Below are positions 1 to 64,000 of a stretch of DNA of 64,000 bases, piece after piece. The stretch spans positions 19,530,001 to 19,594,000 of the forward strand of contig CM060732.1 of assembly GCA_030704615.1 (NCBI GenBank). Direction: 5' to 3'. The number at the start of each line of letters is the position of its first letter. Position 1 is the stretch's first letter. The notes beneath the pieces were generated by a model, which ran no database searches, was not told the DNA's origin, and worked only from the letters and a program-made list of their open reading frames with translations. This stretch comes from Takakia lepidozioides. Taxonomy: Eukaryota; Plantae; Bryophyta. Both the position numbers and the translations under genes were made by a program.

Positions 1-1204
1 TCCTGAAATCATGAAAGATGTACCCCATATCTATCTGGACCTTGAAATGGAGTAGACTATGTGTAGAATGTCTTGCAAATCTACACATTGAAGACTGAGG
101 ATATGTGGATCTCAATGTGGTGGACGAGTTAGATGGAGAAATCATGATCATGATCCTCATTAGAGATGAGGATCAATATGATGACATTGTCAAGTCCATC
201 CAAGGGCCTTTGGAAGTTACATGGATCTGTCTTACGTAGATTGACATTTGTAGTAATACGGATACTTCCGATCGCATACTATGTGTGTATTGATTTGCTT
301 AACGAAATTTTCCTCTTATTACAGGCAATACAGTGAAAATGGTTTGAGAATATCCACTTGAATTTCGGTAGCCCACTTTTTGACCAACTTATGCCCTGAG
401 CAAAGTTCAAGGCTACTACTGACGAATGGACTAGAATTTCCAAAACATAAGACTTCTGGAGGAAACTTGTCAAGGCATAGGGTCAACCTGAATCAGGCAT
501 GACACTGAAGTCGCTGGGCCCATGTAATCCTTGCAAATGGAGTAAGTAAGTAGGAAGCCCAGGCGAGGACTGATGATGCGTCTTTCTTACATTTTGCTCA
601 GCATTTAAGTTCCTCCTGCATTCTTTGATCGAGCAGGAGCAGGAGACAAAATGGTGCGCGGGGGTGATGGCAGTCGTGCAGTGGAGGGAAGGCAGTCCTG
701 CAAGGAAACGTGCCGCCGTTGTGCAGCACGTTTCTATTACCCAGGAAGAAAGAAACTTATGATTATGGATGGTTATAAGATCCCCTGGCACAGATGCCTT
801 CTTGTCTCCACACACGTGGCGTGCGAGGGAGGGGTGGGACCCCAGGGCACAGCCGTCAGGTCTGCCATCTGCTGAGGTGGCAGAGCAGGAGCAAAAGCAA
901 GAGATATTTTTTGCTGAGGTGGCTCGCAGGACAAAAAGGAAGAAGCACCAGTTGCACGTTCCTAAGAAAAGGCACCGCACAGTGCACGCCCTTCCTGTCC
1001 TTCCAAGAGCCCTTCAAATGAGCGCATGGGCACACAGATTTACCCTTCCAAAATAAAAGTTGCGTTCATTACAATCCCCTACATCAAACCTGCCACCTCT
1101 CGTAAGTACATAGTATAAGATTTCGACCTGGAAAATAGGCCAGCAAGTACTTGTACAGAGGATTTATGGGAGGCAAAAATCAAAAACTTCGCCAGACAGT
1201 GCTA

Positions 1205-1393
1205 GTAGTTGAATAATAATATAATATATGACGCCTCCCGAGGAAGCGTAAATTATGGTGTCTCTTGACCCAGAAGGGTTACTGCCTTCAGCTAGGAAGG
1301 TGGACACCTTTGTATCACCAATCGGTGGATTGAACCCACAAGCACTTCCGAGCTGGTATGTACCCATTACCACTGGGCTACAACTTGGTTGTC
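1205..1393 (-). mobile_element. Putative tRNA-derived SINE
   Basis: The minus strand reads TAGCCCAGTGGTAA (Pol III A-box-like) then GGGTTCAATCC (B-box-like) at tRNA-like spacing. It ends in a hairpin (ACGCTTCC-TCG-GGAGGCGT) and an AT-rich tail (TATATTATATTATTATT). No TSD confirmed. Confidence 0.4.
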
Positions 1394-3136
1394 CAATACC
1401 TGAATAGGAGGGAGCTTGATTTCACAATGCCGGGGACCCTCACACCTAAGTAAGGCTACCCGCCAGCACCGCTGACCAATATCCAAATCATGTCCGGGCC
1501 AGATTTGTCACACTAGAATTGTATCATTCTCCAATGGTGGCCCCGATCAGATGCCGTTGGAAAGCTTTCTTTTCCAACAAGAATCCATGAAGTTACTTGG
1601 GGTTGAAAAATTGCTGGCAACCCAAAAGAGGTCGATTAGACCTTTGGGTTGATATAGAGAGACATAACACGAACTGAAATTAGTGTAAATAAGCAAATTT
1701 TATTTTCAATTTCATTTTTGAACTTAGAGGTAGCTGTCCATCCTCATCTTTCTTGTGAGATAGTTTCAAGGATTTCCCACACACCCACGAAGAACAAGCC
1801 GCAATCTGCATTGAAAGGATCTATCTCCATAGTGAGGTGTGGTTTGGTGTTCTAAATAGTTTCTACTAGATAAATTTATATTATCTATACACAAATTGTA
1901 ATTGCTAGTTTCTAGCATGTCGGCCCAAAGTTTTCAAAATTTGAAAACCAAATTTTACTCAAAATCAAGCACATGCAATACCCTCACAAATGAGGCTCCA
2001 ACGACCTATAAGTGTCTAATTCTAAGTCTTATTACAATGGTGATTAAAGCCTACTATTCCAACTTAGGCATGAGCGCATTTGTTAATCTTATATTGTACA
2101 ATATGTATGCATCATTGTTTATGGTCGTGGACAATTTATGAACTATTTGCAAACACAATACGATTAACTATCTTTTTTTCTTCCTTGCTCCATTAATTGT
2201 AATCCAAAACCATAGCAATTTTCGGGGACTCGGTTAGTAACAAGTAATGGAGATGATTTTGCATTTTCTTGAGCAATTTTCTATTGCATAATCAGTTTGT
2301 TGATGAGATTCTACTTCACTATGTAAGCTGGCCACATCCGGTATGAAAATCGTTCATTCACTAGCATTTTTTATTCTCTCTTGCATACATGTTGATGATG
2401 TGTGTCTTATCATGTACGATGAACAAGATGTATGATGTAGAAAGCATACAAGTGATAGCGGCACACTTCAGGTATGATTCTGGATCTAGATCTCCCAAGA
2501 TCTTACCATGTATGTTGTAGGAAAGTATTTTTGATCAACTTATCCTACTCTTACTGGCTCTCTGCAAGACAACGTATGGCTAGTTTCTTCCACATATTAG
2601 TTATCTTTCTCCAAAATCATCTCTCCAACTTTAGACTAGCAAAACGGTCAGTTTCTCAAGTTGGGACCATATCACACATCAGTGATTACCCCAAACATTA
2701 ATTCCCCACATTTTTCCTTCCATAATATAGAAGTGTATGCTAGGCTTGGAGTTTTGAGCATGAGCATAAATCGCTCTGTCGAACCTCCTTCTTTTTTGCA
2801 CAAATGAGATTCCAAATGGTAGTTGCGAAGCCATGGTCGTGTCTCTTTGATTATACACTTTTGACAAAGTAGACGGGATATCAAAAGTGACGAATGAACA
2901 AAGTGACAAGATATCAAAAGTCATATATGAACAAAATGAGATTTGTTAGTGCAATCTAGAGAAAATTTGAACTATAAATACAACTTGATATGTCTTTTTG
3001 CAATCTTGTATTTGTTCTTCTTGCTTTTTTAATCTAATCAATCTGGTGCTTCCAAAATGATTCAACCTCTCATGCACAAGCTTTAGATTGCTGCTCAGCT
3101 ATGTTTTATTTTTTAACAATTTGTCAGATCATCACT

Positions 3137-3166
3137 CACTACAACAGATTGCGGCTTTTATGACTC
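3137..3166 (+). repeat. CACTA left terminal inverted repeat
   Basis: Starts with CACTACAACA; 25/30 identity to the reverse complement of the right end. Confidence 0.95.
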
Positions 3167-4814
3167 CCATGGGTGTGCAGTCACGACCAATTTGTGGCAG
3201 AAATGCCATTTGCAGTCGTAAATGCCTTTTGAAGTCATAACATAGATCACGACGAAGCCGGTTATGCGACTGTATGACTCCGAACTTTGCGCAACACAGG
3301 TCAAACACCCTTTGACCAGGAATATTGCCATGGTGGATATGACTACCAGTCAGGGTCATGCCCATATGTGAATGACGTGTGCATATTGCTAGACGGACAT
3401 ATGACTTCATGACTGTCACTCTAATGTATTCTGCCAGATCATCACATGTCGTCATGACATGGAGAGTCTGTGACATGGAACAACTTATGAGGTGTCTACA
3501 TATGATTGGTTAAGTGGCTTTGATATTGTGGTGCGAGGGATGCAAGTGAAGGGAACGGTTGCACACGAAGCAGCTTAGTAGGCCGTTGGCGCTTTGTGGA
3601 GAAGAATGGAACGTGAAGCCAACATGCTAGAGAGGCGATCTGGAACCGCATCTGTTTGTAACGTTACGTTCAAATGGCGGCGTGCATTTTAGTGTTTGTT
3701 GATCGCCGACAACATCAAAAGCAAGCCTCATACTGCGGAATGATAGACGAACAAATGATGCATTCAGGGGATAGATAAATTCATGCAAATCAAAAAATTC
3801 ACTCATGAGAGTGATGCAAAACATGGGCTCAACAAAAGTCTTTGGGCAGTGACCAAGAACACCAACAAAATATGAAATCCAATACACTCTAACATATTGC
3901 CTTGTGCATGTCGTCCCTGTAGTAGGCCATCCCGGAGCTCCACGCCGTGTGCTACTGGAATAGAAGCTTGGCAATACGGTCTATTCCGATCCACCCACTT
4001 TGCCATGGGGGGGTTTTCTAAGAATGGGAGAGCCCATGAATTCAGCTTCTTGTATGATAAAACAACTGAGATAACAGCTCATGTTGTTCTCTCTAATGTA
4101 CATATCCCCAATGACCTGCCCCAAGCTAGAATAGCAGCAGGATGACATCAGGGAATAATGATGTGGTGCAAGGCATGGAACACCTGCAGGGCAGCAACAT
4201 TGTAATGTTGAATGTACTGCACCCTGCTTGAGCCATTCACAGATGGGGGACTATACAAGTGAGTCACATGGTGTTAGCTGGGGCATGAGAGAAACTGCCC
4301 ATAAAATGCATCTACGCAAATAACCCACTCAACCAGCCAGAGCATCATCTATGCGGATTGCCAGATTCTTTTGGGGAAAAATGAAAATATGATAAGTAGG
4401 GACCAAGCTTAAAAGCACTCCATTGGTATTCAATGGTCCATAAACACGAGCCTGCCCAATATAAGACCCACAAAATCACTGGGGCAATTATGTAATGTAA
4501 ACTGGAAGGCACATGCACTTTGTCAACAATGTACCCAAAGGCAGAACTGATGTGTAAATTTGCATGCCGTTCCAAAGTCTATAGTGACATAAATGTCATG
4601 ACACGTTGCCAGACAGACACGCCATGTAAGTTGGACACCTCCAACACCCTGCAAAAAGGACACCCCCAAGGGCAACCCTTAGTGCCAGTCTTATGAATCC
4701 CACATTATTCATGAATCAACCGGGATTACATATTCAATTTTGCCCAATACCACCCTTCATATACTTGAGATAGAGGAAGGCAGTTGGGGGGGAAGTCATA
4801 CCTCATTCTAGGTA

Positions 4815-7800
4815 CTAGTACACATCCACATCAACCAACTCCTCATCACTGGACTCTGAATCTCCATCGCAACTGTCCTCCGTGGGACATGGATGTGCTT
4901 CCTCAGATCGCATGTCTCTGTAAAGTGAAGCAACCTCTTCAGGTGTCACTTGGATGGTCTGGCCCACCCTGTCACTAGCAACATTGGTCTCTTCAATGTG
5001 ATTGGGGGCTAAGAGGCCTGATACACTTGCAATATCATCGTTGCAAATGCTCACATCAGAAACAGCCCTGCGTGACCTGGGGTTTTTTTCCAGCACCACG
5101 TTCCATCTCGGTTCATTCACACACTCAGAGAAAAAAACTTGCTCGACCTGTGATGGGAGCACAAAAGGCTGTTCAAGTGGAGGCAACAAGTGGGAGAAAT
5201 TCACCAATGTGAAGCCAGACTCGTCCTGCTTCATTGACACAGGCTGAGAGCCCACACGTCGTGCACGTACCCATGAACACAATAGCACCGTGGTGTTTGT
5301 GGAGCCATAATCCAATTCTAAAATCTCCTTTATGACACCCACATACCGTACGCTTTCCACCACCTGCTCACGGTCAATGCAAGTACTGTCATGCTGGAAA
5401 ACAGTAGAGACCCCCGAGTCATATGTCACAAAGGGGCTGTTGAGTCCATCTGAAGTAACCCTGAAGTGGTTTCCATAAGCCGACATGCTCTTGTATGATG
5501 TTGCGATTACTGATGGGGGTTTGGACATGTCCAACAATTCCTTGCAGGCTGAATCAGTAGCATGGTTGGCAACACTTGACACATGCTGGCGGACTGCTTT
5601 TACCAGCCATTCTGCAAAGTGAGGGAGAGCACGGATCTTGTTCTGGTTAGTAGCATTTTCAGTCTCCAACCTGCATTTCTCCACCTCATAGGACCTGCCA
5701 ACACACGCACAACCACAGAAATTTATCTAGTGCAACCCCTGCAGCCGATGGAAGAACTACTGCACACACACCTATACAAAGCATACCCATGCATAGCAGG
5801 TACCAGAACGTTTGCCACTTACCCCAACATAATGCTCAAACTGGGATGGTTGTGAATGACGTAGTCGTGGACAAGCTGCAACAATTCGAGGGTCAACCTC
5901 CGTGGTCGACCAACTCCTTCCAATACCCAGCCCGACACTGATTCCTCCTCTCCTGCATCCCACACTCTCCGCCTAGTAGCATCAACAGAAGACAAGTACT
6001 CTGTACAAAATCCCAATGCCTCGTCAAACACGTAGCCCTCCGCCATACTGCCCTCAGGCTTCGCCAAGTTTCGCACATACCCTTTAAAATCCTTCATTGC
6101 TCTCTCCACCGGGTACATCCACCGAGAAGCTACAGGTCCACACAAATCCACCTCATCCACCAAGTGGATAAGTAAATGTGTCATAACATCAAAAAATGAG
6201 GGTGGGAACTCTTTCTCCAGAAGACAAAGAGTCACTGCCACCTCCTTCTTCAATTCCTCATGCTCGGTGGGATCAATGAATTTTGCACAAAGCTTGCGAA
6301 ACACACGGGACACTCTTAGTATGGCATTGCGAACCCCAGGCGCCATCAACCCACGTAGAGCAAGTGGGAGGATCTGTTGCATTAGCACGTGATAATCATG
6401 TGACTTCAATTGGCTCAACTTTTGTTTGACCACATGTTTTTTGAAAGCAGAGGCATAGCCAGTGGGTACTTTCAGATTCGTGATAATCTCCAGGAACACC
6501 CGCTGCTCTGGTTTTGTGAGCACATATGGCGCATCAGGCATTACCAATGTATCCACTCTGGTGGGATGGCGTCGTAACCAAAGAGGCTTTCGAATGCCCT
6601 GCAATTCCATATCGCGGCGAACTTGCATCGTGTCCTTCTCGCCGAAAATAGTCTTGATTATGTTCTCCGTCACGTTCTTCTCGCAATGCATGGTATCAAA
6701 AGTGTGGCGGATGATAAGATGCTGCACCATGTGGTCTAACAAATTAGGCACATTGCAATGCAGTCATGAATGATGTTTACAGCACAGGTTCAGTAAACAA
6801 ACAATCATGCACAATGAAAAACCAATGCACTGTTTTGTTCCCAAAACACATGTGTGGTAATCGCACCTCCCAGTAAGGCAAGTCAAACAGAATGGACAAT
6901 CGTTTTACGCCATGGAGCTTGGAGGGATCGTTCTGTGCGCCTACAGTCCCACCATCATCAATCCATTGTTTGTAATGTCGTGCACGCTCCTTGATTTCGG
7001 TGGCTGTCACTGTATGTGGAGCAGGTCTCATGTCTCGCGCCCCATTAAAAAGTCTGGATCTTCTATAGGCATGATTGTGGGGAAGATAGCGTCGATGCCC
7101 CTGGAATATCAATTTCTTACAAGCTGGGGAATATCTGGAATCGACTTGAGGTCCACATGCTGGACAAGCACAGTACCCTTGGTGAACCTGACCTGATAAC
7201 AAGCCATAGGCGGGGAAGTCATGTATGGACCACATGAGGACTGCACGCATGTTAAAAGCCCGCTCTCCTTCAATGGCTGCCACATCCACGGCTGCAACTC
7301 CCACCCACAATGTCGTTAGCTCCTCCACTAGTGGTTGCAGGTAAACATCCACATTTTCACTTGTCACAGATTCCTTTCCAGGAATGAGGAGTGTTAACAT
7401 GACAAAAAAATTCTTCGTTACCAACCATGGAGGTAGATTATAATTGAGCACCATGATGGGCCAGGTGGACCAAGAAGTGGATTTGGTGCCATAAGGATTG
7501 ACCCCATCCAGTGCCAATCCAAGACGCAGATTTCTTGGATCTGAAGCAAAATCCGGCCATGTGTTGTCAATATGGCACCAAGCCTTACTGTCTGCAGCAT
7601 GCCGGACCATGCCATCTGCACTTCTATGATTGTTGTGCCACTTCATGAGCTCTGCCAGCGTCTTAACTCGAAACATCCGTTTCAATCTAGGTATGAGAGG
7701 AAAGTATCGCAACACCTTCTTGGGCACCTTCCCACGGCCGTCCATGTATCGACGACTATGGCACTTGGGGCAATTAGCAGCCTTTTTGAGGTCTCCACGA

Positions 7801-9349
7801 AACAATACACATCCACGCTCACAGGCATGGATCTGTTTGTATCCTAGACCCATCATGGCGATCATATTTTTGGCCTCATACTGCGATTTTGGCAAGGTGT
7901 TTTGTTTGGGCAAAATCTCCAGCCTCAACAATGAAAATAACTCATCCACAAATGCGTTGGTACATCTGTGAGTGGCGCAAGAATTGAGCAACATCAATGT
8001 GGCAGTCAATCGGTTGTGAACGCTCCCATCGTATAAGGGGATTTGGGACTCTCGCATGAGTTTTCCATGGTGAAGATCATTTGGCGCGCCTGCTTCTTCT
8101 CCGCCCATATTTTCCCCATCAGGCATTTCAGAGGGATTTGCGCCATTCTCAACAGCCTCATCATTGTCCAAGTGAAGGGCATTTGGGGCAGGTGTGGGAT
8201 TCTCCCGGAGGGTATCTGATATTTCAAATGCATCTTGCACAGCACGGGCAATCTGGCCCCGTAGCCCATTGCCGTCTTGTCCATCCAAATTGACGTCGTT
8301 TGCAACACTCTCTAGGCTACATTCAGCCTCCACTTCAGAGTCGGATGTAATGTAGCCCTGTGAACGCAAATGAAATCATAAATTGGGATACGATGAACAG
8401 GCTTTTTTCAAAACTCCCAGATTATGAAATTTCATTTAAACACTGTCATGTAAGCAAACACTTTGTAGAATTGCACTAGTTCAATACAGGTGAATGCTAC
8501 AAGTCTCCCCCGCACTTGCGAATCAGGAGACGAAATTGGTCGGCCACAGACTTCATTTCGAAGCAGCTTGTGGAGCTCAGACACAAACACAAATGAAAAC
8601 TACTCTCATATAATACGGCAAAGTAGGAACACAGTTTTCATCGAAAAACAAAACAAACATACCCTCTGTGATAGAGGGAGACATCCCCACATACAGACAG
8701 CTATCTGCACAGACCAACAAAGTGAAAGCTCTCAACAAATATGCCCAAGTGGGCAGTGCGTTGAAGGCATGACACATGGCAACAAACTGCCAAAAGCCCA
8801 AAATGCATATTGCCTTCACACATGGCAGTCAACAACGACCATGTAGTCATGACCCTGACTACATGACTCCAGTACAACCAATGGAAGAACACCACGTAGT
8901 TGAAATGTCCATGATCCACGGTCATGAAGTCATGGACATGACTACTCTGACGCACTACCGACTACATGACTCCATCACTACGACTCCATGACTCCAATAC
9001 ATCCAACGGAAGAACGACACGTAGTTCGGACTCCAGTCACTCCCACGACTGTCCAAAATGCGGACATGCGCGGGCGTGCTGCGAGCATGTCAGAGTGCGT
9101 GCGTCGTGCAAGGCGTACCGGGACTGTACACTGTCGAAGGTTTGGGTCCCTCCCATACTTTGTTAGGTGTTTTTTGGCCATCGGTAGAAACTGCGAGATC
9201 CCTCCATGGCATATTTTGCAGTTGCACAATATTTTGCGGTGCCCTTGTGCAATGGCATGCGCCTCCTCTAGTCGCCACAGTTTCTCATCTTTCCTGCGCA
9301 CACGGAGTCGTTGAGCTGTTAGCCGAAACCCCGCTCTCGTTGTATACAT
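4815..9349 (-). CDS. CACTA TnpD transposase (Transposase-associated Zn domain + Transposase_21 + DUF4218 + DUF4216-like), 4 exons, about 1166 aa, apparently intact
   Basis: Exons 9349-9119, 8357-6867, 6721-5823 and 5694-4815 are joined by GT-AG introns with compatible phases (3501 nt). Motifs: ILCNCKIC..HLTKYG, LRYFPLIPRLKRMF, DPRNLRLGLALDGVNP, HDFPAYG, DTMHCEKN, LKSHDYHVLMQQILP, RWMYPVER. The start codon is uncertain. Confidence 0.9.
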
Positions 9350-11944
9350 TGTACTTACACAGGGGGTGTGCAAGGGTCTTTGCAGCTGATGTCAGACTGC
9401 CATGGTCAGGCCCTCCCCGTGCGGTCCTCTGACTGCGTATGAGAAGCTAAGGGAGACCTGCATTGCTCGCAACAAAGAGGTTGAGGCGGAGTTGTTTGGT
9501 TCGCACCCACTGTGAGTATACTGAGAGGCGGCTCACCCTAGTGTTGTGGCCTAAATCTCGCAGGAGAGCATTCCACCTCAACCGGAGTGCTCAACTGACC
9601 CGAATACTTTAGTTTGGGGTTGTCAGACATCGCATTGCAGGGGCTTGTCATTAGGGTTTTTTTTTTAAAAATGTGAGAGGTCTACGGTTTAGCCTGAAAT
9701 TGCCCGCATCCTTGTCTTTTGGGTTTACGAGTTTTTCTACATTCCCAGTGTTGGGATTGCATTGCTAAGTACACAGAATGATGGTTGTGAGGCGACGCCT
9801 GTCTCCACACTATCATGGCGCACCATGAAGAGAGCGGGATTGGTTAATTTCTTCATGGGGCGAGGATTGCAGGCTTCTTGCTCCGAAACCAAAGCGTGCT
9901 TGCCGTCGACCTCCACTACCCACGGGACCACCCAGACGCAGTGGAAGGCTAGAAACAATGGCCGACGAGGCACGACAGTATGTAGACGAAGACGAGGAGG
10001 AGGATTTGTTGTGTGTCCCTGCGGGCGAGCACACTGGCGATTCTAGCGAAGATATTCTTCGCCACCCAGCTCCTGCACCCTCGCTTCCCCAGAAACGCCC
10101 GTCGCCGGCAAAATCACCATCTGTAAGCACCTCCTCACTATGACGCCACATCTTCAGCATTTCTATGCATTCACATGCTCAGCATACCCATGAAGGAAGC
10201 ATGCAAATGTACAGAACGTGTCTGAGACTTTCTTAGCATTCCAGGATGTAAATGCACTTCCCACACAGAAGAGGTTGAAAGGTGGAAGCCACAGAAAATC
10301 TGGCAGTGGACGTGGCACAACTTTGAATGCAATCACATTTGGAAAGTTCTCACTTTGGGAATTTCACATTGGGGAGATGGCATTGCTAGAAAAATTGGGA
10401 TGTAGGAAGGAAGGGATGCCCGAGCATATAGGCAGTGAAACCCCACAATGGGATAGGAAATCAACCCCTTTTGCTATATCTTCATCGTGTACATAGTTTG
10501 GGTTAAAGTCAAAGGCTCTTACTAAGAGGTTGATACATAGTGATGTTTCTGTTTACAACTAAAATGCAATGTCCATTCAAATGAGTCCATCTACCCACTG
10601 ATGCAAGTACTTGTATGCACGCTTTGATACAAGCATGCCAATGGTTTTTGAGGTCTCCCCACTAGGTAGGCTTTGGAATTGGCCATGTAGATTTGGCTCA
10701 GCCCCCACTTTTCTGAATGGGTAAACAGAAGTGTGGGGCACCTGATGAGTCTGAGGGGATGAGGACCTGCTCATAGGAGGATGAGTACAATCAAAGCTTT
10801 AAAATGGCAGGTGCACGGCGTTAATTTGTTCTAAGTTGCCATGATTTCATTTGAATGCTTTGATTGACTTTAATGTTTGAATTGGTTTTTATTCTGTGCA
10901 GGCCAGGAAGAGGCGAGCTTCCATCGAAGGCGCTGCAGCTGTGGTGGGCAGTCCATCGGGGCGGGGGTTGTTCAAACAAGTCAACCCTGCTACAAACAAG
11001 TCCCCAAGCGCAGAACGACCACCTCCACGACCTATTCCACAGTACCCTCCGTACACACATTACCCACATGCCTACCCCACCCCCGATCAGTATGGCGCTG
11101 CGGGCCCTTACAACCCGCACATCCAATACAAGCCCCCTCCAGGTGGTTACCCACAGCAGCCATATGCCCATTCTCCTCCACCTATTCCCCCTTACCTCCT
11201 AGACCCACATGCTTACCCGGCATCTACACGTCCACCATACGAACCTTTTGGGCCATACGGTGGGCGATACTGTCCCGCCCCCCATTCCCCATGGCAACCC
11301 CCAGCTGCCCCACCACCTGAGGTGGCAAAGGAAGAGACCCCTATGACCAAGAAGGAGCGAGCTAATGCTTTGAGGCGGGCGAACAGGCGTGCCAGGGCAG
11401 AGGCAATCCGAAACCATGATGCGCGAGACGAAGATGGACTCCCCCCTCAAGTGCTTCCGGTTGACAAAGCTGGAGAGCCCATTGGACCAGCACGCAATAC
11501 CTGGCATGCAGCCCTCAAAGGCCAGATGTGGCGTTTGTGTGACATGTCAATGCATATTGCAGCGCAGGATGAATCTGTCATTGAAGAAATATATAGGATT
11601 CTAAACTCTACATTTGCGTACACGCCACGTGGTCTTGACTATGAGCACATGAGGAAGACACTTGGCATTGCCTTGAAAACCCAAAGACACGAGATCCATG
11701 CAATGTACAAGGCAGGCGAGGGGAGGCCTGCGCATCTGAAGGAAGCTCATTGGGACAGGCTGGTATCGTATTGGCAGACAGCAGGATTCAACGCAAAAAG
11801 TGCCCTCATGAAGGTTGCAAATTCATCAATCAAGAAGCCTTCAAAAACAGGACGTGGTGGGAAGGCATCTGTTGAGGCTCGGCTTGTAAGTTCACACACC
11901 AGCCTTTTTGCCCTCTTTGCCTTGGCTGATTGTTGTTTATAATG

Positions 11945-12651
11945 TGAAACAGGCTAAGTCCTGGCAGAAGAGAGTAGAAAAGATTCTCAAGGACCTGGAC
12001 CTGGATCCGCAAGTATTGACCCAGCTGGATAAATCTGACTTAGAGGCTGTAGTGTCTGAAGGCATGTCTGTTGCCATCAGATTGTCTGATGAAAATGAAG
12101 TTAGGCAGAGAACTTCCCTGAAGTTGTTTCCAGTCAGTGACATGGGGGTGGACATCTTGGATGACCTCAAGGGTCTACCCACAAGTTGGAAGTAGACTGA
12201 AATTTAAACTCAGGGCAGGAAGCCTACCTTTGAACAACAAACAGAAGCAGAGAGGAAAGGGAGAGGTGCAATTGTCCGTAGTGTGGGCAATCTGAAGACA
12301 ATATTCATTTTCTGATACACTGTCCGGGGTTCTCTCACCAAAGAGACGTTGTCTTCAATTCAATCAAGGGAATTGTGCCTGTACCCCTGTTTACCAACTT
12401 TGAAACTCTCGAGGCTGAGCCAAAAGCCGCGGCCCTCCTGAGGCCTAGTTTTGGGGCAAATCACACCCAGCAGATTGATGCTTGTGTGAAGGGTTTTCTA
12501 GAGGATATCTGGAAAACCCGGATTAAATCTTTATATGAAGGTAAGTCTTACTACCAACGTCAACCCCTGACTGAGGTAGGTTCTGTTCCTTTTGTTCCCG
12601 CTCAAACTGGGCGTGGGGTCAATGGCCAGAAGGCGTCTTATGAGTACAATG
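11945..12651 (+). mobile_element. 5'-truncated non-LTR retrotransposon (RTE/RTEX-like 3' part) in a CACTA ORF2 intron
   Basis: Near-identical to 13120-13700 and carries the zinc-knuckle-like EDNIHFLIHC region and a 3' UTR. Flanked by the 7-bp direct repeat TATAATG (11938-11944, 12652-12658). Confidence 0.75.
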
Positions 12652-12849
12652 TATAATGGGGTGTCCATTTCCCCCATTTTACACCATGTTAGGAGGGAAG
12701 TACGAAGTGCCACCAGGCTTTGTCATTGAATTCTCCAAATTATGTCCCCGGCAATCAGGTTTTTCTTGAAGGGGTGTTGCCTGTGGAGTGAACTAAAGTG
12801 TTCATTCACCTTGTCGCAAGGTGCTTGAAGGCTTTTCTTTAAGGGGGGA

Positions 12850-13700
12850 CCTGCCTTGGAGTACAGATCTGCTATATGGGTTGATAGCTCCAACCAGGCT
12901 AAGTCTCTAGAATCCATTCAAGTGGGGGTGCTTAAGGAGTGTATGTCAGCATGCTCCAAAACAGCCAATGTGGTTGTTCGGGGTGAGTTTGGCATTCCAT
13001 CCTTAAGCTCCCGACGAGATGAATTCAAGGTCAGATGGTGGGGTCAGCTGCAACATATGCCCAACACCAGATATCCTAAGTTGATCGACTCTATATCTTG
13101 GAAACAGGACCGCCCTGTCAAACAGGCTAAGTCCTGGCAGAAGAGAGTAGAAAAGATTCTCAAGGACCTGCACCTGGATCCGCAAGTCTTGACCCTGCTG
13201 GATAAATCTGCCTTAGAGGCTGTAGTGTCTGAAGCCATGTTTGTTGCCATGAGATTGTCTGATGAAATGAAGTTAGGCAGAGAACTTCCCTGAACTTCTT
13301 TCTAGTCAGTGACATGGGGGTGGACATCTTGGATGACCTCAAGGGTCTACCCACTCTCGGCACTAGACTGAAATTTAAACTCAGGGCAGGAAGCAAGCCT
13401 ACCTTTGAACAGCAAACAGAAGCAGAGAGGAAAGGGAGAGTGCAATTGTCCGTTGTGTGGGCAATCTGAAGACAATATTCATTTTCTGATACACTGTCCG
13501 GGGTTCTCTCACCAAAGAGACGTTGTCTTCAATTCAATCAAGGGAATTGTGCCTGTACCCCTGTTCACCAACTTTGAAAGTTGAGAGGCTGAGCCAAAAG
13601 CCCAGGCCTTCCTGAGGCCTAGTTTTTGGGCAAATCACACACAGCAGATTGATGCTTGTGTGAAGGGTTTTCTAGAGGATATCTGGAAAACCCGGATTAT
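12850..13700 (+). mobile_element. Second fragment of the same LINE family (RT C-terminal region)
   Basis: PALEYRSAIW...VVRGEFGIPSLSSRRDEFKVRWWGQL is a typical LINE RT C-terminus. It shares about 570 bp with 11945-12524 and lacks the 3' UTR. Confidence 0.75.
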
Positions 13701-14867
13701 TGGATTACTAGAAAACCCGGATTACCCGAACCTGGCAAAGTTGTGAAGTGGGTGGGGTCCTCATTTTACATACCAATCTGTAAGTGTGGATAGAGGAGGG
13801 TCTGATCAGAGTTGTCGTGCAATGATGATGTCAGGGCAGTATTTGAAACTGCAATAGTGAGAGTGAGTGTGAGTGTTAACATGACTTTTTGTGGTCATTA
13901 ACATAGGGTAGTGTTGTGCTGGTGATTACTCTTCTGCATTAGCTGCATTTGTCACTCAGCTCTCTGTATTACTGCAGACATAGTGACTAGGTTAGTGGGC
14001 GCGGGGATACCAATATTGGTTGCATCCCAACAGTATGTCTGACAAACCTCTGTTCAATCACTGTTGTCACAGAATGGTATGTCGCTCGTCAGGTTGACCA
14101 TGCTAGCATACTGAGCTGGTACATGACAAATGCAGGCAAAGGAGCGAGGCCGAAGTCCATCGTTGCATGAAATCTAGGAAGGTTCAGTAAGCAGAACATT
14201 GACCAGCGAGCGGATGGTGAGATCCACGTGATCATTCTTTCTCCCATTTTTTGTCGATTATTTTGTTCTAGGCATTTTCCCTACCAACGGCATGATGTTC
14301 TCATGTTGTTCATGGACTTGCGTGGACCTGGCAGGAGGGGACCTCTGGGTATTCAGCAATTGCTCGCAAAGTGGAGGATATGGAAAGAGCACAGGGTGCA
14401 CAACACAAAGATATGATGGATTTGAAGGCTACAATATCGCATGTGATGATGTACCAGAAGGCCATGGCTGAGAAATTTGGGATCAGCATTTCCTCACCTG
14501 CCTTAGTGGGCTCATCCATAGCAAACAGCTCGTGCATCGCTGGCCCTTCAGCCTCAAGACGTCTGGAGGACAGGTTTGACTTGCCTGGCATGTCACCAGG
14601 TAACGTCACTCCCGTTGATGCATTCGAGGATGATGTGCAGGTGGAGCATGTTGGCCCAGGTGGAGGGGACGACACCCCTACCAAGGAACTTACGCGTCCT
14701 CGTGCAGTTCTGTCACACTGTGCGGTAGTGGAGGCGCATGCAGAACTCCGGCCTGCTGCTGTCGCGGTGGGGGCATCTGAGACAACCCTGGACATTGACC
14801 TTGTTTCCCGCGGGCAGATATTACCCAGCAACCCACGGTTGTCACTTCCACTCCCAACCTTCAATTA

Positions 14868-15524
14868 ATGTCGGAGAATGTCGTGCACACAATAGTGGAG
14901 AAGGGCAAGCATTTGCTCATCCTAGATATTAATGGATTGCTGTGTGAGTGCGTCCATGTCGGGAGCGGTAATGCGTTTGTGGTTCCAAATGGCCTTGAGC
15001 ACAAATTATGTGGTAGCAAGATGGTCGTTGTAAGGCCTGGTTGCAAAGCTTTTTTGGACAAGTGTTTCGAACACTTTGAAGTGGCAGCATGGTCTTGTAT
15101 GCAACCACGTAACTTCCTACCCACAGTGGACTGGCTTTTCCATGGGCACCGTGACCTTGCATTCAAGTGGGATGGGGGATATTGTGAGCAGTCCACTGAC
15201 ATGGATGGGAGCCTGCCCATGAAACCACGGTTTCTGAAGAACCTATCTACAGTGTGGCGGGACAACTGTGTCTGGAATCCTGAAACCACTCTTCTTGTTG
15301 ACGACACACCGCACAAGGGGTCAAAAAATCCAGCATACAGCGCCATTTTCCCACTGCCTTGGAGAAGTCGTTCTGTAGAGGCGCACAATGATAATTTCCT
15401 TCTGACCAGCTTATGGCCCTTCTTGGAGGGGGCAGCTAAGGCTCCGAGCATTCCAGAATATCTCAAAGGGCAACCCACATTTGGGCAACAAGCTATCAGC
15501 CCTCGAGCCATTCAGCCTCGCCAG
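14868..15524 (+). CDS. FCP1/SCP (NIF-family) HAD phosphatase-like domain within CACTA ORF2
   Basis: KHLLILDINGLL (HAD motif I variant DxNx), VVVRPGCKAFLDKCFEHFEVAAWS, FLKNLSTVW, TTLLVDDTPHK (motif IV DD). Confidence 0.8.
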
Positions 15525-17491
15525 GTAACATACTTTGTAGTGTGGTACACAGTGCCAGACATTAGAGGCATTTTTGTGTGACTCCCTTGTGCCATTGCCA
15601 GCCTCATTTGTGCTTAAGTTGTGGCAGTAAAACATGTTGTGATAGAGTTTGTCAAATTACTGTCGCAGTGTCAACTGTAGGCATTGACAGTTTGGGTGCA
15701 TCTTATTGTGTTAGTGTAATTTGAGTTCCCAGTGTAGATAATATACATTTTTGGTGCTTGTTGGTTGGTTGTAGGTGCTTGGCCACGAACGAGGCCCCCC
15801 AAATCAAAGGGCAGCACACCTTCACCCTTTGAGGAAGCCGACACCACTGATCCCTGATTCGCAGAATGGGGTAAGTGTATGCATCTGCTATTCTCCCCTT
15901 CCCGAACCTGGATAGACAAATTGTTATTAGCTCCTTGTAGACCTTGTAGACACAATACGTTCCACGATCCATGTTCCACAATTCTCATGCAATCTGCCAT
16001 GTTTGGGCTGGGATGGCAGTTCGTGGTGGGAGACCATGTCAAGCTCATAGACACTTGTTTCGCGATCAACAGCCGGATCTGGCCGCATTGCTGGTCTCCA
16101 AGGGATGGAGGTGAGTGAAGGGTACCCTGTTGTGCCAGAAGGCTATGTGGCCATCCACATTGATGATGTCCGCATTCCCAATGCCCCTCTACCATATCAC
16201 AACAAATCCATGAAGCCTCATCACACTGAGTTGGGAGACACTGTAGGTTACATTACTGTGTGGAGTGACAAACTAGTGAAGACCTTGCAGACAAAGAGAT
16301 GAGGCAGGTCGGCTAGCATCGTGGATTTCTTGGGGATTTCCACCTGTGCCTCATCCGGATTTGGCAACTACGGTAACTTATAGTAGTGACAGTTTCTCTG
16401 AATTGACTGTCCAATTTTGATAGCAATCACATGTTGGATTTTCTCATGCATGTTGTTGCAAACTTATGCCTCATTAATGAGCAATGTGGTGGTAGGTGGT
16501 ATGTCCCCATTGCACACACTATGGTTGGTTATGTTGTTGCTGTTCATATGTGGTTGATAATGGTGATGCTGGATGGTGATGTTGCTGCTATTGTGGTCTT
16601 TCAGAATTACGTCTGTGCCACTTTTGTGCCACTTTTGTGCCTAAAGTCTTGCTGTATACATGATTGTGATGTTGTATGGCACATGCACGTGGCACCCTAT
16701 TGGCTGCCTCTGTGGCATATCCACGTGTCCGTCTAGAGTCATAACCATGAGTACCGAACCCAATATGATACGTGTATGAGCATATTACATTCCGACACGT
16801 GACCCCCTAAGGTCCCCGCGCAGTTGGTCCTATGACTCCATATGCAGAACGTCCAGTCAAATGTATGTCTACGAAGCAGCACGTGAGGTTTAGAGGATCG
16901 TGCACGTGGCACCCCTGGGACTACAACGTCCTCATGGAATCCCCTGTTCATGGAATATACCGTACTGCGCCAGTCGTAGGTATGACTGGCAAGAATCCAC
17001 CACAGCTCTCGAAAGTCCAGCACGTGGGCACACACGAACGTGGCATATGGTGTCCCCAGATGCTGCCACGTGTTGACCCCAAATTTCCCCCCATGAAGAC
17101 ATACATGTGACTGCGAAGCCCCGTCCCCCACAGTGACACGTGGCAATGATATGTCGCACCACGCGTTTCTTCTATGACGCGACACGTGCTGTCGTTTAAT
17201 TCCCTCGTCCGCTGTCATAGCTGGCAGTGAGGGCTGGCGTCGCAGTCTGACACGTGGCATGTTCTGTAGCCACCACGTGTCTGTCTGACACCGCGGCTGA
17301 CATGGACTACACTGTCCGTCCAGTCATTCAGTAATGCCAGCGTGTATGACTACCCCCACAGCTGCTCAGGCGCCACGTGACAGCCAGCCTGGAGAGTCAT
17401 ATCTGCCATGTCACAACTGACTAGGTCTTTACGTCTTCAGAGTCAGGAAGTCGTAAATGGCTTCCATGACTGCATTTGCAGTCATAACACA

Positions 17492-17521
17492 GAGACGTAA
17501 AAGCCGCTTTTTGTTGTAGTG
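17492..17521 (-). repeat. CACTA right terminal inverted repeat
   Basis: Ends TTGTTGTAGTG, followed by the ACT TSD. Confidence 0.95.
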
Positions 17522-18036
17522 ACTGAATTTTGACATTTTTATTTTTTTTACTCCAACATAGCTCTTAAGCAACGCGAAAGCATTTTTTACTTAGTCGTTT
17601 GTACATGACTCCTGTTAAATGTTGCACATAATCTGATTCCAATACAATAAATATCAAACCAAGAGTCATACTTTGGTTTATAAGACAAGAAATTTGGACA
17701 AACGATGCTGACAAAATGCATGGAGAATGTATGTGATGAACAAGCCTCATTTTGCAGCAATTATTTGAGCCGTCGCATTAAAAGAATTTCATAAGATGGT
17801 TGTGTAGTTTTGTAAGCTCGATGATCATGACAATGATCAAGTCCTGCACATTGCAAGTCTTCATTGACATCACTTGAAGAATTGCTGCAAAGTGAAACTT
17901 GTTCCTCTAACATGAGAAGATTTAGGGAGAGACAATGATTGAACATTTTCAGGAGGGTCGACTACTCTTTGATATTAGGATTTTTGTATGTTGATTCCAA
18001 AACCATGATGAGACGGCTCATATCAGCCAGTGGAGA

Positions 18037-19790
18037 GTGCGTCCTGGTCGATACAGAGTACTTGGAGAGCCTCGGCGAAAGTCCCTTGGGTCATATGTGA
18101 CGCCCGGGACTGCTGCTTCGGTCGTTGAAGACAAGAAGGAGGTGGTGGTGAAAAAAGAACAGACGTCCTCCACTCCAATCAGTGAGCTTTCGGATTCGTC
18201 CGATGATGACATAAGTGAAATTCCAAATCCAGTCCTTCCTACTGTGGTTGGAGAAGCTAATGAAGAAGAGATTTGTAGTGTCATTCCAAAATTGCGGGCG
18301 ATGGGAGGAATGGCTGGATTCAAAAGTGAGTTGCGGGGAACTGATTGGGAATCTTTGAAGCAGGTGCCTGTGAAGTTCTTGCCGGAGACTTTTGATGGCG
18401 ATATCCTATTCGAGCTGCCTCCTCCTCCGCGAGTTGGAGGTGTAACAATCATGATGCATGGAATGGACAAAAAACACGACGGGCACCCGTGGTGCAGAAC
18501 AAAACATCCAATATTCAGAATGATGACAAGCTTGTTTTCAGGATGACAGTTTGCAATGGACACCTTAGGTGTGATAATTTGAATTGCAGACACTTTCTTC
18601 AGTTTGGGGTTCATAATCAAAGCGAATGGGAGGGTCTGGCGGAAAATCCATTTCAACCTGGGACTGCCCCTCCACCGGCAAACACTTTCGTCTGCAAACT
18701 CTGCAAACTTGTGCCATCCTGCTTGGCGCTCTGCGGAGCAAGAATGTACTATGTTGTCCACCGTTTGAAAACAATGACAAGAGCTGTGTGCATTTCGGAT
18801 TCCATAACCATCCTGTCTCGAAGGGGGATTACAGGGAGAGTGTTGAGACAGTATCGAGGTTGATTAAACAGGAGTTCGGGAGAACCCATCCGCAACAACA
18901 TCTGCAATTGCTCTTGGCGCAAGCAAGTCCTTCTTGGAAAGCCATATTTTGAGTGAAGGGGATTGTGTGGGGACTAAACTTGACGATGCAGCATTGGACC
19001 TGGTCATGGATCATTTCTCCACTTTAAGTTCACCTAACATTCGGCATCAGATCAATGCATTGAGAATGGGCTCTAGGATCAGAGGCTACATAGACAACAT
19101 TTTGGAATTGAAACGAGTGAGCAAGTTACGATTACATCCAGGACAATGTATTCCCAGGTCAAGGGCCATCAAAGTTTTTCTTTTCAAAATGTCGACTGTT
19201 GGGGAGGGCAAGTGGGGTTAGCCTCGTGAAGCGGATGCAGAAGACTGGGGACTTGCAGAACTGTTTTCTTATGTTTGATCATGTGAAACGAGTGAAGAAT
19301 TGGACAACAATGGCTTGTCATGTCTACGATCCAGTGTACCAACGAGTTATGACAATTGCAGTTTGTGACATGCAATCCGAGGATACGGAATCCCAGAAGC
19401 TCATGTGGAATTCCCTAATACGTGTCATGGGCTGCCATCTCCAAATTTCGCAGGTTTCATGGCGGATAGTGCTCAAGCAAATTTCAATGCTGTTCGTATT
19501 GTCTTTGGATCGGGCGACCCAAAAGTGCCTATGCCAGGAAGAGAGCGTACATGTCTATTCCATTGGACACAATCTCTGGAAAAACATACAAAGTCGGACA
19601 TCAAACCAGAGATGCAGACTCAGCACCGTAAATCGTGCAAAGAGTACAAAGATGCTAGAACAATGAAGGAGGCGGACACTTTGTTCCAGACAATTCGTGC
19701 CTGGTGGTTCTCTTCTGGAGCTGCATCACTTGAGAGTATGAGAGCATTGGAAGATTGGCTGGCGTTTTGGCACTTCCGGTATAGACAATC
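18037..19790 (+). pseudogene. MULE-like DDE transposase, 5' part, frameshifted (GCM/WRKY-like Zn domain + catalytic core)
   Basis: CNGHLRCDN.NC...CKLC...C.ALC.ARMYYV..HFGFHNHP, then MFDHVKRV.NWTTMACHVYD, FMADSAQANFNAVR, RTCLFHW (CxxH) and WLAFWHFRYRQ, spread over several frames. Confidence 0.7.
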
Positions 19791-21094
19791 AATCCATAAT
19801 AACTTATAGCACTTAGGATCATGGTCCGAAAGCTGAAATCCTCTTTATTCTGGACTTTGCAAACTCTTCTACGCTGTTACTCAAACTCTTGGTCTAGTGC
19901 ATGGTTGGCGTTTCAAAGTGGATGGTGATGGAAACACATCATCACCGGTCAGGGATTCCATGGATGAGGACACTATGTACCATTAGGCTATTATGTGTGA
20001 ATTAGATAAAACTAATCTGACACTTCCATTGGACATTCACTACTTATTTACATTGGACCGAAAGAGTGGTGAATGTCCAATGGTTCATTCGTCATGCATG
20101 CACTAATGCATGGCTAAATGTGCATTAGTGCATTTAGTGCATGGCATTCCATTGAAGTTATGGTTCCTCTCGCCCCCCCTAAATCTTCTTCCGTTTGATC
20201 CTACAGAATGACAGTGGATGTCTAAAAATTATGATCCATTCTTTGCTTACTCGGTGAAGCTGGGATACTCTTTGTTCAGACCTCCCTTATCTTTGGACCA
20301 TAATTAAGTGGAATGGTAAGTGGAGAAATATCATTTATACCCCACACTCTTGGAAACTGATTTGGAAAGATGTGTGTGGAGGAAGGGTCGATAAAAAATG
20401 AGCGAATTCATGTGAAAAATCGTGAATCAAATTCCACTTGTTGCCCATTTTCTTTCAAACATTCTTGATCCTTGCTCGTGCTGTTTTCTACAAGACAATT
20501 GAGTTTTGTCCTCTACATTGCATAGTACCTATATCTATGTGGCGTTTTCTGTCTACATTCTATGTTTTGTAGAGAAGTAATTTCTCCTTTCATTCTTCTG
20601 TTTTGCATCTCAATTATCAAAATAACAACATATGAAGTGTTTGCCCTGTGTGGACCACATTGCGTGCACATACCTCATGGAATATCTGGACAACCAGATG
20701 CTCTTGGGTCTTTGGTGTAGTGACATCTTGTGTAAGAGTACTCATGTATAAAGTTTACTCAGCCATAATATCTAAAGCTCGCAAGGCTTGACGTGTGTTA
20801 TGTGTGGAAAGAAAGATAGTGCACTTCTCGTTGGCTTTGACAACACTTGGGGCAAAGGTAGCTTTTTGTGCACCAGAACCCCTGATTCAACAATTTCTTG
20901 GAACACCCACTTCTCGGCATGTTGGGAGCTCAGTTAGTGCTTGGCTCTTTCCAGCGGATCATGGCGAGGAGTCCGGTATTAATTGGAGGCATAGACGTAG
21001 CTTTAGAAAAGAAAAAATCTAAAGCACAACTATGATCTTTGGAACCTTCCAAAATGAAAACGGTTCACTACAGGAACAAAAAAAGGGGGGGGGG

Positions 21095-21470
21095 GGGGTT
21101 TTCGACGCCGCGGCCACGCCACAGCATCGTAAAACAGCCCCTTTCGGGCAGGGGGGAAGAACCAACCGGGCGTCGCAAACCCCTCGCAAGGGCGTCGCAA
21201 ATTTGCGACCAATAGGGGTCGCAAAAATGCAAAACCGCGATTTGTGAAGCTGACGCGATTTGCGACTCCCGGGCGTCCAAAAAAAACAAAAAAACAAAAA
21301 AACACCTACTCTGCATTGCAGAATTAACACCGTCTGGGGGTCGCAAAGTGCGACGCCCGGACGTCGCAATTTAAGAGGACACATTGAACTTAGGTGGAAA
21401 ATTTGAATTTGAAATTTGAATTTCAAAAACTTATTGACCATTGACTCCGGCGTTGACCATTGATTCCGGT
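21095..21470. repeat. Cluster of GTCGCA/TGCGAC motifs, probable DNA-transposon subterminal region
   Basis: Several direct and inverted GTCGCAA / TGCGAC copies, followed by a TTGACCATTGA tandem repeat. The partner end was not found. Confidence 0.45.
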
Positions 21471-21606
21471 TCTGTCTAATGGCGATATGTTCATTATTCT
21501 ACATATATCATGCAATGCATACTTGAACCTAAGACCTCCAGTTATAACATTCTAAGACACTACAGACTAACCAACACACCTACGCTACATCTATGTATCA
21601 CAATAG

Positions 21607-21642
21607 TATATATATATATATATATATAATATATAGAGAGAG
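21607..21642. repeat. (TA)n/(GA)n microsatellite
   Basis: Read directly from the sequence. Confidence 0.9.
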
Positions 21643-22849
21643 ATTGGCTTCGCGTTGCTTCCGCACTACTAGCGACGAATTCTGAGAACTAGCATCAAAT
21701 TTCACAAAAAGGGCGGGGTCATCCACATGATGTTATATACACACATGTCGTGTTTCATTGTTTTGCGCACAAGAATGGAGGAGTGTTTGCCAAGCTACCA
21801 TGTCACGTCTCCTATTTCTTTGTTTGATGCAGCTACCTCTATCCATGCCCAAGAAGTGAAGGGGAGTTGAACCCCTTTCTCTGTATTTTGCCCATCATTT
21901 AACGTATGTTTCGTATTTTCATTAAGTGTTTCAGAACTGTACAACGAAAGGATCCAAATGAGACTTTGTTATGGCGAGGATCCGCGATCACTGTCCGGAA
22001 GTCGGTTGTTTATATCTTTTTCCTCGGTCATCATTTGTCTCTCATCATTTAATTTTATTGTCATGATCATCTTGATAAAAGATAATTGTCTTCATAACAA
22101 ATGATCATGTTGATAAAAAATAATTGTCATGACATTGATAATTGTTTTCAATGTTTTAAATAGTTTGGTCAAAGAGTTTACCAAACTTTGGTTTTAATTT
22201 AATCCGTATTTTATGCATAAATTTCAGTGATTTAAGCAATTTCTGGTCAAAAACCCCTGGCAAGATTAAGCAAGACTTGATAAATGCATCCCAGCTCAGT
22301 TACGATGTTGAGGGCGAGTTCATGTTTTATATTGATCTGCTCAAAACCTCCAAGTCCGCCATCCCACACTTCCTTAAGGTTTCTGGCATTCACCTTCCTT
22401 GCGTTCAGCTCTACGTTTCCAAGCTGTACCTCATGAAATTAAGTACCTGGAAGCTGTTTCTTAACAGTCCCTCCCATATTAATAGAGTGTCTGCTTCTTG
22501 TCAGACATCCAAAAGCATTGGTGAGCTATAGTTGTATCCTACAGCACATTACAGAAAAAACCAAGATTTAAATGAAGCTGTAAACAGCCAGGTTGAGCTC
22601 AGATGGCAGACAGATTTACAGCCATCGCTCAAATGATGTTGGTGATGCCAACTTGTCTATCTATAGTGGTTGTAACGTCTTGGATAAAAATTCTCTCTGT
22701 CCAAATTGTGTCTATTCTAAACCAGAAGTTTTCAAGATGAAAAAATGTCATTCCAAAGTTTCTCCCTCATCTTTGTTAGCTTTTTTTGGATACTTTCCTT
22801 CTACCACATCGGCAGTAACTTGTCAGTGCCGAGTATGATGAGAGGGCAA

Positions 22850-24510
22850 AACAGGCTAAAATACGTGATGCTGTTGCGCTTCACCCCTTCCCCCATCATT
22901 TGTTCATAGGTCTTCAAGGCCTCCATCCCGCGCCTCGCTGTGCATATCCTGCAAGCATTACGTTCCCCGACACCAATTTGTTCAGCCATATGTTTAACAT
23001 TCCTCCCTCCACATTTGCATACATGTCCACAAGGTATTGTTCAGAATCACCTCTGTACATTTCCATCTTTGACGATGCAACATGCACCTCTTGCCCTTTT
23101 CCAGGGCTGCCAGTCTTGCACACGCACTGCAAACGCACACAAACGTTATGTGGTCGGGCTTCCCCCCGTCTCCCATCACTTGCTCATAGGTCTCCAAGCT
23201 CCTCCGCGCCCCTGCTGTGCACATCCTGCAAGCATCCCGTTCCACATACACCGACATCTTGTTTCAGCCTAGAGTGTTGAACACTCCCTCCGCATCCTCA
23301 ACGCTCCCACATTTGGCATACATGTCCGAGGGTATTGTTTCAGAATCACATCTGGTACAATTCCAGCTTTGGTGATGCAAGCATGCACCTCTTTGACCTT
23401 TTCCCAGGCTGCCAGGCTTGTTCACGCACTGCAAACGCACACAACATGATGTGGTCGAGCTTCACCTTTTCTCCCATCATAAGGTCTCCAAAGCCCCATC
23501 CCGCGCCCCTGCTTTGCACACCCGACAAGCATTGCGTTCCACGCCACCACATCTGGTTCAGCCATAGTGTTGAACACTCCCTTGGCATCCTCAATGCTCC
23601 CACATTTGGCATACATGTCCACCAAGGTATTGTTCAGGATGACATCTGGTACAATTGCAGCTCTGACAATGTCACCATGGACTTCTTTGCCCTTTTCCAA
23701 GGCTGCTAGGCTTGCACATGCACTGCAAATGCACACAAACATGATGTGGTCGGGCTTCACCCCTTCCCCCATCATTTGCTCATAGGTCTCCAAAACCTCC
23801 ATCCCGCACTCCTGTTGTTCATACCCTGCAAGCATTGCACTCCACGACACACCACATCTCGTTCAGCCATACTGTCGAACACTCCCTTCATACATGTCCA
23901 CGAGGGTATTGTTCAGAATGACACTTGGTACAATTGCAGCTCTTACAATGTCGCCATGGACCTCTTTGCCCTTTTCCAGAGCTGCCAGGCTGGCACACGC
24001 ATCGCAAATGCACACAAACGTGATGTGGACGGGCTTCACCCCTTCCCCCATCATTTGATCATAGGTCTCCAAAGCCTTCATACCACATCCTTGCTGTGCA
24101 CACCCTGCAAGCGTCGTGTTCCATGACACCACATCTCGTTCAACCATAGTGTTGAAAACTCCCTTCGCATCCTTAATGCACCCACATTTGGCATACATGT
24201 CCACCGTGGCAGTGTTCAGAATGACATCTGGTCCAATTCCAGCTTTGACGATGTCACCATGGACCTCTTTTCCCGTTTCCAGAACTCCCAGGCTTGCAAA
24301 CGCATTGCAATCACAAACAAATGTGATGTGGTTGGGCTTCACCCCTTCGCGCAACATTTGCTCATAGGTCTCCAAAGCATGCCTACCACACCCATGCTTG
24401 GTAAATCTTGCCAACATTATCACGTGATCAAAGATCGTCGAGGCATTCTGTTGACACTTGGTGAGCATCCATGATGCTCCCGCACTTAACATACATGTTA
24501 ACAAGGGTGC
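22850..24510 (-). pseudogene. PLS-class PPR pseudogene fragment
   Basis: Repeated P-L-S triplets (DVVSWN.., EALETYEQMMGEGVKPDHITFVC.CSACASLAALEKGKEVH, NTLVDMYAKCGSIEDAKGVF) broken by many indels. Confidence 0.9.
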
Positions 24511-24569
24511 CTTTCAACAATATTCAGATGCAGATAGGAAAAATAACTTGTAATTGCCCGATGTGCAGG

Positions 24570-24925
24570 CGCCTGAGGACAATATTCATTTTCTTTTACA
24601 TTGTCCGGGATATTCTCACTAGAGAGTGACTCTTTTCAGGAACATCAAGAACAGTGTCCCTGCACCTATGTTCACCAACTTTGAAATTTTTCAGGCTGAG
24701 CCTGAAGCCGTGGCTGTGTTGGGGTCTAATTGCCGGGCAGTTGGTCACCAACATCAGGGTGATGCAGTGTGAAGGGCTCTCTAAGCTAATTGTATATACC
24801 ATGGTGAACCTCACTACCAGAGTGAGCCCTCACAAAGGAACTGTCTGTTCCCTTATTCTGCCGCACAGTCGGTGTGGGGTCTATGGCCACAAGTCTACAG
24901 CAAACAACATCTTACGAGTAATCTC
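24570..24925 (+). mobile_element. Old relic of the RTE/RTEX-like LINE 3' end
   Basis: GAGGACAATATTCATTTTCT...CATTGTCCGGG and a 3' UTR (GGGGTCTATGGCC...CTTACGAGTA) similar to 12295-12650. Confidence 0.6.
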
Positions 24926-25099
24926 TACATATGGTTATGAGGGCAGTGCACTAGCTTCCCAAACAGCTGGGTGTTTTGAGTGTCCACACCTCTGAGCCTG
25001 CATGACTGGGATACTCCTATTCATTTGTTATGATAATGGGCAGTGTTGGTTGGCCATTCCACCAAAGATGGGAGTTGGTCATGGTTGAGGTGCCTGATT

Positions 25100-25346
25100 T
25101 TTATCAGCTGTGCCGTTGCAGCTGCGGCCTTTAGTTGACCATCTACCCATGGAGGTTTCTGGTAGCTATTGATCCACTAGTTTCCTATGCTCAATTGCAT
25201 CTACTACTCTCTGTAATCCAACAGGCATTCACCTTTTGCCTCGGTTGTCCCACCATTGACTGGGGTCAGAAAACTAAAAACCACAGCTTCTCCTCGTCTC
25301 TGTTACCAGTTTCTGGATACTTTCCTGTCGTCACATTGGCAGTATC
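25100..25346 (-). pseudogene. OSB/PTAC9-type PDF-motif exon fragments (copy 3)
   Basis: KYPETGNRDEEKLW..(fs)..FSDPSQWWDNRGK and WINSYQKPPWVDGQL. Confidence 0.7.
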
Positions 25347-27281
25347 CAACGACGCAATGGCGTGAGCGTTGCGCATGAGCGCGCGAGCGTACGCTCACGC
25401 AGGAAGTGACGTGGCGTGTAGCCTGCACCATGCTGGCGTGGCGTGAGCGTCATGTCAGCATGCTGATGTGGCGGTAAATGATGACGTGTCACTGTCCGTC
25501 ATCTGCCACGTCAGCATTAACATGCCCGCCTATAACCGGATGGTGGTCCTATGACCGTGGATTAATGCAGGGAATGTTTGCCTAAATAGAATCAAGACGA
25601 GCGTTGAGGCCTACAATTGTGCAGCATCCAACATTGTGCAATTACAAATGCTTGTTTCACTTTTACAAAATTACGAGGACGAAAAATATCCTCACAACAG
25701 TGTGCACCATAAAGGCTGCCACGGGAAGACCTTCTCCCTCCTCAAATAACAATGAGAGTTAGGATCATCTTCAAAAGATGATTGTAGTGCATAGCGACAG
25801 CAAGACATGTAGACTTCGAACGGTGCAATGACAAATGTGCACTACCTAAAAGTTGTCACTCAGAGCTCACTCCGTATAGTTGGAGGCCATATCATTGCCC
25901 GCCGACGAATGATGTGAATTACACATTTCAAATCATGGTCGTCCACATACCACATTGCATAGTTGATGCTACCATGTGTTGTATCCCGCTGCAAAAGAGT
26001 ATCGACCTCGTTGAAACTCATAGTGGCCTGGTGAATGAAGTTGTCACGTTTGGGATCGCAAACCATCCTCTTCAAAATATGAAATACAAATGTTTGCAGG
26101 GTATGAATTTACCTCTCTTGCCCAACTGGTTGATAGCATATTCACAAAATCAGGACATGTGCAATTGGGGAAATTGGAACCACCGTGATGTCGTAGGTCC
26201 TGTCATGAATAGCAAATGTGGAAGTGATGATTGTGAATACCCGACCATATCCTGGATCGGGTACTTCCGTGGTGCTTCCAACACGAGCTTAGAGCATTCT
26301 TGCGGACTCCACTTTGCCAAGTGTTCAGCGGTTGGAGGGAACGCCGAACGAGCTTTCCATCTCGTTTGGTTGGCCACAAGTCAGGATTTGCCAGGGGGAC
26401 CGGAGGACGCAGAAGTAGTAGCACATGCATGGAGTTGGGGTTGTCTCGCAAGGGAAAAACCTGCCTCCTCCAACATTTTCAATCTCCTGAAAGCTGAGAT
26501 GTGTTCCTACCTTCACGGGCCCCAACGGTTGGAGGAGATGGCTTCATCACTACGGAAGGACGCACAGTTCCATGCACACATCTGGCACAATCATCTGCGC
26601 AGAACCAGAACTTGTGGTTTTCTGGCTTCTGGTTGACCGTATGGACGCATCAAGCCCGTGAAAGTCGGAGCAAAGAGTTCGGGCACCACCTCTGGATATA
26701 GATGAAGTGCACTTCTCGAATTAGTTGCCCTGATCGCTGTACATTTCACACGAGACCCTACATTTGTGCGTTCTATGTACCAAACGTGGTCGGGGCATGT
26801 GGACTCAAGCACATCAGGGGGTTGTTTCTCTCCTGCACACCATTTCAGTGGCAACTGTTTGATGCTGGAGCTTGCCGTCGTGTTTGGAGGTCCCTCCACA
26901 ATGGAGGTTCCGGACATGGAGCTGTCATGCAGGGGAACACGAGCTTCGAGAAGTTATCACGGTCTGCCCTGTGGGAATCTGAATCCGAACCAGGTGGAGT
27001 GTTCAATTTCCTCTTACAGGAGCCGAATCTCTCCTCCCCTTGAAGATGTGGAACTCTAGAAACAAGTGGTATTCCCTGGGCATACATGCTCACCGCCCGT
27101 GCTATCTTGATTGGATCCCCATTCTGTTTGCACAGCACGCAACATCAACTCAACTCCCCTTTTGTCCGACCCTTGCCACCACCCCCTCGTAAGAAATCAC
27201 GGTATCGGGTTTGTTGTTGCAAGGCACGTATCAAATCATCTGTTGTTGCCACATACAAATCCCGACCTCGTTTCCTAGACT
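25347..27281 (-). mobile_element. 3' part of a MULE-like element with SWIM zinc finger and GC-rich terminal region
   Basis: KRGRDLYVATTDDLIRALQQQTRY, and a C-x-C...GKRGKFIPCKHLYFI SWIM pattern across frameshifts. The terminus at 25347-25520 is rich in TGACGTGG/GCGTGAGCG motifs. The junction with host repeat sequence at 25346 was defined by comparison with 28400-28420. Confidence 0.65.
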
Positions 27282-27460
27282 GCTTTATTACATCTGCGGA
27301 AAGCTCAAAGAGCTTATGGGACAAAATGAAAAACACAATTAAAAGCAGGCCCAAAAACTACTGCTGCTCTGGGGATTGCCTAAGGGTCAAGGCCACGTGC
27401 AAGTAAGCTGCCAAGCAGTTTTGATCCTCATAATGCAAGACTTCAGTGAGTTCCACGGAA
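27281..27460 (-). mobile_element. 3' end of the intron-1 LINE family (tail lost)
   Basis: Matches 37741-37915 (ORF2 end YEDQ.CLAAYLH, plus the AAGCTC-NNN-GAGCTT hairpin). Confidence 0.8.
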
Positions 27461-28410
27461 TAGACCATCTACCCATGGAGGTTTCGTTAGTTATTGATCC
27501 ACAGGGAATCATAGGTAATCTTGTGCTTGAAATTTGGCCCTCTAGTATGAATCTGGACCACACTCTATCCCTGCTCCTTCAGCTATCCATGCCCTTGCAC
27601 AAATCATGCATTCATCATTGCCTTGCTACTAGTAGCTGACAATGACAACCTACATTTGTTCTAGGAAACACCCAACTCAACTTATCACACTAGTTCCTAT
27701 TGCTCAATTGCGTCTGCTACTCTCTGAAATGTAGCAGGCATTCACCTTTTTGCCTCGTTTGTCCCATCATTGACTGGGGGCAGAAAGTATTCATTCCACA
27801 GCTTCTCCTCATGTCTGTTACTGTGTTTTTGATACTTTCCCTTTTCACTAGCAGTATCATGTCAAAGTCACTCCAAACTAGATTCACTCAACCAGCTAAC
27901 TTGCAGAATTCAACATGGAAATTTTGGGCCGATTCTGATAGAGGGAAAATAGGGTGAAATGTGTTGAAGAAGATGCCTTCATTAACAATGTCTGATTTTA
28001 TCAATTGTGCCGTTGCTGCCAGTTGACCATCTACCCATGCAGGTTTCTTGTAGCTTCATAGTTAATCTGGAGCTTGAAGTCCGGCCCTCTTGGGTTGAAT
28101 CTGCACCCACACTCTATCCTTGCTCCTTCAGCTATCCATGCCTCGCACGAATCATGCATACAACTTTGTCTTGTTGCTAGCAGTTGACGATGACAGCCTA
28201 GACTTGTTCTAGGAAGCACCCAACTCAACTTATCACACTAGTTTCCTACGCTCAATTGCATCTGCTGCTACTCTCTATAATCCAACAAACATTCACCTTC
28301 TTGCCTCGATTGTCCCACCATTGACTGGGGTAAGAAAAGTATTCATTCCACAACTTCTCCTCGTCTGTGTTACCTGTTCTTCTGATACTTTCCTGTTGTC
28401 ACATTGGCAG
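27460..28410 (-). pseudogene. Two tandem copies of an OSB-type PDF-motif exon pair
   Basis: Exon 28392-28297 encodes EEKLWNEYFSYPSQWWDNRGKK, followed by a GT..AG intron and an exon from 28100 encoding (fs)NPRGPDFK...KPAWVDGQL. The second copy has IHTRGPNFKHKITYDSLWIN..KPPWVDG. This matches the W..FF..P..WWDNR..K.NP..PDFKHK.T...LW...P.WV PDF consensus. Confidence 0.8.
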
Positions 28411-28559
28411 AATCATGTCAAAGTCACTCCAAACTATCAAAGCTTCACTCAACCAGCTAACTTGTAGAATTCAGACATGAATAAATAGGGGCGATTCTGA
28501 TAAGAGAGGAAAACAAGGTGAAATTGAAGAAGATGCCTTCATTAGCAGTCATTACACTC

Positions 28560-28710
28560 TATCCTTCGCTCAGCCATATTGTTTAAACCTCCCTGTCCAC
28601 AAGGTTTGTTCAGAATGACGCCTCTGCCACAATTCCAGCTTTCACGATGCAACCATGGACCTCTTTGCCTCTCCCCAGCAGGCTCGCACATGCACTACAA
28701 ACGCAACAAA
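28560..28710 (-). pseudogene. PLS PPR fragment
   Basis: CVCSACASLLGRGKEVHGCIVKAGIV; paralogous to 31460-31610. Confidence 0.75.
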
Positions 28711-31289
28711 ACTGGTTGTGGCAAACTGGGAGCAATATGTATCAGAAAAAACCACTGATACAAATCTACAGCTTGCAGGCTGTCTCTATTCTCAAAATTG
28801 GTAGCACATCACCTGCTGCTATGACATATATTGCCCTAAACACACATTGCCCTAATTGCCATCCCCCAAGATGCTACCCCCACCAGACTTCTCTCACTTG
28901 GGTCCTTGCAAGGTTGACTTCCAGCTTTGACTCTGTGCGTGGGGCCTATCAGACAACATATACCAGCAAGCCCTCCCCCTATCCTGCATCAACTCATCTC
29001 AGTCTTATCAACTGCACAACGTGTGATGGGAGTGAGTGCAACATGGGAAAGAGCCACACACATGATGAGCTGTAGGGAAGAAGCGACATCGTGCAAGTAA
29101 AGCAAATTCTTGATCAGAAAGACGATGCAACATGAGAAAAGGGAAAATGGGGTCCAAGGGCTGAGAGGTCAACTGGTCACGAACAATAGGAACTGGCTTC
29201 TGGAGCATATGTTGATGATGAAAGGGAGCGCAAATACAATGTGGGGCCTCGCAACAAAGTGCATGCCAACGAGGTCGAATAGTTGCAAGAAGACTCCACG
29301 GATGGTGGGCAGCCAAGGGCATGCGTGAGACAAGACACTCATGCGAGGGAGCTGGCCAGACAAACATTGAATGATACCACGGAGAAAAAGGAAATCAAAA
29401 GATCAACTACGAGGAAAAGTAGCAATTCAGGCATGGGAGCTGCTGCTAAAACATGAGGAGGAAGACATACGAGGTGAAGCATCAAGGGAACCAGTAGAAG
29501 ATGAGGAAGATGGAGCACACTTTCCTGTCAAAGGTTGGCGGTCGAAGAATGCAACCCAGCAATCAGAAAGTGAGGCACCCGAGGCTGGACTGCTGCAAAG
29601 AGGTACAAAGACAGGTGCTGAGAATGAGATGTTGCCTTTCATTGAAGTTCCCCACACAAGGGTTGTTTGGCAAGCAAAACCCCAGGCAAGGATGAGAGGT
29701 GAATCTGGGATAAAACCAGCAGCTGGGAGTAAGGAAAGACACAAGGAAGGGCAGCAATACCTTGTCAAATCTGAGGGTGATGGCTGGAGAAAATTAAACA
29801 ATGACTGGAAGTATGGGAGCAGCAATCACATGAAGAAAAATCTGCGTGAGAGGCTGAAGAGTGAAAGGGAGGAAGACAGGCACCTCGCTTATGAAAAGTG
29901 GAAGGGCAGGGTAGAAAACCTGATGCTTGAAACTAATGGGAGCTCGTGGGAGACTCTGAAGACTTCAATCAGCTGCTGCCAACAATCGGACCAGTGAAAG
30001 ATCGCACCACGAATTAAATGCAGCCCTGATAGCATGGTGAGTGGGGCACCAACAGAGCCAGAAAATGAGGGAGAAGGAGGAGACTTCCCTGCCAAGAAAG
30101 TCAATGACGGGCCTGCAATGGCATGCAAGGAAAGGGACACCGTAAGTGTTGCCAACAGATGCAAATCAGTGCTCATTCATTCGAAAGCACCATGGGAGAT
30201 GAAGGAAAAGACACCTACAGGGACGTTGAAGCATAAAAGAGGAGAGCACTTCACTTGGGAAGAAAGTGAAGCATTGGAGAACGAGGCTGATGACTGGCAG
30301 TCTGAAAAGGAAAGGCGGTTGTGGGAAACCCTGCCAAGACAACCATATGGAGAGAATCAAGCAGGTGGGAACTGCCCTTCATTGGGGTGGTGCAAACAAG
30401 AGCAAGACCAAAAGCTGAACCACTTGAGAAGATAGTGTGTCATCACAGATGGAGACCCTGGAAAATGCTCTGCCCAGGAGATGAAGAAACATGGGGGGCT
30501 GAATATGCTCTGCAGTCAACTTGGCTTGTTGAATGCTTGCATAAGAGATGAGGGGTTGCTGTCAGTACACGGCATTGAGTTCATCAAATCCTACAACAGC
30601 CCACCATCGCTGCCCACTGCTTACAAACTGCCACAAAAATAGTTTCACAGGACTTACAGATGATTGGTGGAAGGCAAGGCCCCTCGCCTTGGGCCAGATT
30701 AATTGTATGTTGCAGCCCAGAACAACGACGGGAAGTCATCTAAGGCAGCAAACCCCATCTTGGCAGCGTCTTTTGTATGAGAGAAGTCAAGCTGAACCTG
30801 CTCACCATATCGAGTGGGATGGACCAGATGTAAAGCTGCCAAACCAACTACACTCATATTTGCACTCAAGCAACATAAGCTGGAGCCATTTTCAGGTGAG
30901 TACCCGTGTTTTAAGAATACTCCTTCTTCAACTTGCGGTGAACGGGCAGAAAACTTCACAATGTGCAGCAGATTAATGGACCAAGATGCGGAGCTGAATT
31001 GGGTATCCAGTTGGGCAATGCTAGTTTCAAAACCCCGTTCCATCCATGCGTTTCGAAGATCTGGCTTGAATGGGCACACTCCGACAGTGGAAGGCTCACG
31101 GAGTAATGATTTTGGGCTGATATGCATGCTGACATGCCATGCCGGTGCAAATAACAGCGTTCTGAGTGGTGATTGTGATCTCAAAATCTGCCCTAGCATT
31201 CAAGCTGATTTCTCTCTCGAGCAGAGCCGCCTTGTGGATGTTCCAGCCAGTGTCCAAAAACAGCTCAAGTGCAAGACAACAACATCAGC

Positions 31290-32150
31290 AAGGCATGGTT
31301 AGCTAAGCAAGGTCATGGTGGAGAGGCATTTGAACTCTCTGAACGTAATGTGGTCGGACTTCACCCCCTCCCACATCAACTGCTCATAGGTATCCAAAAC
31401 CTGCAATCCCCGCCCATGTTGTGCATGTCCTGCGATCATCACTTTCCACGACACCACATTTCGCAGCCATATTGTTGAACACTCCCTATCGAGAAGGGTA
31501 TTCATGTTCATAATGGCATCTACCACAATTCTAGCTTTGACGATGCAACCATGGACCTCTTTGCCCTTCTCCAACAGGCTCGCACATGCACTACAAACAC
31601 AAACAAACGTAATGTGCTCGGGCTTCACCCCCTAGACCCACATCATTTGCTCATAGGTCTCCAAAACCCGCAATCCCCACCCATGTTGTGCATGTCCTGC
31701 GATCATCACGTTCCACCACACCACATTTCGCTCAGCCATATTGTTGAACACTCCTTGTCCACAAGGGAATGCTCCCACCTTTGGCATACATGTCGACGAG
31801 GTATTGTTACATCTGGTACAGTTCCAGCTTTGACGATGTCACGATGGACCTCTTTGCCCTTTACCAAGTCTCCAGGGCTGCCAGGTTTGCACATGCATTG
31901 CAAACACAAATGAACGTGACCCGGTCAGGCTGCACCCCTTCTCGCAACATTTGCTCATATGTCTCCAATGCCCTCATCCCGCACACATATTGGCCATATC
32001 TTGCGAGATTCGGCGTGTTCCTTGAGACAACATCTCGTTCAGCCATGTTATTAAACTCTCCCTTCGCAACTTCATAGGTCTCCAAAGCCTCCATCCCACA
32101 TCCCTGTTGTGCATACCCTACAAGCATCGCACTCCACGACACTACATCTC
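31290..32150 (-). pseudogene. PLS PPR pseudogene fragment
   Basis: Same PLS motifs with multiple indels. Confidence 0.85.
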
Positions 32151-33009
32151 GGCAAAACAGGCTGAAATAGCTCGAAGAAGAAGGTGCCCTCACCACATTG
32201 TCCTCTACCTTGTGTCATGACCCATTGCGGATTAGACTGACCATGAACCCAAGAAGACCTCTTGTGCGTGCTGCTTGTATCTGTAGTCAGGTAATGTGGG
32301 ATTGGTTCGTAAGAACCACCACGGTGCAGCTGAGTGGGCAGAGATTAAAATATGGGCTGCTAAGACCAAGCTGATTCCCCCAAGAACCTTGTGATCATCA
32401 AGAAGAATACCAAATCATGGTACAAAGGGGAGCCAAGAGCCCACATTTGCACAGAATGCGCCCTTGACGCCATAAACGCTTGCAACAACAGGACATGGGC
32501 CTCAATTTGGTCTTCGTCCTTCTCGCATCACTTGCTCGTCTCTCTCTCAAGCCTCCATCCCTCTCCCAACACTTAGACAAATTCAGGCAAAGGACAAAGT
32601 TACTCTTCCACCCTTAGATCATTTTACATCCGATGATTAGAACAATCTCTACGAGCCACACAAGCCCTAAAATACATTAAAATATTCCACGTCATGAGCC
32701 ATGTGGAGCACTTATAAAGATTCCATTTTTGAATAGGGTGTGCAATGAATGCCTAGTTGTTAAGAGTCGTTCTCTAGTGCTTAAAACCACTCGTAATTGT
32801 TGTTTAAAAATAAATAAAAATTACGTAATTGAATTAAATCGCCGCGAATATTGCCCCGACTGCGGAGTCATTGATGCAACTTCTATCCGCCATTAGAAAT
32901 GCGAATTTATCCGTTACGACTGTGCAGTAGTAACAAACATCTCAAAGTTGTTCCCTCAGTGGTTTTGGACATGCAGTCGATTCGGAAAAGACACGAATGC
33001 TTCTAGTGC

Positions 33010-34760
33010 CTGCAGCATAGATGTTTGATAGCAACACATAAGTCGCGGCATCCTGTTCATCCCACTTGAGGATAGATGTTGCCGCACGTTAAGCCATCTC
33101 CACATTGCCATGGATTCTGCAGGCACCAAGCAAGGCCTTCCACACCACAACATCTGGATTGATTGGCATTTTATTAATCAAGTCCACTGCCTCATCCAGT
33201 TGTCCCGCACGTCCAAGAAGGTCCACCATGCAGCCAAAATGCTTTACTGTTGGAGTAACACCATGATCTTGACTCAGGGAATCGAAGTAGCGTCTTCCTT
33301 CATTAAGTAGGCCAGTGTGGCTGCATGCAGAGAGAACACATATAAAGCTGATACCGTCCGGCTTCAAGCCGTTCTTTTACATTCCTTCAAATAGTTGCAG
33401 GACCTCCTTATGACAACCATGCTGTGGGCATATCCTGCGATCATCGCATTCCACGACACCACATTTCGTTCAGTCACATTGTCAAATTCTCCCTCTGCAT
33501 CCTCAATGCACTGCTTCCCCCATCATTTGCTCATAGTTCTCCAAGTCCTCCATCCCACGCCCCTGCTGTGCCTATCCTACAAGCATGGCATTCCATGACA
33601 CCATCGTTCAGCCATATTGTTGAACACTCCCTCCGCATCCTCAATGCTCCCACATTTGGCATACATGTCCACGAGGGTATTGTCTAGAATCACATCTGGT
33701 ACAATTCCAGCTTTGGCGATGCAACCATGCACCTCTTTGCCCTTTTCCAGGGCTGCCAGGCTTGCACACGCACTACAAACGCACACAAACGTGATGTGGT
33801 CGGGCTTCACCCCTTCCCCCATCATTTGCTCATAGGTCTCCAAAGCCTCCATCCCACGCCCCTGCTGTGCATATCCTGCAATTACCGCACTCCACGACAC
33901 CAAATCTCGTTTAGCCATACTGTCGAACACTCCCTTTGCATCCTCGATGCACTCACATTTGACATACCTGTCCAGCAGGGCAGTGTTCAGGATGACATCT
34001 GGTACAAATCCAGCTTTGACGATGTCACCATGGACCTCTTTACACCTTTCCAGGGCTGCCAGGCTTGCACACGCATTGCAAATGCAAACAAACGTTATGC
34101 GGCACATCAATTGCTCATAGGTCTCCACAGGCACCATCCCGCCCCTTGCTGTGCATATCCTGCAATCATCGCACTCCACGACACCACATCTCGTTCAGCC
34201 ATACAGTCGAAAACTCCCTTTGCATCCTCGATGCACTCATATTTGACATACATGTCCAGCAGGGCAGTGTTCAGGATGACATCTGGTACAAATCCAGCTT
34301 TGACGATGTCACCATGGACCTCTTTGCACCTTTCCAGGGCTGCCAGGCTTGCACACGCATTGCAAATGCAAACAAACGTTATGCAGCACATCATTTGCTC
34401 ATAGGTCTCCGAAGCCTCCATCCCGCGCCCTTGCTGTGCATATCTTGCAATCATCGCCCTCCACGAAACCACATCTCGTTCAGCCATATTGTCGAAAACT
34501 CCCTTCATACATGTCCACGAGGGTATTGTTCAGAATGACACTTGGTACAATTGCAGCTCTGACAATGTCGCCATGGACCTCTTCGCCCTTTTCCAGAGCT
34601 ACCAGGCTGGCACACACATCGCAAATGCACACAAATGTGATGTGGTCGGGCTTCCCTGCACAGCAAGGACGTGGTATGAAGGCTTGGAGACCTATGATCA
34701 AATGATGGGGGAAGGGCAAGCATCGTCTTCCATGACACCACATCTCATTCAGCCATAGTG
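33010..34760 (-). pseudogene. PLS-E class PPR pseudogene (RNA-editing-factor type, no DYW)
   Basis: PLS triplets followed by SFICVLSACSHTGLLNEG, HFGCMVDLLGRAGQLDEA, VWKALLGACRIHGNVEMA*RAA...YVLLSNIYA. In-frame TAA at 33089-33091 and several frameshifts. Confidence 0.9.
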
Positions 34761-36755
34761 TTCCAAGATTCCATTTTGGCTATCCAGCTGCACTCGTATT
34801 GCTTGCGGAAGATATGAGTTCAAAACTTCCAAAACTCTGATTATCAAGCATCAACTGTGGATTTATGAAGTTAAAGAGACCGAAAGCTTCTTACATATGT
34901 TGGTGGAACGTCATAAAATATGGTAAGAGTATCTCCATGTCCCTCTTATCACCGTCACCTCAATGCTCTCTACTGACTAGTTGAGGTTGAGTCAGCATAG
35001 TTATCCTCTCTCTCGGAAGACAAGGCCGACGAAAAGGAACGGAAAAAGGAGAGGTCGTGTACTCATGTACGCACATTAACACCTTTGCATGGAAAAACTA
35101 GGCTTCCAATTGCAAACGGCGCTTCCATCATTATGTGTCAGGAGACACCAATCAACAAACTCTAGCAACTTGCTGCAAATAAATCGGCGATGGAGATGGT
35201 CATTTAGCCACCAAGTTTTCACATCGACAGATGCTGGAAGTCAATTCTACATTCAACATATGAGATGGTCAGTCTTGAGTTATAAGTTACTCTCTTTTTC
35301 TCTAGTTCGTACAACAGAAAGAGTGCCACATCTGTAGCAATTTGTCATTTCACTACTTACCAAGTTTTCACATGGCCATGACTTAGCTACATGTCCTCTC
35401 AGTTACCTACACGCAGACCGCATATGTTTCGTCTTGGGAACTGCAAGGGAACGAGATCCTGGGATCGGGATGAACGTTCCTGACTTAGCGGCGACCTAAG
35501 CGCATACTTCGATCACTCCCGTCCATCACCTTGGATGAGAAAGTCGATTTAGATGACAACAGGTTTTCCGTCGGATGCGGAGACCTGGATGAGCGTTACG
35601 AGGGCTGGGATTGTGGAATCTCAGCCGTCAAACGCGTAACGAGATGAACGATTCGGCGATCGCAGCCGTTAAGGGAGGGGGTCGGTATGCCGCAACTGTA
35701 GGCGCATAAGTTCCAACACAGAGGGGGAACTCTTTCCCTCCATCTTGTGTTTAAACGTTTGTGATGGACTTGCGATCATGCAACCCTGCTCCTTGATCCG
35801 AGGGCCGCATCATAGCAGAGAATTCAATGTCTGAAGGCATTGTTGTGTGCAGGGAGGTTTTGATGAGGGGATGGGAATGTCTTCTGGAGTCGGGGTGGCA
35901 AAAAATGCCTTCTGCCGTTTTTGGGAGCCGCAACTGCAGGTATGGCCGTGTATTCCAAGTGGTTGAATGTCTGTAAGTATTCTTGCCCCAACTTGTCGTA
36001 CAACAGGGTTTTCGAAATATGGCACCATGCCTTTCCCTGTCGGATATCAATGCAGGTTCTGTATGGCTGATCTGGTGTTGCGGAATGCAAGTTTCGAGTA
36101 TCGACCATTGGAGTGAATCCGCATGTTTAGCAAATCTGTTGTGTTTCGGTTTTTTTTGATCAATTTGCAATAATATGTGCAAATTGACTGCCATTCTTGG
36201 ATATTGTTTTGATCATTGCTAGCCTAATCTGAATCTTCTGAAATTTCTGGATAGTAGATCGAGAGTTTTTTAGCCTTATCACATTATTGAATTTTGGTCG
36301 TGTGAGGTACTGCCGCCAAGTTTCATGCTCCAGGACTTTGGGACCAACCCCTTGTCTGCACACCGTCATCACAACAAAATGTGTGGCTGCTTAGTCTATT
36401 GAGATTCTAGTGATAGGGATTCTTTTGTCCAATTGCCGCTCAACTCGTATTTCCCGGCCCTCCACAGCACATATTAAAGCCGGGAAGTAGAGGCTATCGA
36501 GACACCGGAGCGCTAAGTAAGGGTTCCCTCTATGCTCAAAGGCTGCCGCACAAGTGGGGCTCGAAATTGTTTGATCCTGGCATTTTCAAATTACCAACAA
36601 GCGGTCTTTGTGACGTTATATCACAAGCATTCTCCAAGAACACAAACAGGGGGACTCATACCACCAAATCAAACAGTTACTCACTTGCATTGTAGTCGAG
36701 GATGAGCTGTGTGCTCATCGATCAGTAAGCACCACAAAGATGTAGCTGCATAGGA

Positions 36756-36784
36756 GAAATGAAATGAAATGGTGCTTTATAACG
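36756..36784 (-). mobile_element. Ultra-short 3' tail of the LINE family
   Basis: Minus strand reads CGTTATAAAGCACC(ATTTC)3. Confidence 0.7.
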
Positions 36785-37060
36785 GAGATAAAGAAAGAGG
36801 AGGGGGCTGGTGGCTTGGAGTATTAAAGAAGTTAGATGGCCTTGTAAGGTGGGAACATTTTAGCAGGGGTCAACAGAGAGTGAACAACTGTGGTCTCTTG
36901 GCATTGTGGCCTACCGGGGTCAACCTTACCAGAGGCAAAACCTGAAAACCCTACAATTCAGAATGGGCAAACAGATGAGGAAGTCATAAGCTCCTTGATT
37001 TGCTCTTGATGTGGAAAAATGGGTAATTTGGTTTCCCGGACACAAGAAGTTTCTTTCTTT

Positions 37061-37112
37061 AAGCTCTTTGAGCTATCTGCGGAGGTTATAAAGTACCATT
37101 TCATCTCATTTC
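37061..37112 (+). mobile_element. Short 3' tail of the LINE family
   Basis: AAGCTCTTTGAGCTATCTGCGGAGGTTATAAAGTACCATTTCATCTCATTTC. Confidence 0.7.
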
Positions 37113-37226
37113 TTTATCTTTCTCCCTTTCATTTCCCTTTAAACTCTTCCCACATGAAGATGAAATTCATGATTGATGGCTGGTGATGGGCACAGGGGGT
37201 AGTGGAGGGGGAAAGAGAATCCAAGG

Positions 37227-40200
37227 ATGGCGGGCTGCACAGCAACAGGGACAGCGCCACCCTCACCAGTGACACTAGCAGGTTTCAAGCCCATCTACAA
37301 CCGAGCACGTGGGGCTCTTGATCCATCATCTCCACATGCCCGTAATGTGGCACTGCTTCCGTTCTTGTTTTACATCTATGCTGCGGATGCAGGCCACCTG
37401 CAGGTCCTCACTACAGACTTCCATGCCAACACCTGGCATGCTCGTGTCTCATGTGACCAGCTCCTTGCTCTGGTATGGCCCCCACAGAAACCTCTTGGGT
37501 TTCTGTCTCTTATTCGTACTGCAACTTTGCTTGACATCCAGAGAAGGCACTAAATCTACACATCTAAAAAGAGGGAGGAAGGACAATTGAGATTAAGTTT
37601 TTTTCAATTACGTACACTGAAAGCCCAGAGTCAGTATAATCACTGATTGAGAGATAAGAAGAAATTCAATTGTATCTGTAGGAGGTCTGGAAGGCCCATG
37701 GAACATTACAGAGAGGAAGAAATGAAATGAAATGAAATGGTGCTTTATAACGTCTGCGGAAAGCTCGTAGAGCTTATGGGACAAAATGGAAGAAAACATG
37801 AGAGAGGAACAAATCCAGAAACCACAATTAATGTTCTAGCGATTGTCTAAGGGTGAAGGCCTCATGTAGGTAGGCTGCCAAGCATTTTTGATCCTCATAG
37901 TGAAAGACATCAGTGAGAGTTTGGGTTCCACTGAATAAACAGTGGAATCTCCCACGGATCTCGTAGTATAGAGGGCAGTAGAAGAAGAAGTGTTCTTCAG
38001 TTTCAATTTCCTTGCTGCGCCCTATGCAAGCTGGACATAGGCGGTCCTCCCGTTGCAGGTTTTCCCATCTGCCAGTCTCTATCCGTAGGTTGTGGGAACC
38101 CACCCTGAACCGCCCCAATGCCCTCAAGAGGGAAGGAGATAAGGGTGCTGAAAGGTAATTTGGTCTCAAGATTCTATCATCGCGGAGCACCAAGAATGTC
38201 TCTCGATAGAAGTGGAGCTTTGTCGTGAGATTGGGTAGCATGCAAGTTCTCTTGACATGTAATTCCATAAGCTCTCTCCGAATGAGTCTGTTGCGGTCAT
38301 GTCTGGATGTGATGTCCACCTCATCTGGGTTCATTGGTAATAGGAAAGCAGTAGAAAGTCTGTTACGTTGAAATAAACTGTCCACTCGAGCATACCAGGA
38401 GTTCCTGAAACCTGCAGCTTTGAGCCTCATAGATGTTGTGAGGGCCCTAGCCACTAGCCCTTTGGGTGGAAGGGCCTGCAATCTATGGAGAAAGATTGTA
38501 AGCCTGAAGAGGGCCTCGGATTGCAATGGTACACATGCGAACTCTGCACCTAGGATCTGAGATGGAGTTGTGCTCCTGCGCCAAGCATTGCTGGAGAAAA
38601 AGATGACTGTAATGGTTCCAAATTTTTCCCACCAGGAGACAGGGACACCAGGTGCCCCAGAACTCACAACCATAGATGGTAGCAGGGCTGACGACGGTGT
38701 CAAACAGCCACTTTTTGGTCGGGGGATGCCGCAGATGTATTTGCTTGCATTTGGCCTGAAGGCGGACGGAGGCCGCCTTACCTTTAGTCAACCTGTCCAA
38801 GGCAGTGGTTGCAAAGTGAAACTTGGGGGAGTGGATAACCAGACCTAGGTACCGGTATGATTTCACAATCTCAATTTCCTGCTGGTTGAAGATGAATCTA
38901 CGATCAGCCTGGCCATTGAAGACCATGATCTTGGTCTTGCTAAGATTGACCTGCATCCCATAGTCTTTGCAGAACTGTTCCAAAAATTTTGAGATGGCGT
39001 TGCAGAAAGACCGGGGGATTGTGCCAAAAGGGCAACATCATCAGCATAGAGGAGATCTGATTGGGTTGGTCCCCCATCCAATGGGACCCCAACCCCATGG
39101 TTTTTGATATGTAATTCTCCAAGGCGTCAATGTAGATCCCGAACAGGGTAGGTGAAAGGGGGCTGCCCTGTTGACTCCAATGTTGCTGTGGATCTCGGCT
39201 GAGAATTCACCAGCGACGTTGACCATGCCAGTGACAAATCATACATAGAAGAGATGGCACAAAGGATGTCTGGAGGGACTTCCACTCTATGGAGCCGTTG
39301 GAAGAGAAGGTCCCGAGGAACTGAATCAAAAGCTTTGTGAAAGTCCACGAAGCAAACATAGACCATTCTTTTGTCATAGCGTGCACTTTCCACCATAACT
39401 TGAAGAGTGAAGATGTGGTCAATAGTGGATTGGTTTCGACGGAAACCAGCCTGTCCCTCAGCACGAATGCGAGAGTACTCAGCCCAATCATCCAGTTCCA
39501 TGGCCACTACTGCCCCAAACAGTTTAGCAAGTAATGAGGACACCATGATAGTACGATAGTTTGTCGGTGCGAGCCTGTCACCGCTCTTAAAAAGTGGGTG
39601 GATGATGCTCTTTGTCCACTCTGTTGGGAAGCCCCGTTGCACCACCTCATTGAAGAGGTTAGCTATAAAAGGGGCTAAAGTAGGTGCAGCATGCTTGATG
39701 AATTCACTCTGAAGTCCTGAAATGTCCACCGCTCTGCCATTTTGCAGCTTCTTGATTGCCTTACTGACATTGGCTGTAGTAAAGAGAGAGAAGTGAAGGG
39801 GTTTAGAGGTTATAGGAGAAGGAGTTTGGGTTGGGGAATGGTACAAAGACTGTGCATACTCATGCCAGACATGAATGTCAGTGATTGGGGGGGGATCTCT
39901 ATGAGGTTTAAGGAGGGACCAAAAAGATCGAGGAGAAAATCTGATTTTAGCAAGGAAAGAAGATTGCAACTTGATAGTGTAGGCTTGCTTTTTGGATCTA
40001 ATGAGGGACTTATAGTGCTTAAGAGCAAGATTAGTGGACTCTGGAGAAGAATTGGTATCAAGTAGTAAAAATTTGATGCGACGTCTAGCAGTTTTGCATT
40101 CCTCATCATAAAATGGTGCGTAACGACGAGTGGAGAAGGGTGAGGAGGTAGATGGAAGGGTGACGGGAAAGGATCGCAGGGCTGAGTCCCAAAGGGCTTG

Positions 40201-43200
40201 AGTAAGATGTGTAGCCTTGTCGTTAGGAGATGATAGATGTAGAATGGAAGGGAGGGTTGACGCTAGGTATGTTTCATACTCGGCGTCGTGTAAGTGAGAG
40301 AAAGGGGTATTAAAGTGGATACGTGGGTGTAAGGGAAGAGACGCAGAGGGGATCCTCACGGGGAGGGAGATGGAAGGAAATGCAAAGGAAAGGCAAGAGT
40401 GATCAGAATCTGGGTACCTCGTGATGTAAAAGGAGCTTATCTATCAGGCTTGTTGGGGCTCCCCAAGAGATAGTCAACCACGCTTTGGCCCTTGTACGTG
40501 TGGCAAGTGAACTGGCTGGAGGATTTGAAGTTGGTGTTCCATTGTAAATGGACAGCCCCTGAGTTTCACAAAACTTGAGTAGATGGTGACCGTAACTTGT
40601 GATTTCGCAAGAGGAATCTGCACTTTGCCTCTCCAATTCCGTATGCGAGCGTTGGATGTGTAGAGGATCTGTGTGTGGTCGAAGGTGGGGGCCTGTAGTG
40701 ATCCTGTACGGGCGTTGAAATCTCCAACCAAGAAAATGTCCGTTTGTGGGGTACGGAGACGGGCCATATCGTCTTCCAATGGAACATATGGTGAATCTGT
40801 TCGAATATGTAGGCCGCTGTGCGGAGATGCGGCCGGAGCAAAATAACATCCCGCCAGCAGGATGTTGTAGCCTTTGATGTGACACCAAATGTACCTTGCC
40901 AGTGGGTCTTTGTATGGGAAGGAGATAAGTGGGAGAAGCCAGTCAGCAAAGTAACAAGCCACACCTCCAGATCCTTTGAGACCTGTACGTGGACGAATCA
41001 CTGAGTGAAAGCTATACCCGAGAATAAAAGGGGGGTCCTTTCCTTCATACGCATGAGTTTCCAAAAGAAAAAGAACATCACACTTGGAAAGAATATCTAG
41101 AAGCCCTTGAGGGTGGCTCCACAACGAGCCATTACAGTTCCATGAGCCAATGTGTAGATGTGAGCGTGCGTTGGTCTCATGGTGCCCCAACCCCTATTTA
41201 GAGCTAGAGGGGCGACGTTCGTGCTCCCGGACAATTACCCTCCCATCTCGGTACACGGCATAGTGCCCTTGAGCTCGAGCTTGCTTAACCTGCAAGAGTT
41301 GCGCCTGCATGGCGTTGTATTGCAAAGGGGTCAAGTCATCGTTGAGGTACATACCCTGACCTCTCAATTGAGGCCTCTGCCTGAGGACTCTATCCGAGCA
41401 CCCTTGTCCTTGAATCTAATGAAGAGGACTTTGTGCTCTGAAGATCCTGCACGCCAAGCCCTTCAATGCCACTCGTGCCCCGTGGGAGAGCAAGGTTTTG
41501 CTGAATAAGGCTGGTGGCAGCGTCAAGGGTCCCCCTCAGCAAGGCCCCCTAGCTTCCCAGTGACCCTGATGTTAAGGGCTTTGAAAGCCCGTTGCTGTTC
41601 CTCTCGCAAGGTAGCCGAGACTGTCTCCTCCAGAGAGTGAGGACTGTTGTTGGATGTGCTCCCCTTAACTATATTAGCCCAGGAGGAGGCCTCTGCCTTG
41701 TGAGCTTGGAGCTCCCGAGCCATTGTAGACGTCGCAGTTCTGTGTGTTTCCAGCTCTTTGCTAAGGGATTCCACTTGCAGGTGGATGCTTGCTGTGAGGG
41801 GATCTGGGAGGCTCTTCTCTGTGAAGGTCTTCACTTCGCCTTCAAGTTTTGAAAGACGCGTATGTGTGGATTGTCATTGAGATGTTTCACCAGACCTTGA
41901 AGTTTGCTAGTGCACTCCTGAAGAGAGGCCCGCAAAACGCTATCCTGAACTCGCATATTGTTCTCCAAGTCTGTGTATCTGTCTGTCATGCGCTTCTGCC
42001 AATCTTTGTCCAAGGAATACATGCGCTTTTCCCAATTTTTGTTAAGGGAAGCCAACCGCTCCTCCGAGTCATTGTCACGGGCGGCGAGCACTTGCTGCAG
42101 AGTCTCCTCCGAGATGCATTTCGTTTGTACGATGGAGATTTGGTCTCGAAGCGTTTGAACATCAGCACTCCTTGTGGAGTACTGACGCAAAAGAGAGGCT
42201 TGATGAGAGACAGGGGCAGGAAGAAGAAGCAGAGGGGAATCAGGTCGACGTGAGGGAGACGGGTAGTCTACCTCGTCGGCAGCCGTCCTTTGGCGTTTGG
42301 ACGTCATGGTGTGGTGGAGATGGCGCTAGCGCGCCAACGCCCGTGAGCGCAGCGCCTACGTGCTGCCGCGCGCGCGCGCGAGAGAGAAACGAGAGAGAGA
42401 GAGCGAAGAAGAGGTGAGAGAAAGTAGAAAGAAAGAAAGCCAGAACGAAATAGAGAGAAGTCTATGGGATGCCCGGAGGACACATAAGAACAATAAGAGC
42501 ACCAAAGGAACACATGAAAAATCCAAATGTCGCTTGGAGACGGGATGCGGTAACCTCCTAAGCACTTGGGGCCCTCATAGCTGATGGCCTCTGCCAAGGA
42601 CAGAATCCCTAGAAATACACCAGGATCTTCCCCTGATCTGGTATTAGCTAGGGCACGAGTAAAGGAAAAGTCGACTGGAGAAAGAGTGTTAAATTTTTCC
42701 CTACATTACTTCAACTTCGGGCGCTTCATGTCAATCCTCTTCTGGAGAGACACCTGTAGCAACTGCATCAGTTTGTTCCATTAGGTCTTCATGATTCCAG
42801 GTCCCAAACCTCACATGCACGGAAGGCAGTCGCAGTTATTTCTGCATTAAATAGTCATCTCCTCCGATCCGTGTCTCAAGTGTGTAGCTGGTGACATTGT
42901 CCTTGCAAGAGTGATGCTGCTGGGCCTTTACCAAATCTGTCTCACCATGAGATCGACATGGACATAAATCACCCAAGTTATGTCTAGGATTCAGCTACAC
43001 AGAGAGAAAGAAAAAGACAAGTACGTTCATGGTGTCCACGGGGGGCCCAGAGGCTTCATTGGATACAGTAGAGCACAGTACAACTACCGAAACCAAAGGA
43101 GAGAAAAAGAGAGCAGGGGACGATGAAAAGGAAGATTTCCTGGCAGTTACTGGGAGGAGCTGGCTAGTCTCTGTGTTCCTGTCGTCAGTGTCACATGCTT

Positions 43201-46200
43201 AAGGGAGCAGATTAATGGTGTCGCTCTTCCTTGTGATTTTGGAGAAGCAGAAAGAGAAGCTGGCCTTCACGGGCAACTTTGGATCACATGTACAAGTACT
43301 GCACAAGGGGTTTTCATCAGATGATGTGAAGGTGGAGTTGGGTGGGCCTGCAAGTGCGATTGGGGGCATAGGTGAGCTGGTGCTATCTTGACAACATATG
43401 CCTCTTTGGCCTCATCTGAAATTAACACATTGGCATGGAAAGGGCTTGGACATTGCTTTGACCTAATTGAATAGCAGATGCCTGCAACAACGTCTTGCCA
43501 CAATCACGGAGTCTATCATTGCACTCCGAGAACAAGACACAGCCTGCTGCCCTTAGGGCAGTTTGTCACCTCCAGAACTGCTCAATACAGCAGTCATGTA
43601 TGAACTCAGAGTGCTCACCTTGATTTCTAGAAAGGATGAATTGAAAGTGAGGACTAACTGCCTTCCACCAAAGTTGTTGACCATGTCACTTTGGAGCAGG
43701 CTCAAATCTATTTGGAACTTTGGAGCCTTGTCTGTACAAGTGGGCCTCAAGGAAAAAGTGGAGGGCTTGGCACTATCCAACACTAAGAGTAGGTTGCTAA
43801 ATGTTAAACTAGGAGAGAAAACTGGAGTGCTGGATACAATGGTGAGGATAGGGTGCACCACAGTGGGCATTTTGCAAGGGAGATGTTCTGTTTGAATTGA
43901 TAATTCACTGGAGCCACTTCTTGCTAGTCTGGGAGTGGTGAAGAGGAAATGTCAACAGCTATGACCATCCCTGGGTCTGAATTTTGGGGTGGAATCTTGC
44001 AGTCAATCTGCATACACAACTGGTTTTGCAGTTTGACTGTATCTCTTAGTTCTGCAGCAATCCTCCATTTGACCAGCATCTGTGGATGACAGATGACATC
44101 TAAACTTTTGTCAGAGCCTTTGGCTTCCAACTATGTGCAACTTTCGGTGATTTATGCATTCACTCAGTGTGTTGGTGGGGGATGGATTGACTGCAAGGCA
44201 GGTGCCACAACAGCAAGCCTTAAGGTGGCCATTTCTGCATTGGGAGGGGACCCACGCCCTGATGTGGGACTCAACCTGGAACTTTCACATGGCCACATTG
44301 CAAGCGACGATATGGGCACCTTAGCCCTGGAGATTTTTGAAGCCTTTATACAAGGTTGGTTGCTGGCGGTAGCATTACCTGCATATACTTTGCTGCTTTG
44401 AAGAAATCATGTCAAGGTGTGTTGGTCAGGATTGTATTCTCTGCACATGGCAGCTTTATCTCACTCACCATCTCATAATAACCTATATTGTTGGATAGAG
44501 TCCTCAATACCTGTTCCTGCTCTAACAGTACCAATCTGAGTATCCAAGAATGAAGTGACTAAATCATGTGGCCTAAGAGCTGTAGTAATATGGCCAGAGC
44601 AGATGCACCTTGGGAGACTCTTGTGCATAGATCATCTCTTATATTGTTCTCGTCACCCCATATGTGACACCCAGGCAAGGCTACTGCTTGATGGATAAGG
44701 AAATGCCTCCACAAACTCTACTTTGGTTGCCGTTTACTGGTTGCACTGTCACTGTTTCAGCAGAGGGCACCTAGTACTCTTCTCAGCTGCCAATCTAAAT
44801 CTGTTTGGTGGGCTCCTGGTTGTCCCAGCTAAGGGTCGCATCGCTCAGCTCGAAGGAGCCCTCAGGAAGGAGAAGGTATTTTCGGCCGTTTGTCCAAAAC
44901 ACAGCCACAGTTTGAAAATGCAGTAGAGTGTTCCCAGTTAGTAAGTTGTTATTTTGGCATCAAATTTTCCTGTCCATTCTTTAGCTTTTTCAACATTAGG
45001 GTGCCTGGAAATGTTATGTTCAGGAGAAGTGCGCGAAGGTTTTGGATGCAGTTGTCCATAAGAAAGCAAGCACAATCCATTTTATCACCACCCGAGCTCC
45101 TGGCGATGTGGGGATTGTGTGTCCTCTGACAGAAACTGGGGCTGATGGCTGTCAGACACCTCCGTCCTCTATTGAACCTCACCCTCTGACCTCCTCCCCT
45201 ACCCTGTCTTTCTCCCCACAATCCCCCAGTCTTAGCCAAGGAGGGGGGGAGTCGCAGCTCAAGGTGTCAGGCTTGCCAACAACTCGCGTGAGACTTGGGG
45301 GGAATGGGAGTGCTCGTAGCAGTGCATTGAAATTGGCAGTAGCAAACAGCTATGCACGGGTCACTCCTAACAAACCCTCAGGTACCAGTCTTGCAAACAT
45401 AAAAGCTGCATATATGTTGGAATCACCTGGTTTCCCATGTCTTGGTCATTGCATCTATGTCGACAGCTACTTTCTGTCCTCAACAAAGTTTATATGAACC
45501 TCCTTCATGCGGTTAACCGCTTTTGCACTGTTTGATTTTTTATTCCATCTTGTAGTTAAGAAGGACATGGAGAGTGATGAGGAGAGGCAACAGCCATCAT
45601 GTTCGGAGAACCAGACAGGGAGCCGAGGTACTCCCAGCAACAATTGTAGCAACAATATCAGAGCGCTGCACGAACTTCCTCACAGCTTGGAGGACCTTGC
45701 AGGCCTCAGTTCAGGAAAACGCAAATATCGGGATCTTGACCCACATATACTAGCCAAGATTGATGCCGGCGGCGAGAACAGGAGTGTCAGGAGTGATATG
45801 TGGGCGAGGTACAGTGTTAATGTCTTGTTATCAGTTACTACGGCCTTGTCAACAGTGGTGCAAATTTAGCTTCTTACTGAAATGCCTGGGTTTATGGGTT
45901 TAGATCTCTTTTCTGAGGAAGCTAATGAGTTATGCAAGTCAAGTTGTTAAATCTAAGATCAGGAAATTTCTTGATACAGTCATCATCACCACTTGTCTAT
46001 GCCCAAGGCAGAGCGACAGCTGTCTGCTTGTTTGGAGTTACATTAGGTGGTAGGTAAAATAGACATTGCATATACTGGCAGTTCATGCTCTCAGCAGTGA
46101 GTCTCAACAGTTCATCTGTACTTCAGAAAATGTGGTTGCACATCTTGCACATAACTGAAGGGAGACGAGATCTCTAATGAAGGATTTCAAGCCTTTTCTG

Positions 46201-49200
46201 TTCTTGATGCTGCTGCTTTTGTTTCTTTCTTGTGCAGCTCCATTTACTGTAGACACAATTCTGCAAAGTTTAGTGATGTCCATTGATGTGAGAAAAGAGC
46301 AAAATGTTTGTTCAAGGGAAGGTGCTTTTTCACATTTCAATGCAAGAGGCAAGGGACATGTATTGGTCAAGAAAGCATACAACTGATGGCCCAGTGCCTT
46401 AGGCACAAGGCTGCCTTGCAAGTGGTTCTGGAATTCAAGTCTGCTTAGGTATATTGGGTGTCACCCATTGCAGCCAACCCAGCTATAAAGGGGGGTCATG
46501 GGTAAATTGGCCACCTAATGTTGTGGTTACCTAGGGCCTTTTGAACTAATAGAACCGAAGGTCATAGGCCGGGAAGGATTGGGCACCCATGGCTGTTAGA
46601 ATGCTTTGACACACATGCTCTTTTTTTCCTTGGTAAGGGACAAGAATGATTTCAGCCCATTTTGAAAGGTGTTGTAGTGACCAAACAGCCACTCCAATTC
46701 ACCAGCAACAATGTAGTGTGGTTCAATTGCATTGTATGTGGCAAGGAGAGAGAACCCTGAATTGACCTGATGTTGTAATGTCAGGCGGATTACATGGAAT
46801 GGCGCGCAAGGATTTACAGAGAAGGAAATTGAGGAGTTGCCTATAGCAGAGTTCGCAGAGACTCTTGTCAAATTTTTCTGCATGGTGAAAAAACGCAGCG
46901 GTGACCTATTCCCCTCAGACAGGTCATTGCAATCTCATGCTTCTTTCTCTCTTTCTTCTGAGCTTTCCGCGGACGTTATAAAGCACCATTTCATTTCATT
47001 TCATTTCTCTTACGAACACTGTACTGACTAGCACATGAGAGAGATGGTCACATGCGTGCTTCTAACAGGTCATTTATGCTCATGGCTGTTGCTCTCTTGC
47101 AGCAAATGTAGTTTACAAATTTGATAGAAGGAGATAGACACATAAGTGGGTTTGGATCTCTGTTGGTGTGTAGAATGGGTGGATAGCTTGGTTGGGACTT
47201 TGTGACGAGAACAGAGAAACGCTGTGTGGCAGGGAACAGATTAGACACTGTTATGACTGGTTGACCGTTTGCTTCCGTTCTTACACTCAAACGAATCCAA
47301 TTCTCTGGTTGGCTGGTTGGATTGTGCAGTCTAAAGGCAATGTTTCGAGGGTTTGCACGAATCCTCAACTTCCATTACAAAAAGTTGGCACTACAAGGTC
47401 AGCATGATGGTCCAATTGTGGAACCCAACAAAGACATGCTGTTTGAAAAGGCCCGAATTGCGTGCATGGAGGCAATGAAGTATTCCATCCTCAATGGGGC
47501 CAATGTGAAGAAGTCAAAGCTGGATTTGCATCCCCCTGAGTCAGAGGAAGTTTTCTTACAGCATCCAGATAACCAGATTTTGGACCCAGATGGGTTGGTA
47601 CGGCGGCTGGTGTATTATGCAATTCATCAATTCCAGATTTATGGCAACATGGAGCTCTATGACACCACCGATGTTGAGTTCCGGAGAGGTGTCGATGAGA
47701 AAGGCATAATTTACTGGGAGTAAGTCCTTTGTTATTTACTGGGAGTACATCCATAATTGCACTACATCAATGTTATTACATATGAAGTAATGATGGGCAT
47801 CCTTGTCATTCTTATGCACCAATTGCATGATGGATTCACAGGTCCACTCTTGGGTTGGGTTGCCAGATACAATGAATCATGCGCTCTGAGATACAAAAAC
47901 AAAAGCAGTTGGCGAGAGGTGGTGCGCTGCTCAGAAAAAGATGTAGTCTTGTGCTGGGATGCATATGTTTCTCATGTCCCACCGAAGCCCTTAGAAAACG
48001 AACCCCGCCGCTTCTTCCTTTCTCCTATCAAGCGACCTGCATTGGTAAGCTTCATGTTCTTTCTAGTATAAAGTTTATGGTGGTCAGGCTGTGTGGTGGC
48101 ACTTTTGTCTCCGCATGTAGTCTTTTGGGTTACCCAATGGTTGTTTTGTTTTGAATATTGGTCCCAACATAAAGATTAGATTGTTCATTCTGGCTGGTAC
48201 TGTCATATGTAGAGGTCATTATATTTCAAAGCAGCCTTGGTTCTTGTGATGAATCAAAGCCCTCTATTTCAACTTTGCTGTGGGGTCTATAGCATCGGAT
48301 TTGGAGACCAGGCCCCCCCAGGCCAAAGAGAAAAGATCGGGAAGCAAGACTAGCACGGGTGAGACTTCTCTTCCAAGAAGTATTGAAGTAAATCAATTAT
48401 CTCCCTTTCAAGAGCTGTGCCTTCACAAAACCATCTCCGCCATCGGGTAAAATGATAGTGGTCAGTGTTTGGAGCACTGAAATGACTGTTTGGTGATGGA
48501 GAGGTTTGAACATTCGTGCGGTCAGGTATGGTTCCGTCATCAAAATCTGAGCTGCCGGACTCTCCTCAAACTGTACCGGCAGCTGGGAGGACCCAAACTG
48601 GAGGAGCTGCCTATGGAAGCAAAGAGAGCACATCGACACTCCTTGTCATTGCTGAGGTTTGCTCTTGCCTTTAAGCTCTCTGGGCTCTTTGTGAGCAGTT
48701 CCTTCCTTCCTTCTTTATTCATTTCATTTCATTTCCTTCTTTATCTCTTTCTCCTCGGTGGTGGCTGATCTCTGGCAGAGAGGCATTTGTAAGTTTGAAC
48801 ACCAGAAATGCTTGGCAGAGCCAAAATCCTGGACACACCCACAATTGAAGACAACATGAAGCTGCTTGGATCGTACAGTGACAAGCATAACTAACCTGAC
48901 TCAAAGAACAGACCGGATAACAGATCCTCACTCCTATGGCTTCGCACTTTGGCACTGCATCTTGGGGCTAAGTTTGGAGTCCCTTCATGTGGTTCTCAAT
49001 GTTGTTCTACTTCATCCCATGGGCCCTCGAAACCTCCCGTTATTAAAAGTTACTTTCTTTATGTTTCTCTATTCCTCTCTCTTTCCTGTAGACTCTATGG
49101 CCACAAGGCTACAGCAAACGTCCTACGAGTACATTCTGTTTCCTGTAGGCCGTCTGGGCCTGGGGTGCATATAATGAATTTCTCTTTTTTTCATTTTGTT

Positions 49201-49924
49201 CAATGGCCGTATGCATCTTCTCCCTCAGCCCAGGCATTTGTAAACCATTAATGCACAATCTGGAAGTGGAGTTAACATTGCTTGTTTTCTTCTGCTCTGT
49301 ATATTTATGGTTTTAGAGGGAGATACTACTGCATCCCTGGCAGAGGACTTAAATGTGAAGATCAGAAGTCCTTGGCCACTTAACTTCATGAGGCACTCTG
49401 CATTCGAGCAGTGATGTAGTCCTGATTGACCAGAATCTTGTTATATAAGCTCTTTGGGCGTCCTGTACACGTAATAATTCTCATTTTTTTTCTTCACTCG
49501 CAGAATGTTGCATGAAGCAGCATTTAGAGAAGTGAGGGTATTTGCAACTATTGACCCAAAGGATGGCATGCCGTGCATTAGCTACGTAGGTAACAAAGCT
49601 GGTGGTTGGACTGTCTGCAAACTCAGAAATGGGAGAAGTGAAGAGAACGTGGTTCGGAGGGCGCACCTTAACTTGCCAGCTGTTTGTGGAGTAGAAGAGG
49701 GGGTTCACTCCCGACTCCAATATGACCAGTTGGATATGTTGAAGACAGAGCAAGCAGGGAGTGCCAGTGAGGATGCTGATGAGGACGAGGAACCAGGTGA
49801 TAATGAGGATGAGGGAGACTATGAAGATCTGGATGATGATGACGACAAGGGGGCTTTTGAAGAGCATGGGGTCAAGGCAGAGCTGGACCCTGCATGCTCT
49901 TGCTTAGATCAGATCTCTCTTTGA
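37227..49924 (+). CDS. Predicted 811-aa fusion: plant PAXX/XLF-like (At5g64010-family) N-terminal domain + coiled coil + Ser/Pro linker + Crypton-derived DUF3504-like domain + acidic tail; 11 exons
   Basis: Exons 37227-37472, 43251-43371, 44202-44354, 44829-44875, 45024-45381, 45556-45808, 46785-46922, 47330-47719, 47867-48044, 48526-48656 and 49504-49924. All introns are GT-AG with matching phases; 2436 nt with no internal stop. N-terminal motifs: GFKPIY..PFLFYIYAADAGHLQVLTTDFHANTW..S.DQL, FSSDDVKVELGGP, ASDDMGTLALEIFEAF. C-terminal motifs: LVKFFCMVKKRSGDLFPSDSL, DPDGLVRRLVYY, FFLSP..VWFRHQNL, HRHSL. Confidence 0.75.
37719..42440 (-). mobile_element. Near full-length LINE (RTEX/L2-like: ORF1 + APE endonuclease + RT + C-terminal CCHC), antisense in intron 1, frameshifted
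   Basis: ORF1 runs from ATG 42307 (coiled coil, SWANIV, LNIRVTG, YLNDDLT) to TAG 41196-41194. ORF2 has GSWNCNG, LLETH, LVGDFNARTG, QAGFRRNQSTIDH, FVDFHKAFDSV, LLYADDVALL and RFRVGSHNLRIETGRW..LCPAC..ETEEHFFFYC. The 3' tail is (ATTTC)4 at 37719-37738. The 5' boundary and TSD were not resolved. Confidence 0.92.
46960..47007 (+). mobile_element. Short 3' tail of the LINE family in intron 7
   Basis: GAGCTTTCCGCGGACGTTATAAAGCACC(ATTTC)4. Confidence 0.8.
48870..49485 (+). mobile_element. Degenerate LINE 3' relics (two families) in intron 10
   Basis: 49090-49135 resembles the 3' UTR at 24880-24920. 49300-49485 resembles the ORF2 end and hairpin of the 37.7-kb LINE. Confidence 0.55.
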
Positions 49925-51205
49925 GTGTCACTAATGTTTATGCACTCTGGCTAGTTGTTGCAACCCGAAGTCCAAATCTGAATGGGACATGTTCTGCTGT
50001 CTGCCCATCTACACAGGCTAAGAATTAATTTGCCGGAGGGAGAGCTCAAAACAGGCTGGAATATCCTGTCTTCTGCATAGAGCAGTCCTTAAGGACAAGT
50101 CCACTTACCTTTGCAGATGGGTTCTTTATCATCAGACTCGATGAAGTTTAACAATCTATGAGTGCATTTGTCCCTAGGTTGAACTGGGAGTACTCCAATG
50201 TTCAGCATGGCCAAGTTGACACCATTGCAATACAGAAATCACAAAAACTTTGATGCTGGTTGGGGCATCCAATATGATTCGGCCTCTCAACTTTAATCCT
50301 TTTTTTTTTTTATGATTGCAATCAACTGCTTCTGTTGAACAATATGGCAATGTGCGGAGCTTTATAGAATACAGACGTTCTATTAAGACTTGGGGGTTTT
50401 TAACCTGATTTTAAGTCAGTTTTTCTAGCATGATACCAGTCTGAACTTTGGCATCATATTGATATGGCAATCATTCCTGGATCAACTTGTCCCTTCACAT
50501 TTAACCTTGCAATAATCATGAACTCACATCTACATGCGAAGAAAACCAACATCATTGTGACATGTCCGAGCAAACGTTTAAGGGGGGACCTGTCCAGGAA
50601 CTTGGACCATGGTACCACTATTTAGGGTTCAAGCTGAAATGCAGCTTCATTGCATTTTTAGTGTCAATCTACAACTTTGATGATAGATGTTACTCATTTC
50701 TATGTAAACTAATGTAGTAGCCTTCTCACTATTCAATCAGTGGAGGGAGTTGTTCATTAAGGTTGAGATTGAATCACCTTGACTGTTTGCCCAATGATCA
50801 CTCAAGTACGCAATACATATCTTCTGTATAGGACTGATGGAAGACAGTATAGCATAACTTTGCAGAACTGAGGCCATGGTATCGGTCCTGTCGCCTGTGA
50901 CTCGCTCCCAATGTCATTGCAGGGAACCTGCTTCAGTCATGTGAAGAATACAGCATGTCAAAAACGTTCACTAGCCATCGTACCTTACGCTCTCGGAGAC
51001 TCCTGATGGCAACTTCCAGGGTGGGATCAAGGGATGGATGGTGGATTGTGGTACGGTACCTTCCAGAGATGTGAGAGTCGTTTCCTCTCTCTCTTCGGCA
51101 CATGGGGCGGCCTGATGGTCAAGGTCTCTTTCCGCCTTCCCCAACACCAAGCTCTTCCAAGGCAAATATGAAAGTCTCACACACAAGTTTGGAACTAAGA
51201 TTCCG

Positions 51206-51412
51206 AAACCCTACCACCCTAATTTCGAGGTTTAGGGTTCGGAGTTCTGAACCCTGACTTCTAAGTTCACACATTGGGTACAATGTGGGGACATGTTCCT
51301 CGATATTAATTCATTCGTGCACGGCTAAACAATGTGGATGCAAAGATATTCAGAGTAACCTAAACTAGGTAGTGAAGTGGCACCTATACGTTAGGGTTTG
51401 GGGTTCAGGGTT
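51206..51412. promoter_or_regulatory. Telo-box cluster upstream of the LAS1-like gene
   Basis: AAACCCTA at 51206, TTTAGGGTT at 51231, TTAGGGTTT at 51391. Telo-boxes are established elements in promoters of plant ribosome-biogenesis genes. Confidence 0.6.
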
Positions 51413-51545
51413 TATGGTATATGTAAGCATCGCTCATCAGAGCTGCAGTGGATCAGCCGGGCAAGCTGCGAGGCGTGAGGTGGGAGGGTGCAAGCAGCCC
51501 CGACAGAGGTGGAGTGATTTGGAACAGTAGTGAGGAAGTCACAGC

Positions 51546-54500
51546 ATGCGGCAGGTTCCTTGGGAGAGCTGGCAGCAGTGGCACCATGTGCGCTGCTCCC
51601 TCTTCTCAGAATCATCCTCTCGAATTGCCGAAGCTCTTGATCGCGTAAGGGTCAATGCTCGTGAACATTTGTTGTCGTCGATTTGTTGGGCTAGATTCTC
51701 CAAATTGTACGGGAAGAGTTGATGCAGAATGTGCGTGTGTTGCAGGTGGCAGCATGGCGGAGCAGAGGGCAAGTTCCAGTGTCCGTGGATATCACCGCTG
51801 AGCTTATAAGCATTCACTGGAGGGACTCCCAAGTCACGTGAGTATGGTCAAATGCTACAGCTTTCAAAACTCTTCTTCAAGGAGAAATGCATTCATTTAG
51901 CTCCCCAGTCAGCACGTGTGTTGAGAAATTCGTGCCTGGGAAGGGTAATTCTGACTTGTATAAACGTCGTGAAATTGGTGAGCAGTGGGGGATTATCACA
52001 GCATTCAGTCCTTCCAGAGGAGATGCTTCGGATGATGTACGCAATGGCGATAATGAGGTAAGCCTCGTCGGAAATAGACCATTTCAGTCTGTGTCCTGTA
52101 ACCTTCCGGTGTTGTGTATTTGCCATAGCCCTGTGCTATCATAAGTGAATCCGTGTTTACGTTTGTTTTCGTAAATGCTACTACAGCCCTTTTACAGCAT
52201 TTGCAAGCTCCAGGAAATAATACCTAGGATGTTGCTGGGTTTTGGTTTGAAGTCCATGAAGTGTCAAGGGGTGATGCTGCAGGCTGGTGAATGGGGTGGT
52301 AGATCAATCGCAGAAACGGAATACAATGTCAGTGGCAGCACGTGCCGAGACAGCACAACTTCCACGTCTTCTCGTTGATATTCGCCATGGTGCGCTTGGA
52401 TCACCCTTTCTGTCTTAGCTGCAGGTACCGCCTTCTGTGCATAGTTTTTTGGGTGGATCGTGGAAGAAGCGCATGAGTCGATCAGTTACTGATTGTTTGT
52501 TACTTGAGTACTGCTGGTGAAGACGTACATATGACGTTCTCCACAAAGTTGGCGCGTCCAGCAGCATAGTGCCTGCCATTGCATGGAAACTTTACGAATG
52601 GTTCTGTTAATCACTAGGAATCCTGCTAGGTTAATCTTCTGGACAACTGTATATTAGTGATGGATTGAACTGTGACACTGCTGTGGTGATGACAGAGGCT
52701 GCACATAATGAGCTTCCAGGCCTGCCTCTGCTACGCCATGCAAGCAAACAGGTTTGGAAGCAACCTTGTAGGCTTTCTAGGAATTTTGTTTAAGAAAGAA
52801 TGTAATGGAAGGACAATGAGCTACTAGGGTGCCATCTAATTTACCAATTTGTTCAGGTGATTTGTTACATCTTTTAGCTCTATTCTTCTTGGTTTTCAAC
52901 GCTTTACACTTGGTTTACTCAAGGTTGACTGTGGTTATCATAGAATGTTTGCTTGCTTGTATGTGTGTTTCGGCATGCAACGTCTCTTGTTCTCTTGCAG
53001 AAGGAATTATACATTTTCTCAGGCTTGTGTAGTACCATCCTCTGGTGGTCTCGTTGTTTGAGAAACTTTAGGTTGGATAGGACTCATTTTATTTTGCTCT
53101 TCCAATAGGGTTGAATGGGAGAGGGTAAATTGTGGTGGGGACTTAGGCACTAGCCTGGCTGCAAGCACACTACTGGGAGGTGCAGCAGCAGGTTTTGCAC
53201 AATGCTCGGATGCTGTTAAAGTCCAAGCTTGTGGAACACTCTCAGCTGGTTCATGAAAGTTTGCAACCACAGCAGGTTTTTGGAAACCAGATGGATGGGC
53301 AAACTCGTAAACAGCAAAAGAAGCAGCTCAAGCGCTTCCTCCAAGGTAGCTGCCAAGATGCAATTTTTCATTAGCATGAAACCATCCATCTCCTTTTGTA
53401 AGATCTACTCATTGAGCTGAGTCTCTGCTTAAAGAGAAATGATGAAAAGGTGTGAAATATTTTCTGGATGCAGTTGCAAAGCAGCGACAGAGGGCAGTCT
53501 TCAGGGAGCTGCTGGAGCTTGCCCATTCTGCTGTCTCAGATGTGGTGAGCATACTCGTGGATGATGGAGTGTTGGTGCATGACAACTGGCCTACAACAGC
53601 TCCCACTGTCAACGGAGTTGCTGGCCTTGATGTTGAAGACGATGAAGACATTGCTGATGATGAGGATTCAAAGTCAGGGTTGGAGAGTTCGGGGACACTG
53701 ACCACTTTTGAGTGGGCTGCAGCTGTTGCATGGAAAGAGACTTTAATTCAGCTTTCAGCTCACATTCCCCAACTGCCAATGTTGCTGTTGGTTGCAATCA
53801 TTGAGCACATGGCAGGCCTCCATCCTAGTGATCTAGATACATCAGATGGGTATGGGCTATTCAAGTCATCAGCATTGCCAGATAGGTTGCCAGAGTGCTC
53901 TGACCCTGTTGCTAGTGACCGCTACATTGGATGGGCCACTTGGATTCTTGGTGAAGGGCATCTAATTGAGGATGACCGCACAGTCAGCAATGGTTCAGGA
54001 AAGGCTCGATCAGTGACTTGGACTGGGTTGAAGTCAAATATGCCAGTGGAACTTGCGCGGCAGTTGGTAGGCATTTGTTTGAAGAGCACCTTGAATAGAA
54101 AATTTCTAGGGAAACTTGTTCCAAATTTGGCCGAGCGGGTTGGTGACAGCTCATATCTGCACCGCGTTGTCTCTCTTGCTCGGTATGGTCCAAATTTTGT
54201 ATGTGGCAGGATTGATTGCCAAGAAGATGGTCAGGCTGGGCAAGATGCCGACAAGAATGGACCAGGCAAATTTGTTGGTGGAAGTGAAGAGAATCATTCT
54301 CAAGGATACATCAATGCCAGCACAGATTTTGCAGGAAAGCCTCAGCAGTGCAAGATGCACAGCCCTGAATCAGCATTGAAGGAGGCCAGGCAGCAACAGC
54401 AGGCCTTCTTGGAAGCTTTTTTTGTAAGTGAGGCTGTTGAAGATACATGGGAACCAGCTCAGGAAAAGCCATCAGGCAAAGTAGGACAATGGTCAAGGGT

Positions 54501-54999
54501 TGAGGGATGGGAGCCTTGTGCACTTGGTATGCTCCCATCTCCTTATCACTGCAGGGGTATCATTCCCAAACTGAGCAAAACTCTCATGGATGTCAGTCGA
54601 CAGAAAACATTTTCGCAGGAAGTCAAGGGAGGAGTGACGGTCAAGTGCAAGAATCAGCAAGGGGAGGTAGAGTGCTTGCAATTGACACAGAGAGCAATTG
54701 TTGAGCCTCCAAGACAACTACAGCTTGAAACTGATGAACCTTCATCTCTTGGTGAGAAGGGGCTGGAGCCCGAACATGATGCCAAGAGATTGAAGGTAGT
54801 ACAGTTCCAGGATGAGGTCTTGGAGAATGAGCCTGCTTTACGGACACAAGTTGACCGCAGTCCAAAGACACAAATTCTGAGTGATGATAAGGGCGATGAA
54901 TGTTTCAGATGGCAGGGTTGCTTGTTGCAAGGAGGTTTTGTACAGCCTTGTCCAGTGCAAGATCTTGCCTCTCTTCAGGCTGCCATCCATGTACTCTAG
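51546..54999 (+). CDS. LAS1: LAS1-like HEPN endoribonuclease (pre-rRNA ITS2 processing), 7 exons, 716 aa
   Basis: Exons 51546-51644, 51746-51837, 51986-52057, 52283-52389, 52696-52751, 53147-53345 and 53474-54999, all in phase. Motifs: VPWESWQQW, AWRSRG, LRMMYAMAIMRLVNG, LVDIRHEAAHNELP (RxxxxH), ALAWLQAHYW. Confidence 0.92.
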
Positions 55000-56751
55000 T
55001 TCCACTCCTGCAATTGGGAAATTTTACAAGGCGAACAGTTTGGAATATTCAAATTGTAATAAGGTATTCATATCTATCATTTTGAGTCCCATCCAAGCTG
55101 GAAAAGATTATCTGGCACTTTTTGTTGGTTATTTGCCATAGACGATGCTCCCTGGGAGTGTTGGCTTTTGATTCAACCCTTCAGGATGTAGCCTTGTGAT
55201 GGTAGAGGGAGCCAGTTTTGGTAGGGGTGGCTTTCGCACACTGACCAGATTTGTGTGGAGGTTTTCCATGTGCACTCATTCTTGGACCCACGGAGGCCTC
55301 TTGAAACCACAGCTGTCTGTCTCTATGAGCTCTCTAACTGAAGAAGCAGGTTGCCCAGTTTTCGCCTGCCAGAACTAGAACCATGCCCACCCAGCTTCCT
55401 GTACAATGTGCGGAGTTGGGAAGACTGACCCATGAATGGGTTGGTTTTGGAAAGTGCTCCATTCTTCCAACCCGTTTTTCGTCAAACATGTGCACATGGA
55501 AAGTGGGACACAGCAGGAACGGATGCTTTTTATTTCAGTACTGCTAGTGATACCCTTGTCTGTGATTGGGAAATATGGCAGACCAGACAATGACTTGGTT
55601 TGAAAGACTCCCAGATCAAGGAGAGATGAAGTGCACTCTTGCTGATCTGTAGGGGCTTGCATTGTCTTGCAACTACTACACACAAATGGTAATGTTCTGG
55701 CAGGCTCTGTATGTACGAATGTAGGAATGCAGCTGAGAAACCCGGGTTGGTCTCCAAATATAAAACTGGTCAATTGTAGGTAATAACATTCCCAACACTA
55801 TCTAGGATTAAGTGCATTGTTCTTCAGCAGCATGCCGTAACTGGGCATTAACTGACTGTCTGGGCCTCTTGCCTCGAGCTAAACTAGCTGCGATCGGGCT
55901 CGAGCTCTTCACCTATCAGGTCACCACACAGGCAGTGCTATACTTGGAAGCTCTCATTCTTGTCAACCCAATCAGAAGTGATTCAGTGATTGAGTGGGTT
56001 CAATGAAAGGATTTAAACTGTGGCAAAATCTTGGCAAATCTCTGTGGCAACCCTACCCCTTGCATACATCTCTAGTAGCTGAAGATGTCATTGGCTTCAA
56101 GGCTTGTTTTTTTTCCAAGACCAAGCTATTTCACTTCTCAACGGAGTGTTGCATAATGTACTTCATCTGAGTTGGCAAGTCAGGCTTCAATAATGTAGGT
56201 ATGAAGTTCCGACCTTGTGTGCATCCCATGCCACTAGAGAGAAAGAGCAAGAGGGGCAGGGAGGAGGCCATGCATAACAAAAGAGGATTTACAGAAACTG
56301 TAAAACTACAGACTACAGTCAGACAAACTGGCAGTTGTAAACCATCACACTCAAACTCTGGAAGGATCAACTAACGACACAGGCCATTCTTGCTAGAAAA
56401 GCTCCACATTCCGACGTTTTGAACAAAGGGCCTTTCCATCCCACTTCAACTCATGACCGACTTATGGCTCAAAAATGCAAATTACATTGCTCTCACTATG
56501 CTACCCACTTCCAACAGTTCACAATGGTCACAACCTGTTGTCACCTTCTACCCTACAAATGACAGTGAAAAGACTTCCGGAGTCAGACTTCTATCTACAA
56601 AGAAATCAATAGGAATATGACTAGTCACACAGTGTTATTCATGTCTGTGTTGGTATTCACAGTGTGGAGACTCCTGCCCTTCTAAAGCAAGAGCACAAGG
56701 AGCAACCCCAATCACTGGCCAGAGACAAAAGCTCCAACTACATCCTCCAAA

Positions 56752-58008
56752 TCATCTCCTGCGGGTTCCCACCACAGCAGCCGCAATTCCACTGGCAACC
56801 AGGCCTACTGCTGCTGCTGCCAAACCTACACCTACTAACCCATCTGACCCCAGGTAGCCAAACCAATAATCAGCCATGTGCTCCATCCCTAAACACATCC
56901 CTCCCCAGCTGCATACATCTGAAATAGTGAAAGATAGCAGCATCCAGAGGGGTCTGAAAAAACAGCACAGCACATGCATCGCTCTCTGCATCCTCTTCAT
57001 ATAGAGGGAACTACATAACACTCTCTAGTAAGAATATATATCACATCGTATCATTCAATGCAACCATACCTTTCGCAATCTTATCTTCAATTGTCTTCTT
57101 AAGAGCTGAAGCCTGCCGAAAATCAGGTGCGATCTGCAGGGTCCCCAAACATTTCAGGTTTGTGTGAGCATGATGCAATCTTTACAAGTGAATATACTTA
57201 AACTTATGCTCACTAAGATACCCGTCTTGTCACTTCTGTGCACCTTAAGTGCCCAGATCGTTGAATAACACTCTCTTTCTGTCTTTCCAATTTCTTTTCT
57301 TGAAGCGCCCAAAAAGTAAGGGAGCAATGCACGAATTGTTAACCTGAAGGGCTTGATCAACCAACCGCCGACTCCGTGCATATTCACCGGCCCGGTACTG
57401 CCCTACTGCAAGCAAGTAAAGGATCTCCCTCTTCTGAAGTGGTCCTCCCTGAACTGCCAAGGATGCTGCATGCACCCATAACCAGTAAACCAGTCTGGTC
57501 ACAAAGCATATCGAGACTAAGAGCAAACAATTGCAGTTAGATACCATACCAATACACCGCTTCAGACTGAGGCCGTCAACCAGACATGTCAAAGCCTAGG
57601 TCAAGGATACAGTAGGGATGCACTGTAGACCAGTAAATAAACGAGGAACAATAAATGCGATGACAGGGATGGAGTAAGACACCTTCTAGCATCGCTATGC
57701 CACGCTGCACATCGGCAGGATTTCGCGAATGGACCAGAGCCCATGCCAGCCTCATGATTCTCTCCTCCTTGTCTGCCCCTGAACTGCTCTCCCTGTCCCC
57801 CGCAACATCTTGCTCACAACTCTGCAGTATATGAACAAATCAAACTCAGACTCTCACAATGAAAACAAAAAGCCTACACACAAGAATTCCGATGCAGTCG
57901 AACCCAATTTTTCTTGAGCCTCACCGCAATCATTTCCGAGTCCGTCCACGGCAAGGAATCACTAGCCCCAAAGAGAGAGCTGATCGTATCTAAGAAAGCC
58001 CCTGCCAT
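56752..58008 (-). CDS. FIS1: Mitochondrial/peroxisomal fission protein FIS1, 5 exons, 166 aa
   Basis: Exons 58008-57925, 57821-57683, 57465-57344, 57133-57070 and 56843-56752. Motifs: MRLAWALVHS..DVQRGIAMLE, REILYLLAVGQYRAGEYARSR, APDFRQA..LKKTIEDKIAKDG, plus a C-terminal TM segment and basic tail. Confidence 0.96.
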
Positions 58009-58479
58009 CTCTCCGCAACGCGATCGGAATCCAGAAGGCACAAACACACGAATAAAACTATCAAAGGCTAATACCTCAAAAGGGTCAACAGGAAAATGAA
58101 CACCCTATCAAACCACAAACCCAGTCCGACTAAGCTTGCAAACACGTTAACAACCCAACACTACTCTAGTCCTCCAAGCCCGGAGCTGAAGCTGTCAGAG
58201 GGAGCTTGGATTACATCCGGGGTGTCTCACGTACCTATTCCTTGTCCCAGTGACTCATCCAAAGCCTCGCTTGTCCTCCAAGCATGTACTAGTAATAAGC
58301 TTACTTTGTTTTTATCTTCTCCGCCCACTGGCCCAAGCACTTTTTTTTTTTTTCCTTTTCCATACCCCAAAGGCCCATAACTTTCAGAAATTTGACATCC
58401 ATGAGGAAATAGAAGGTGAGCTACTACCTTGCCAGGCACCGTGGCATCCTCCCACAATCTTTTTTGCTGCGAAAAGCAG

Positions 58480-59080
58480 CGCCCGGGAAGGTAGTAAAGA
58501 TTAAGCTACCACCTCCTAAGGAAATGTTAATACTTTTCCTTTGTATTTGTCATGCCCTTAATAAAAAGCAGAATCCATGGGTGGTACATTCCGGCTGGTG
58601 GACAAACCCCATTAGCTTTCATCAGGAATGTGAACATGTGCAATGCTCCCAAAGATTCTCAGTCTCCTGAAGAAGTTTGGCTTTTCACCATGAAATCGTT
58701 CGTCTGGGATCATACATTTATTGGCCTTGGTGGAAGACATGTAATTTGTAAGCAGGTTTGCACTGTTGAGGGCCTCAGCCCACGGAGACTTTGACACACC
58801 CGTTGCATACACCATGGCCCTCGTTTTCTCTATTATAGTTCGATTATTCCGTTCAGCAACACCGTTCTGATGTGAGGTGTAGGATTGAGTTAGTTGTCTT
58901 TTGATTCCCTATTCATCACAAAATGATATAAAATCCTCATAAAGGTACTCACCTCCTCAATCACTTCTGACGCATTTGATTCTCTTGCCGGTGAGATTCT
59001 CCACAATTGTTGTGAATTTCTTAAAGTAAGAGAAAGCTTGAGACTTGTGCTTCAAGAAGTAGACCCACCCCTTCCGGCTG
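58480..59080 (-). mobile_element. Ty1/Copia integrase relic
   Basis: SRKGWVYFLKHKSQAF..IKCVRSD*GGEY..QNGVAERNNRTI..WAEALNSA, LRIFGSIAHVHIP, with stops. Confidence 0.85.
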
Positions 59081-59144
59081 CGACCCATAGAGTACATGTC
59101 CCTCACATTTCTCTTTACTTCCAATGCTAGTTGAATATGTAATA

Positions 59145-59850
59145 GGGGAGGTACTATTTTGAGGCCCAAGGTCGTTAAGGTAACCTCCCCAAAAATCAAG
59201 GTCGTTGGAATAAGAAATACACCTTAAGAAAATAAAAATTATTTTCTTACAAGGCATATTTTTCCTGTGACATGGGCAATGTAATTTGTTCATTCGGCCT
59301 CGGCCTGGAGCATTGTTCGCTAGATTATCCTTCAGGTCCTACATGAGTCTGTGTCTCATGGCTGTTCCAAGGGTTTTATTTTTTTTCCCTTCAATAGTTA
59401 TCAATAACATTCTCGAGGGCTACCTTCCCTTTCTGGGCAAATAAAAAATAAAAATAAAAATAAAACCATCCTAAGTTGTTTCTTTGATTGTTGGAGTAGT
59501 TACGAATTAGTTATGAATTTTCACCTAGTTAGAAGTAGACTCACCTATTAGTAGCCTCGCCTGTTCACGCTAGTAGACTCACCTATTCACGTCAACAGAC
59601 TCACCAATTCAAAATCATCCATCTATGATTCTTCATCCAATGGTGTCTAAACATGTGTTATGCATGAACCAGGACATTATAAAATGACGGATTTGCATCG
59701 CTTTGATGTTGGACAGTGGGGTTTTTTTTCAATAGCTAAGGGTTTTAGGTGGGGTAATGGAATTGGGTGAGGTTACCTTAGGCCGAGGCTAGGTGACCTC
59801 ACCAATGGGGAGGGCCAAGAAATTGCACCTCCCAAGAAATTGCACCTCCC
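59145..59850. mobile_element. Probable MITE / non-autonomous TIR element (about 700 bp)
   Basis: The left end (GGGAGGTACTATTT...TAAGGTAACCTCCCCAA) matches the reverse complement of the right end (GGGAGGTGCAATTT...TAAGGTAACCTCACCCAA). The interior is AT-rich and non-coding. Confidence 0.45.
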
Positions 59851-60788
59851 ATTATATAAAGCAATTGCCATTATTTTCTAGAAAGATGTCATGTCATCAC
59901 AAAACATCTCCTCTGGCTAGACCAACTTCCGGTGAGGGAAGTCCAATAAAGTACAAAGAAAAATAATGACAAGCTCTTTACGTACTACCGTAATTGCCCA
60001 TTTGTCAGGTCTCTGCCGAGGTAATTAATTATTTCTCTTGAAGAAGAGCTCCGATAGTCTTTTTGGAGCTTTTGCAATTCCGGTAGTAATCATGATATTC
60101 TAGTGACAAGTAAAGATCATCAGTCTCATTTGGTTAGTTATATCAAACATGTGTATTTCAACAGTATGAAGTTATGAACCCAACAATCATCACCATACTT
60201 AGTGAGCAAAAATATTGAGAACCAAGTGGTGGACTTGGGCTTGACCCAATGGCCCAACTCAATTCCAAAGAAGCCCGACTATAAAGGCAGATAGAGTTGC
60301 AAAGCAGTTGCATGTTGAATGAAGGCATGAGATCATCTTTAGGTGTGGGAGGTAGAAATGAGAGCCTCTCATTTTAAGATAATAGGGTCTTCAATGGGCA
60401 CGTGCGATGTGGCCGGTGGGCCCCGCGCAGCAGCAACCGCGCTCGTGCCCCCGTCCGCCGCGCGGCCAGTCCCCCGCCCATGAGTCCGCTGCCCTCCAGT
60501 TTGCCAGTCCGCTGCCCAGCAGTGCCCGCCAGTCCGGTGCTGGCCAGTCCGCTGGCCAGTCCCCTGCCATCCAGTCCACTGACGGCGCAGGATCGCCACC
60601 GTCCATTCCCATAACCCATCCGAGCCCTCCATTTTTAGGGCTGCAATTCAAACCTGCATCCATGCCGCCTGCCACTTGCCAGCAGCCGCGAACGTGCGCA
60701 CTGTTCTCCTGGTACGTTGTCGATCGTGTCATGTACTGCGGCACGTTTCTTGCATGTTCAGAAGCGGGTCCTTTGTATTGTATAGGGC

Positions 60789-63700
60789 ATGGACGTGGAA
60801 GCAAAACCCGATGATATACTGATCACGGAAAGCCCGCTTATATGGCCTCTTCGACAATGTTTGCAAACAGCAAAACCATGACCCTTCAACAGGAAGGATC
60901 TCCATTGGAAGAGTGAGACGCAATATGGGTTTATGGGTGTGCGAGTGAATGTTGAAAAGGCCTGCATACCTTGGGATAGAGTTGGTGACTTCGTCCTGGG
61001 AGAGGAGAGTTTGGAGGACTACCCCACTCAGTTTTGGGTGAATGTCCATTCTAAAGTGGAACCCGGTTCGCAAAAAGCACCCAGAGCCAACACATTTCTG
61101 TCCAGTATTATGTGTGCACCATCCTCAGTCATTTTGACGTTTCATTGCATGTCTGTTGCCATTTTTTGTTTCACGAGTTCTCTGATTTTATGCTTCCTCA
61201 AGTCGTTGGATATCGATTTTAGAATTTTTTGTCCAGGTATCAATGCTGCTATGGTCCTGATGACAAGCGCACCAACAAGGCAATAGTGGAGGATCCAAAA
61301 CAGAAGCGTGGAGGACCTCTTGTGGGTGCTGGAACATCTTGCCCTCATAAAGGCCCAAGGAGAAAGAAGTCGGAGTATGGAGAGTCTTACAAATATGGTT
61401 GCCAATGCTGTTTCAAGGTCCAGCAATGCTATCTCGCCCCTGACATCTGTGTCCTCACATACTACAACAACATGGAAAATACAGATGCGCAAGGGAAACC
61501 CTCGCATGGAAGTCCGCAGAGTTCAGGAACACCCGCCACGCCTATGCACCACACATTAGCGAGGAATTGAAAGCCTGGGTCGTCGAGTGTTTGTGCCGAG
61601 GCCTGTCGGTCGCCAAATCATGATGGAGCATAAAGAGCACGTGATGAACAACACCGGCTTGGGCGATGCATGGACCCGTGATGATTTCTTGTTGGAGCAA
61701 GATGTTCGCAACCTTGCCGAGAAACGTGCGTGGCAAACCTTCAAAAAGCACGCCGATGATGCAGAGAGTGTGCGCATGTGGAGGGACCAGAATCCTGCGT
61801 CCGTTTTTTTCTATCAAGAGGAGAAATTAGAGCCAACATTCGAGCATTTTGATGGAGATTTGACATTCACTATTGGCATACAGACTCCGTGGCAGAAACG
61901 ACGAATGCTGGAACTAGGACATGACCGTATCGTTGCATGTGATGCAACCTTTGGGACAAATCATGACAAGGTACTATTCGAACGATTCCATGGACTTGTA
62001 CGAGCATGATAGCATAGTACCATGCAACATTCACATAAAATTTGGTGTGCTGACCCTTTCTGTATGTTTTTATATGTACGTTGCGGAAGACCGAGGGGCA
62101 GACCCATTGTGAACCGCTGCAGACCTCATCACTCTTATGAAGTCTTCTCGTGCAGAACTGAGCGGAATTTGCATGCTCTGACCATCTTACATTGTGCATT
62201 CCAACAGTTCCCATTGTACACGTTGATGGTCTTCGACGAGTGGTTGAACGGTATACCAGTTGCCTATATCCTATCCGCGAGGAATCGGACAAGAGACCTG
62301 GTTCCGTGGATGAGAGCCTTGCGCGATTCACTCCTCGCAGATTTGCCGAGCTGGCGACTCAATGCCTTCATTGTGGACGATGCCGAAGCAGAAATCAACG
62401 CTATTCGGTAAGTCTGTTGGTCCACAGCACCGGTCCATTGTCGAGGTCCACTGCAGCAGTCCATTGCTACAGTCCACTGGCAGACTCCTGTGGCGAAACC
62501 CGATGGCAGTTCGCTGGGCAAATCCACTGGTAGTCCGCTGTCAAGTCCGCTCATCAGTCCCCTGGCAAGTCCACTGGCAGTCCCCGGCAAGTCCGCTCGG
62601 CAGTCCGCTGCCAAGTCCGCTGCCAAGTCCACTCAACAGTCCCTGGGCCGTCCGCTGCCAAGTCCACTCGGCAGTCCCTGGCAAGTCCGCTCGGCAGTCC
62701 GCTGTGGCAGTCCCCAGATGCAGTCCGCTGCCCCAGTCCTAGCTAGGGGAAGTCCAATGGGGAAGTCCACTGGGTAGTCCAATGGGGTTATTCCAGCACA
62801 TCAACGTCATGGCATTGTACTGTCCACTGGGCGAGTCCACTGGCTCTGCTCGCTGATACAGGTCGTTGTTACAGTCCACTCCGGCAGTCCACCATTGCAG
62901 TCCGATCCTAAGACTCTAATGTGTACCATGTATGTTGTGCAGAATTGTTTTTGAAGGAGTACTCATTTTCCTCTGCCTTTTTGAAGGCAGTACTCATTTC
63001 CTCTGCCTTTGGCATGTCCGCAATGGCATGGGTGAAGCAATCATGCAAGAAAACGAAGGATCCAGTGACTCTGTAAACTTGTTGAAGGATATGGGAGACC
63101 TCATGTACTGTAGAGGGGGACCACGCAACGAGAAAAGAGCGTTTCGGTGGGTGGCAAGGAGAATCCGTCGTATGAGGTCAAAATACCCGAAAGGACATGA
63201 ATTTCTTGACTATATCGAACAGTACTGGAAGCCCAAAATAGCAATGTGGTGTACAGCACCGCAATGTCCCTCATGCGAGCCAAGATACAAATGCAAGCAT
63301 TGAGGCATACCATGGAAATATGAAGGCAAGACTTGCCATGAGGAAAGGCAAGATGAGTGGTCGTAGAGTGGACTGGCTTATATGGGAACTCACTGGCCGT
63401 GTGCTAACACACTACTGGTATGCAATCCATTTGAAGACCCACGGGTTCATAAGAAATGACAAACACAAAAAGTACATATCCAGTTCTATACTTGCGGCAC
63501 GAGACATTCCTGCTGAGAGTGTTACTCTTCCCTTGGGTCCTGGTGAACCAGCCTACGTTCTCAGCAGCAACCACCCCGGCACAACATACATTGTTTACAA
63601 TCCTGATTGCGATTGGGGTTGTTGCACGTGCCCATGGGCAATGAAGGGAAACTTATGCAAGCGTCAGGTCCGTGTCCTGAAGATGCCTCACCCTGACCTA

Positions 63701-64000
63701 CAGGATGGCCTCCTTGTGCGCGCTTGTGGCACGACGCTGGGAACCATTCATGGAGGATTACCTAACTTGCTCTTGGGCAATGGTGCCGGCGGCAACGACG
63801 AATCCAATCAGTTCATGGAAAGACATCCTCCTGATGACTTCCCCTACGACGAGGCACCTCTGGAGGTCTCAGCCTCAATGGAACAAGAATTCGCGGACAT
63901 ACTTCGCATTGTAGGTGATGACAAATACCTGGAGGCACATGCCCGATCTGCTCTTCATATGTGCAGAGGGCAGCTCGTTGATATCCTGGCGAAAAGTGTG
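60789..64000 (+). pseudogene. MULE transposase with SWIM zinc finger, intron-containing, frameshifted, runs off the window
   Basis: IPWDRVGDFVLGEES, YQCCYGPDD, ACDATFGTN, FPLYTLMVFD.WLNGIPVAY, AFIVDDAEAEINAIR, LCLWHVR, TNASIEAYH, GRRVDWL, CTCPWAMKGNLCK. Confidence 0.85.
62410..62905. repeat. Intronic array of AGTCC(A/G)CTG-type motifs
   Basis: Many CAGTCC/AAGTCC(A/G)CT(G/C) units. The same motif occurs at 60465-60585. Confidence 0.85.

Follow-up and report, generated by a model that had tools for sequence, protein, structure and literature searches.

The locus at 37227-49924 of the 64-kb window (the whole stretch of DNA analyzed here) is a single transcribed gene with 12 exons and a protein product of about 792 aa. 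Its N-terminal half is, judged from sequence comparison, a diverged paralogue of PAXX, and exons 6-12 encode a putative catalytically dead tyrosine-recombinase module with DUF3504/Crypton domains as nearest named relatives. The family is conserved in lycophytes, ferns and conifers and apparently undescribed, and we are close to certain of the architecture and its ancient origin. Taken as a whole, the best explanation, a PAXX paralogue fused to a dead recombinase and serving as an end-joining tether, has roughly even chances of being correct. Plant NHEJ is poorly known, with PAXX recognized in plants as late as 2023; if true, a conserved PAXX paralogue carrying a dead recombinase would represent a lineage-specific addition to plant DNA repair.

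Transcripts and exon structure

Transcript contigs were taken from two runs, X1 and X2, presumed by guess to be RNA. The origin of these contigs from spliced transcripts is shown by nine GT..AG joints, 45381/45556 included. The RNA-backed model comprises 12 exons and 792-794 aa, replacing the 11 exons and 811 aa of an earlier note based on the letters alone; that note's open joined frame, without internal stop across 37227-49924, and its 5.8-kb intron were both borne out. Its 3′ exon structure gave way to exons at 48293-48358, 48526-48656 and 49627-49924.

All exons lie on the plus strand. Exon 1 (37227-37472) starts with ATG 37227, encodes the first 82 aa of the PAXX-like head in an open reading frame and ends at a GT donor, both boundaries lying exactly where they had been placed before. 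Intron 1 (37473-43250, ~5.8 kb) contains a degraded minus-strand LINE with recognizable endonuclease (40477-41190, minus strand; Pfam Exo_endo_phos, E 3.4e-11) and reverse transcriptase (39130-40359, minus strand; Pfam RVT_1, E 2.2e-10) regions. The joint between exons 1 and 2 was inferred from the span of a transcript contig together with a Diphasiastrum intron that matches in position and phase. For exon 2 (43251-43371), an alternative NAGNAG acceptor exists at 43245, but acceptor 43251 suits the family better, since a 2-aa gap relative to all orthologues then disappears and the intron columns coincide; at the 3′ end, X1 contig text corresponds to 43340-43369 and joins exon 3. Exon 3 (44202-44354; X1 and X2 pieces with a GT..AG joint) spans the end of the head domain and the start of the coiled coil, which continues through exon 4 (44829-44875; GT..AG joints 44354/44829 and 44875/45024 in X1 and X2) and ends in exon 5 (45024-45381; contig piece), where the disordered linker begins.

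Between the PAXX-like and recombinase-like halves lies the junction intron (45382-45555, plus strand, 174 nt), whose phase 1, GT..AG ends and pyrimidine-rich acceptor agree exactly with the earlier description. Contigs from both X1 and X2 cross 45381/45556 in spliced form with GT..AG ends. Under our bridging rule of at least 31 letters on either side, this joint is spanned by a 3012-nt X1 contig only, the shorter side measuring 255 letters there and 21 letters (upstream) in the X2 contig; transcripts joining 45381 to 45556, as the fusion model had anticipated, are present in this X1 contig. Conceivably, two adjoining genes could be involved instead, a PAXX-like one running up to the stop at 45495-45497 and a Crypton-like one starting from ATG 45567, with the joined ORF an artefact or a rare read-through. 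The unspliced upstream frame does end at this stop, an in-frame ATG follows 70 nt later, 11 nt inside exon 6 (as the earlier note had claimed), and minor intron-retaining isoforms would be compatible with the contigs. However, the intron interior has zero depth, the dominant contigs are spliced at 45381/45556, and transcript assemblies and gene models from six or more additional species encode the same fused ORF, with the junction intron in common, so that we give separate genes next to no credence.

Downstream, exon 6 (45556-45808; X1 and X2 pieces, GT donor at 45809) encodes linker and the start of a core-binding-like domain, which extends through exon 7 (46785-46922) and ends in exon 8 (47330-47719; contig pieces), where a partial catalytic-like domain begins. 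Exon 9 (47867-48044; contig pieces, GT..AG joints) provides the beta strands of the latter. Exon 10 (48293-48358; joints 48044/48293 and 48358/48526 in both runs) adds a 22-aa basic insert that is missing in every aligned orthologue and in the Diphasiastrum gene. Exon 11 (48526-48656; contig evidence) contributes the last conserved helix of the module, and homology with complete recombinase-like relatives stops here. Exon 12 (49627-49924) encodes an acidic tail, with 29 D/E in the final 92 aa, and closes with stop codon 49922-49924, the gene end already assigned by the earlier note. The X1 contig runs 316 letters past 49950, giving a 3′ UTR of ~340 nt.

The window allele departs from the transcripts at the start of exon 7. 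Over its first 22 nt (46785-46806), the window shows a compensated +1/+5 change relative to both transcript contigs. Ahead of the first core-binding helix, these contigs encode a motif that is invariant in the family and has been replaced in the window allele. Four further differences are single-base changes, all of them non-synonymous, and at one site both runs oppose the window. The family may therefore be real and the window copy nonetheless a damaged or hypomorphic allele or an assembly error, which would be compatible with our main explanation. We consider this improbable given the open frame, the intact state of all splice sites and an overall divergence from the transcripts of ~0.2%.

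PAXX-like and recombinase-like halves

For the N-terminal half, exon 1 alone matched residues 9-64 of 8p26_A (PDB title, Arabidopsis thaliana PAXX) with E 0.034, the orthologue P0002 matched 8p26 with E 6e-6, and a profile of nine family N-termini had 8p26 as its sole significant PDB match (E 2e-16). An AF2 model of P0002 residues 1-275 displayed a head at pLDDT 80-94 and a helix at 151-196. Foldseek with this orthologue model, rather than the joined window protein, placed chains of 8p26 in the top nine positions (TM 0.84-0.87, rmsd 2.2-2.8 Å), followed by CCDC61, SAS-6, XRCC4 and XLF. The predicted fold is an XRCC4-type head and a short coiled coil without fold-back. The earlier assignment of exons 1-5 to the At5g64010/AtPAXX family thus holds for both profile and fold, and the anticipated XRCC4/PAXX-like head with coiled coil is seen in the P0002 model. 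A homodimer model scored 0.79 against 0.01 for the best control, with a symmetric parallel interface at 150-195, agreement between runs in at least 94% of contacts and partner pLDDT of at least 86; in calibration on eukaryotic proteins, the mark was reached by 17 of 29 pair-solved and none of 30 single-chain-solved cases. The model may have passed because it had learned XRCC4-type dimers from solved structures.

Ceratopteris, Adiantum, Psilotum and Diphasiastrum encode a stand-alone PAXX of 252-273 aa beside the fused form, answering positively the question, raised in the earlier note, of an unfused paralogue in ferns and lycophytes. The stand-alone proteins match 8p26 much better (E 6.5e-29 versus 6e-6), and AtPAXX is hit with 104 bits by fern stand-alone PAXX versus 28 bits by the family N-terminus (single sequence). 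In the tree, fused and stand-alone PAXX form two clades, each with 100/100 support. Because of this separate clade and the coexisting stand-alone PAXX, we rejected the fused gene as the canonical PAXX orthologue of its lineage, and the retention of a separate PAXX of about 250-270 aa in ferns and lycophytes marks the N-terminal half as a diverged paralogue. Given its distance from AtPAXX, the partners of PAXX may have been lost.

Plant PAXX (At5g64010, F4KC77, PDB 8p26; Khan & Ochi) shares with the fused form a homologous head and a short coiled coil without fold-back, predicted to dimerize, but it belongs to a different clade and ends in a Ku-binding tail, whereas the fused form continues into a ~180-aa linker, a ~300-aa recombinase module and an acidic tail. 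In AtPAXX, Ku is contacted via the C-terminus (190-236, L228) and XRCC4 via the head (bioRxiv 10.1101/2023.05.26.542399). In the fused form, the canonical Ku-binding position is taken by the recombinase module, with the acidic tail behind it as the extreme C-terminus. Exon 5 contains a short, family-invariant LKL..NSY motif (45327-45353, plus strand), internal in the protein and preceded by basic residues, in which L-K-L is invariant in nine of nine orthologues; that it represents a remnant of, or replacement for, Ku binding would be a guess.

For the C-terminal half, a Foldseek search with the whole module returned Cre chains at all of the top 24 positions (best E 1.4e-3, TM ~0.26). The core-binding domain aligned to Cre residues 38-132 (VIA) with Z 9.9 and rmsd 2.6-2.9 Å over 91-93 residues. 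Neighbors by ESM features were DUF3504/KIAA1958-like clusters (0.96-0.97), and Atlas neighbors by shape were DUF3504, KCTD1 and QRICH1 clusters (TM 0.39-0.48). The catalytic-like half of the model reached a pLDDT of 50-70, and its fold assignment therefore rests mainly on profile homology. At the Pfam PF12012 (DUF3504) gathering score of 29.7 bits, no window exon matched, nor did any full-length orthologue at E ≤ 0.01; sub-threshold matches occurred in four of ten module sequences (best E 0.0034). Of the DUF3504/Crypton assignment in the earlier note, the nearest named relatives are hence retained, while a Pfam DUF3504 match is not.

Unfused relatives of the module were found in liverworts and environmental data, with a near-complete catalytic signature. 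Their alignment with the fused module by hhalign (E 6e-53) covers columns 12-307 of the relatives' 393 and ends ahead of the catalytic C-terminal segment of these relatives, which keep R..K..xxR..H..Y. The segment with Arg II, His and Tyr is absent from the fused module. All four aligned fused members have Y, N, F or D in place of Arg I, with the adjoining motif conserved; in the window protein this position (within 47637-47660) is Tyr. Because Arg I is replaced and the Arg II/His/Tyr segment is gone, the module is predicted to be unable to cut DNA. We rejected an active Crypton transposon on the basis of the lost catalytic residues and the incomplete recombinase domain.

Distribution and age of the fused family

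Full-length fused orthologues were identified in Selaginella (two paralogues), Diphasiastrum, Adiantum, Pteridium, Taxus and Cryptomeria, and also among transcript-like Logan contigs. Database entries label all the orthologues of these plants "hypothetical", and our literature search found no published description of the fused family. The same architecture is therefore encoded in at least six further species, in line with the fused orthologues that the earlier note had proposed to look for, but its view of a local capture gives way to an old gene family that was already in databases without a name. Across their whole length, the orthologues share 42-49% identity with the window protein. Both halves are about equally conserved (55-67%), with the head domain at 55-60% across lineages; for the recombinase module, per-column identity among ferns, lycophytes and gymnosperms is 73%. 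Of the 11 introns of the window gene, ten have a positional counterpart in Diphasiastrum: seven share the alignment column and three, including the junction intron, lie within 2-3 columns; the counterpart of the junction intron has the same phase and lies at most two alignment columns away. Exon 8 alone retrieved fused orthologues with E 8e-45 to 5e-36. Among database sequences from angiosperms or mosses, no orthologues were found.

These data bear on the idea of a mobile, multicopy Crypton that makes up the downstream half and was inserted by chance behind a PAXX-like gene. The near-complete catalytic signature of the unfused relatives in liverworts and environmental data speaks in its favor. 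Against it, the module is single-copy in the 64-kb window, where no second copy was found, and an exhaustive search of 1.84 billion representatives yielded six close clusters only; moreover, catalytic residues are gone, the domain is truncated, and module identity across three plant groups is accompanied by introns in common with Diphasiastrum. We regard a chance insertion as highly implausible and the locus, on these comparative grounds, as a conserved host gene. The family originated in the fusion of a PAXX duplicate with a Crypton-like recombinase, a type that survives unfused in liverworts.

Putative role and comparison with known fusions

The predicted protein comprises a PAXX-like head (~aa 23-150) followed by a parallel coiled coil (~aa 155-200). 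A disordered linker of ~180 aa leads to a Cre-like core-binding domain (~aa 384-494) and the first part of a catalytic-type domain (~aa 525-670), and the acidic tail comes last. The coiled coil would probably mediate homodimerization and thereby present two recombinase-derived clamps for DNA or chromatin; the head may have kept its contact with XRCC4, and the linker motif its contact with Ku. A catalytically dead, dimeric DNA- or chromatin-binding scaffold is a moderately probable outcome of this arrangement. Its likeliest role would be that of an accessory tether in double-strand-break end joining, although a function specifically in NHEJ is a tentative assignment with somewhat less than even odds.

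At the more speculative end, and rather doubtful in its entirety, non-flowering vascular plants would have a second end-joining accessory factor that had so far escaped recognition, a PAXX paralogue in which a Crypton recombinase clamp replaces or supplements Ku tethering and a homodimer holds two DNA duplexes or ends directly. This factor would predate the divergence of lycophytes from the fern and seed-plant lineages, have been retained from then on and have disappeared in angiosperms; it would also be the first land-plant case of Crypton/DUF3504-type domestication to be described. That angiosperms lack it could matter for how they differ from ferns and gymnosperms in repair outcome, T-DNA integration or genome-editing behavior.

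The same architecture might do another job, that of a transcription or chromatin regulator like ZMYM2-4, QRICH1 and KCTD1, in which the PAXX-like part only dimerizes. Most domesticated animal Crypton/DUF3504 genes act in transcription regulation (PMC3212892), the N-terminal half has diverged much from a canonical PAXX that persists alongside, and a long acidic tail is typical of activators and histone-binding proteins. On the other side, the conservation extends to the head domain and not to the coiled coil alone, the invariant linker motif sits at the spot of the partner-binding tail of PAXX, and ZMYM3 itself is reported to act in DNA repair (PMC5358723). We give a purely regulatory role clearly less than even odds.

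The animal DUF3504 genes (KCTD1, KIAA1958, ZMYM2-4, QRICH1 and WOC; Kojima & Jurka 2011, PMC3212892), the nearest neighbors of the module by ESM features and by shape, likewise combine a tyrosine-recombinase-derived domain lacking the catalytic tetrad with an unrelated host module. In the animal proteins, however, the catalytic residues are mutated and the partners are zinc fingers or BTB, whereas here the domain is truncated before Arg II/His/Tyr, PF12012 remains sub-threshold, and the partner is an XRCC4-superfamily scaffold. The lineage differs too, being that of land plants, and liverworts hold the unfused relatives closest to the module. The fused gene would carry Crypton/DUF3504-type domestication beyond animals and fungi into land plants and offer a natural example of how a recombinase clamp functions without its chemistry. 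The length of the proteins permits expression, an assay set exists for AtPAXX, and the liverwort unfused relatives and same-species stand-alone PAXX provide built-in comparisons.

SETMAR and CSB-PGBD3 are young, primate-specific fusions of host genes to DDE-type transposases (mariner and piggyBac) with a link to DNA repair. They resemble the present gene in their in-frame, splice-mediated fusion to a transposon-derived DNA-binding domain and a plausible repair link, but here the donor is a tyrosine recombinase and the fusion is common to lycophytes, ferns and gymnosperms. In land plants, ALOG proteins are described as derived from DIRS1-type retroposons with only the N-terminal domain retained (Iyer & Aravind 2012, PMC3537659). 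Pfam ALOG gave no match for full-length orthologues or module sequences, and unlike ALOG proteins, the fused module also retains part of the catalytic domain.

Transcript support and gene model

Assembled contigs from two public sequencing runs of the source organism, X1 and X2, were aligned to 43960-49950 (5991 letters). Between 20% and 25% of sampled words from 43200-49950 were present in X1/X2, approximately the exon share, and the contig pieces were split by nine GT..AG joints. The contigs, whose RNA type was guessed, are intron-free with canonical ends, so their source must be spliced transcripts. One of the nine joints skips 174 nt, and with the aligner's +2 shift applied its ends fall exactly at 45381/45556. 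It corresponds to the junction intron (45382-45555) between the PAXX-like and recombinase-like halves, for which the earlier note had sought spanning reads. A 3012-nt X1 contig bridges this joint with GT..AG ends and at least 255 letters on either side. An X2 contig of 1832 nt reaches only 21 letters upstream of it, below the aligner's bridging rule, and was not counted. None of the X1/X2 contigs gave depth within the junction intron. Both halves are carried on one mRNA.

The plus-strand gene comprises 12 exons rather than the 11 originally counted, and its product has 792 (or 794) residues, not 811, according to the spliced contigs and the sequence. Exon 1 (37227-37472) was placed by sequence, its joint with exon 2 being inferred outside the aligned stretch, and the joint between exon 2 (43251, or 43245, to 43371) and exon 3 was confirmed by contig loose-end text. 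Contig joints and sequence together define exons 3 (44202-44354), 4 (44829-44875), 5 (45024-45381), 6 (45556-45808), 7 (46785-46922), 8 (47330-47719), 9 (47867-48044), 10 (48293-48358), 11 (48526-48656) and 12 (49627-49924). Every intron has GT-AG ends, and no stop interrupts the 792 (or 794) codons; intron 1 contains a degraded LINE on the strand opposite to the gene. The start (37227), stop (49924) and junction intron of the first model agree with the spliced contigs and sequence, as do, from the sequence, its ATG at 45567 and read-through stop at 45497.

Several exon-level differences separate the assembly from the transcripts. At 46785-46806, contigs of both runs have +1 and +5 letters compared with the assembly and encode a family-invariant motif directly ahead of the first core-binding helix, where the assembly encodes six unrelated residues before the frame is restored. 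The discrepancy stems either from an error in the assembly or from a real variant allele with a compensated double indel. Further differences, at 45244, 47629, 47925, 49656 and 49832, comprise four single-base substitutions, all non-synonymous (G263E, Q539R, R589C and R704L), and a deletion in the acidic tail, where X1 lacks 6 nt present in the window. At 47629, X1 and X2 concur and the window differs. Exon 10 (66 nt, phase 0/0) adds a basic 22-residue insert and is present in contigs of both runs; because it has no counterpart in any orthologue compared or in the Diphasiastrum gene, it may be a lineage-specific exonisation.

The PAXX-like N-terminal half

Database searches and fold and complex models used single window exons or natural orthologues as stand-ins, while the joined window model served for the frame check, tblastn against the window, blastp, MAFFT alignment and tree. 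Exon 1 alone matched a single PDB chain, 8p26_A (E 0.034), and exons 2 and 3 alone had no PDB match by sequence. A profile of nine family N-termini (A1) retrieved 8p26 as its sole PDB match, with an E value of 2e-16. This entry, titled 'Crystal structure of Arabidopsis thaliana PAXX', agrees with the 236-residue AtPAXX F4KC77 (Khan & Ochi). In the AlphaFold model of residues 1-275 of the Selaginella orthologue P0002, the head is predicted with confidence and a helix spans 151-196. In Foldseek, the best nine matches of this model were 8p26 chains (TM by target 0.84-0.87), followed by CCDC61, SAS-6, XRCC4 and XLF. The family profile and the orthologue fold match thus place exons 1-5 in the PAXX family, as first proposed from sequence motifs, and bear out the expected XRCC4/XLF/PAXX head and coiled coil. 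When two copies were modelled together, they met in a symmetric, parallel coiled-coil interface; the score was 0.79 versus 0.01 for the best control, a pass that may reflect the predictor's memory of solved XRCC4-type dimers.

The search for an unfused PAXX paralogue was positive. Profile A1 also retrieved stand-alone proteins of 252-273 aa from Ceratopteris, Adiantum, Psilotum and Diphasiastrum; these were reached by the profile only, a homologue search with P0002:1-235 returning nothing at E<=0.001. The Ceratopteris stand-alone protein matched 8p26 with an E value of 6.5e-29, compared with 6e-6 for the fused Selaginella protein. In a tree of the head and coiled coil, stand-alone and fused proteins formed separate clades, each supported at 100/100, and Adiantum and Diphasiastrum possess both genes, so the fused gene stems from a PAXX duplicate. 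Judged from these sequences, the fused N-terminal half is not the lineage's own PAXX.

We also considered whether an ancestral PAXX Ku-binding tail was kept in the junction intron, where the stretch following the 45381 donor loosely resembles the human PAXX tail. This candidate was rejected, as no segment of this kind is conserved in the orthologues and contig depth is, again, lacking there.

The recombinase-derived C-terminal half

Sequence-based domain searches gave little for exons 6-12. Nine single-exon window ORFs had no relevant Pfam match, orthologues matched DUF3504 only below threshold (best E 0.0034), and two profiles, A2 for the fused module and A3 for its unfused relatives, found no tyrosine recombinase in the PDB by sequence. 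Their top PDB matches, RPA49 (E 0.0013) and a homeodomain-only protein, look like chance, and weak matches under the cut-off to the Pfam families THAP9_C, SANT_DAMP1 and Sen15 were treated as noise.

The module model has a mean pLDDT of 67, with residues 25-135 at 85-91, and its 24 best Foldseek matches are all Cre chains. With VIA, the confident part aligns to residues 38-132 of Cre, the core-binding domain, with a Z of 9.9, clearly above unrelated rows; other recombinases and Ndc10 come next. Neighbours by ESM features are DUF3504/KIAA1958-like clusters (0.96-0.97), while Atlas shape neighbours are DUF3504, KCTD1 and QRICH1 clusters. The Crypton/DUF3504 identity initially assigned to this half is therefore backed by these neighbours and the Cre-like core-binding domain; at the level of Pfam it falls short, DUF3504 being sub-threshold in orthologues and absent from the window exons.

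Exon 8 alone, searched against 1.84 billion representatives, returned six clusters of close relatives (E 8e-45 to 5e-36) and a further 17 that were distant, the latter including unfused liverwort proteins from Marchantia and Calypogeia. The unfused relatives retain a recombinase-like signature (Arg, Lys, N-x-x-G-R, G-H and Tyr), and one has a weak Pfam Phage_integrase match covering precisely the signature end. A2 and A3 align with an E value of 6e-53, covering only columns 12-307 of the 393 in A3. The fused module ends ahead of the segment with the second Arg, His and Tyr, and the first catalytic Arg is replaced in all fused members aligned, by Tyr in the window protein. It is thus a truncated, chemically dead recombinase. 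Five of these relatives, P0020, P0016 (Calypogeia fissa), P0007 (Marchantia), P0018 and P0011, have a near-complete tyrosine-recombinase signature with Asn at the first His position. They may represent Crypton-like elements that are still active, or else an independent domestication in liverworts, and are the likely donor lineage of the fused module.

Conservation and possible function of the fused protein

In the close exon 8 clusters, the proteins are full-length, 650-750 aa long, and come from Diphasiastrum, Selaginella (two paralogues), Pteridium and transcript-like contigs; a second search added fused proteins from Adiantum, Taxus and Cryptomeria. Without exception, they are annotated as hypothetical or uncharacterised. 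Each starts with the motifs of window exons 1-5 and continues with the exon 6-12 module, and the window protein can be aligned to them over its whole length at 42-49% identity, with Diphasiastrum at about 42%. In the tree it clusters with the lycophyte members (support 86/97). Mapping the Diphasiastrum orthologue P0001 to its own locus showed that 10 of the 11 intron positions of the window gene are shared in identical phase, seven at the same alignment column and three within 2-3 columns. The junction intron is among them (phase 1, with an offset of 2 columns where the alignment is rich in gaps). Between window and orthologues, the two halves are conserved about equally (55-67%). Mean column identity of the recombinase-like module is 73% across ferns, lycophytes and gymnosperms, and the linker is variable apart from an invariant L-K-L followed by NSY. 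The fused gene is old and conserved. Database matches included no angiosperm or moss protein, though both groups are heavily represented, a database observation that does not in itself prove loss.

Selaginella moellendorffii has two diverged fused paralogues, each as two near-identical loci: P0002/P0033 (LOC9653486/LOC9657420) and P0006/P0045 (LOC9657615/LOC9650439). The second lacks the NSY of the linker motif and has a long branch. A C-terminal motif, acidic-x-(I/L)-(S/T/N)-(L/M), occurs in the window protein, P0001, P0002, P0052 and P0058; it ends window, lycophyte and gymnosperm proteins, not those of ferns, and may be a terminal docking motif.

Neither component is new in kind: PAXX was reported from plants in 2023, and DUF3504-like domains derived from Cryptons in 2011. 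One general review apart, we found no literature combining PAXX with DUF3504/Crypton, and no paper on At5g64010 by name, 8P26 as PAXX or Selaginella PAXX. Neither the restriction of this combination to non-flowering vascular plants nor a land-plant Crypton-type domestication was described in the papers found.

Cre clasps the DNA duplex between its core-binding and catalytic domains. By homodimerising through the coiled coil, the fused protein would present two recombinase-derived clamps per particle. Domesticated recombinase domains are regarded as DNA- or protein-binding modules (PMC3212892), and in AtPAXX the head binds XRCC4 and the C-terminal tail around L228 binds Ku (bioRxiv 10.1101/2023.05.26.542399). 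The fused family keeps the PAXX head and, in the region equivalent to the tail, has a conserved motif that contains leucine. On these grounds we tentatively favour a DNA-tethering accessory role in end joining. The main rival, a transcription or chromatin regulator using the PAXX part for dimerisation only, is in our view just somewhat less likely.

Other features occur within and around the gene. On the plus strand, 53452-54999 is a single-exon ORF of 515 aa without a Pfam match at E<=0.01, and several PLS-type pentatricopeptide-repeat-like ORFs, seemingly tandem and partly out of frame by eye, lie on the minus strand at ~31300-34500. Within intron 11, many high-depth X1/X2 contigs at 48960-49160 stop abruptly at ~49087-49094 and 49127-49137, and their flanks are unrelated; they seem to represent a dispersed repeat that is expressed but does not belong to the fused gene. 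An element of 49 nt, which includes a (GAAAT)n-like run and is probably of the short dispersed type, is present in intron 1 (37718-37766) and, inverted and at 98% identity, in intron 7 (46960-47008), where it overlaps 46980-47015, flagged as a repeat in read alignment. A diverged copy lies directly upstream of the start codon, at ~37050-37130.
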